This document shows positions 1 through 64,000 of a DNA stretch of 64,000 nucleotides, one piece after another; within the stretch, counting starts at the first letter, position 1; each line of letters starts with the position of its first letter. Source of the DNA: Schmidtea polychroa (lineage: Eukaryota); assembly GCA_044892525.1 (NCBI GenBank), contig CM097888.1:1922001-1986000 (forward strand), read 5' to 3'. The notes beneath the pieces were generated by a model. It saw only the letters and a list, made by a program, of their open reading frames with translations, searched no databases and was not told where the DNA came from. Both the position numbers and the translations under genes were made by a program.

Positions 1-404
1 TTGCACCACTCTAGACAAATCCCAATATATCTCTCCCCTTTAATTAAGCCTTGTCCTCGAATCTATTTATATGATCATATATGTGTAGGTTTAGTGTCCT
101 TCAGGCACCGTCTACTTAATAAATACTTGTCTTTATTTATAATCATAATAATATAACAATGATAATAATTAATAATAATAATTAAATTATAATTATATTG
201 TATTAGTTAAAATTATATGAGTATCCGCAATACACAACATTTTATTTATTAATATTAACAGTAGGCAGACCAGTCTTAATGTATTTAATGTGTATTTTTG
301 TATGTATTTTATATATTTGTATATGCCGGTTTAAAATCATACTACACATGAGAAACTGCGTACGTTACTTAATGAAAAACAAGAGTGTAAAAACGCGTAC
401 TATT

Positions 405-2087
405 TGTTGGATATTTTGCAAGTCGGTAACACTGCCTGACTCCTTGGTGTCCTTTATTAAGCAAATCGAACAAACCAACACAATAATATTTATTCAAAAT
501 TATCACAATTACACATGTTGGGTTATTGGGTTGGTGACAATGTTTGTAAATTCAAACTTTTACTCTGACTTCAAAGCGTGTTTATTAATTCACAAATTAA
601 CACTCTCGGACAAAATAAGCTTTATTAATATTCACACTGGATCGTACAAATTTAAATTATTTCGACACTACGTGAAGAATAGCCTTTTCTGTAATCACAA
701 CATTAATCACTAGCCGTCAATCACTCAATCACAGGGTACATTGATCGATTGTTCTATTTGCTTTGACCACAAACTTATTTACTCCACTTCCACTTTATAT
801 TTAATTTTCAAAAGATTCTAGTCACTTCTCGTTTCACTCTGTTCTGAACTCAGTTTCATTCTCCCTTTAATTGCTCCTTTAAATTCTCCCTTTGATTGTC
901 CTTTTTAACTCTCTAAATTTAAGTCCTTTTAACTCTCGTTGTCTCGGTTTTGTCTCTAATTTTTGTCTACTTTTGTTCTAATTTCTCGGTCAACTATTCC
1001 GCTTTATATAGTCCATTTCATTTGTGGCACTAGAGACAGATTTTGTCTTCCGTTTTCATTTTCCTCTGTATTCCCCGCTACGTCAGCCTTATCTCTGACA
1101 GATATCGAGATCTGTTTTTTTTTCTTTGCATGTTGTGCCGACTTTTCCTATCTTTGACAGGCTGTCAAAATATGGCTTTCCCCATATTTTTGTTTTTCTG
1201 CAATCTGAAATTCCTCCTTCGTTTGTACTTTTTAATTAACAATGACCTTTGTTTTAATTTCTTGTTTGTTTTCTTTTATTTCATTTATATTTCTCATTTT
1301 TCATTTCTTTTTACTTCCGTTTTCTTCTCTGAGTTTCCATAGATCGTCCAGTTTGTCTTGACAATCTTCCCCCAGGTAATTTACTTATTTATTATGCTAT
1401 TTATCATTTAGGTATCCTCAACACACACTTTAACGAAACAATTTCAGTTTACACCACTTTAAATATATCTTTTTACTCTGCACACTTTTCAATTTCAACC
1501 TGAATCTTGCATACGGAAAAATCTTCCAATGGGAGATCACCCTTTCTGATACGCTAGATTCAAAAGGAATTAAATTTAAACTCGCCTACTTTTAAATTCG
1601 CCCTTTCACTGTAATATCACTTTTCTTTCTTCGACCCACTAGTAATTATGTTTACTTACTGGTAGCCTTTATACCCGCCTCGTACTTATATTATCTCCTC
1701 GTCAAATTACTTTTGATACTTTTCTCCTGGCTTCCTCTTGTCGACCTAATTGGTTTGGGCAATTTATTTAATTTTTTGACAGCCTACCCGAATTTAATTC
1801 ATATTCTGCTAATTCTATTGCCTCTACCTAATCAGATTGATCCTCTCACACTGCTCGGGTTTTCTATTAGCTAATCAATTTTAGTTTTTTGTAATTATTT
1901 CCTTCTAGGCACCCCATTAACTTTATTTTAATTATACTTGAACTCGTCTCATTATCCGACATCCGCCATACCAGTTTCCATATTCAATTTTATTTTTTTT
2001 AATTTTTAATTAATATTTTGTACATTAAATTATTATTGGGAATTTGATGTTTTTATTGATTTTCACCTTGCTTTTGTTTCCCCAACA
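405..2087 (-). mobile_element. Solo LTR (family A), interrupted by a nested LTR at 516-1423
   Basis: Minus-strand termini TGTTGGGG (2087) and ATCCAACA (405); flanks TATT/CATT (4-bp TSD with one mismatch). Net length ~771 bp after removing the nested LTR. The 3' end shares AATAAAGG.CAC..AGGA.TCAG...ACCGACTTG with the 2281-3036 LTR. Confidence 0.65.
516..1423 (-). mobile_element. Solo LTR (family B), 908 bp, probably Gypsy-type
   Basis: TGTTG...CAACA termini, perfect 4-bp TSD CACA (512-515/1424-1427), internal TATA-like CTATATAAAG and AATAAA on the minus strand; homologous end at 54765-55333. Confidence 0.8.
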
Positions 2088-2280
2088 CATTTATGATTTG
2101 GATTCAAAAAGAGGTAATAGTATTCTTTAAAAAGGCTTTTCAAGCAGTAATAAAATTGTGAGGAAAATGAGTTATTGTAAAGATTGTCTGTCAAAGAAAA
2201 TTGAAATCATAATTATAAAGTTTGTGTTGTGCTGTTGTTGGGTTTTTGTTTATTGATTAAGGAACAGAGTCAGTTAATAG

Positions 2281-3036
2281 TGTTGGGGTAATGTAGAAAT
2301 GCACAAAATGAAAATTGAAACAAAAATAAACTAAATAAAAATATCGAAATGACAAAAGTACAAAAAATAATTAAAAGTTCATTAAATTTGAAAAATAATA
2401 TCGATCAGGGGAAATGGGTATGGTTGGACGCCAAATCAAGGGATGAGCCCAGGAATAATCATATAAACTTAGTCAGGGGTCCCCTGGGAAAATTCAAACG
2501 TAAAAACAAATTAATTAAATTAATTAATCAACTAGTAGGAAGCCCGAGCCAATGCAAAGCCCGAGTCAATAAGTAACCCGAGCAATTATTAAATGATCAG
2601 AATAAGTTTAGATAAAGCATCAAAGACGTGGCTGAGCAATTTACTTGATGTTGAGGCAATTAGACCCAAAGTGAGGGAATAATTATTGAATAGCAATTAA
2701 ATTGTTTTGAAAGACTGAGTATAAAAATAGACCTGTTGAAATATGAATTGCCAGTTAATTGAATAAGGTAATAATAAAGAATTTGTAAGCGTTTGCAAAG
2801 GTCCGAGAAATGAAAGAAAAAATCTAAGTGAAATTAATGAAAATTACAAATTATCCTACCAGAAACGTGTTTATTCAAATAGATTCTATCGAGAAAAAGG
2901 TAAAAATACAGTGACAAGTTATAATTGTGATAAAAATTGAATAAAGTGTTCTGTGTCGGGTTTTAGTTATTCGATTGCAATAATAAAGGTCACGAGGATT
3001 CAGAAACTAACCGACTTGTTAAATGACAACCCAACA
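2281..3036 (+). mobile_element. Solo LTR (family A), 756 bp
   Basis: TGTTGGGG...ACCCAACA termini, perfect 4-bp TSD ATAG (2277-2280/3037-3040), GTATAAAAATAG TATA-like box and downstream AATAAA motifs. Confidence 0.8.
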
Positions 3037-3462
3037 ATAGTAAACCTAATTGCATTACCTCTAACAAGTGTTAACTGCAATTTATTCTTTTTAAAAGGTT
3101 TATTTTACAAATAAGCAGAAGAGTACCAACGAAAGGGCAGCCCGTCAGCCAAAGGTTTATAATATCTGCAAAATATTCATTTTTATATAAAATTACTATA
3201 CAAAAACGTTATTTTACCCCTTTGACGTGACTAGAAAAAGAATTTATTGTAAAGATATAAATATTGTTTAATTAGATTAAGGTTTTCTTAGGTTTCCTCT
3301 TGATAAGGCTCAAAATATTCACGCCATATTGGAAAGTATTATTATTGATCATAATAATTTATCCAATATGAATAGGATCTCATATTGAAGAGCCAAATTG
3401 AAATCATTCTAAATTCTTTATAAATTATATCAACAAAAAGAGTCTGGTTGGAATTTCTAAAT

Positions 3463-5265
3463 ATGCGGCTACGCAGTTCCACATTGCCAATAGAAGAGGA
3501 GCCAGTTCACGGAATTAGCTCAGTTAAAAAGAGAAAAGTCAAATGTAAACGTCTTCAAAAGATTAAAGGCTGTTCAAGAGTTGATAGAATTCCTCCAAGA
3601 AATATACAAGAATTTGACACCCCTAAAGAATGTAAAGATAAAACCTTTCAAGGAAGAAAGAGTATTTTTCAAGGATGGGGAAGGATATATACAAAGTATT
3701 CTCCTAGCACTGAAGTCACTATCAGTCCAATAAAGGCCGCTCAAGCAAATCTTCAAAATGTATTATTTGATGAAGAGGACCCTTACATCGACATGTTTAC
3801 ATGGGTAGTGAATATGAGTGAGCAGTTCTTTTATGACAACTCTCTACTTCTATTGAACAGTTCTAAGTCTGATGTTGAGTTAATAAAGAAATCCTTGCGG
3901 CGGAATTCTAAACAAATTGATTTAGCATTTTTTAAAAACTTAGTCAACATCGGTTTCCTAGGGAGAGGTAACTTTGGAAGCGTTTATAGAGGAACGGATA
4001 TGATAAGTAAAAAGAATTACGCAATCAAGTACGTTGCACCTAACTCAGAAAACTTAGTGAGACATTGTGAAAACATTCTTGATTACATGGCTGAAAGGAA
4101 TTCATTAATCCAAGCTATGAATAGCCCCTTTGTTGTGACTTTCTTTTATTCCTTACAGATAAAACATATGGGAGGTTTATTTTTGATCTTTGAGCTTTGT
4201 GTTGGAGATCTGTCAGCATTTATTCAGGGAATTTGGTATAACGATCACAAAGATATTTCAAGGCGCTTATACAATAATGAGAGTGATATTATTGAAGAAC
4301 TTGACAAGGACGTAAACGTTTTGGACACTTCTCTTATGTATATCTTTGAATTGTTTTGTGCACTTGATTTCTTAATGAAAGCCAATATTATTCATCAAGA
4401 TATAAAACCAGAAAACTTGATGATCTCAGAAACCTTTCATTTAAAGATTGGAGACTTCGGACTGGTTTATAGGACAAGAGCTGTTCATAGGTCGACAAAT
4501 AATTTATTGGTAAAACATTCCGAAATCGACAATACAGAGAGCAGCAATTACGGTTTATCCATTGATGGCACAGACGAATATGAAGATTTGGAAAATCACT
4601 TGATGAAATTAGAAATGGCAAAGAATCCATTATTTGATGAAGCGCTTGATAATTCTAATAAGTTTAGCATAGATCATTTTCGGTACGATGAAGAAATTTT
4701 AGTCCCAAGCTTTCTGACCGATACTTGGGCTGCTGGTGTTGTCTGTATTAAATTGCTGTTTAGGGGCTTTCATATATTTAAACCTTCATATATTTGTGAT
4801 ACCATATTAACAGACGTCCCTAGAACTAGTCTAAAAGAATTCCTTGTCCATGTCATTACCAGAAAGTCCTTGTATAATAAATTTATCCGACAGGGTTTAA
4901 TAAAGTCAGGCGGTACAAAGCATAAAGAATTAATGAAGTTCATTGCCTCTATATTTAGGCCACGTCAAATTCGAGCTCATGGGTACATAAAAAAGAAATA
5001 TATGTATAAGTATACGAAAAAGATCCAACAAAGGTCTATAGATATCGGTATCGTAGAAAATTTGAAATCTTTCAAAATGAGAAAATTCAATTCAAAAAGC
5101 ATTTTTACTCGGGATGTCCCTGAAAAAATAAAAAACATGTTTATAACAAAAATTTCAGGAAAGTTCGTAAAATTTGAAGATCTCCTTCAAGAATTGTCTG
5201 GGGACAACTCGGAATCCATTGTCGTAGAAATGAAACCCGGATTGACAATTAATTATTTTTATTAA
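3463..5265 (+). CDS. Intronless Ser/Thr protein kinase, divergent AGC-like (resembles MAST/Greatwall), 600 aa
   Basis: GRGNFGSVY glycine loop, AIK lysine, AERNSLIQAMNSPFVVTFFYSLQ, HQDIKPEN catalytic loop, DFG, GTDEY, DTWAAGV subdomain IX. No introns or stops. First ATG at 3463 (the ORF track starts at a TTG). Confidence 0.9.
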   Translation: MRLRSSTLPIEEEPVHGISSVKKRKVKCKRLQKIKGCSRVDRIPPRNIQEFDTPKECKDKTFQGRKSIFQGWGRIYTKYSPSTEVTISPIKAAQANLQNVLFDEEDPYIDMFTWVVNMSEQFFYDNSLLLLNSSKSDVELIKKSLRRNSKQIDLAFFKNLVNIGFLGRGNFGSVYRGTDMISKKNYAIKYVAPNSENLVRHCENILDYMAERNSLIQAMNSPFVVTFFYSLQIKHMGGLFLIFELCVGDLSAFIQGIWYNDHKDISRRLYNNESDIIEELDKDVNVLDTSLMYIFELFCALDFLMKANIIHQDIKPENLMISETFHLKIGDFGLVYRTRAVHRSTNNLLVKHSEIDNTESSNYGLSIDGTDEYEDLENHLMKLEMAKNPLFDEALDNSNKFSIDHFRYDEEILVPSFLTDTWAAGVVCIKLLFRGFHIFKPSYICDTILTDVPRTSLKEFLVHVITRKSLYNKFIRQGLIKSGGTKHKELMKFIASIFRPRQIRAHGYIKKKYMYKYTKKIQQRSIDIGIVENLKSFKMRKFNSKSIFTRDVPEKIKNMFITKISGKFVKFEDLLQELSGDNSESIVVEMKPGLTINYFY

Positions 5266-5582
5266 TAATACTTTTATAAAAATTATTACTTTATACTTAG
5301 TTCCGTTTCTGCTCCCCTATTGGTGTACACAACTTGCTTTATTTTACCTAATTTCTAATAAAAATGAGTTTAAATTTAGGGGTTTCGTTTCTTTTTCTTT
5401 GTCAGGGTTAATATAAGATGGGGGTAAATATAAAATAAATAAAGAAAATTAATAAAATATATAATATATGGTTCCGAAAATCTCAAAAAAGATTTAACTA
5501 ATATGTAGTCGAAATTAATTAAAAATTAAGAAGATGGAATAGAATAGGATAATATTGAATATTGAATAAGACAATTAACACA

Positions 5583-6716
5583 TTAAATCAAAAATTTATT
5601 GCTTCGGATTCCGAACTCAGTCAAACAATCATTTGCAGCTTCTCGTAACCATTGTGATTTTGACTGAAGTTAAACAGAAAACACTTCCAATAATTCTCCA
5701 CTTTCTGAACTCACATCCAATTTGTTAATGAAGTTTATAACAATTTTAATTTTCTATGAGACATAAGCAGAATTTTCAAAAGCTCAAAAATAATATCTAT
5801 AATGTTATTAAATTAATGCTAAATTTTTATTATATTAATGCTCATTCAATATATTATTAATGCTCATTCAACATATTATTAATGCTCAATCAATATATTA
5901 TTAATGCTCAATCAATATATTATTATTGCTCATTCAATATATTATTAATGCTCATTCAATATATTATTAATGTTCATTCAATATGTTTTTAATGCTCATT
6001 CAATATATTATTAATGCTCATTCAATATATTATTAATGCTCAATCAATATATTATTAATGCTCATTCAATATATTATTAATGCTCATTCAACATATTATT
6101 AATGCTCATTCAATATGTTTTTAATGCTCATTCAATATATTATTAATGCTCATTCAATATTTTTAATGCTCATTCAATATATTATTAATGCTCATTCAAC
6201 ATATTATTAATGCTCAATCAATATATTATTAATGCTCAATCAATATATTATTAATCCTCATTCAATATATTATTAATGCTCAATCAATATGTTATTAATG
6301 CTCATTCAATATATTATTAATGCTCAATCAATATATTATTAATGCTCAATCAATATAGTATTAATGCTCATTCAATATATTATTAATGCTCAATCAATAT
6401 GTTATTAATGCTCATTCAATATATTATTAATGCTCAAACAATATATTGTTAATGCTCATTCAATATATTATTAATGCTCATTCAATATATTATTAATGCT
6501 CAATCAACATATTATTAATGCTCAATCAATATATTGTTAATGCTCATTCAATATATTATTAATGCTCAATTAAATACTAGCTCTATTTTACTATGTAAGA
6601 TCCTAAAACTCCAATTCTGTATGATAGAATCCGCATTTATTTTGTATTTCTTTCTCCTCGAGATTCGTATTTCATCAGTTTTACATATTGTGCTTGACTC
6701 ATTCAAATGTATTTCA
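5583..6716 (-). CDS. Putative small multi-exon gene with a HEAT/helical-like C-terminus; 5' exons uncertain (probably to ~7000)
   Basis: Exons 6578-6716, 5715-5753 and 5583-5663 have GT-AG sites and consistent phases (51-bp GTGAGT..TTCAG intron), giving ...WSFRILHSKIEL/KIKIVINFINKLD/SKSQWLREAANDCLTEFGIRSNKFLI*. Confidence 0.45.
5777..6570. repeat. 22-bp minisatellite, ~36 copies
   Basis: Unit TAATGCTCATTCAATATATTAT; lies in the intron of the putative minus-strand gene. Confidence 0.95.
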
Positions 6717-8030
6717 CTAAAAGATAGACTTTATGAAAAAGGATCAGCGGGTGCAGAAATATAAGTATCAAAAATTTATTAAATCAGAACATTAAAAGTA
6801 AGTCAACCATAACTAAGAAGTGTTTAATTCATTTTGTAAGGATATTAATAAACTTCTTGTGTTCTCATGTTCAGTAGAAAAATTAAAAACAAATTCAATC
6901 AAATAAGTACTTATTTATTAATCACTAAGAACAAACTTCGTTCACAACAGTAAAGACAGATCTTCGAAGAATTTCACACCCTTTAGTGACTGATTTGTGA
7001 TTCTGGTGGTTGATAATTAATATTAATTTTCAATTTCAAAATCCCCAAAAATGGCCATGTAAAATAACTTATGTGCTAGCAATTCAAAAATAGAAATATT
7101 AATCCGATTAAGAATAAACATGGGAAATATTTACAAGACAGCACGAAAAATGGAATAACGCCCAAAATGACTTGTGAGTGGGCATGTGATGAAAATGTTT
7201 TTTTATCAAAATTTTAAATCAACAGAGAATTATAACAATTCTAAATAAATAGCTATATGATGGTTTGTCATATACTATAAAATATATATATTCTAAGTCG
7301 TGGGCATCGTTATTCCGATATTTTAAATTGTAATACTATATTTTATGTGTATTGGAAATATTTTTAATTGCTGTATGAAATATAATTTATTTTAGGTTTG
7401 TTTATAAAATAGGTCCAATAGACGGAACTATTTGTGTGAAAAAATAGACAAAACACCATTATTTAACCTATCTAAATCAATAAACATATCCTGTATACAT
7501 TAGTTCTTAGAAAAGTGATTTATTTATTACTCTTTTCAATTTCTAGATCTTCGTTAAGTAGTATCTGTTTTTAGATTTAGAAACATTTTCACGATCAAAA
7601 AAAGTGTTTTGGAATTATTGTTGTTAGAAACTTGTAAATACCCTGAAAATTTTGATATTATAATAAAACAGACTGAAACTTTTTTCCATGAATTTAAAAA
7701 CGAGTATTTAAAATTAAAAATATATATTAAATGAGATCAAGAATAAAATAGTCTTACATTCAGTATTGCTCATTTTATTATTTTGATAATCAAATAAATA
7801 CATGCAAAAATTAATATATTTTTTTTGTTTCATTTATTTTTATTAATTATAGTTTGTATTCTATTCGATATCAGTTGTTTATATATATCAATATAAATTT
7901 ATTTAATGAAATGTCATTTGAAATTTATAATATGGCTTCGAAAATTTAATTAGAATTTATATAATTTTAATCAATTCTCTACAAAGTTTATGGTTAATAA
8001 CTATTGAAAATCTTCTTTCTTTTTAGAATA

Positions 8031-11000
8031 ATGAATGAGACATTAAGTTCTTCTATATGGCCAAATTTTCAAAATTCCCGTCCTAATTGGAATGAACAAT
8101 TTTCCACTAATTCAATGAATACATGGCAAAACAATAATTCTGCATCATCAGAATATTTTCAAACCGGTGTAGATATCAATAATGTATGGTCTAGTAAATT
8201 TGAAATAAATGATGAAGGAGATAAAGATTTCTCTATAAAATCTATATGGAGTACTAGTACGAGCCCTAATCACGTGTCAGTCGAAAATAACATAATTATA
8301 AATGATAATCCAAAACACGTTGATGCTACTCCAACTAATTCTCCCTCATTAAATCGTAGTGATATATTAGTTTCAAATGAGCGATGGGGTAATATCAAAA
8401 TCAATCAAACTACTCCTTGGATGGTATCAGAAATTGGTATTTCTAGTTATAATTGAATTCCTAACTTCAACAATATCCTCACAGATGACACAGACAAGCG
8501 CACTTTAGATCCGATGGTTTGGCGCGCTAAAATCGACGGAACTGAAGTATGGGAAGAATACTACACCAAACAACACGGCAAACGCCGACCACAACCGGAT
8601 AATTCCTTTAACAATGAAAACGTCTGGTCATCAACAAGTGATATTTCGCAAAGCACTAATTTGCTGTGGTCCGGTAATAAATCCAGTGAAATCACAAGTG
8701 GAGTTCAAAATGATATTTTCGGATCGAGTTTCTTTGGCAGTGGAGGAAATAATCATTCCAATTTCAACAATTCAACTAATAATGGGGTTAGACCGGTAAT
8801 ATTGCTACAGTTTTTCAATCAATTTTAATTAACTAATTTATCAAATAAATATCTCGGATTAAATAATTAGCAATTAATATAAACATTCAAAATCATTGGA
8901 TTTAATCGATAATATTAAATTGTTGATCAGATTGGGAATCACATTGCAATGGGATCGCATTTCACCCTAATTTATTCATTCGGCACATAATAATCAATAA
9001 TTAAACATTTCCACATCACAATCTAGCTGCACATTCAATAATAGCGCGGTAATCAATATTGAATCCCTTTCTATTCTCTTGGAGTTGTTTTTGGTTCCGG
9101 ATCGCTCATTTTGTAACAATCGATTTTTATTGCACAATTATTGGTTTATTTCCATTCGTTATGGAAGCATTTGACCTTCCTTGTTGACCCGATATCGATT
9201 AGCGGACTTATCAGCGATTGGAGGCTTGTGATTGACTCGTGTTGTCACACACACACGCGAGCACGCGCACACGCACTCCATTCATTTGTATTTGAGTTAT
9301 CAGTTCATTTTGTACCCTTCGCAAGCATTTCCAGACTGCGCAATGCCAATCGATATATCAGTTTCTCATTTCATACAAAATTCAATTAATCACTTGTAAT
9401 TTCACATTGATTATTGATTTGTATGAAAAACGATTAAAAGGAACCCGAAACCTCACCAGAGCTCTTGTAATTCCCGGAAACACGAACGCAAGGGTGTCAG
9501 TTACTCCCTGGGAGATATTTCCCCCATTTGCATTCATTCTCAATTTGCTCGTGTATAATTGGCTCATTTTGCAATTATCCGCGTTCTGAAATGCTCAATT
9601 TGTCTCGTCCAATCATGGCAGTTCAGCTGATTACGCAATCATTAATCGCTGTTGCTTATTACCACCGATCGATTACTAACTGAACTCGCATTCACGTGTC
9701 GAATCGTGAATATCTGTTGCAGCGAAATGATTTCAATTAGATATCGATCTGTGATATAAGCTCTAATCCTATTACGCAACCCTGACTAATTCCATTCAAT
9801 TATTGATGATGGGGTTGATATGATTGGCCGTATTCACCAATCAATATTTCAATTCATTATTTTTAACGAAATTAAAAAATTTATTCAAACTCGATAGAAA
9901 ATAAAAAATAATTAAAAATTAATTTATTAAATTACTGAAATAAAATTTAATTTTTTTAATTATTTTTTATTAATAAAAAAATTATGATTTTTTATTTTAA
10001 TAATTTATTTTTTTAATTTTAATTTTTGTTTATATTCAATTGATAAAATAATTATTGACAAAATTTGCTAAAAGAGAAAAGAAATTATAAATAATATTTA
10101 ATGATAAATAATATTTAATTAATAAATAATTAATAACAAATAATAAATATTTAATAAATAATTTATAATAAAAAATAATAAATAAAAAAATTAATAAATA
10201 AATATAATTAATAAATAATTAATAAGAAATAATATATAATTAATAAATAATTAATAACTAAAATAATATTTAATTAATAATAATTAATATTTAATTAATA
10301 AATAATTAATAAATAATATTTAATTAATAATAATTAGTAAATAATAATTAATATTTAATTAATTAATAACTAATAAATAATATTTAATTAATAAATAATT
10401 AATAACTAAAATAATATTTGATTAATAATAACTAGTAAATAATATTTAATTAATAAATAATTAATAAAAAATAAATAATATTTAATTAATAATAATTAAT
10501 ATTTAATTAATAAATAATTAATAACTTATAAATAATATTTAATTAATAATAACTAGTAAATAATATTTAATTAATAAATAATTAATAAATAATATTTAAT
10601 TAATAATAATTAGTAAATAATAATTAATATTTAATTAATAAATAATTAATAACTAATAAATAATATTTAATTAATAAATAACTAATAAAAAATAATATTT
10701 AATTAATGAATAATTAATAACAAATAATATATAATTAATAAATAATTAATAACTAATAAATAATATATAATTAATAAATAATTAATAACTAATAAATAAT
10801 ATTTAATTAATAAATAACTAATAAAAAATAATATTTAATTAATGAATAATTAATAACAAATAATATATNNNNNNNNNNNNNNNNNNNNNNNNNNNNNNNN
10901 NNNNNNNNNNNNNNNNNNNNNNNNNNNNNNNNNNNNNNNNNNNNNNNNNNNNNNNNNNNNNNNNNNNNNNNNNNNNNNNNNNNNNNNNNNNNNNNNNNNN

Positions 11001-14000
11001 NNNTTCCAAATTGTTTATTACAAATTTTAATTTTCATTGATCAAAAAGGTCTGATAAATTCTATCATTATCGATTAAGGGGGGTTTTAAACAGTTTCCCG
11101 GTAAGTTGTCACGTGGGTTTTCAATGGCATTATTTCATTTCAATTGCGCTTGCTAATTGCGGAGTGAATTGAGAATGGATTGAGAATGGATGATGATGAT
11201 AATATCGATAATAATCGTAATTCAATCGCATTAGAGGGAGATCCGATCACTTGCCGCTTCATATCTATACCTGATCTTTATATGAATCATTGGATATATC
11301 GAGTTACATTCTGGCGGGAAATTAAACAAATCGATATTTCAAAGCGCCGTTTTCAGGAATTCTTTAAATATTTGACAGCATTGTTTATTGTCTAATAATA
11401 CGAGACCAACGATGCGCATGCACTCAATTCATCAGCCTGACCAAATTAGAGACATTCAAACATGCGCACTCACAGCATTTGCACGTTAATTACCGGATCC
11501 AATTTATCTTCTCTATCTATCTGTCTAATTTGTCCATCTATCTCTCTCTAATCTGTCCATCTCTCTATTTTATCTTGTCCATCTCTGTCTAATTTGTCCA
11601 TCTATCTCTATTTTATCTTGTCCATCTATCTAATCTGTCCATCTATCTCTATTTTATCTTGTCCATCTATCTAATCTGTCCATCTATCTCTATTTTATCT
11701 TCTCTATTTATCTATCTAATCTGTCAATCTATCTCTATTTTATCTTGTCTATCTCTAATCTGTCCATCTATCTCTATTTTATCTTCTCTATCTCTAATCT
11801 GTCCATCTATCTCTATTTTATCTTCTCTATTTATCTATCTAATCTGTCAATCTATCTCTATTTTATCTTGTCTATCTCTAATCTGTCCATCTATCTCTAT
11901 TTTATCTTGTCCATCTCTATCAAATCTGTCCATCTATCTCTATTTTATCTTGTCCATCTATCTCTATTTTATCTTGTCCATCTATCTCTATTTTATCTTC
12001 TCTATTTATCTATCTAATCTGTCCATCTATCTCTATTTTATCTTGTCCATCTCTATCAAATCTGTCCATCTATCTCTATTTTATCTTGTCCATCTCTCTA
12101 ATCTGTCCATCTATCTCTATTTTATCTTGTCCATCTCTCTAATCTGTCCATCTATCTCTATTTTATCTTGTCCATCTCTGATCTGTCCATCTATCTCTAT
12201 TTTATCTTCTCTACCCCTATCTAATCTGTCCATCTATCTCTTTTTTATCTTGTCTATCTCTAATCTGTCCATCTATCTCTTTTTTATCTTGTCTATCTCT
12301 AATCTGTCCATCTATCTCTATTTTATCTTGTCCATCTCTATCAAATCTGTCCATCTATCTCTATTTTATCTTGTCCATCTCTCTAATCTGTCCATCTATC
12401 TCTATTTTATCTTGTCCATCTCTCTAATCTGTCCATCTATCTCTATTTTATGTTGTCCATCTCTCTAATCTGTCCATCTATCTCTATTTTATCTTGTCCA
12501 TCTCTGATCTGTCCATCTATCTCTATTTTATCTTGTCCATCTCTCTAATCTGTCCATCTATCTCTATTTTATCTTGTCTATCTCTAATCTGTCCATCTAT
12601 CTCTTTTTTATCTTGTCTATCTCTAATCTGTCCATCTATCTCTATTTTATCTTGTCCATCTCTCTAATCTGTCCATCTATCTCTATTTTATCTTGTCCAT
12701 CTCTCTAATCTGTCCATCTATCTCTTTTTTATCTTGTCTATCTCTAATCTGTCCATCTATCTCTATTTTATCTTGTCCATCTCTGATCTGTCCATCTATC
12801 TCTATTTTATCTTCTCTACCCCTATCTAATCTGTCCATCTATCTCTATTTTATCTTGTCTATCTCTAATCTGTCCATCTATCTCTATTTTATCTTGTCCA
12901 TCTCTCTAATCTGTCCATCTATCTCTTTTTTATCTTGTCTATCTCTAATCTGTCCATCTATCTCTATTTTATCTTGTCCATCTCTGATCTGTCCATCTAT
13001 CTCTATTTTATCTTCTCTACCCCTATCTAATCTGTCCATCTATCTCTATTTTATCTTGTCTATCTCTAATCTGTCCATCTATCTCTTTTTTATCTTGTCT
13101 ATCTCTAATCTGTCCATCTATCTCTATTTTATCTTGTCCATCTCTCTAATCTGTCCATCTATCTCTATTTTATCTTGTCCATCTCTAATCTGTCCATCTC
13201 TCTCTATTTTATCTTGTCCATCTATCTCTATTTTATCTTCTCTATCTCTATCTAATCTGTCCATCTATCTCTATTTTATCTTGTCTATCTCTAATCTGTC
13301 CATCTATCTCTATTTTATCTTCTCTATTTATCTATCTAATCTGTCAATCTATCTCTATTTTATCTTCTCTATCTCTAATCTGTCTATCTATCTCTATTTT
13401 ATCTTGTCCATCTCTATCAAATCTGTCCATCTATCTCTATTTTATCTTGTCCATCTATCTCTATTTTATCTTGTCCATCTATCTCTATTTTATCTTGTCC
13501 ACCTATCTCTATTTTATCTTGTCCATCTATCTCTATTTTATCTTGTCCATCTATCTCTATTTTATCTTGTCCATCTATCTCTATTTTATCTTGTCCATCT
13601 CTGTCTAATTTGTCCATCTATCTCTATTTTATCTTCTCTATTTATCTATCTAATCTGTCAATCTATCTCTATTTTATCTTCTCTATCTCTAATCTGTCCA
13701 TCTATCTCTATTTTATCTTGTCCATCTCTATCAAATCTGTCCATCTATCTCTATTTTATCTTGTCCATCTATCTCTATCAAATCTGTCCATCTATCTCTA
13801 TTTTATCTTGTCCATCTCTCTAATCTGTCCATCTATCTCTATTTTATCTTGTCCATCTCTCTAATCTGTCCATCTATCTCTATTTTATCTTGTCTATCTC
13901 TAATCTGTCCATCTATCTCTATTTTATGTTGTCCATCTCTCTAATCTGTCCATCTATCTCTATTTTATCTTGTCTATCTCTAATCTGTCCATCTATCTCT

Positions 14001-16093
14001 ATTTTATGTTGTCCATCTCTCTAATCTGTCCATCTATCTCTATTTTATCTTGTCCATCTCTGATCTGTCCATCTATCTCTATTTTATCTTCTCTACCCCT
14101 ATTTAATCTGTCCATCTATCTCTTTTTTATCTTGTCCATCTCTCTAATCTGTCCATCTATCTCTATTTTATCTTGTCTATCTCTAATCTGTCCATCTATC
14201 TCTTTTTTATCTTGTCCATCTCTCTAATCTGTCCATCTATCTCTATTTTATCTTGTCTATCTCTAATCTGTCCATCTATCTCTATTTTATCTTGTCCATC
14301 TCTGATCTGTCCATCTATCTCTATTTTATCTTCTCTACCCCTATCTAATCTGCCCATCTATCTCTTTTTTATCTTGTCCATCTCTCTAATCTGTCCATCT
14401 ATCTCTATTTTATCTTGTCCATCTCTATCAAATCTGTCCATCTATCTCTATTTTATCTTGTCCATCTCTATCAAATCTGTCCATCTATCTCTATTTTATC
14501 TTGTCCATCTCTCTAATCTGTCCATCTATCTCTATTTTATCTTGTCCATCTCTAATCTGTCCATCTCTCTCTATTTTATCTTGTCCATCTATCTCTATTT
14601 TATCTTGTCTATCTCTAATCTGTCCATCTATCTCTATTTTATCTTCTCTATTTATCTATCTAATCTGTCTATCTATCTCTATTTTATCTTGTCCATCTCT
14701 ATCAAATCTGTCCATCTATCTCTATTTTATCTTGTCTATATCAAATCTATATATCTATCCAGTATCTAGCCTATTATCATCATATAGAAAGATACAGATA
14801 TAGAGATAGAAATAGTCAAAGATAGACATATAGGTATAGATAGACAGAGAGATAGATGACATTAAGTGCACTGGAACATAATTGCTATACAATACTTATG
14901 GAAACCCCTACGATTACCGCATATATCAAATATAATGTTTCACAGAAATAAAATGGCATTAAAATCCACATATAACCAGTAAATAACACAAAATCACATA
15001 TTCAATATTTGCTCATAATCAGTGCAACGGATGTTGTAGTAATGCCATGTAAATTGTACGCTAAAGTTCCCAATTAATGGCCAGCACAAGTTGATCCACA
15101 TATAGCAATAGTCACACCAAGTAGCCATAAATAACATTGGAACGGAAGGAATTAATATGTACCATTATTTGTGAATGAGCATAGGACAATGTTATTCATT
15201 GATTAATGTTGTGATTCATTTCTAAGCCCGATGCTATCATAGAGTACACATGCCGGTTCCTTAATGCTCAATCGGAACCTCCTGATTCATGACAATGGGG
15301 CAGAATTCATTATAAATCAATTTCATTAGGTTCCTAGTCAATAATATCAGTAAATAGTAGCGGATAATAAGGTCATATGAGGCTATATGAGGTCATTGCG
15401 ATTGATCAGGTCAAACAGATGATCTCACTGATTGCCTATTTATGCAAATGGATCTAATTCAGTTACTCGCGTCCTTATGAAATATATCTCACAAATCAAT
15501 TGTTACTTTTTTAAAGCTCGGAATAATTTACTGTGAGCTTTATAGAATATTTTCCAAACATAAATAATTGATTTAACAAACAACTCAAATTGGTGTTTAC
15601 ATATGCATTTTGTTCATTTCATAATTTGTCACTCAATAACCACAGGCTAGCATTATTCCTATCGTTGTTCTTGTGCTTCTTCCAAATGCAGGAACCTACA
15701 GGAAACCAGCAGATAATTATATCGGACCCTTCCGTATTACTAGCTGGGCGCTTGACATTTTTGTTCTTCTACACCTCTTTTATCGATTTGCCTTCTGAAA
15801 TATTCACTAGAAATTAATGACGAAAATAAGTTTCTTTCTAATGGAAGCAACAAAGAGCAAATATTAATAAAACTGCCCAATAAACAAAGTAAATACGGTA
15901 CATTGTTTAAATCAGTTTTGAATAAATTAAGGAGTAGGAATTGCGCTATTGCAATATTTTATCTCATTTCCGGTCAGATTTCCAATAGGTTCATGACTTT
16001 TTGCCGATAACTATCTCTCCTATTAATCTGTTCTAGCAGCATTTGATGAACTATAACAAAATGATATTTGCTATAGGTATTCCTCTTAATATA

Positions 16094-16157
<64 letters not shown>

Positions 16158-16228
16158 ATTAAAAATAATGGCAATAATAAAAATATAATAATAAAAAAAT
16201 AATAACCAATAAAAATAAATCAATAATA

Positions 16229-16263
<35 letters not shown>

Positions 16264-18094
16264 TAAAATAATCTCTATATATAAAAAAGCTAATGGTCCC
16301 CTCCATCCGAATTTTACTTTAATAAGGAGATGTTTGTACGAGAAATTTTTTTTAATTTTTAATTTTTTCTTTTTTTTCTTTTGAACTTCTATATTACTTT
16401 GAAACGGTTTATGCTATTATCTTTTATCATAGTTATGTAAACATATTAATAAACTGAATCTTACTCCTGTCCAAGAATACCCTGGATATTTACTTTAACA
16501 TTAACCCCACGTTCTAACGGGGTTGGTGAAGCGAAACGAGCAGAGGCAGAGCCTCTAGTATATTAATAAAAATAACAATAATAAAAATATAATAAATAAT
16601 AATAAGCAGTAATTATTTTAAATAATTAATAATAATAAATGTATAATAATTATCTTCTTCCCGAACCTACATTTCTATCTTTCTTTTATTTCTTTATTCT
16701 TACTTCCCATTGGTTATACATATAATACAATATAATGATATGCTTTATTTTTCTGAATTTTTAAAAATTTCAGTCAAAATTAAAATAAATATCATTTAAA
16801 ATTCAAAATGACACCAACTAAAATTTTTAAATTTTTAAAGCTTCAATAATTAGCCCTAGAAGCCTACTCCAATAAAATATTTTAAAATATTCTAAATAAA
16901 ACCTCAATAACTATTTATATACGCTATTTAAACATTTCAATAAATGTGTCAATCTTGATTTTTAAATCCTCTTTTGAAAGCATATTTCCTAAAATCTCTA
17001 TATTATTTTAATTATTACTTTTTTTATTATTTATTATATTGTTAATATATTGTCAGCCAGCCAACAGATCAAATTGATGCTTTCATTGATTTCTTTAGTG
17101 TTGAATTTTTCTTCTTTGAATCTGACATTTTTTCTATGTTTCCATTAGCTATGATTTCGATTGAAATATTTTTTCTTTCCTCTTTTGGCTGACATGGTTA
17201 GAGATGTTTGTTTACCGAGGATGTTCCACCAGGATCTAGATGTTCTTTTTACTCTTTGGTGCAAGGTCCTGAGGGTACTTCCAATGTAGATTTCATTGCA
17301 TACATTGCACGTGACGCAATAGACGATGTTTTTCTAAAGCACATATCTTTCGGTGTCTGGCAGTTTTTCATTGTGCAATTGTTTTCTCTATTTATGTTGC
17401 CTGCCAGAGCCCTTCTCAATGTCCAAGATTTATGTGCTATCCGAATTGGGAGACCGGTACGTTTAAGTTCTTTCAGGATCTTGAAGTCGAGTATGTCACT
17501 GATGAATGGGATATTCAGATAGAAATATTTCTGATTCTTTTGTGTTAATTCCCTAGATCTTCTTGGGGTAGAATTCATTCTTTTTTTAAATACATTATTT
17601 GCAGCAAAAGGCTTAAATTATTACTTTATTGTTTTAAATAAATGCTGCTANNNNNNNNNNNNNNNNNNNNNNNNNNNNNNNNNNNNNNNNNNNNNNNNNN
17701 NNNNNNNNNNNNNNNNNNNNNNNNNNNNNNNNNNNNNNNNNNNNNNNNNNNNNNNNNNNNNNNNNNNNNNNNNNNNNNNNNNNNNNNNNNNNNNNNNNNN
17801 NNNNNNNNNNNNNNNNNNAAATATTTTTCAATAATAATAAATATTAATCGATAATAATAAATAAATAATAATCAATAATAATAAATATTAATCAATAATA
17901 TAAAATAAATATTAGTCAAGAATAATAATAATAAAAAAATCAATGATTATAATCAATGATTATAATCAATAATAATAAATAAATATTAATCAAGAATAAT
18001 AATAATAATAATAATCAATAAAAATAAATAAAAATTTTTCAATAATAACCAATAATAATAAATATTAATCAATAATATAAAATAAATATTAGTC

Positions 18095-18132
<38 letters not shown>

Positions 18133-18546
18133 TAATAATAATAATAAATAAATCCATGCATCAAAATCGCGTAAAATGGAAATAAATATGCACATGATAT
18201 CAGCACATAAGTAAGTAAAAGAGTAACATCTGCTAATTCCAGTATCAGTGTAAAATATTCCATTCGCGCTTACTATTGGAATGCTGACATAAAAACCGAC
18301 TCGTTTTTGTCCAGCCAGCCACCAGTTGGCATTTGAATCCCACTCGGTCCTAAAGTGAACCATTTACCAAATAATCTAGTTGACTGTAATCATTCGGTAG
18401 GCATGTTGTTGACTGTGCAACGCGCATAACTTCATAAATGGATTAATACTTTTAATATCGAATCTATACACCAATAACAGCGCCTATTGCGTGACTTTCC
18501 AATGTTCTTATTTGTTTATGAAACTTTGTTGTATTGAAATGCATTG

Positions 18547-18581
<35 letters not shown>

Positions 18582-20225
18582 CGCTATTATACAATATAGA
18601 TTTTGAGGTGCAATTTACTGCATTATGGATATTATGGAATTAAATCAATAAATTGACATTTTTTCTCAATTCCAATCTAATAAAATTGTTTCCCCATTAT
18701 AAAATTATCCTCGTGTGTACCAAATAAACCAAAATTTATTGATGAATACTCGATAAAAACTGTGCCGATTATTTTAAATTAATGGAATTATTAACCCTAA
18801 CCATAACAGGTCCCGGTGCAAATTGCCCCTTCCCAAGCTACGTCTCTATTATCATTCAAAGCAGCGTTTCCCAGAATGAAATATGTTAAAAACAAGACAA
18901 TTGAGTCTAGAATACGGCTAATGGTCTCCAGCGAGTCCTGTGACTTTGCAAGTCTCTCTGCAAAAATGCAAGAGCAAGGAAATTATTAATGGCGATGTTT
19001 TCCAAACTTCTTGAAACAATTGTTGTAAAACGTTTTTTTGCCCTATATGACGTTACGTAGACATTTTTTACATATGTAGACCTGTAAATTGGATACTGTC
19101 AACTGCTGCACCTTTAAAATCACAGCTTCGTAAGTCTCTAAAAAATCTCTAGCATCAGACCTATTTCATCGAGATTGTATATGCCGATCCTCCACCAAAT
19201 GTTTCTGCTTCTCAATGACCATCGTTTACCAAATTACTTGCACAAGATGTAACGCATCGTACATAGGTGAAACACATAGAACGTTCCAAACAAGACTCAA
19301 CGAACACGTCAAGAGCAAAACCAGCAATTATCACGAACACTGGAAAAAAGTGCACCACCCTTACACGAAACAAAATGCAAAATATTACAAAATGCGTTCA
19401 AAAACTCATTGCAAAGATTAGCCGCTGAGACTCTTTATATCAAAAAACTTAAACCGTCCATCAACATTCAACTAAATTAATATTTAATTATATTTAAAAT
19501 TTAAAATTAAAAAAATATAAAAAAAAATAAAATAAAATATTAAAAGATTAAAAATTTAATTAAATTACAGAATTTAAAATTTTAAAAAAATAGGAAATAT
19601 TATTTGGGTAATTGAAATAAAATATAAATAGAATATAATTAAACCAATAAATTTATTATAAAATACGAAATAAATTTATTTTTCCCCAACAATAATTATT
19701 AAATGTAATGATCAAATTCACTTGAGAAAGGCAGTGCCGAAAATTCGTGAGTATCAACAAGCATCGATATATTACTGATTTATAATCTTCAAGCTCTCTT
19801 TTTAATTTTCGTTTATTGCGTAAAAAGCATCTCCTTCCACTTATGACGTCGATTCATACATCTATTGCGTTTAAAATAATTTCACCATATTTGATAATGT
19901 TAACAATTAATAAAATAGTAATTTCTATTCTATTATTTATTTTTAAATGTTTTACAAGTCATGTTTATATGATTGTGCTTATACATTCTACTAGTGACGA
20001 AATTATAAAATGTTTGCTAGTGTAATCAAAATATTGAACTGATCTGATATAACTAAGAGTAATTGTGAATTTTCGGCACTGCCTTTTTTCAAGTGAAAAA
20101 TAAAAAAGGCAGTGCTGAAAATTCGTGAATATCAAAAACATCGATATATTTCTGGTTTATAGTCTCCAAACTCTCTTTTTAATAAATTCAATGGAAAAAA
20201 ATCAGCGGTGAAATTGGAAAAAAAA

Positions 20226-20310
<85 letters not shown>

Positions 20311-23300
20311 AGAGCCCAGCAGAGTCACCTTTAAAATCTGTGTTGGGGCTGCTGGGGTGTATGTGTGAATTTAAACGTTAAAGATTAATATTAACAACTA
20401 TTATCAAATATAAAAATAATTATTAATTTAACATAAAAAATATAACAAAATGTCTAATTCTCCTCCTAACTTTATTATAACAAAAAAGTAAAATCCTTCA
20501 AAGTGTTCACGAATGTTCATAAATTAACAGTATTGTCGTCCAACATTTCATTTTTGTTACTAATAATTTTCTTATTTCGATTTCATTTTGGATTTTTGAC
20601 TTTTTCAATTGAAATTTTTATTTTTAATAATAACTAGGGGCTCAGGCCCTGTTCGCTTCGCTTCACCAACCCAGTTAGAACTTGGGGTTAATGTTAAAGT
20701 TAATATCCAGGGTATTCTTGAACAGGAGTAAGATTCAGTTTATTAATATGTTTACATAACTATGATAAAAGATAATAGCATAAACCGTTTCTAAGTAATA
20801 TAGAACGATAAGTACAAAAGAATAAATACTTCATAAAAAAAATTAAAAAAGTAAAATTCGGATGGAGGGGACCTTTAGCTTTTTTATATATCGTGGTCTC
20901 ACTGTTGACGAATCTAAAACCTTAAATCCACTGTTTCCCATGGTTCCATAAATCGTTTCTAAAATTTATTTTCATCATAAGTAGTATTAAACTGCTCTTT
21001 ATTATCGCTGAATTTCCCAGATTTGTATATGACTTACGGATCGCGAATTGAACCAATCCATTTAGCAGTATTGCCGCCTTACACGCTTTTTTGGACATTT
21101 TAAGTTAACTGAAAACTGGGAGGGGGGTTTTTAAAAAAGCATTCAAAAAAGGTTCATTGAAAAGCATAAAAATAAATTTTCAATAAAAAAATTCGTAATA
21201 TTTTTCTATTTAAAAAATCCTAAATATATATAAACGTTTCCCCTTTACCCATAATTAAATAATCTGACTGCAGTAACTAATTATAGTTTGTACCACTTTG
21301 TGCTCCCTGAATCCCAAATTCTTGCGACAATATATTGGGTATTGAATGTTTCCCTCGCGTGCTGTATGTCAGATTACATAATCAAGCAGTCATTTGTGAA
21401 TATATTCAATAACGAGGATAACTCATTCAGACTATGACACGTAACCAAGCTCAGAAATTTCTGCAAGAAATGGGTTTCAGTTTGAGTGATTCTATCGGTG
21501 CTCTGGTTAACAATCAAATGGATCTTCCAAAAGCTTTAAATGAGTTGCAGAGTAAATATCGCATGTCAACAAACGGTGCAAATATTTCCAATAACATGTG
21601 CAACCAGCCCCTTTCGTTTAATCGGAACACCGAGAACGTTAATATTGGCCGTATTCCACCGGGCGCTACGATCAACCCCATTGTTGGTCAGAATACGTCG
21701 TCGATCCCATCAATAATGAACTCGAATTTCCCCAACAATATAGATGTGTTTCATTCTGAGATTTCTGATCAGGTTGGAATTGATTCTATTTTTATTAATA
21801 ATTAGTAATTTTGCATTGAATTAATTTCAATAGGTAAATTTGTATTGATTTCCATTAATTTTATAATTAATTTTATAATTGATAATTTTAAATTGATTTT
21901 ATAATTGATAATTGATTTTATAATTGGTAATTATGAATTGATTTGATAATTGATAAATTTTTGAATTGATTTTATTGTAATTGATTAATTTGTATTGATT
22001 CCCAAAAATTTTGTAATTGATTTTTGAATTGATAATTAGGTAAATTAATATTGATTTCCATTAATTCTATAATTGATAATTTTGAATTGATTTGATAATT
22101 GATAAATTTTCATTGATTATATATATATATATATACCTGATCATAGATTTATTAATTAAATTTTTGCTATATGTGAATTAACTGTTGTCGCATCAGTAGA
22201 TTTAGACTTTGGAATTAAGCGATAATTAATCAATATTTCTACATCTATTACAATGTGCATTTGTAACAGAAAAGATGCCGATTTACTCGTAATAACTATA
22301 AATTCATTGGGCGATATTGTTAAAATTATTCGTGCGTATTTCTCCAATATTATTTCTCCAAATCTATATTTATCGATATTATATATTTATTTCATTATTA
22401 GATAATATTGGATCAATAATATTGGTAGAAATCTTTAATTTGCCCATTTTTATCGACTATTTGCCACATATTCAAAAATGGTTTCATCCATATCGATTTC
22501 ATCGACATTTTACTATTTTTGAGTACTAAAACCTCTATAAACTTGTTATTATAGCACTGAGGAGGTAAATGAAAATGAAGATTATTATTTCCTTTCTAAA
22601 TAATATAACTGAATGTTTTTATCGATTATTACTGATTTGTCAAATATAAAATTATTTATATATTTGGTGTACGAAAGAAAAATTGATTCAAAGATATTGA
22701 TTCTATTATGAATATATATCCCAAAGCAGAGGTAAACATTTTATTATCAACCGAAATTATTAAAAACAAAAGAAGATATTCAAAATTTGAGCTCATAAAA
22801 GTGCAAATATATTTAGAGGAATTAAAAGGGGGTAGAATAGGACTGGAGAAAGCAAATTGCACCAAACTGAAAAATAATTATGAATAAGATGTTTCAACCA
22901 AACCTAATCAAAGACAAATTTACTATTGGATTAATCTTGCTGGGCTACTCCAACACTTTTAATCCATCCTCACTGAACTTATTAAGTGTAATTTTAGATC
23001 GATGACAAGGAGTGTTATTGTTATTCTGATGAAAGATGACATTGATACTTTCTGGAACTACTATATCTTTTATCAAATCATAGTAATTGTCACCATTAAG
23101 AGTTGTTGAACCACGCGTAAAGCTAGCTTTTTACCATAAATTATGGCACCCAATACCATAAATGATCCTCCACCACAAATATTTCTTTTGAATCCTTTAG
23201 ATGATGCCAATATTACCGTCTTTTTCCGAAAATAAGACACTGTCTTACTATTTTTTTGGGTCTAAAATACGCGCTAGTGCTTACTTTCGGTGGAGGGCCA

Positions 23301-26300
23301 AAATAAAAGTATATTTATATATTTTTATTTAATATTTATTTTACACAGAATGCAGAAATTTAAATTTATTCAATTACAGTCATGTCATCTTCTTCTGGAA
23401 CATCGCCATAAATAAAATTCTGAATTATATTCTGATTTTCTATCAAACCCATTTCCTGTTGAATCATTGGTCCGAATCTCTCATGTCTTGCGATATAGCT
23501 ATCGTTAAATGAATACTTCTTGTCTAAGTAGCCTGTTCGTAGTGCATTGGAAACATCACTATCAGTTATTTTGTCCCATGATTTTTTTTACCCAATTCAC
23601 AACTTCTTGTAAGCCTGGTTTTACAAAATTAGCTCCATGATTTCTCACCATTCTGTTTTCAATATATTTATTGATTTCCATCCGCAAATGATCCTTGAAT
23701 GGCTTGCTTATTGCAATGTCAAGTGTCTGGAGGTAATTTAGAGCGGTGAGAACTGGCCGAATCCCAAATTAATAAACCTCTATTCTGACCCCTCAACAGT
23801 GGAGGCAGCATAAAATCAATCCACTTTCTTATAACTGCTTGGGTGCACCAGCCCTTTTCACTTTCAATGACATAAATTCCTGAAACACGTTGAATCTGGT
23901 TTTTTGGCGATACTTTCTTGCCATCTAGACGAATCGCTAAAATGCAGGCAACACGTGCACTATCGTAACCGGTAGAAGGAACGTAAATTGTCTAGGAAGC
24001 CGTAGTGGTGAACTGTTGTTTGAGCTCATTAGCCTAGGAGTACCGCGGTCTCATCCATCAATCGATGCCATCAACAAAAAACTTAAATGCAAGAGCACGT
24101 TTAACAACTTTATTGTCTTCCAGCTTAAACAATGTTATTGTATTATTGTATTAATTAAATATTGACTATGAATTAGTAAAGTTATCGATGTCTTTTTCGA
24201 TATATTTAATGATTTATGGTAAATTTTTTTATAAATTATAATGTTAATTGAAAAGAAATCAGAAGTGAAAATTGTAAGTGAAAAATTTGTGCAAAATAAA
24301 TTTTTACAGTGAATAAAATTTTTTATTTTTTAATATTCTAGATAATTAAATCGCTTCAAAAATATAAATTTATATTTGTCAAAAAATCATAAAAATCACA
24401 ATTTAAATTAAATTTAATAAAATAATTTATAATTAATATTGTTGAATATCTATTTTCTAAAAAGAATATAATACGAGAGAAAATTTCACGATAAATAGCA
24501 ATTGTAATTTTTCCTTTGAAGGCCAAAATCTTTACTGTAAACCGTTTACTTTTTAATTTCCTTTAAATTCTTGCATGTTTGAAAAATCTGAAAATAAATT
24601 AAAAATAGAAAAAGTTAAATGATGAAAATTTTAGTGTTGTGGATTTGAGTCGTTACAAAGTAGCATAACGTCGAGTTGATCTTAAAACTTTTCGTTACAG
24701 TCCTTTTTTATCTTAAGTCAAGAAGGGTTTCAATAAAGACTTACAAAAGGCATTCTGGATGGTAATAGTTGATGTCGAAACTCTAGTGGATAATTTGTTT
24801 GATTGTCAATAATATTAAAATTCATTTTAAGCGTATTTTTGTTAGTTGGAGCTCGAATTATTTACTTGTCTATTCTTATAGTCATTGTTTAATGCATTTA
24901 AACATTCTCTTCATTTTCTATCGTTTAACAAGCTTTTCACTTTAAATTGAAATCTATAGAGCTCCAGGACTAAGTGTTAACTTGTAACCTACCATATTGG
25001 ACGAACGAATTCTACCCTAAAAGTTCTAAACCGCCAGGAAGTCAACTCGAAAGTTAATAAACTAAATTCAAATATCTACATAGACAATTTCAAACCAATC
25101 CTGTAATGTTGTTTGAGGTTATGACCATGAGAAATTAGACCTGAAAGCTATCCATTCTATGACATACAATGACACGGCTGATAAGTTTCTATTCTTTATT
25201 ACTATGCACCATTGGATTATATTGTATATTGTTATCAATTCACCAATTACAAACACAATATTAAATGATATTTGATCGCTACTTGCAAGTTAACGCGAGA
25301 TTATGTTTGTGTTTGCGATAAAATTTAAATGTCAAGGTATTCTCTAGTAACCATAATAGGTAGTGTAGTGGTGATAATAAGTACTGGTCAACACTGAACT
25401 GATTAAGCCTTATTTCATATTCTGCACAGCACTTTATTGTGTATCGCAAATATTTGCATTTTTAATTCATTCATTAAACTTCCTTCCGAGAATTTATTCA
25501 CTAATCAAATGCTATTATAATAGTCATTACTTCTATTACGAGGTCCCTATGATGTGGAAATGTATTTATATTTCCTATAAAAATTAGCTAATTCTTTTTT
25601 ATTATTTTGATTCCATATATGCTTCAATAGACAAAAGTCACTGTTATGTTAATTCATCGCCTTTTTCACATAATTAAAATCATAAGTTCTATTTTGATTA
25701 CATGCATTTCATTTTTGGTACTAGATAATTTCTATTTTACACTTTTCTAATGCACTTTCCTTTATGGATTAAATCACTTAACCGATTTTGAGCAACAGAA
25801 TAATTTCATATAAGGCAACAATTCATCCCAGATTTACTAATTCTGTTTCCCTATTGAACGCGGGACTACCCGTACGCCTTTATCCAGAAATGCACAACCT
25901 AAAAAGTGATAGTTATAGTAAAGCACGACCACATATCGAGGTGTAAACAAACAATTTTATTCCAATTGAGTATATTGTAAGTATTCTTTAAAGGGAGAGG
26001 AAGATCAGCTTTGGTGGCACTTTTGGTTTACTGTGACGAAAAGAGGAATTTTCTAGTAAGATAGATAGGTAAGCTTGAGACAATTCTATTTTCGGTTGTT
26101 TTTAGCCATAGACCTCGAGTTCCTCAACATTTTAGATTCATTCATCATACTAAAGAGAAAGGACTGATATTATTACAATAAATCATTACAATAGATACTT
26201 GAGGAAATATGAATGAAGATAGACAGTATTTTTATATTATTACATCTACATTTTTCTTTTATCATTTACTGCTTAGTAATTTATATAAAATAGTATTATT

Positions 26301-29300
26301 AATTTATTATTCAAACATCAATTATTATATCAATATCGATTGAATTCAATTTTTATATATATATATATGAATTTATATTACAGTTATAATTTACATATTG
26401 AATTTTAATAATTTTTTTATTTCGATCTATCCCCCCCCCACATCAAGATATTTCTTTTTTATTTGTCGAGCTTTTTTGAGAATCACTGCCAGTGTTTATT
26501 CATGTTTTTTCTTCCTCGACCTATCGCTAAAATATTCTGACTTCACTTTAGGAATAACAGGGCCTCTGTTACCATTAGGATAAACTAGAATAACTGCCTA
26601 GTTTAGTAGACCAAAATGTAACACAACAATTCAGGTAACAGTTAATGTGATCTTGTTTTTTCCTCTTCATTTTATGAATCGGTAACAAGATCATAAACGA
26701 ATGTTTCTAAGTATATTTTAGTTATTGATATTAGTAGTGAGAACTATAACTAATCCACTACTTCCCACGTATGGAATTGACTATCTTAAACCCCAGGAAT
26801 CTTTGAAATAATGTTCCAAAGATTCTTTGATGAAAAATATTTTTCGAAATGTTTAGTATCAATGCAATTTATTAAGTGGGCCTTCAATGTTTGTAGGGTG
26901 CCAATAATTGGTCTAATTACCAATATTGGTTATATATTATGTGGGAAATTTAAATGATTGGTTTGTCATGATAATATTGGTAATCCAACTTCTAGATGTT
27001 GGACAACAAATATATAATGGATCAAAACATGACAGCATTCAATCGAATGCCCGACTCTAGTCGCCAACAATCTCTTAATATGGCAAGACAAGATTCATAT
27101 CGAAACAACTATTCTAACAATGGCATTAACAGTCGATCTATGTCAACGAACTCTGGGCATTTCTGTAATTCCGATATTAGTCTACTCAATCAAAGCATGA
27201 GTAGAGTGAATTTCAATAATGCTCCCGCGAATATCATGAATCAAAACAATTCCTTCAATATCAGACCAAATAATAATTCCAGTGGATTTAATGGAATGCA
27301 TAATATTAGCAATAGTAATAATACTAACAATAACAACAACAACAACAACAACAACAATCCAAATCTTATGCTCAATAATAACGGTAATGTGGATGTGAGA
27401 CAGAATTTCACTGGGATGCCAAATGTGTTTGGTAGGTCGATTTCGAAACCACCAATTTTCCCAATGAACAATTCTGCAATGAATTGGCATACAGATCCGC
27501 CTGTAATGTCGCCAAATGGTGCTATACCAGATATGAGCCAATTACGTCTTGCCAAAAATTTGTCTTGTCCCGCCATCCCGGATAAAGTGATCGCCATAGT
27601 TATTAAAAAAGTGCAGCATGTTAGTTTTTTTAATTTTATTGATTATTTTATATAATTCAAAAAAATCGATTTACACAATAAAACTGCCCTAAATTTACAA
27701 ACTTGCATAAAACAATTAAATTTTTTATCGATTATATTAAAAATTGACGTTTTTTTATTATTTTATTGATTATTTTATAATTCAAAAAATCGATTTGCAC
27801 AAATTATTATTTTGCACAATAAAATTGTCATAAATTTACAAATTTTTATCGATTATATTAAAAAATTGACGTTTTTTATTATTTTATTGATTATTTTATA
27901 ATTCAAAAAATCGATTTGCACAAATTATTTTGCACAATAAAACTGTCATAAATTTACAAACTTGCATAAAATAATTAAATAAATTTTATCGATTATATTA
28001 AAATATTTGACTTTACTTTTTCATCACGAGTATAGATGAGAAATAAATTTTTTTTTGTGTAACATAAATTTTAAATTTATTGTCTCAATGAAAATAGATA
28101 ATTGCTGGATAAAAAAAACAAAAACATAAAATAAAGGATTTCACTGAAAACACTTGTGCATTATCGATTTCGAATTCTACACATTTAAAACAAAATTCAT
28201 CTTTCAATTATATTTTTAACTAAACCGTTTTCACCATGTTTTTTCCGTTGATTTGATTTTCAAATTCTGAATTGCCAAAAATTGCTTGATTATCGATTTT
28301 TTGTTTCGATGCATTTCAAACCTTTCAAGAACTTTCAAATCAAAATCTACACAACTTATCAAATATCGAATTTTTCTGTTTTGTTGTGCTTTTTAACTGA
28401 ATCCTTTTTAGCACATTGTCGATCTCGTATTCTGTACAATTTATAGTAAAATTTACTCTCCTTTGCATTCTGTGGTTTTATTCTTTTCCCTACATGAAGC
28501 TGATTCCTTTTTTATTTGTTTACCTACTTATCGAACTTTTCTTTTAGTTAAATAAGCAATTTCCTATTTTTTGCAGTGTTTTAAAATTTTCTCCCATTTT
28601 TCTAAACTAAACCGTTTCCCAATAATCTATTTTATTTCTGATTCTGAACTGTCAATAATTTCTTGATTATTGATTTTTCATACACTTCTAATGAAAATTC
28701 ACGAAAATCATCGATTTCCTTAATTAATGGTGAATGATAAAAGCTGTTCCTAAAATTTGTCTTATTCTGACTGACATCAACGAAAAGGGGAAATAAATAA
28801 CGATTTAGCCGTTGCCATCATTTAAATAAATAAATGAAAATTTTCTATTTTATGATTGATTTTCTGAAATTTCACATTTTGTCTCTTCATTTTTTAACAA
28901 AATTGATTTTTGGAATCCTGAGCTCCTCAAAGTTCCCAGAAATTCCTTTTAAATCCATAAATGACCATTTTCTGCTTTTTTTAAACATTTTTTATAATTT
29001 CCCTCGTTACCACGATATCAATTCCAAATCTACTGATTTCCTGTAATTTCACATTTGCACATCGAATTTTCCTTCTCGACTTTTCCGCTCTCCTCCCTTA
29101 ACTCTTTTACCAGGCATACGTTCATTCATCTTGATTGTATATCTAAATTGACGTTTTTAAATGATCAGCATATTGGGTGTAAAATCGATAAATTTAATGA
29201 TATTGATGATCTCCTTCGCCACTCCCATGCAATTAACCATTCAACCGAAACCTCTCGTATATATATATATATATATATATAATTGCCAAACCTGCAGTTC

Positions 29301-32300
29301 CTGGCGCTTGATATAAATATAAATTATGGAGTTTATTTTTAAAGAAAGTAATAGCTTTCTGGTAATTTGTGCCCGGTGATGGATTTATTGCTATTATAAT
29401 GACAGTAAATTTGATGAATATTTCGAGGTAATAAATATAATGAGTTTGAATTGGTTATTACGAGTCCTATAGTCAATGATGTCGTTCAATCACAATCTCC
29501 ATTAGTAATTTGACAGTGCTTGCAGTGCTCTGGTAGCCATGACAAATAATAATAATAATCATGAATAGCGTAGGTTTTCGGTTGATTGATTTACGCGATT
29601 ATATAAAATATTGCCTCTGCTTTATATATGCAGATAAATATATTCATTATCAGTTGATGAAATATTCATGGATTTGGACATTTGTTCATGTTAATAAGTT
29701 ACATTTAAATTACTCTCCTTCATCTTCAATGAAAAGAATTGACCTAGCACTCATTATCAACAAAATTTGGATCTGAGTTTTTGTCTTGTTTATTTAGATT
29801 ATCTTGTTAATCAGTGTCTTGCATATAAAAATTGGACCTACTTATATCTGACGAGCTAACAACATCTTTACATTTTGCGCGCCTCTAAACAATCAAAAAG
29901 ATCGAAATAAGTAGAAGTACACTGGTGAAAATTAAGGGAACACGAGGAATTAATAAAAGCATCCAACTAAGTTTTGTCGATTATTATTGTCTGGCCTTGC
30001 ATTACCTCCTGCTTTCCTATTGACAAGTTTAAACAATAGCACTAAAACTATACACAACCTAAAAAGATCATAGTCAACTTTGACAGGTCATTCTTTCGCT
30101 CACGGGGAAAATTTTTCTTAAGGACACTTTAAAACCACTTATGATTGGAAGTCAGCAGAAAATAATTTACATTCACTATTGGCCAGTCTGTCACTTTAAT
30201 GACAAGTGTCCATGGCCAGTGATATAAGAGCATACAACAAACCAGTTGCAAAGAAGAACCTTAGAATAGAAAATAACTGTTATTTCACAAACAATTAGGA
30301 ATATGCCAATAAAAATAACACGGAGTCTTACTGTAGATTTATCATTAATTTAAAACAAAATGCAACTCAAATTTTGTTAAAGCAAATATCAGTGGTTCAT
30401 AATGACTTCCCCTTACTCTTGCAATGTGCTTTGAGACTATCAATCCTCCAATTATTTACCACTGTCATTCTTATTAAAGCTTTCATAATTTACTGATACC
30501 CCTGATCCGAGAACAGCACTTATTGCTATTGATTTCCACTCTCGTTTCCCATCCCAACAACAGACAATATGAGATCAATGCTTAGTTACCGGGAAATATT
30601 GGAATTAAGTAAATCCAAATCCAAATAAATCTGTATTAATTATTCAAATGGCAGAATTTTCATCATTGTTTTCTATAAATAATTAGAATTTCTTGCAATC
30701 AGGAAAAGCAAATCTCGTTTGTAAGGAATTCTACAATTAATGCGTGAGAATTGATTTCATTCGTTTTACACACAAATTTTCTTTGGCACTTTATTTCTTT
30801 CTTTTATTTCTTTCACAGTGCAATTCTATGTATCGATAGTATTTTTTTTCATTTACTATCAATAGATTTTCTCCCAGTCGGAATTGTTTAAGCACCGATG
30901 CATCTTTTGTTGATTTCACATTTTGTCTTGTTTATTTGAATGAATTGTGTTTCTGCTTCTTTCAAATCGCTCGTTTTGCAACTCGGATTGATTTATTTTT
31001 TATTTAGAACTTCGATTATAATTTCACATTTATATAAATATATAAATCGATTTCGAAAATATTTATCCATTTCAATCAAAATACAAGGGAAAATCAATTG
31101 AAATATTGTAAAACAATCAAAAAACTATTTCCAATTAATTAAATAATTAATCTCTACTAAGATTTATCCGATATCATTTTAATCCCAACAATATTATTCC
31201 TAGAACATTTGGAATTTTGGGAAATGGGGGGAGTTAATAAAATTAATTAATTTCCCAATCTTTGACTTAATATTAACCAATTGGATTAACATTCTATTTG
31301 AGACCAGATGATTTCCTGAATTTAGTTACCATTACAAATCACCATTAGACAAATTAAGATACATTTATATCCATTTAGATTTCGACTCAGGCCCGTACCG
31401 TCGGGGGGGCCCAGGAGGGCCCGACCCCCCCCCCCAAATAAAAAAACGGACATGAATAAAAAATGATGGGCCGGAGTGTGTCTATAAATTTCCCCAAATC
31501 GTTAAAGGGTAGTGCTGGACAATTAAAATATTAGCCTCACAGGATTGCTTAACACCAAATGTTAACAGCGCAACAATTGTCGATACCAAACGTTGTCGAC
31601 AACAGTTGCTCTAATGTGAATCACTGCATTACATTCAATATGTTTGATAAAAGAAAAATTGCTATCGTGCACACATGCATTGACATGGGTGTGCATGAGT
31701 TGCACATGTAGAGGTTTATGTAGTATGGACGGGGGTAGGATGTTCCATCTATCTGCCTCACTGGAAGAGACTGGCATGTGAAGTCGGTGGCGTGGGTAGG
31801 GTGCGTGCTGTCTGTCTTTCCTGCCTCAGAGGCAGTAACAACGCATGGAGGCATGGTTGAGTGTCAGAGCACGGGTGGGTGCATTGTGGTCTTTATACGA
31901 TGGTAGAGAGATAGGCCAATGAGAGCACATCACATGTCATTATACTCAACTCATTCCTATGGCAGAGTGACATGTTAATTGATCATATTTTGTTACATTA
32001 TTTTCATCGTATTAGAACATGTCGACACTGTGTGGCGTGGACCTAAGCGAAACCCAACATGAATTTGAAACTGCAAAGGTTTTCCTATTGAAGAGAGCCA
32101 GTACTGTGACAAACGTTCATCAGTTAGTGCAAGAACTGTACTCATACCGAGATGCTTTTCCATCTGTCTATCGTCTTGCAGCTTCTGCACTGACAATCGG
32201 TGCTTCAACTGCCACATGTGAGGCGACTTTCAGTACTTTATCTCGTGTCTTAACTCCCTTTCGTACGTCGATTAGCCATTCTCGTAAAGCCAACCTTGTA

Positions 32301-34639
32301 TTGCTCTCATTTGAAAGTAACATCAGTAATAACATCAAATCTGATGAGTTTCTTCGGCGGTTTCATGAAATGAAAAATCGTCGACTGCAGCTATTTTGAG
32401 TCATGTCGATATCTCACACACGTAATTTCTTTTTTCTGGATCTAGTTCCTGTGTAATTTCTATTGCACTCACCTTTAGTTTTCAAATCTGTGTGACTGTG
32501 TGTGCTGTCTTTGTATGTCCAATTGTCCGTCGTGCAAATACATGCAGCTATTTGTTTTTTGTGTTTGTTCCTAAAAAATGTGCGAAAATCATTTCCTATA
32601 TACTAGTATATGCAATAATGTAGCAAAATAATGCTCAGACAAAATGGCGATTTTGCTTTCCTTTTTTTTAAATTGAACATTTCGGAGTGCAAAGTGTGAG
32701 TAGTGACTAGTCTGTTTTCATAAAATACTTAGTTTACACGAGAATTACTGGCCCCTTTAATGAGAGTCTGGGCCCCCCGTCAAAAGGTGTCACGGTACGG
32801 GGCTGTTTCGACTATAGATATATTCTTTCCCTATTGAACACTATATCGGTATTTCTTATTTCCAGTGCTAGTGACGAAACTTTGTATTAGCTAGGAACAT
32901 TAAGTTGTAATCTAAATAAGATATATAAAAATTTCAAATATTTGACATGGAGTAATAGTTTTGCAATAAATATTTTATAAATTATGCATTATTCTATAGG
33001 CAAGTTTATTTTCAGATGACATTAAAATATAATTTATATTCAATAGTTAATCAATATTTTGATAAATTATAGGATATATTGATTAACAATTGAATATATC
33101 GAAATACCATTGCATGCATTAAACAAGTAAATGATAAGATAAACCTTTTGCCGCAATATAAATTGAATGAAATGAAATAAATTTCGATTATGAAAATAAT
33201 CCTTGACAATTTTCCTAATCTAAAATTATCTTATTTAATTCAATATAAACTTTGCAGCAAAATGCTTATCTTATCATTTATTTGTTTAACGTTTAATTAA
33301 TGCTGTTGCCAAGAAATCATTATTTTATTATTTCGTATATTATTAATTAATGGATATTAATTGACTTGGATATATTGATTAACTATTAGATATATTTATT
33401 GACTATCGGATATATTAATTAATTATTTTGGAATATTGATTGGATATATTTATTGAATATTTGAAATATTAATCGACTATTGGAAATATTGATTAATTAT
33501 TAGATATATTAATTGACTATTAGATGTATTAATTGACTATTGGATATATTGATTAATTATTGGATATATTTATTGAATATTTGAAATATTAATCGACTAT
33601 TGGGAATATTGATTAATTATTGGATATATTTATTAACTATTGGATATATTAATTATTAATTTGGGAATATTGATTATCTATTGGATATATTAACCCTTTT
33701 ATACGGAGTCTACAATATATTGTACACAGTTTTGTGTGCTGAATATCTGTTGTACCTTTTCGAAAATATAATGTGAGAAGTACTTTTTAAGAAAATTGAA
33801 ATTTGTTCTAGTACATTTTATTTATTTTTTTATTTTTTTGCATAATTTGAGTCCCCTTACTAGGTTTGATGGTCTAGATAATTAATTTACCCACAGAATT
33901 AATTCCCGAATGAAAGGGTTAATTGACTATTTGCAATATTAATTGACTATCGGATATATTGGATTTATTTATTGACTATTGGGAATATTAATTAACTATT
34001 GGTAATATTGATTTGCTAATTAATAACTAGGATATTTCCGCTAATTAATCAATATGTCAAATAAAATTGAAGTTCCGGGGCGGTTACCACATTACCCATC
34101 GAATGAATTGCGCCTAAGCTAGCCATCGCGCATTTCCTACAATTTCCTATTGACTTTCTGAAAGCTATTTTTATAACATAAAAAGTAGTGATAATTTAAT
34201 GTAAGCGAAGGAACGAAGCGAGCAAGGGTATCAAAATATATTAGAAATATCTTCCAAAACCATCTTTACAGTACTGTTTTGTATTACATCTGTTCCAAAC
34301 ACCGGCATATCCGCGATTGATCGATTAATTACATGTTATTATTTGCAATGAATCCTTTTTGATAATTTTGATAAATAAATAAATTAATTAAATGAATAAT
34401 TCTCACGTGCTTCAAATCTGTTTCAGAAGCATATTGATTTTATCAAATCATTGTGCATGGAATCTGGAGCAATGATAAATTTTCAACTGAATCCTCAAGC
34501 TCAATCGATCATTGTTCAATTTACAAATTTTCAAGAGGCCTATCGGTACATAAACATTATCCAAAACCAACTTTCTCTTCGTGTCGAGCAAATCAACAGT
34601 CAAGATGAATACATGCATTACATGTCCGGTGCTAATTGA
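8031..34639 (+). CDS. TNRC6: GW182/TNRC6 (Gawky)-like miRNA silencing effector; exons 8031-8436, 8485-8795, 21431-21772, 26996-27586 or 27619, [unlocated exon(s)], 34427-34639
   Basis: W-rich low-complexity N-terminus with RWGNIKINQTTPW and DGTEVWE motifs; UBA-like QKFLQEMGFSLSDSIGALVNNQMDLPKALNEL; N-rich middle; C-terminal LCMESGAMINFQLNPQAQSIIVQF resembling the GW182 RRM (LCMQHGPLITFHLN). Splice phases consistent; 48-bp phase-1 intron 8437-8484. Confidence 0.8.
9900..10868. repeat. Near-pure A/T degenerate tandem repeat running into a gap
   Basis: AATAATATTTAATTAATAAATAATT-like units; almost no G or C. Confidence 0.9.
10869..11003. other. Assembly gap (others at 17651-17818, 45639-45817, 60184-60551)
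   Basis: Runs of N, mostly beside AT-rich repeats. Confidence 0.99.
11505..14760. repeat. Composite pyrimidine-rich satellite, ~3.2 kb, in a GW182 intron
   Basis: Shuffled subunits AATCTGTCCATCTATCTCT and ATTTTATCTTGTCCATCT(CT); also a pure 24-bp run at ~13420-13600. Confidence 0.95.
16272..16558 (+). mobile_element. Non-autonomous Helitron, 287 bp
   Basis: 5' TCTCTATATATAAAAAAGC; 3' GC-rich stretch GAAGCGAAACGAGCAGAGGCAGAGCCT ending in CTAG; inserted between A and T; second copy at 20634-20890. Confidence 0.8.
16620..17580 (-). mobile_element. Penelope-like element 3' fragment (GIY-YIG endonuclease, frameshifted)
   Basis: NCTMKNCQTPKDMCFRK..VYCVTCNVCNEIYIGSTLRTLHQRVKE-type zinc knuckle/GIY-YIG; close copy of 39700-40720. 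Confidence 0.8.
18850..19800 (+). mobile_element. Degenerate Penelope-like element: RT remnants, GIY-YIG and terminal region
   Basis: Frameshifted MGSPASPV and RYVD motifs; IVYQITCTRCNASYIGETHRTFQTRLNEH; ETLYIKKLKPSIN; AT tail, then a hammerhead-like motif. Confidence 0.8.
19716..19752 (+). ncRNA. Minimal type-I hammerhead-like ribozyme motif (U3:A8 variant core)
   Basis: Stem I ATTCAC/GTGAGT; core TTGAGAA(A); stem II GGC-AGT-GCC; GAA; palindromic AATT stem III; predicted UUC cleavage at C19746; located at a PLE end. Confidence 0.6.
20229..20306. repeat. (TA)n microsatellite
   Basis: ~39 TA units. Confidence 0.95.
20634..20890 (-). mobile_element. Non-autonomous Helitron, second copy, inverted relative to 16272-16558
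   Basis: High similarity along its length; CTAG 3' end at 20634-20637 followed by T; the 5' TC terminus is altered. Confidence 0.75.
23216..24120 (-). mobile_element. pogo/Tigger-like (Tc1/mariner) transposase relic with one terminal repeat
   Basis: TA|CCGTCTTTTTCCGAAAATAAGAC terminus; minus-strand peptides KGWCTQAVIRKWIDF, LLIWDSASSH, YLQTLDIAISKPFKDHLR, QEVVNWVKK-WDKI (DDE_1-like), with frameshifts. Confidence 0.8.
27650..28010. repeat. ~115-bp tandem repeat, ~3 copies
   Basis: Repeated TATAATTCAAAAAATCGATTT...TTATCGATTATATTAAAAATTGACG blocks. Confidence 0.8.
31388..32805 (+). mobile_element. Internally deleted hAT transposon, 1418 bp, retaining the C-terminal dimerization domain
   Basis: TIRs CAGGCCCGTACCGT / ACGGTACGGGGCTG; perfect 8-bp TSD TTTCGACT; ORF 32019-32399 FPSVYRLAASALTIGASTATCEATFSTLSRV...R..NLVLL. 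Confidence 0.92.
33108..33330. repeat. Back-to-back inverted pair of a ~60-90 bp dispersed repeat (other copies 17587-17650 +, 40723-40780 +, 45870-45958 -, 60561-60648 +)
   Basis: Shared core TTTGCAGCAAAAGGCTTAAATTATCATTTTATTGTTT...AATGCTGCT.CCAAGAAAT. Confidence 0.7.
33694..33918. mobile_element. piggyBac-type MITE, 225 bp, inserted in a ~20-bp degenerate repeat tract (33350-34000)
   Basis: TTAA TSD on both sides; TIRs CCCTTTTATACGG / CCCGAATGAAAGGG. Confidence 0.8.
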
Positions 34640-37600
34640 CATCTCTCTATCTCTATCTATCTATCTCTATCTCTCTCTCTCTCACATTGCGCATCTCTCA
34701 GTAACATCACCAATAACTTATCTTTCTCTATTTTCTTTTTAGCGCGCACACATGAACACACACACACACATACCAAAGCTCACTCAGTCAATCAATCAGT
34801 GTGATTCTTGACGCCGTCATATATATATTTATTGGACTTTCTCGTCATCGCGTAACGGGCGGCGGTATCAATAGAGCAACATTACTCGCGTTCTCGCGCA
34901 CGCCTATCAGACTATCACTGCTATATATACGTATTTATTATTATTTTTGCCTTGGTTCGATTTTTACACAGACCACTCGCTTTCCTCTCTATCTGTCTGC
35001 GCGTTTGTGCTATTGTTATTATTGGATTATTACTATTGTTATTATATTATTATTATTACATTAACGATTTCAATGCCCAAATATCTTTCCTATCCCAACG
35101 AAACCTATCTATCTATCTATCAATATCTATCTGTTTATGTTTATGTTTACGTTCAAATTGTGATCAAGTGAGACCAAGAAGCATTTTCGATTATTCTTTC
35201 ATATTTACTGTTATATTGATATATTGATATATTGATATATTGATATATTGATATATTGATATATTGATATAATGATATATTGATATAATGATATATTGAT
35301 ATATTGATATATGGTTGTTATAAATGGCTTGCGCAGGTAATTGTGTGTGTGTGTGCTTATTATTGTGTTGCGATCGATGGAATGTGTTGTTGATTGATGA
35401 ATCGGTTGTGTCGTGATCGCGCGCGCGTGTGTGTGTTGTATGGAGTTGCAATATATATATATCAGGTTTCATATCGGAATATGTATTCGTATCGGTAATT
35501 GTTCAACAAAAAATGCTGTGAGCTGGAAAAGAGAAGGAAGAGAAAGAGAAGAGATGGATATTCATTATTTGCAGCAGCTATCTGTGATCAATTCTATTCT
35601 TGCTGTTCTTATTACTGCTTTTCTCATTATTTCCTCGCTTTATTTCACTGACTTTATTCTGCATTAATATTATTATTATTATCTCGGATTCTCTATCTTA
35701 TCCTGTCTTTCCATCTGTCTGTTTGTCTTGGTCTGTGATTGGCTTGTGTTACCTTCCTGTTATTCTCTAGTATTATTAGATTTCCAGGTCCTCAAATATA
35801 GCAAGTAATCCTCTGAATTATTCACTCATTTGTTTCACTGTATTTGTTTTGTATCTTGTCTTGGTTTGTGAATGATTTGTTCTCACCATCTAGTGTTTGT
35901 TATTGTTGCGATTGCCATTGCCATTGTGATTGTGTGATTGTTACTGTCTCCAAGTCATCAGATTTCCAGGACCTCAAAATGAAGCAAATCAATATTAGAT
36001 GATGATAATAATGATTATGATGATACTCTGGGTGCTTTTTGTAGAATTTGCATACGACAGCAATATTTATATATTATTGAATTATTGAATTATTATTATC
36101 GTTGTTGTTGTTGTTGTTGTTGTTGTTATTTTCAATAAACACAAACAAAAATATCAGAAAATGGTTGATAGCGAGAGAGAATTTGCATCAATGATGAGTT
36201 ACCAACAGTTGTCGTCCCCATCAACCAATCTGCCAATTTGAATCAATTGTCTTTCATGGTTTGCAATTATCTATTTTTAACAAATAAACAAACAAACAAA
36301 TATCTTAGAAAACAAACAAATATAAATATAATATATGTATTATTGATTTATTTGTGTAAAACGACAAAATTTTGTCTCTGTGTGTGATTATTGATTTTAT
36401 GACCAAAGATTAATAATAATAATAAATAATCATGATTTCATTCATCGATTATATCAATTGTGTTTTTAAAGCTTGCTTTTAAATCTCTTGTACATGTATA
36501 TATATATATATATATTCTCTCTGTCTGTGTGTGTGTGTGTGTTTATCTGTGTGTTTTATTATTATTATTATTGACTTTTAAACCAATAATCCATTTTTGA
36601 GTATTATTGATTATCTATATTATTGATTATTGTGTTATTATTATTGATATAATGTGCATTTCATTGTTTTCAGAGAATTCCAGGCTCATTTATAGGGGAA
36701 ATAAAATTATTGCAATCTTCTCTTATGCTGAGTGTATGCGAGTATATTTGTGTGTGTGTGTGTGTTTGTATGTAATTGTATGCACATGTTATCATTTACA
36801 GATTCAAATCTAATAAATCAATCAATAATCGAAGAGTTCAAATTGATTTTTCTCTATTTCAAAATCGATTTTATTCAAACAAACAAATCAATCAACCAAA
36901 CACACAGAGCGACTGTCAAAAGTCATTGAAGCATAATTTATCTATTTATTTATTTATCTAACCTATTGGCATCTCTCAAGCAGGCATCGTGGATCACAAA
37001 TACACACACACACGTATATATAAAAATTTTGATCGATGATTTTATATATTATTGATTTTGTGTATTTTATCAACGATCGAGTTTACTTTTGATTTCAATT
37101 TTTTCGGATATTTAACATTCAAATAATAATCAATAGTGATATATATATTGCATGCTATTTTCTGGTTGTGGTGTGTGTGTGTGTGTGTGCTTGATGTAAG
37201 TGTGCTAATTGATTTACTATTGTGTAATTCACCGCTCATCCATGATATTATACATATTATATACACAATATTATCGTGTTTTTGTAGCCTTTGTGATTTC
37301 ATTATGTTTTATTTTTAGAATGTTTAGTAATTCCAATATCCGTCTGTGTTTACATATATTATTATTAATACTATTACCATATTTTATTATTATATTTGTT
37401 GCCTTTATTGATATTAACGCTTCTTCATCTTATGCGTCTTAATCGAATGCCGCCAAATTGGCGCTTTTATCTGTCCATTAATACATGTCATTTATTAAAT
37501 TTCTATTTTTTATTATTGATTGCACGCGTTTTCATTGATTTATTATTGTTGTTATTATTATTGAAATATTTATAAAATTGTTATTATTTCAAATAATAAT

Positions 37601-39699
37601 CTATTAGTCTGTCAGAATGTCTAATTTGCGCATGAGTGTGTGTGTGTGTGTTTGTCTGCGCATTTGTGTATGCGCGTAATCAATGTTTTGTCATAGATCA
37701 CATTGATTTTAATTTTGATCTCTATACATGCTTATCAATGCATTAGAATTTATTTTATTATATTTAAACGGTCACACTTATATTTGGCTTTCCATATATT
37801 ATCATGTTACCGACACTCAATGTTATCCAGTATTGATTTTGGCTCAAAAAGTTCCACAGCTTTATCTTTGTAAAGATACAAGTGTTTATTATATATATAT
37901 ATATATATATATTATTTGTGCGTGTTGTGACATGTATTTCTATGATGTTTATTGATTATTATTATCATCATCTGTACTCATTGAAATTTAGTTTTCCGAC
38001 AAGTTGTATAAAACAGCCTTAAATAAATTTTGTTGTGTATTAAATGCATTTTTGGTTATAAAATTTCACTGACTATTTTGCTGACCTTAAAAGCAGACAA
38101 TGTCTTCGTGTCTCTACTGAAATTTATAATAGCAACGCATACTTAGGCATCGTTGATATGGTAACTGCATGACAACCGTCGATTAGCGAGTCAATGTCGC
38201 TTTTAAAAATTTGACACACATTCACAACTGTCTGCTTCATTAGAATTTGTAGTTCAGTAAATAAATTTTATTTATCGATTTCGCTCTAAAATAACTTTAA
38301 ATGCAGATAAAGTAGTGACTTTCTGGTAACCAAGGAGCTGAGATAGTACTCATTTAGTGAGTAGTATATTATTGTTGTCATGCATTTTCCGTGTAGCGGT
38401 GTGATACTATTGTTGATAGGTGATGCAATTCTGATTTTGCAGATTTAATGATTGTTTTATATATATTTTATCGGGAATCTAAGTTTTTTATTCAACAGAA
38501 TTAGATTGTGATGCGATTCACCTAGTTATTGTAGCCTTATTGTCTCATTTGCATGAACAAAATGGAAAATTTGTTCAAACGGAGGAGCAGAGAATGAATT
38601 ATAAAAATCATGAAATTAAAGGCGGCCGAAAAATTTACTCGTGAAATTAGTAACTGTCTGTTTTTTCTCATTGTGAAAATAAGGATGAAAATTTTCAATC
38701 AGCTGATTAAAATATTTCCATTTATCTGATATTATTTTATTTGATTCCCATTAGACAACAAATCAGATTAGTCCGTAATTTCAGACTTGATTCACAGCAA
38801 AATGGTACAGCAATGTTCCCATGTTTTCACACCAATTACTTTCTGCCGCATGTCTACTTTCAAGGTTGTTTGGGAAATGTTTATGAATAGGATTTGTTAA
38901 TGAATTGGATTTATAGAATGTTACTAAAATTGCTGCAAAATTTCCCTTTGGAATCAAGTTTCGGAATTTTGTTTTCTATTACTTCAGTTTAGTTAATTTT
39001 ATGAAATTCTTTCTTTAGTTATTAGTGCTGATATAAGGTATTGTCAGGCCCCGTGGACCACGGGATCATTAAAGAGAGAAAAAATATGAAAAACAAATAA
39101 CGTTGTTGGATTTTATCATTAAATATTCAACTTATTCTGATTTTGCCCGTTTCTTTGATCAAAATATCACAACCCTACAAATAATATAGTTTATTTCTTG
39201 ATGACAAAACTAGAAAGTGAATTGATAACAAAACGTTCCAAATAGTTGATATTATAACATCTTCTAGATTATTTTTTAAATCCGGTTCAAACGATAACGT
39301 CATGATTCCAAATATTTATTTAATGAAATATTGTATAATAACGTCATGATTCCAAATATTTATTTAATGAAATATTGTATAATTATCAAACAATTTTTCA
39401 GCCTTGAATTTAATATTTTCAAAACCATTTATTAAAATTTCGATATTTAAAACTTATTTATTTAAAATTTCTCTTTAACAAAATCTCTTCAATTTAAAAA
39501 TTATTTTAATAGTCGATTATTTATCATTTAAAATTATCCTAATTAATCAATGAAATATTTAATTCTCAGCTGAAAACGGTCCCTCTGAGCTTCTCAAACT
39601 TTTTTACTAGGCGACCCTTTAACGCAAGTTAAACGAGAAACGAAGAATAGCCAATCGATGCACGGAAAAAACGAAAACTTTAAAGAACAATGAAATTTC

Positions 39700-40720
39700 A
39701 ATAAATTCCTACACAGAAACGGATACCGAGGTGACGACAGTGAAAGAATGAATTCTACCCCAAGAAGATCTAGGGAGTTGACACAAAAGAATCAGAAATA
39801 TTTCAATCTGAATATCCCAGTGACATACTCGACTTCAAGATCCTGAAAGAACTTAAACGTACCGGTATTACAATAAGGAAAGCACATAAATCTTGGACAC
39901 TGAGAAGGGCTCTGACAGGCAACTTAAATAGAGAAAACAATTGCACAATGAAAAACTGCCAGACATCGAAAGATATGTGCTTTAGAAAAAACATCGTCTA
40001 TTGCGTCACGTGCAATGTATGCAATAAAATCTACATTGGAAGTACACTCAGGACCTTGCACCAAAGAGTTAAAGAAAACCTAGATCCTGGTGGAACATCC
40101 TCGTTGGGCAGATATCTCCGGGAAGGTCAGAAAGGTCAGAAAGAAAAAATATTTCAATCGAAATCATAGCTAATGGAAACATCCAAAAGAAAAATGTCAG
40201 AATCAAAGTAGCAATTCTCATCATAAACAGACAGCCAAAGATCAACACTAAAGAAGAAATCAATGAAATCATGAATTTGATCTGTTGTCAATGACCTTGA
40301 GAATAACTGACAATATATAAAGAAATTTAAAAAAAATATAATAAATTAAAAAGTAATAATTAAAATTATATAAAAAATTTTAGGAAATATACTTTCAAAA
40401 AATAGGATTAAAAATCAAAATTGACACATTTATTGAAATATTTAAATAACGTTTATAAGTAGTTATTGGAGGCTTAATTTTAAAATATTTTGAAATATTT
40501 TATTGGGCTTCTAGAAGCTAATTATAGAAGCTTTATAGAAAAAATTTAGAAATTTCTAGTTTGTGTCATTTTGAAATTTTAAATGATATTTATTTTATTT
40601 TATTTTTAATTTATTTTCAATAAAATTTTTAAAATTTTTAATAAATAAAAAAATAAATAAATTCATAAAACGAAAGTATATATTATATTTATAACCAATG
40701 AGAATTAAGAGAAAGTCTAA
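39700..40720 (+). mobile_element. Penelope-like element 3' fragment (GIY-YIG), same family as 16620-17580
   Basis: MKNCQTSKDMCFRKNIVYCVTCNVCNKIYIGSTLRTLHQRVKE; shared AT-rich 3' tail. Confidence 0.8.
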
Positions 40721-41061
40721 CATTTTTTCATTAAATACATTATTTGCAGCAAAAGGCTTAAATTATCATTTTATTGCTTTACATCGAAAGTTATTAAAAA
40801 ATAAATTTTTAAAGTTAATTTTACTCAAAACATTCTAATCAATAAAATTACTTACAAAATCAAAATTGTTATAATTTATTTTATAAAGGAATTGTTTAAA
40901 TAATATATATTTATTCTTTTAGATTATTTAATTTTATATTCCTCAATTTATTAAAAAACTAAAGTTTTCATTTTCTATTATTCTTTATAACGGTTGTGCC
41001 CAATTAAATTTAATTTTCTTGACCAATTATAACTAATAATTTATTTCTGTAAATCTGATTA

Positions 41062-41533
41062 ATGATGGAAAAGTGATGATTATTTATGTTATTCAATTTG
41101 AATGATTTTTATTACAGCAATGAATTAGATGATTTGATCAGCAATTTGAAACAACAAGTAAAAGTTGGATGCTCAGCAGACACGATTAAAAACATAGTAA
41201 ACGAAACCATTATTGATTTGAATGTATAATACTAATTTTTATCTCTCTGTAAATTATCTATCTGTAAAAACAGTTCAAATCAAATGCTTTGCATTGCGCA
41301 TGTAAAGAAGGAAATTTTGATTATGTAAAATTTTTAATTGATAATAAATGCGATATCGAGTGCGGGGATTTCAACGTGAGTACCAATTACTTGATCAGTT
41401 TAATAATTTGAATTGGAGAAACTAAATATTAAATGTTATTTAAACTAATTAATTATTTAATATAGCAGTAATTGATACGTAAAGAATCAATAATTAATTA
41501 ATATGCAATTAATGATGAATAGATAAAATGATC

Positions 41534-41566
<33 letters not shown>

Positions 41567-44500
41567 CATCATCATCATCATTCATAAATATAAAGTAATA
41601 ATTGCATGACGTAATGCATATCCAAGGGATACAAACCCATTCATTATGCCTGCCAAGGAGGAAATCCAGAAATCGTGGAATATCTGATTGGAAATGGCTG
41701 TGAGTTGAATGAGAAAGTAGTAAATTGGGATTCTAATATAAAGAATAAAAAATGCCTCAGGAGTTTCATCCGATTCATTACGCATGCATGAATGGGCATC
41801 TGGATGTTGCTAGGATACTGATCAAGCACCAGCGGGTGGGCAATATCAAGAGTCCTGATGTGAATAAGCGGTTTCCATATTCTATATGAATGTATCATAT
41901 CCATTTAGCATTCAAGGCCAATCCATTATGCCTGTCAGAGCGATAACGTTGAGCTCGTGAAATTCCTCATGGACAACCATTGTAGCACTAATGTTTCCAA
42001 TTCTCAGGTTAATTATATGCAATATGCCCAATACCCCACTGTAACGGACAATATCATTGAATGCCGAATTATGATGCGCAATATACGCCTTTGTTACTTC
42101 CTGCGCTACCAATCCCAGCTGTAAATCACAATGAACATTAGCAATACCGCTCCCAACTGCCAGGGACGCAAACTCATATATTAAGCAAATATAAAGCAAA
42201 ACATTGCTATATAATTCATACAAGAAATGCAAGCAATAAATAATTAATCAATAAGTAATTAATTTGAATAAATTAATCAAATATTTAATAAATCAAAATA
42301 AACATCGATACACACAATCAAATTCATTAACTGTAACTTTAATCAATTAATTAATTGATTAATTAATCAATCAAATAATAAATCACAATAAACATCGAAA
42401 AACACTATCAAATAAATTAACTGTAACTTTAATTAATTAATTGATTAATTAATTAATCACAAAATTAATTAATAAATTGATTAATTAATCAATCAAATAA
42501 AATCACAATAAACATCAATACACACAATCAAATACATTAACTGTAACATTAATTAATTAATTGATTAATTAATTAATCACAAAATTAATTAATAAATTGA
42601 TTAATTAATCAATCCAATAATAAATCACAATAAACATCGAAAAACACTATCAAATACATTAACTGTAACTTTAATCAATTAATTAATTGATTAATTAATT
42701 AATCACACAATTAATTAATAAATTGATTAATTAATCAATCCAATAATAAATCACAATAAACATCGAAAAACACTATCAAATACATTAACTTCAATATTAA
42801 TCAATAAATAAATAAATTAATTGATTAATTAATCAATCATTTGATTAATCAATAAATTTAATAATTAATCAATATGTATTGTCAACCCCCCCCGCCCCCA
42901 ACCTCCCCTCTTACATTTTGTTCGTTATACTTGAGTTTGACTGTGGATTTGGTGCCGATATTTCTAATACAATCTAGAATTTCTATCCGATCCATTATGC
43001 CTGCAAGCAGGGAAACGCTAACATTGTACGACTGCTGCTTTCTGTGAAAGTCAAAGAAACAATCAACGAACAAACGAAATCAGTAAGAAAAGCTAACTGG
43101 ATCAAATATTTGAATAGAATTTAGAAAAATCGACCGATTCATTTTGCATGCATGAGTGAAAGTGAGGAAATTGTTGGATTATTGATCGGGAAGGGATGCG
43201 AAATAAATTGCAAAAATGATGAAGTAAGAGATCCAATGGATAAATGAGGATTAAAATGTTTGAATTTAAGGAAATGTTTCCACTTCATTACGCCTGCATA
43301 AAGGGAAATAAGGCAATTGCACAATTACTGATTGATGTTCCTGAGTGCAATATTGATTGCACAAATGCTGATGTAATCCGATAATGATAATGATAATGAT
43401 AATTTCACCTCCTAATAATAACATAGCAATCCCAACCGATCCATTTAGCATGCCAAAACGGCCATTTTGAAATTGCCAAGTTATTGATAGGGAGGAATTG
43501 CGATATGAACTCAATGAATAAGCAAGTAATCATTAAATTCCTTGTACAAGATTTGAATATAATTTTTAATTTTAACAATCTATAAACTTTTTAAAAAAGA
43601 CCAACATTAATACGATTAGAATTCTATTGATTGGGGAATGAAATAATGGTTTCGTTTGATGTTTGTATGCAAGGGCATTTCGATATCTTCTTTTTCCTTT
43701 CAATAATGACAATAATAATTGTTGTTTTTGTCGCGCCAAAAAACCTTTGACAATCCTTGATAACATTTTCTAAATCATCGCCTTTGTGAAATTTCTCAGG
43801 TAATAGTCTGCTTATCAATAAATCCGTGGTCGTGGTCGCCATGTTAGACGCAATTAAATTCAAGTCTTCTTCAAGCATTTATTTTTATAACAACTTCAAA
43901 ATTGAGCCGTTTACTAGCATATTTAAACACCGAGGCGTGATAATTATTAATATTGATGTAATTACTGGTCATAAATTTAATTGATTTAATTTAATATAAT
44001 TTAATATAATTTGATATAATTTAATTGATTGAATTTAAATATAAAAATTTACCAGAAATAATTATTGCTACTAACTGATCTCACTTCTACCATTTAACCA
44101 TAATAATTTTATATAGAGATTTACTAACTCCTTACAAATGGCATCAACAAATATATGCAGTTGCTATGAACTCTCCTTTAGCAACCTAACCATTAAAAAG
44201 AAAATTGCATCTATCCAATGTATGAAACCCACTGTTTATAAACGGAATGCGGATGATATTTGTCTTATATTTGAAAATCGAGGCATTTTGACCCGTTTTT
44301 GCATTATATGAATAGTCTACATAAAACATTGTATTCACATGTGTCTAATCATCCACGTTTCGAGGCACTGAACAGGGTATCTATGCTGACAGGGCATCTC
44401 ATACACTTCATCGGCCACCTCATATCATTAGCTGCGGTGATTTTCTTGACTTGTAATTTCTCAATATCTGCCTCATTTGCTGGTGGAGGACCACTTTGTT

Positions 44501-47500
44501 CAAATTGATTCATAATACTCGTTACAATATTGTCGAAACTTTGATCTGAAAATATGTAATCTGACGAATCTGGTCTAAAATCCAACGGCAGCAATCCACC
44601 AAATAAATTTGATATTAGTTGGCCAAAAACACTATTTCTGTTATCAGGATCTCTTGGAGTAATAAAAAAGGAACCATCAGTTTCCTTTGTAGTATTTCCG
44701 ACAGGAACATGACGAATAATATGAGAAACATTCAAGGCATCATCATCACTTTCCATTGAGTTATCAGATTTAATTCTTTCAATAAATCCATCATTGCACG
44801 TCACGCATTTACCATCGTGAGATATGTGAACGTCCCTGTTGCATTTATGATAATAGTAATTATCTGTATTAATCGAAGCCAAAAAACGCAGAGAGACGCG
44901 AGACATGAACTGATAATTAACCAACATGTGAAACGGAGAAAAAATCATCGCTTGCTTCTTGGACCTGTTAATACAACGCAAAGAAAAACACTATGAGACA
45001 GAGATTTATAGAAAACCAACTGATACTGGTCTCTATACTTCTTCCGAAAGTTTTTGTGAATTCAAGTATAAAAGAAATATGGTGAAGGGGTTGATTTATC
45101 GTGCATGGTCTTTGTCTTCTACTTTTGTAAATTCAGTATCAATTGTTAACAAATTGGTTGAATTGTTAAGAACCATCGCAACCCGTCGCCTACTCACACT
45201 ACATACAATACCATACTAATGACCACAACATCTACTACTACTACTGAGATAATTTCTATGTATTATAAATGGAACAACTCCTTTGTTTTATAACTTTCAT
45301 ATCATTTGCATACCATATATTAAAAATGTCCAATAGTTGAAATTTTTCTAATGTTAATTGAAGGGTTAATTGGAATTTGAAATAAAGCACAAATTAAAAT
45401 AAAATAAACCCCAAAATGATCTGAATAGTAATATCAATTATTATTTACTGCATTTCATATCAAACAAATCATTAACCGATTTTTATGAAAATTTCAACTT
45501 ATACCAAACAAAGTATCGATTCGATATGTAACAAAAATAAATGTTAAAATTTAATTTTTGTAAAAATAAAAAAGTCGCATATACTTGGATTTGAACTTCC
45601 ACCGAACGAGATAATCAAAAATCAAAAATTGAACTCACNNNNNNNNNNNNNNNNNNNNNNNNNNNNNNNNNNNNNNNNNNNNNNNNNNNNNNNNNNNNNN
45701 NNNNNNNNNNNNNNNNNNNNNNNNNNNNNNNNNNNNNNNNNNNNNNNNNNNNNNNNNNNNNNNNNNNNNNNNNNNNNNNNNNNNNNNNNNNNNNNNNNNN
45801 NNNNNNNNNNNNNNNNATAATAATCAATAATAATAAAAATAATCAATAATAATAATAATAATATAAAATGATGATTTCTTGGTAGCAGCATTTATTATCT
45901 GAAACAATAAAATGATAATTAAAGCCTTTTGCTGCAAATAATGTATTTAATGAAAAAATTTTCGACTATAAGATAGTCCTTGTCAATCTCCTCTGATTGA
46001 CCCTTGCTATAATCAAAACTGCATTCATCCATTCTTCCCTAAATGTATTTAATAAAATGAAAATATTTTGTGATCACTTTTTTATTAATAATTATAATTC
46101 AAAAGCGAGCTAACTTATAATTAATCGAAATCAATTAAAAATAATTTTAATGCATAAATTCTTAAAAATTCTGATAAATAATGAAACATAAGTTATAATA
46201 CAAATGTTGAATAAAAGTAATATTTAAGAGATTGAATAATGATGTCATATCTATATAAAATCAAAATTCTAGTTTTAAAATTTACTTAAAATTTAAAATC
46301 TTGAAAGCAATTTCTAAAATGGCTGATATTATAAATGAACTATAATTGATGAACACACCAACCTGTATTATAAAATTTTTATTTGATACGAACGGGTATA
46401 TTTCTTGTCAAGTTTAAGCACTCATTGGGCGCATCGCGTGTATAGTCACTGTTTATTCACTCAAGGTATTTGATGGATATTATTAGATGGGCGCACAGTT
46501 GAAATAACAACATTTGAATGAATTACAAACATTTATCATAAAAGAGAGGTACAATTAAGTGCTATGAAATGCCTAAGGACACTCAAGACAAACAAGATAA
46601 GGAATCACTTCTCAAAAATATTAAAATAACAATCAAATGTTTACTTAGTAGTGATTCCAATTATTTAATATTCATAGGTCCATTTCCGCTATTATTATTT
46701 ATAGGCCCATTTCTGTGATTATTATTCATAGGCCCATTTCTGTGATTATTATTCATAGGTCCATTTCTGTGATTATTATTCATTGGCCCATTTCCGCTAT
46801 TATTATTTATAGGCCCATTTCTGTGATTATTATTCATAGGCCCATTTCTGTGATTAATATTCATTGGCCCATTTCTGTGATTAATATTCATAGGCCCATT
46901 TCTGTGATTATTATTCATAGGCCCATTTCTGTGATTATTATTCATTGGCCCATTTCTGTGATTATTATTCATTGGCCCATTTCTGTGATTAATATTCATA
47001 GGCCCATTTCTGTGATTATTATTCATTGGCCCATTTCTGTGATTATTATTCATTGGCCCATTTCTGTGATTAATATTCATAGGCCCATTTCTGTGATTAT
47101 TATTCATTGGCCCATTTCTGTGATTATTATTCATAGGCCCATTTCTGTGATTATTATTCATTGGCCCATTTCTGTGATTATTATTCATTGGCCCATTTCT
47201 GTGATTAATATTCATAGGCCCATTTCTGTGATTATTATTCATTGGCCCATTTCTGTGATTAATATTCATAGGCCCATTTCTGTGATTATTATTCATTGGC
47301 CCATTTCTGTGATTATTATTCATAGGCCCATTTCTGTGATTATTATTCATTGGCCCATTTCTGTGATTATTATTCATTGGCCCATTTCTGTGATTAATAT
47401 TCATAGGCCCATTTCTGTGATTATTATTCATTGGCCCATTTCTGTGATTATTATTCATTGGCCCATTTCTGTGATTAATATTCATTGGCCCATTTCTGTG

Positions 47501-50500
47501 ATTATTATTCATTGGCCCATTTCTGTGATTATTATTCATAGGCCCATTTCTGTGATTATTATTCATTGGCCCATTTCTGTGATTATTATTCATTGGCCCA
47601 TTTCTGTGATTAATATTCATAGGCCCATTTCTGTGATTATTATTCATAGGCCCATTTCTGTGATTATTATTCATTGGCCCATTTCTGTGATTATTATTCA
47701 TAGGCCCATTTCTGTGATTATTATTCATTGGCCCATTTCTGTGATTATTATTCATTGGCCCATTTCTGTGATTAATATTCATAGGCCCATTTCTGTGATT
47801 ATTATTCATTGGCCCATTTCTGTGATTATTATTCATTGGCCCATTTCTGTGATTATTATTCATTGGCCCATTTCTGTGATTATTATTCATTGGCCCATTT
47901 CTGTGATTATTATTCATTGGCCCATTTCTGTGATTATTATTCATTGGCCCATTTCTGTGATTAATATTCATTGGCCCATTTCTGTGATTAATATTCATAG
48001 GTTCACCATTTCCAATCATGACATAAAATTGTTGTTTTTGATGCAAAATGCCTTTGTATATTTATTTTCTGTTTGCAGGAATTTTTTCCAATTCTCTCCG
48101 CGTTGAATGGCGGTAAAATAGAAATCGCAAAATTGCTCATTGAATATAATTGTGACATTAACTGTGTAACTCGAACTGTAAATTTCAATTTTATATTCAT
48201 TTTATTCTTAACTGGGCTGTTGTGTAGCACCAAATGAGGCCTATCCATTTTGCAAGCTCCCTCGGATTTACTGACATCGTGCAAATGCTTATCGATAGGC
48301 AATGCGATATTGAATGTGAAACCATTTTAGTAAAGCTGTTAACTAATTCTCAATGTGTAAATGATAAAAATGATATAGAAAAAGACACCCATGTTTATGG
48401 CCTGCTCAAACAATAACAGGGAAATTGTGAGGCTATTAATTGCCAACCAATGCAATATCAATTGCCCCAATGATTATGTTTGATTGGGATATTTCTTTGT
48501 AAATGCAGTTATAATGTTATAATTATTTAGAATGAGCAGCCGATTCATGAGACTTGTAAGAAAGGGTTTGTAGAGGTCGTCCAACTATTGCTTGACAAGG
48601 AGTGCGATATTACCTGTGTGGATAATAAGGTTGTCGATTGAGTTCTTGTTTATGTAATGCCATAAGGCGTGCATAAGCATGTCATACCCTCCAATGAGCT
48701 AAGGTGACAACATAAGGATGCTTGTTATGCAGTCAGTGAAGGTTCTAATCCTTACGCAATGAATACTATACCCAGTGGCGCAGCTACCATATAGCAAGGG
48801 CAAGCAATGCACAGGGGCCCACAAGGCAGTGGCGCAGCTACCATATAGCAAGGGCAAGCAATGCACAGGGGCCCACAAGGCAGTGGCGCAGCTACCATAC
48901 AGCAAGGGCAAGCAATGCACAGGGGCCCACAAGGCAGTGGCGCAGCTACCATATAGCAAGGGTAAGCAATGCACAGGGCCTACAAGGCAGTGGCGCAGCC
49001 AGCATATAGCAAGGGTAAGCAATGCACAGGGGCCCACAAGGCAGTGGCGCAGCTACCATACAGCAAGGGCAAGCAATGCACAGGGGCCCACAAGGCAGTG
49101 GCGCAGCTACCATATAGCAAGGGTAAGCAATGCACAGGGCCTACAAGGCAGTGGCGCAGCCAGCATATAGCAAGGGTAAGCAATGCACAGGGGCCCACAA
49201 GGCAGTGGCGCAGCTACCATATAGCAAGGGTAAGCAATGCACAGGGGCACACAAGGCAGTGGCGCAGCTACCATATAGCAAGGGTAAGCAATGCACAGGG
49301 GCACACAAGGCAGTGGCGCAGCTACCATACAGCAAGGGCAAGCAATGCACAGGGGCCCACAAGGCAGTGGCGCAGCTACCATATAGCAAGGGCAAGCAAT
49401 GCACAGGGGCCCACAAGGCAGTGGCGCAGCTACCATATAGCAAGGGTAAGCAATGCACAGGGGCCCACAAGGCAGTGGCGCAGCTACCATACAGCAAGGG
49501 CAAGCAATGCACAGGGGCCCACAAGGCAGTGGCGCAGCTACCATATAGCAAGGGTAAGCAATGCACAGGGCCTACAAGGCAGTGGCGCAGCCAGCATATA
49601 GCAAGGGTAAGCAATGCACAGGGGCCCACAAGGCAGTGGCGCAGCTACCATATAGCAAGGGTAAGCAATGCACAGGGGCACACAAGGCAGTGGCGCAGCT
49701 ACCATATAGCAAGGGTAAGCAATGCACAGGGGCACACAAGGCAGTGGCGCAGCTACCATACAGCAAGGGCAAGCAATGCACAGGGGCCCACAAGGCAGTG
49801 GCGCAGCTACCATATAGCAAGGGCAAGCAATGCACAGGGGCCCACAAGGCAGTGGCGCAGCTACCATATAGCAAGGGTAAGCAATGCACAGGGGCCCACA
49901 AGGCAGTGGCGCAGCTACCATATAGCAAGGGTAAGCAATGCACAGGGGCCCACAAGGCAGTGGCGCAGCTACCATATAGCAAGGGTAAGCAATGCACAGG
50001 GCCTACAAGGCAGTGGCGCAGCCAGCATATAGCAAGGGTAAGCAATGCACAGGGGCCCACAAGGCAGTGGCGCAGCTACCATATAGCAAGGGTAAGCAAT
50101 GCACAGGGGCACACAAGGCAGTGGCGCAGCTACCATACAGCAAGGGTAAGCAATGCACAGGGGCACACAAGGCAGTGGCGCAGCTACCATACAGCAAGGG
50201 TAAGCAATGCACAGGGGCCCACAAGACAGTGGCGCAGCTACCATACAGCAAGGGCAAGCAATGCACAGGGGCCCACAAGGCAGTGGCGCAGCCAGCATAC
50301 AGCAAGGGCAAGCAATGCACAGGGGCCCACAAGGCAGTGGCGCAGCCAGCATACAGCAAGGGTAAGCAATGCACAGGGGCCCACAAGGCAGTGGCGCAGC
50401 TACCATACAGCAAGGGCAAGCAATGCACAGGGGCCCACAAGGCAGTGGCGCAGCTACCATATAGCAAGGGCAAGCAATGCACAGGGGCCCACAAGGCAGT

Positions 50501-53500
50501 GGCGCAGCTACCATATAGCAAGGGTAAGCAATGCACAGGGGCCCACAAGGCAGTGGCGCAGCTACCATATAGCAAGGGTAAGCAATGCACAGGGGCCCAC
50601 AAGGCAGTGGCGCAGCTACCATATAGCAAGGGTAAGCAATGCACAGGGGCCCACAAGGCAGTGGCGCAGCCAGCATATAGCAAGGGCAAGCAATGCACAG
50701 GGGCCCACAAGGCAGTGGCGCAGCTACCATACAGCAAGGGCAAGCAATGCACAGGGGCCCACAAGGCAGTGGCGCAGCTACCATATAGCAAGGGCAAGCA
50801 ATGCACAGGGGCCCACAAGGCAGTGGCGCAGCTACCATATAGCAAGGGTAAGCAATGCACAGGGGCCCACAAGGCAGTGGCGCAGCCAGCATATAGCAAG
50901 GGTAAGCAATGCACAGGGGCCCACAAGGCAGTGGCGCAGCCAGCATATAGCAAGGGTAAGCAATGCACAGGGGCCCACAAGGCAGTGGCGCAGCCAGCAT
51001 ACAGCAAGGGTAAGCAATGCACAGGGGCCCACAAGGCAGTGGCGCAGCTACCATATAGCAAGGGTAAGCAATGCACAGGGGCACACAAGGCAGTGGCGCA
51101 GCTACCATACAGCAAGGGTAAGCAATGCACAGGGGCCCACAAGGCAGTGGCGCAGCTACCATATAGCAAGGGTAAGCAATGCACAGGGGCCCACAAGGCA
51201 GTGGCGCAGCCAGCATATAGCAAGGGTAAGCAATGCACAGGGGCCCACAAGGCAGTGGCGCAGCTACCATATAGCAAGGGCAAGCAATGCACAGGGGCCC
51301 ACAAGGCAGTGGCGCAGCCAGCATATAGCAAGGGTAAGCAATGCACAGGGGCCCACAAGGCAGTGGCGCAGCCAGCATACAGCAAGGGTAAGCAATGCAC
51401 AGGGGCCCACAAGGCAGTGGCGCAGCCAGCATATAGCAAGGGTAAGCAATGCACAGGGGCCCACAAGGCAGTGGCGCAGCCAGCATATAGCAAGGGTAAG
51501 CAATGCACAGGGGCCCACAAGGCAGTGGCGCAGCCAGCATACAGCAAGGGCAAGCAATGCACAAGGCCCACAAGGCAGTGGCGCAGCCAGCATATAGCAA
51601 GGGTAAGCAATGCACAGGGCCCACAAGGCAGTGGCGCAGCTACCATATAGCAAGGGTAAGCAATGCACAGGGCCCACAAGGCAGTGGCGCAGCTACCATA
51701 TAGCAATGGTAAGCAATGCACAGGGCCCACAAGGCAGTGGCGCAGCCAGCATATAGCAAGGGTAAGCAATGCACAGGGCCCACAAGGCAGTGGCGCAGCT
51801 ACCATATAGCAAGGGTAAGCAATGCACAGGGCCCACAAGGCAGTGGCGCAGCCAGCATACAGCAAGGGTAAGCAATGCACAGGGGCACACAAGGCAGTGG
51901 CGCAGCCAGCATATAGCAAGGGTAAGCAATGCACAGGGGCCCACAAGGCAGTGGCGCAGCCAGCATATAGCAAGGGTAAGCAATGCACAGGGGCCCACAA
52001 GGCAGTGGCGCAGCCAGCATATAGCAAGGGTAAGCAATGCACAGGGGCCCACAAGGCAGTGGCGCAGCCAGCATACAGCAAGGGTAAGCAATGCACAGGG
52101 GCCCACAAGGCAGTGGCGCAGCTACCATATAGCAAGGGTAAGCAATGCACAGGGGCACACAAGGCAGTGGCGCAGCTACCATATAGCAAGGGCAAGCAAT
52201 GCACAGGGGCCCACAAGGCAGTGGCGCAGCCAGCATATAGCAAAGGTAAGCAATGCACAGGGGCCCACAAGGCAGTGGCGCAGCCAGCATATAGCAAGGG
52301 TAAGCAATGCACAGGGGCCCACAAGGCAGTGGCGCAGCCAGCATACAGCAAGGGTAAGCAATGCACAGGGGCCCACAAGGCAGTGGCGCAGCCAGCATAT
52401 AGCAAGGGTAAGCAATGCACAGGGGCCCACAAGGCAGTGGGGCAGCCAGCATATAGCAAGGGCAAGCAATGCACAGGGCCCACAAGGCAGTGGCGCAGCC
52501 AGCATATAGCAAGGGTAAGCAATGCACAGGGCCCACAAGGCAGTGGCGCAGATACCATATAGCAAGGGTAAGCAATGCACAGGGCCCACAAGGCAGTGGC
52601 GCAGCCAGCATACAGCAAGGGTAAGCAATGCACAGGGGCCCACAAGGCAGTGGCGCAGCCAGCATATAGCAAGGGCAAGCAATGCACAGGGGCCCACAAG
52701 GCAGTGGCGCAGCCAGCATATAGCAAGGGTAAGCAATGCACAGGGGCCCACAAGGCAGTGGCGCAGCCAGCATACAGCAAGGGTAAGCAATGCACAGGGG
52801 CCCACAAGGCAGTGGCGCAGCTACCATATAGCAAGGGTAAGCAATGCACAGGGGCACACAAGGCAGTGGCGCAGCTACCATATAGCAAGGGCAAGCAATG
52901 CACAGGGGCCCACAAGGCAGTGGCGCAGCCAGCATATAGCAAGGGTAAGCAATGCACAGGGGCCCACAAGGCAGTGGCGCAGCCAGCATATAGCAAGGGT
53001 AAGCAATGCACAGGGGCCCACAAGGCAGTGGCGCAGCTACCATATAGCAAGGGTAAGCAATGCACAGGGCCCACAAGGCAGTGGCGCAGCCAGCATATAG
53101 CAAGGGTAAGCAATGCACAGGGCCCACAAGGCAGTGGCGCAGCTACCATATAGCAAGGGTAAGCAATGCACAGGGCCCACAAGGCAGTGGCGCAGCTACC
53201 ATATAGCAAGGGCAAGCAATGCACAGGGGCCCACAAGGCAGTGGCGCAGCCAGCATATAGCAAGGGTAAGCAATGCACAGGGGCCCACAAGGCAGTGGCG
53301 CAGCCAGCATATAGCAAGGGTAAGCAATGCACAGGGGCCCACAAGGCAGTGGCGCAGCCAGCATATAGCAAGGGCAAGCAATGCACAGGGGCCCACAAGG
53401 CAGTGGCGCAGCTACCATATAGCAAGGGTAAGCAATGCACAGGGGCACACAAGGCAGTGGCGCAGCTACCATATAGCAAGGGTAAGCAATGCACAGGGGC

Positions 53501-56500
53501 CCACAAGGCAGTGGCGCAGCTACCATATAGCAAGGGTAAGCAATGCACAGGGGCCCACAAGGCAGTGGCGCAGCTACCATATAGCAAGGGTAAGCAATGC
53601 ACAGGGGCACACAAGGCAGTGGCGCAGCCAGCATATAGCAAGGGTAAGCAATGCACAGGGGCCCACAAGGCAGTGGCGCAGCCAGCATATAGCAAGGGTA
53701 AGCAATGCACAGGGGCACACAAGGCAGTGGCGCAGCCAGCATATAGCAAGGGTAAGCAATGCACAGGGGCCCACAAGGCAGTGGCGCAGCTACCATACAG
53801 CAAGGGCAAGCAATGCACAGGGGCCCACAAGGCAGTGGCGCAGCCAGCATATAGCAAGGGTAAGCAATGCACAGGGGCCCACAAGGCAGTGGCGCAGCCA
53901 GCATATAGCAAGGGTAAGCAATGCACAGGGGCCCACAAGGCAGTGGTGCAGCTACCATATAGCAAGGGTAAGCAATGCACAGGGCCCACAAGGCAGTGGC
54001 GCAGCTACCATATAGCAAGGGTAAGCAATGCACAGGGGCCCACAAGGCAGTGGCGCAGCTACCATATAGCAAGGGTAAGCAATGCACAGGGCCTACAAGG
54101 CAGTGGCGCAGCCAGCATATAGCAAGGGTAAGCAATGCACAGGGGCCCACAAGGCAGTGGCGCAGCCAGCATATAGCAAGGGTAAGCAATGCACAGGGGC
54201 CCACAAGGCAGTGGCGCAGCTACCATACAGCAAGGGCAAGCAATGCACAGGGGCCCACAAGGCAGTGGCGCAGCTACCATATAGCAAGGGTAAGCAATGC
54301 ACAGGGGCCCACAAGGCAGTGGCGCAGCTACCATATAGCAAGGGTAAGCAATGCACAGGGGCCCACAAGGCAGTGGCGCAGCTACCATATAGCAAGGGTA
54401 AGCAATGCACAGGGCCCACAAGGCAGTGGCGCAGCTACCATACAGCAAGGGTAAGCAATGCACAGGGGCCCACAAGGCAGTGGCGCAGCTACCATACAGC
54501 AAGGGTAAGCAATGCACAGGGGCCCACAAGGCAGTGGCGCAGCCAGCATATAGCAAGGGCAAGCAATGCACAGGGGCCCACAAGGCAGTGGCGCAGCTAC
54601 CATACAGCAAGGGTAAGCAATGCACAGGGGCCCACAAGGCAGTGGCGCAGCTACCATACAGCAAGGGTAAGCAATGCACAGGGGCCCACAAGGCAGTGGC
54701 GCAGCTACCATACAGCAAGGGTAAGCAATGCACAGGGGCCCACAAATTGTAAAAAAAAATTCTAAAAAAAATCCTCTACAGATTCCTTTAATCTCTCCTT
54801 GCTTCTGTTTCTCTAAACGCCTTATTATTTTCTCGTAAAGTTTCATTTCTCTATTTTACTTTTCTTTACAACTTCAGTTTTCGTCTTGTTTTGTAAATTC
54901 TGTCTATTTCTCTTGTTTAAAACTTCTGTCTTCACTTTTCTATTCTTTTAAGTCCAGTGGAGTTTCTAAATATTGACTTCAATTTGAATACCCTTTCCCG
55001 CACATTTCCATGATCCTCTTTAATTCTCCTAATATCTCTGACAGCTGTCGAGATATGTAATATCTTCTAGCTTCCCCTGTGATCTCTTTTCCTTATTTTA
55101 ACCAGGCTATAGAGATATGCCAATTTAATTTTGTTTTCGTTTCCTCTTCCTCGCTTTGTACTTTTTAAATAAAAATGTCCTTGTCATGTTTCGTTATTTG
55201 ATTATTTGATGTTTTCCATTCTTTGCTATTTTTTTTATTTTATCAACTCTTCCAATCGCTCCTACTTTCCATTATTCCGGAGCAACACACATTTTAATAA
55301 TTATTTCATTTTATTATTTAGGTATCCTCAACAGTATTGATAAATGTCAATTTGATTATCCTATCAATTTTTGCTTTCTCTACATTCGTTCACCTTCTAA
55401 AGCATTTATTAATTGTCATTATCTAGCAGCAATTTATGTTATATGTAAATATGGACGTTTTGTTTTACTTTGATTAGACTAGTTTATTGAAATTTAATTA
55501 AATAATTACACGAATATCTATTTTCCTGTTCTCTAACCAACGATTGTTATGAAATAAATATTGAATATAATGCGCTTTGACAGTAATATAAAATGCTAAT
55601 CAAATATCCCAGATGATGCAGCCTATTCATATTGCAAGTCAAAATGGCCGAGTAGAAATAGTAAAAAAATTAATAGCAAAAGGAGCCGATGTAAATTGCA
55701 TGAGCATATATGTAATTGTAATTCTTTATCCCATTATGAATTTTTACCACCTCAATCAGGCACGGACTCCTCTTTATCTAGCATCAGAAAATGGCCATTA
55801 TGATGTTACGAAGGTGCTAATTGATAATGGGTGCAATATCGAATGTCAATCAAGAAAGGTTAATCGATATCGAGTGAAACTCATAATAACAATGATGTGA
55901 ACATTTAGAAATGGAGGCCGATCCACAATGCCTGTCAACACGGTTTTCATGAGATAGCTCAACTTCTTGTCGACAGTCACTGCTCTATTGATACCGAGAA
56001 TGACAATGTTAATTATTTTCTAAAATTTATATTTGTTTAAAGCAGGTAATTAGTAGCTTGTTCCATAAATCCCTATGGAACAACAAATTTTAATGTGAAG
56101 ATTGCACTATAAGATTTTTGAGAATTATCGATTGGTTTTACCTTTTCTTAATTCCTGGGAGAACCAAGAAACTTTTCGAGGATTTTATTTCGGAATCTTC
56201 TTAGTTGAATCACGACGCAACCTTTTTGTTAAGGATGTCTCGACTAAATATGTCGCGTTCTCAAGATAGCCCAAAAATATTGATTGATTACACTTAATTC
56301 CTAGGAGAACCAAGAAATTTTTCGAGATCTTTATTAAAGAATCTTCTTAGTCGAATCAAGACGCAACTTTTTCGTGAAGGATGTCTCGACTAAATATGCT
56401 TGGTTCCCAATGTTCCAAAATTTATTCCTTAAAAACGCAAAATTTATATTGAAAAGAAGTCTTTTCGTTGATTTCATATAAATTAATCTGTGTCGACAAA

Positions 56501-59500
56501 TAACAAATCTTTTTCGTGGACCATGTCTGGGTGAAATCTTTAAATCTAAGAAAAGCACCTCTGACTAAATTTTGCACATTTTGCACTTAAAAATCAAACA
56601 CGCAATAACTCATCAGCAGGGGGAGGGGGTATATATGCGCGATAACTCATACTGATTGATGGGGCTAAAAACCAAAGGGGTTGTTTTGGTCTCAGGTATT
56701 TTCTTAATGGGTAGTTGGTTAAGTCAATGTAAAAATCACACTATAGTTAGGGAAATTGTAGTCTCATGGATTTTTGGCATAGATTTTGGCCTTCGATAGA
56801 TAGCACAAGGTTTTATGTACAGACAATTGTGGTCCCACTATTTTCTATAGGAAACAAAATGGCTTCAGTCATATTCAGTCGTAGAATGTTTGAATAAGTA
56901 GATTAAGAGTAATATTATTTAAAATAAATAATTTAAGGTTATATTAATTAGTAAAGGAAATTAAAATAATGTATTATAAGAACGTCTGATTTCTTTTCAA
57001 TTGATATTGTATTTATTAAAAGATTGACTATGAATCAATACATATATCGATGTTTTTACTGATTCATAATCAATTTTTTAATAAATATAAAGTAATGTAG
57101 TTTAAAAAAGTAAATTAAATTTAGGCAAACTCGGGAAGTTTAAAGATGAAAGTGACTTTAAATTTTGACTTTCAACTTAAAAAATGTATCAATTTAATAA
57201 TTAAATTTACGGACCCATCAGTCTTGAATAGGGAAAAGGAGTTAACGATTAAAGTTATTCCAGCTAAAGATTCCAATACTTTGATATTGTACGATACAGG
57301 AGTCGGTAGGATCAAAGCTGAACTCATCAACAGACTTGGTACAATCGCCAGATCAGTTATCAAAGCTTTCCTGGAAGCCTTGACTGCTGGGGCAGATATT
57401 TCTATGATTGGTCTATTTGGTGTCGCTTTCAGTAAATATATTTGTTCGAATTAGTTTTATGTTCCTACAGGGAGCAAAGGTGAAGATTATGGCGTATGGA
57501 GAAATTTAGAAAACGGATGGTAAAGTAAATGAATTCGCCAAGCTATCGGATATTATAATAAAGTGTGCTTTTGTCATGATTGCACATTTGAATTTTTAAA
57601 AAAACATGCAAACTTTGCTAATGTCATCCACACGCGTTATTGCATTAAATTAATTAACCTTCCTCGGCTTTTCGGGGCATTTCAAACGAAGGTCTCAATT
57701 TTTTTCTATGAACAGAGGAAGGCTAATAATGATGTTAATGATTATATACAAATCGCAATATTATCCAGGAAATATTCCTATAAATGGGCCATTTTGACTC
57801 GTAGGTTTTCTTTGAGTCGAGGAAATTTAAACTGACAAAACTAAATTTTCCAAAAAAAATTAATCAGTGAAAATGTTAAAATTTATTGATTTTTACTGGA
57901 TTATTTATTTATGTTGGATTTTTATTCCTTTATTAAAAGCCTCACATAAATAGCTTTTAAAACTTGATGTCATAAACACAAAGCTTTTGTAAACTATTGA
58001 AATATATTAAAATGTTCTTAAATTTAAAATTTCCCAATAATTAAAAAATGAATATTGAAAATTCCAAATCAAGAAATGATCGAATTAAAATTTGAAAAAC
58101 GGATCAGATGTAAATGAGAGGATGGGAGACATCATGGCGAAAAGGATTCATCAGAATATGTTCAAAAAGGGTCAAAATACAAGAAAACGTAGAAAAACAG
58201 GAAATCGGTAATTAATTGATTAATTAATTAATTAAAGGAAAACCCGAGTTAAGTAAACAGAACGACATGAGTAATGTGAAAACGGGAAAAGATTATCACT
58301 AGGGAGACGTACAGTGAGACAATTCATTTTTTCTTTGGAAAGAAAAAAAATAAAAATGGGCAAGAGGCAAAAACTTGTCAAACGAAGACAGTCTAGTTGA
58401 AAAGCCATTAATCAATGCGATTATTTCAACTATATAAGGGAACTCAAATTTAGAAACAATCTTCAGGTAGGGACCGACAATTTGACAATAGGGTTAAAGG
58501 GACAATCAAAGTAGGAAGATAGAAATAACGGGAAGGAATATAAAAAACCAAGTCGAGTCAAATGATTAAAGAAAAGAGGTGATTATTGTTGTAGAAAATG
58601 CAGAATCAAAGCGGTTACAGCGAGACTTATTGAATATTTAGATTAGGCATTTTATTGCGATATTCAGAGTTTTGTGAATTGAGTAGATAAATTGAAACGT
58701 TTATGACTGTCTTCAATGTGCTGTGATACAATTGCTTATGTAATATTATTCTTTTCATAATTTTGGTACTTTCCGTGGATGTCCCTTTACTTATTGGTAT
58801 ATTTGTAGGTTATTTATTTATTGTAATAGAAGAATATAGAAATTTATCCTAAAATATTTTCAATATTATTTTAGTAAAAAATGTTCTAGAAGCAAAAACC
58901 AATTCATCTGGCTTGTAGCAGTGGGAATACAGATATTGTCAAATTACTGATTGACCACGGTTCCGATTTAGAATGCGTAGATCGCTCGGTAACCCTGTTT
59001 ATGACATTTTCTGTTTAAATAGCTCATTAGAACAAGCGGCCGATTCATTATGCCTGTGAGAATGGAAACCTTGATTTGATAAAAACCTTAGTCCATAACA
59101 ACTGTGCTCTTCGTTGCAAGAACCATGTAAGTGCTACTAATTTTAACATTTACAATTAATACTTAATTCCTGATAAATTTATTTGCGATTTCAAAGATAT
59201 TGCACATGTTTTGTTTCAATGTTCCCATTTATTATAGTTAATTATTTGAAATGGATATCTTAAATGGGCAATTGAAGAATGACGATATTACTTTGTTTTC
59301 TTCAAGAATAATGCTGTTGACATCAGAATTTCATAAAGGAAAATTAATATTATAAGATCGCAAAAAAAAGTTTTTATAGAATTTGGCAGATTTGAGCCTG
59401 TAATTGATTATAATTAATCAACAATCAATGTAAATAATAATTTTAGAGTAACTTAATTTTAATCGATAACATAATATTTTTATTTCAATGTCATCGGGAA

Positions 59501-62500
59501 CTCTATTTGTTTAATAGCAATGGTAATCGCAACTGGTATACAGACAATTTATCACTTCATTTATTTTTAATTAATAAATATAATTTTTTTAAATAAACGA
59601 TTACAAATGGATTCATCTGAATTTGGAGTTTCTTTAAGGGGAAAACAAACACAGTAATTTTTGAAAATTTTGAATATAATAAGCATCGAAACAACAAAGA
59701 TGGTACTATTCAGTGGAGATGTAAGTTTTATCCAAAGTTTGGTTGTAAGGCTACAATAACAACTGATGATAGCAGAGTGGTCAATAAAAATATTTTATCT
59801 CACAATCACACTGGTAATATAGAGCGTTCGTTAGCAAGAATTGCAGTTCAAGAAATGAAAAATCGTACATTAACTACTGCTGAAAATCAAAAATTTTATT
59901 ATTGGGTCCGTAAACGAAACGATAACTCCTCAAATAATGCTAGGACTTGCGAAAAAAAACAATCTCTTAAAAGAACATTACAACGAGCCAAGGCTTCAAA
60001 TAATCCTCTTAACGATCTCAGGTTGTAGCGTGATGAAATGTCACAAAACCATCGCAACTAAATCTGGGACAATGCACATTTAGTTGAAATATCAGTTTAA
60101 TTAATTAATTTAACTTCAAATAAATAAAATATAAAATATGTGGATAATTATTATTATTGTAATTTATTATTTTAATTTTTAATNNNNNNNNNNNNNNNNN
60201 NNNNNNNNNNNNNNNNNNNNNNNNNNNNNNNNNNNNNNNNNNNNNNNNNNNNNNNNNNNNNNNNNNNNNNNNNNNNNNNNNNNNNNNNNNNNNNNNNNNN
60301 NNNNNNNNNNNNNNNNNNNNNNNNNNNNNNNNNNNNNNNNNNNNNNNNNNNNNNNNNNNNNNNNNNNNNNNNNNNNNNNNNNNNNNNNNNNNNNNNNNNN
60401 NNNNNNNNNNNNNNNNNNNNNNNNNNNNNNNNNNNNNNNNNNNNNNNNNNNNNNNNNNNNNNNNNNNNNNNNNNNNNNNNNNNNNNNNNNNNNNNNNNNN
60501 NNNNNNNNNNNNNNNNNNNNNNNNNNNNNNNNNNNNNNNNNNNNNNNNNNNTGGAAAATCTTTTCATTAAATACATTATTCGCAACAAAAGGCTTAAATT
60601 ATCATTTTATTGTTTTAAATAATAAATGCTGCTTCCAAGAAATAATCACTTTATACTTTACATAAAAATATTATATTAAAAATTTACCCACATTTTATTC
60701 AAAGAACATTTCCAGTTGTGTAATAATCTTCACTCATCTTATATGAATTTTAGCTGTTGTTATAATCTTTCCAGTTGATATTTCTTGAATCTCAATTTTT
60801 GTTTGGATGGATAAATGGAAGCTAGTTTGTTTAATAAAACAATGTTTATAGCGGAAAACCTTGATAAAGGCAGTGCTGGAAATTTGTGTTACATAATAAA
60901 ATAATTGTTTGATCTATAGTAGTAATGAAAATAAATTAAATGTCAAAAGATTACAAAAAAACAGATCGAACAAGAAAATGAAGATTTACCATCTTTGGCC
61001 TTTGTTGCAATTGCTCTTCGAAATAAAAATATGACTAGCTAATATTTGAAGGTTTCAAGATTGATGTCTGGCTAAAGCGTATTAATAATACATATTCATT
61101 ACTTCGCCATAGCAGACATTTCTCTGGGAGCATAACATCATTTATTATATAATTTTTACTATATTCTGATACCAATAAAATATGGCTTCCTTTATATTGT
61201 TTATATTTGATTTCCTAATCTTTTGACTTTAAATAAATAAATTTAAAATTGATTTGACCAATCAGATTTATTATCAGATTATTAAGAAACCTTGAAAATT
61301 ATTAATTGATTATATGATAATAAAATTTTTTATTTAATTTCTTTTAAATCTTCTATATATTTGCCTGTGTTTTATAATAAATACACAAATAAAGTGCAAA
61401 AAATTGAAATAAAAACAAAACTTACCAATCCAAATTCAATTTATCCTAATCCTAAAGTTCTGAATTGACTATTATGGCTTGATTTTGTCACTAAATATGA
61501 AATAATAATTATAACATCAATCTTGATTTTACCTTACATGGACCATTGTCATTACCTTTTGATCTTATACTTTGCATGCACTATTAATGATTATTGTATG
61601 ATTGGGTAATTATCTACAATTATTGATTATTGTATGATTGGGTAATTATCTACAATTATTGTATGATTGGGTAATTATCTACAATTATTGTATGATTGGG
61701 TAATTATTTACAATTATTGATTATTGTATGATTGGGTAATTATTTACAATTATTGATTATTGTATGATTGGGTAATGATCTACAATTATTGATTATTGTA
61801 TGATTGGGTAATGATCTACAATTATTGATTAGTGTATGATTGGGTAATTATCTACAATTATTGATTATTGTATGATTGGGTAATTATCTACAATTATTGT
61901 ATGATTGGGTAATTATTTACAATTATTGATTATTGTATGATTGGGTAATTATTTACAATTATTGATTATTGTATGATTGGGTAATGATCTACAATTATTG
62001 ATTATTGTATGATTGGGTAATGATCTACAATTATTGATTAGTGTATGATTGGGTAATTATCTACAATTATTGATTATTGTATGATTGGGTAATTATCTAC
62101 AATTATTGATTAGTGTATGATTGGGTAATTATCTATATGAAAATAACAAAATAATTCTAATTTTTAAACATTTTGAAGTAACGTGGTTTAAAAGCCGAAA
62201 GAATAACCACAAAAAGGGAAGAAATTGAGAAACTGGAGAAATAGAAAAGAATAGGCCAAAAAATGGAGGAACAATACTAAATATAGGTGTTATCTTACCA
62301 AATCATGAATGGGAAATTCACCCTTGGTAAACTCCTATATTCAATACACCCATATATCAACTGGTGTTGCGATTGCGTTTAAACAAAATAAATATTATTA
62401 TGTGTTGGGTTGAAATTATTTGATTGAGGGGAGGTGCGGAGTCAGTATAAATCAATCCTATAATAGTTATAAAATCCATTACAATTCTCTATAATTTATC

Positions 62501-64000
62501 TTTTCCTTATTCCTATTTCCTGAATATGAAATAATTAATTTCAACTAACAAATTATTATCATATTCCATAAATTAATTTATATGAAATTTGGAAGCATCT
62601 ATTTTTTGAAGGAATATTTCTAAATGATTAGCAATGAGTTTGATTGTATTTTATTGATTTATCTATGAATATTATCGATTTTCAATATCTTATTGATTTG
62701 ATATATTGGATTGATTTATCTATGAATATTATCGATTTTCCATATTGATTTGATTTGATTGTATTGGATTGATTTATCTATGAATATTATCAATTTTCAA
62801 TATCTTATTGATTTGATTGTATTGGATTGATTTATCTATGAATATCGATTTTCAATATTGATTTGATTTGATTGTATTGGATTGATTTATCCATGAATAT
62901 TATCGATTTTCAATATTGATTTGATTGTATTGGATTGATTTATCTATGAATATTATCGATTTTCCATATTGATTTGATTTGATTGTATTGGATTGATTTA
63001 TCTATGAATATTATCAATTTTCAATATCTTATTGATTTGATTGTATTGGATTGATTTATCTATGAATATCGATTTTCAATATTGATTTGATTTGATTGTA
63101 TTGGATTGATTTATCTATGAATATTCTCGATTTTCAATATTGATTTGATTGTTTTGGACTGATTTATCCATGAATATTATCGATTTTCAATATCTTATTG
63201 ATTTGATTGTATTAGATTGATTTATCTATGAATATCGATTTTCAATATTGATTTGATTTGATTGTATTGGATTGATTTATCCATGAATATTATCGATTTT
63301 CAATATTGATTTGATTGTATTGGATTGATTTATCCATGAATATTATCGATTTTCAATATCTTATTGATTTGATTGTATTGGATTGATTTATCTATGAATA
63401 TTCTCGATTTTCAATATTGATTTGATTGTATTGGACTGATTTATCCATGAATATTATCGATTTTCAATCTTATTAATTTGATTAGATCTTATTTCATTAA
63501 TACTTTGATCTCTACAAGAATGAAAAATATAAATTCATAGGCTGAAAGTACTCCAGTGGATATTCTGAAGAGATTTGGATATGGCGGCTGCGTTGAATTC
63601 CTTACTAAAGTATTGGATAAAAATCGCGAAGTTCATTTTGATTTACAACTGAAATTTCAGTTGAATATTCCATATTTAGATATTTCATAGTGTTAGAAAT
63701 GAGGACCCCGTGAAATTCCAGGAATTATATGATCCTCATACGTTGTTTGCACTGGAATATGAAGTGAACATTAATAATACAATTCATATTTTATTGATGC
63801 CTATTTAGACGGGTCTATCGGTTTTGGAAATAGCTGCAAGGAACCATTCTTCCAGAATCACCAAGTGTATTTTTGACCAACCAATTAATGACCAAGTTCT
63901 AATTATTAGGGATTTTCATCAATTTATTGGATTTTTTATAGGAAATATCCTTTTTCAAAAATGCTTTAAACGATTTGAAAAATGAAGAAAGGCTTCTTTT
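41062..64000 (+). CDS. Ankyrin-repeat protein with at least 17 canonical and ~3 degenerate repeats, one repeat per exon; continues past the window end
   Basis: Exons 41062-41072, 41118-41223, 41274-41375, 41627-~41719, 41761-41859, 41909-42007, 42978-43082, 43125-43223, 43271-43372, 43427-43525, 48079-48177, 48228-48329, 48379-48477, 48531-48629, 55613-55711, 55760-55858, 55909-56007, 58890-58988, 59031-59126, 62287-62376, 63541-63630, 63680-63763, 63809-63895, 63942-. Repeats read e.g. RPIHYACxxGxxxIVxxLIxxxCDIxC; GT-AG, phase-0 introns after exon 2; no stops. Confidence 0.9.
42240..42870. repeat. AT-rich ~120-bp tandem repeat, ~5 copies, intronic
   Basis: Repeated AATCACAATAAACATCGA...CATTAACTGTAACTTTAAT. 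Confidence 0.8.
43540..43930 (-). mobile_element. LTR-retrotransposon 5' relic (LTR end, PBS, gag start)
   Basis: Minus strand AATAAA...CTAACA|TGGCGACCACG (PBS-like), then gag-like [23 protein letters not shown]. Confidence 0.6.
44100..45200 (+). mobile_element. Penelope-like RT fragment split by a 580-bp insertion
   Basis: [18 protein letters not shown] and FLHYMNSLH on the left; FLDLLIQR...[11 protein letters not shown]...[13 protein letters not shown] on the right; removing the insert restores FTCETEKNHRL(P)FLD. Confidence 0.85.
44344..44923 (-). pseudogene. RNF126: Intronless, 3'-truncated RNF126/RNF115-like E3 ligase copy
   Basis: N-terminal zinc finger [19 protein letters not shown]; [28 protein letters not shown]; frameshifted RING-H2 remnant [19 protein letters not shown]; 7-bp TSD ACATGTG. 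Confidence 0.85.
46661..48000. repeat. 27-bp tandem repeat, ~50 copies, open in one frame on each strand
   Basis: Unit ATTATTATTCAT(A/T)GGCCCATTTCTGTG; minus frame MNNNHRNGP, plus frame IIIH(R/W)PISV. Confidence 0.95.
48773..54745. repeat. 54-bp GC-rich satellite, ~110 copies, in an ankyrin intron
   Basis: Unit CAGTGGCGCAGCTACCATATAGCAAGGGTAAGCAATGCACAGGGGCCCACAAGG with a few biallelic sites and occasional 53-bp units. Confidence 0.97.
54765..55333 (-). mobile_element. Truncated LTR, family B
   Basis: Ends in TTTAGGTATCCTCAACA exactly like 1407-1423; shares ATCTCTGACAG..TCGAGAT and CTTTGTACTTTTTAA. Confidence 0.7.
56148..56397. repeat. Diverged direct duplication, ~146-bp period
   Basis: Two copies of TTAATTCCT.GGAGAACCAAGAAA...GGATGTCTCGACTAAATATG. 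Confidence 0.8.
57209..57430 (+). pseudogene. HSP90: HSP90 N-terminal ATPase fragment, decayed
   Basis: [18 protein letters not shown]...[46 protein letters not shown], with substitutions in invariant motifs; no other HSP90 parts nearby. Confidence 0.85.
57968..58730 (+). mobile_element. Probable LTR-like relic, boundaries unresolved
   Basis: Purine-rich, CTATATAAGG TATA-like box, GGACAATCAAAG shared with family B; no TSD found. Confidence 0.35.
59607..60028 (+). mobile_element. MULE-like transposase N-terminal FLYWCH zinc-finger relic
   Basis: [35 protein letters not shown]...SHNH, with a frameshift near the start. Confidence 0.7.
61590..62135. repeat. 36/29-bp minisatellite, ~15 copies
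   Basis: Unit ATTATTGTATGATTGGGTAATTATCTACAATTATTG. Confidence 0.92.
62640..63480. repeat. ~50-58-bp minisatellite, ~15 copies
   Basis: Unit TTGATTTATCTATGAATATTATCGATTTTCAATAT(CTT)ATTGATTTGATTGTATTGGA. Confidence 0.92.

Follow-up and report, generated by a model that had tools for sequence, protein, structure and literature searches.

A minimal U3:A8 hammerhead motif from the terminal repeat of a high-copy family of Penelope-like retroelements

The window, by which we mean the whole 64,000-nucleotide stretch of DNA that was analysed, harbors at positions 19716-19752 what is very probably a minimal type I hammerhead ribozyme with a U3:A8 core pair, located in the terminal repeat of an abundant family of Penelope-like retroelements (PLEs). 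Its cutting, predicted to follow C19746, would be slow and would need a dimer or the help of a protein, and the copy in the window is likely to be inert. The initial annotation had proposed that a minimal hammerhead of type I lies at a Penelope-like element's end, and this proposal is supported by the anatomy of the motif, by its GIY-YIG endonuclease context and by a comparison of related families. The hammerhead reading of the motif is thus well supported.

Anatomy of the motif and its host element

The letters and hammerhead layout first described for this site were confirmed, both in the sequence, which reads ATTCAC TTGAGAA A GGCAGTGCC GAA AATT C GTGAGT, and in the predicted minimum-energy fold, which contains helices I and II. 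The core is UUGAGA, with the changes C3U and G8A, plus one extra A, as had been stated. This core follows the order Y3 U4 G5 A6 N7 R8 A9 ... G12 A13 A14 A15.1 ... U16.1 H17, with a Watson-Crick 3:8 pair that is here U3:A8, and it is closed by helix I, in which one compensatory change separates two families, and by helix II with its G10.1-C11.1 pair. The additional nucleotide that separates position 9 from 10.1 is A19729, helix III is represented by a palindromic remnant (AAUU here and AUAU in the sister family), and the whole motif lies in the terminal repeat of an element with a reverse transcriptase (RT) and a GIY-YIG domain. Hammerhead numbering places the predicted cut 3' of C17 (19746). 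The features are collected in Table 1.

Table 1. Features of the PLE copy, its hammerhead motif and the neighbouring insertion
Feature	Position in window	Strand	Basis
5'-truncated PLE copy: ORF end, 3' UTR, hammerhead, tail	about 19100-19806	+	BLASTN to genomic copies L004, L014, L043
Remnant of the GIY-YIG endonuclease (frameshifted), C-terminus and its stop codon	19221-19479	+	translations, Pfam
AT-rich 3' UTR / pseudo-LTR part before the hammerhead	19480-19713	+	sequence; common to L004, L008, L013, L025
5'-end pile-up of other genomic copies (this copy continues upstream)	19714-19716	+	87 sampled copies; run X3 contigs
Helix I, 5' strand	19716-19721	+	fold, pair counts
Core strand U3 U4 G5 A6 G7 A8 A9	19722-19728	+	sequence, family counts, described trait
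Extra A between position 9 and helix II	19729	+	sequence, family counts, described trait
Helix II, 3 bp, G10.1-C11.1, 3-nt loop	19730-19738	+	fold; 89.9% of cells paired
G12 A13 A14, palindromic AAUU (A15.1..U16.1), C17 at 19746	19739-19746	+	sequence; AAUU/AUAU double change between families
Helix I, 3' strand	19747-19752	+	fold
Tail to the family's first common 3' end (about +60 from cut)	19753-19806	+	3' ends of sampled copies
Separate fold-back insertion, same family	20064-20230, limits approximate	.	pattern matches 20067-20090 (-), 20101-20124 (+); sequence

Helix I comprises 6 bp, to which the predicted fold adds 4 further pairs past a 3-nt bulge, and in RNA folding both helices have pair probabilities of 0.95-1.0. 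The short helix II and its loop offer no evident loop-loop contact, and AAUU alone forms no stable duplex (computed at +2.2 kcal/mol). The folding energy is ordinary (z -0.80, with 46 of 200 shuffles folding equally well); as it is not above chance, the case for a hammerhead is built on the ordered core motif, together with the context and the comparison of families. Among the 10 matches that Rfam covariance models returned for positions 15000-25000 of the window, at E up to 10, there was no hammerhead family. A competing hairpin, in which an upstream UCAA pairs with UUGA of the core, was rejected for RNA, where its pair probability is 0.0; the same pairing may still matter in a DNA fold-back.

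The surrounding element copy matches L004 at 87% over 749 columns (BLASTN). Its frame at 19221-19388 matches Pfam GIY-YIG with 29.9 bits (cut-off 22.6), and the motif lies 267 nt downstream of the last GIY-YIG codon. A longer copy, L043, harbors RT, GIY-YIG, 3' UTR, motif and tail, its RT matching Pfam RVT_1 at E 6e-4, below the cut-off. The natural 5' junction is found in L060 and others, in which the motif is followed by about 120 nt and then by the ORF start. With GIY-YIG upstream in L043 and the ORF start downstream in L060, the motif therefore sits at the repeat/ORF junction, which is the known place of PLE hammerheads. A non-LTR retrozyme, composed of noncoding head-to-tail tandem units of 170-400 nt with a hammerhead each, was rejected as the host, since the motif follows a GIY-YIG ORF remnant and the short copies are solitary or fold-back, with no tandem arrays.

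In the neighbouring fold-back, an inverted minus-strand piece, ending near the cut site, is joined to a plus-strand copy without the 5' strand of helix I and without U3-G5. There is thus no intact same-strand cis partner near 19716-19752, because the nearest one (20101) is without half the core. The copy at about 19100-19806 is probably an inert, 5'-truncated insertion.

Other elements were observed elsewhere in the window. A second, different Penelope-like remnant with a GIY-YIG-like frame lies at 17200-17650 on the minus strand, and beside this frame is the plus-strand tail of a third U3:A8 family, in a stretch that reaches masked bases. A further GIY-YIG remnant is found at 39993-40082 (plus strand), and an open stretch of about 125 codons at 21420-21800 (plus strand) is host-exon-like. 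The region 48900-54800 is GC- and A-rich with many overlapping long frames, and is probably a tandem repeat.

Abundance and comparison between families

The 781-Mb genome contains 3,136 exact matches to a 20-mer of the motif and none to its reversed control. A 24-mer pattern is found 4 times in the 64-kb window at up to 3 mismatches, where 0 are expected. The majority core in 64 sampled copies is UUGAAAA plus A, although truncation and slips in runs of A lower the figures at the 5' end. Position 7 is A in 61 of these 64, so that G7 of the copy in the window is a rare change at a free position. The extra nucleotide is also A in most copies sampled (60/64 in this family and 33/33 in a second family, one row of the second set belonging to the first family). 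Genome-wide, a U3:A8 pattern in which position 7 is not A gave 386 matches against 17 for the control, and a C3:G8 pattern 5,153 against 210.

These motifs fall into several families. The sister family has the U3:A8 core, helix I ACAC/GUGU and the palindrome AUAU; a third U3:A8 family in the same genome has a different helix I and a different helix II, of 6 bp; and several further families are C3:G8. GIY-YIG is found 340-470 nt upstream of the motif in the family of the 19716-19752 copy and 360-435 nt upstream in the main C3:G8 family, and in the sister-family loci examined no ORF was found next to the motif.

Between the family in question and its sister, one helix I pair changes from U-A to A-U and the palindrome from AAUU to AUAU, with U3:A8 kept. 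In a hand-picked set of ungapped copies, 11 from the first family and 12 from the sister family, 89.1% of 276 cells pair, compared with 25-60% for slid structures. Only two compensatory events separate these two closest families, and the 2 double-change pairs do not exceed the shuffle mean of 3.2. In stem I, one pair is compensatory between families, and the outermost helix I pair is broken in 12/12 sister-family rows. The proposed test of stem I covariation across copies is weak in itself, because dispersed copies decay neutrally and only the between-family comparison is informative. Core identity between copies of the two families is 19/25 and 21/25, against 60/111 and 57/111 in the tail, the former being partly built in because the sister family was found via the core pattern.

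Double changes preserve the palindrome in two family pairs (AAUU/AUAU and AUAUAU/AUUAAU), and its reading as a remnant of helix III is supported. Likewise, the view of U3:A8 as a compensatory core pair gains support, since some families of this genome have this pair and others C3:G8.

Several related sequences were also noted. The tails of both families keep TGAT(T/C)TATAGTCTT about 25-40 nt past the cut, within a diverged flanking tail, and this sequence may be bound by the protein of the element. A C3:G8 PLE hammerhead family of high abundance (L136-L162, L340-L369) has 1,860 exact 28-mer matches and a palindrome that alternates between ATATAT and ATTAAT. In the window, a copy of the third U3:A8 family, with its 6-bp helix II and U at position 17, lies at about 45950-45990 (minus strand), and a decayed motif at 60860-60960 (plus strand) is intermediate between the first family and its sister, with T at position 7, an AAUU palindrome and a sister-like tail. 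At L117:2283 (plus strand), another repeat family carries a canonical-looking type I hammerhead with a 6-bp helix I and the palindrome ACTAGT.

Ends of genomic copies and competing explanations

Copy ends were sampled at 82 loci. A 24-mer situated downstream of the cut has 3,012 matches, and the loci represent the majority of the 100 that are listed first; near-duplicates and some other rows were excluded, and 87 distinct matches result. Their 5' ends gather at -36..-30 from the cut in 33/87, including 15 at -33 (window 19714), the start of helix I. Another 23 lie between -29 and -4, 16 at +2..+13 and 1 at the predicted cut, with the remaining 14 continuing upstream, where there is a gap in the reference. 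The 33 of 73 ends that fall within 7 positions depart from a flat spread over 70 with p about 1e-14. Loose ends are found at the matching place in 114 contigs of run X3, and an inverted arm lies upstream in 44 of the 87 copies. The 3' ends form two groups, 32/87 at +58..+65 and 28/87 at +115..+124, just before the ATG.

A cleavage footprint in the copy 5' ends was looked for and not seen, in view of the single copy in 87 that starts at the cut. Genome-wide, 153 of 2,984 matches to a downstream 22-mer have a nucleotide other than C at position 17 (and at one far position); inspection by eye of 100 listed rows of these 153 found the upstream motif absent in about 30, from which roughly 2% of the 2,984 are estimated to begin at the cut or next to it. 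Inserted copies extend across the predicted cut rather than start there, so the RNA that is copied would be mostly uncut. Sister-family copies mostly start a few bases before helix I (by eye). The pile-up is nevertheless not a rule in all families, as the main C3:G8 family mostly runs on for at least 45 nt upstream, and an initiator motif common to the sister family was also discarded, being absent there.

The following course of events may be proposed. Selection on active parent elements would have kept the fold, and two motifs would pair through AAUU to rebuild helix III. The element's RT would copy mostly uncut RNA from internal sites about 60 or 118 nt beyond the cut and would frequently stop where helix I starts, to yield the common 90-150-nt units and the fold-back forms. 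The two 3' ends and the uncut copies appear to fit the model of internal start sites on an uncut template in PMC11167929. For the 5'-end pile-up, our best guess is an RNA start at helix I, the rival explanation being a nick or fold-back made by the endonuclease pathway. Among the papers searched, a set that leaves aside Lunse et al. as well as file 1 of the PMC4209133 supplement, none was found to deal with this family or with a clustering of 5' ends at helix I.

A more specific version of this idea, which we put forward tentatively and consider rather unlikely as a whole, is that transcription begins with the ribozyme's first base. The pile of 5' ends at 19714-16 lies 33 nt before the predicted cut, on an initiator-like TCAAATT, and not at the cut itself; the same start is found in U3:A8 sister families and not in the main C3:G8 family. 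The hammerhead, within the first 40 nt of the mRNA, would then work as a switch that depends on dimers and takes off the capped leader at high levels of element RNA, and uncut RNA, copied from two internal start sites, would lead to the mass production of 90-150-nt ribozyme-headed mini-elements.

Another, improbable reading is that the motif descends from a hammerhead and no longer cuts in the cell, having been kept for a non-catalytic role as a protein-binding or promoter element of the terminal repeat. Such a role would suit the 70/87 inserted copies that span the predicted cut and the small genome-wide share of matches that start at or next to it, as well as the anole element described in PMC11167929, the relevant part of which reports ribozyme mutants without effect on insertion in vitro and no RNA reads ending at the site. 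Against it, families with tails that have diverged to 51-54% still retain the catalytic core letters and the 3:8 pair, and the double changes that preserve the palindrome in two family pairs suit catalysis by dimers.

The GTGAGT after the cut could also be read as a splice donor, belonging to a 5' UTR intron of 39 nt that in most copies ends TACTGATTTATAG, such that splicing and cutting compete at one bond. The majority of copies do have donor-, branch- and acceptor-like letters, and the 5' UTR intron of Drosophila virilis Penelope touches its hammerhead, according to passages of PMC4209133 and PMC2377424. This reading is nonetheless very improbable: in the sister family the letters are GTGTAC and the spacing is 30 nt, the copy at 19716-19752 has AA replacing AG, and GUGAGU is already accounted for by its pairing with AUUCAC. 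Moreover, neither the 2 joints from runs X1 and X2 nor the 15 listed of 32 joints skip these 39 nt, an absence that is not proof as these runs are contigs only tentatively taken for RNA. None of the listed data sets is recorded as RNA; X7 does not extend over the motif and X8 and X9 yielded nothing there, which says nothing about expression. Finally, a chance hammerhead likeness in AT-rich repeat DNA, with which the ordinary z-score and the absent Rfam hammerhead match would agree, can be dismissed almost entirely given the correct placement of the motif in a PLE, the excess of U3:A8 pattern matches over the control, the between-family compensatory changes and the identical core in published PLE hammerheads.

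Relation to known hammerheads and significance

A minimal hammerhead motif that is predicted to cut remains the preferred reading, and its closest known counterparts include those of other PLEs. The sections of Cervera and de la Pena (2014; PMC4209133) that bear on this subject describe minimal U3-A8 hammerheads in PLEs of Schistosoma mansoni, with about 1,300 matches to a dedicated descriptor, and count an additional nucleotide, placed after 9 and before 10.1, among the standard traits. These motifs are without a stable helix III, their monomers being inactive and their dimers weakly active. The hammerheads of the S. mansoni Cercyon elements resemble the present motif in being type I, with U3-A8, the extra nucleotide, G10.1-C11.1 and a palindromic 15.2/16.2, and in lying in the PLE terminal repeat of mostly solitary, dispersed copies. 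The PLE-linked supplement row S. mansoni(4) has the core UUGAAAAA, which is also the majority core here. In contrast, helix II here has 3 bp and a 3-nt loop, compared with the 7-8 bp typical for Schistosoma, and helix I has 6 bp with a possible bulged extension, unlike in Cercyon. Within the supplement passages of that paper, the present family is absent, and the single Schmidtea row has a C3-G8 core.

U3-A8 cores are also known from a wider context. As described in part of Perreault et al. (2011; PMC3088659), they occur naturally, with C3-G8 to U3-A8 covariation, and such ribozymes have already been shown to be active in vitro; the parts concerned do not describe them as PLE-linked minimal motifs. 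For small PLE hammerheads whose palindromic stem III is very short, like that of the present motif, dimer cleavage has been described (Lunse, Weinberg and Breaker, RNA Biol 14:1499, as summarised in a portion of the review PMC6765202). Related literature includes PMC8557442 and bioRxiv 10.64898/2026.07.22.740005.

The anole Poseidon element PAc, as treated in the pertinent sections of Frangieh et al. (2024; PMC11167929), provides a parallel for the copy ends. Its hammerhead lies at the repeat/ORF junction, and its RT starts at two internal sites downstream of the hammerhead, in positions that agree with the ends of genomic copies. The RT works mainly on uncut RNA, a likeness to the uncut copies found here, and the hammerhead cuts only with protein present. 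PAc differs in having C3-G8 and an ORF that starts inside helix II, whereas here the pair is U3:A8 and about 124 nt separate the cut from the ATG downstream. The gathering of 5' ends at helix I is seen here and is not reported for PAc in those sections.

The idea that a non-canonical family of this kind would be missed by standard searches stands insofar as Rfam gave no hammerhead match. It fails insofar as such motifs have not been overlooked, U3-A8 minimal hammerheads of PLEs having been published with their own descriptor in the cited part of PMC4209133. The variant is therefore already known, U3-A8 from nature (PMC3088659, in the part cited) and from PLE minimal hammerheads with the extra nucleotide (PMC4209133, likewise). 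The core change and the extra nucleotide are not new, and, on its sequence, the present family is an additional example of PLE hammerheads.

As a ribozyme variant, the motif consequently adds little, given that its core change and extra nucleotide are already in print for PLEs. Its value is as a very small natural test case, with a helix II of only 3 bp, that is present in thousands of copies. The ends of these copies bear on the role of hammerheads in PLEs: they point to integration mostly from uncut RNA and, with 5' ends that gather at the start of the ribozyme, they would make the mapping of start sites directly informative.
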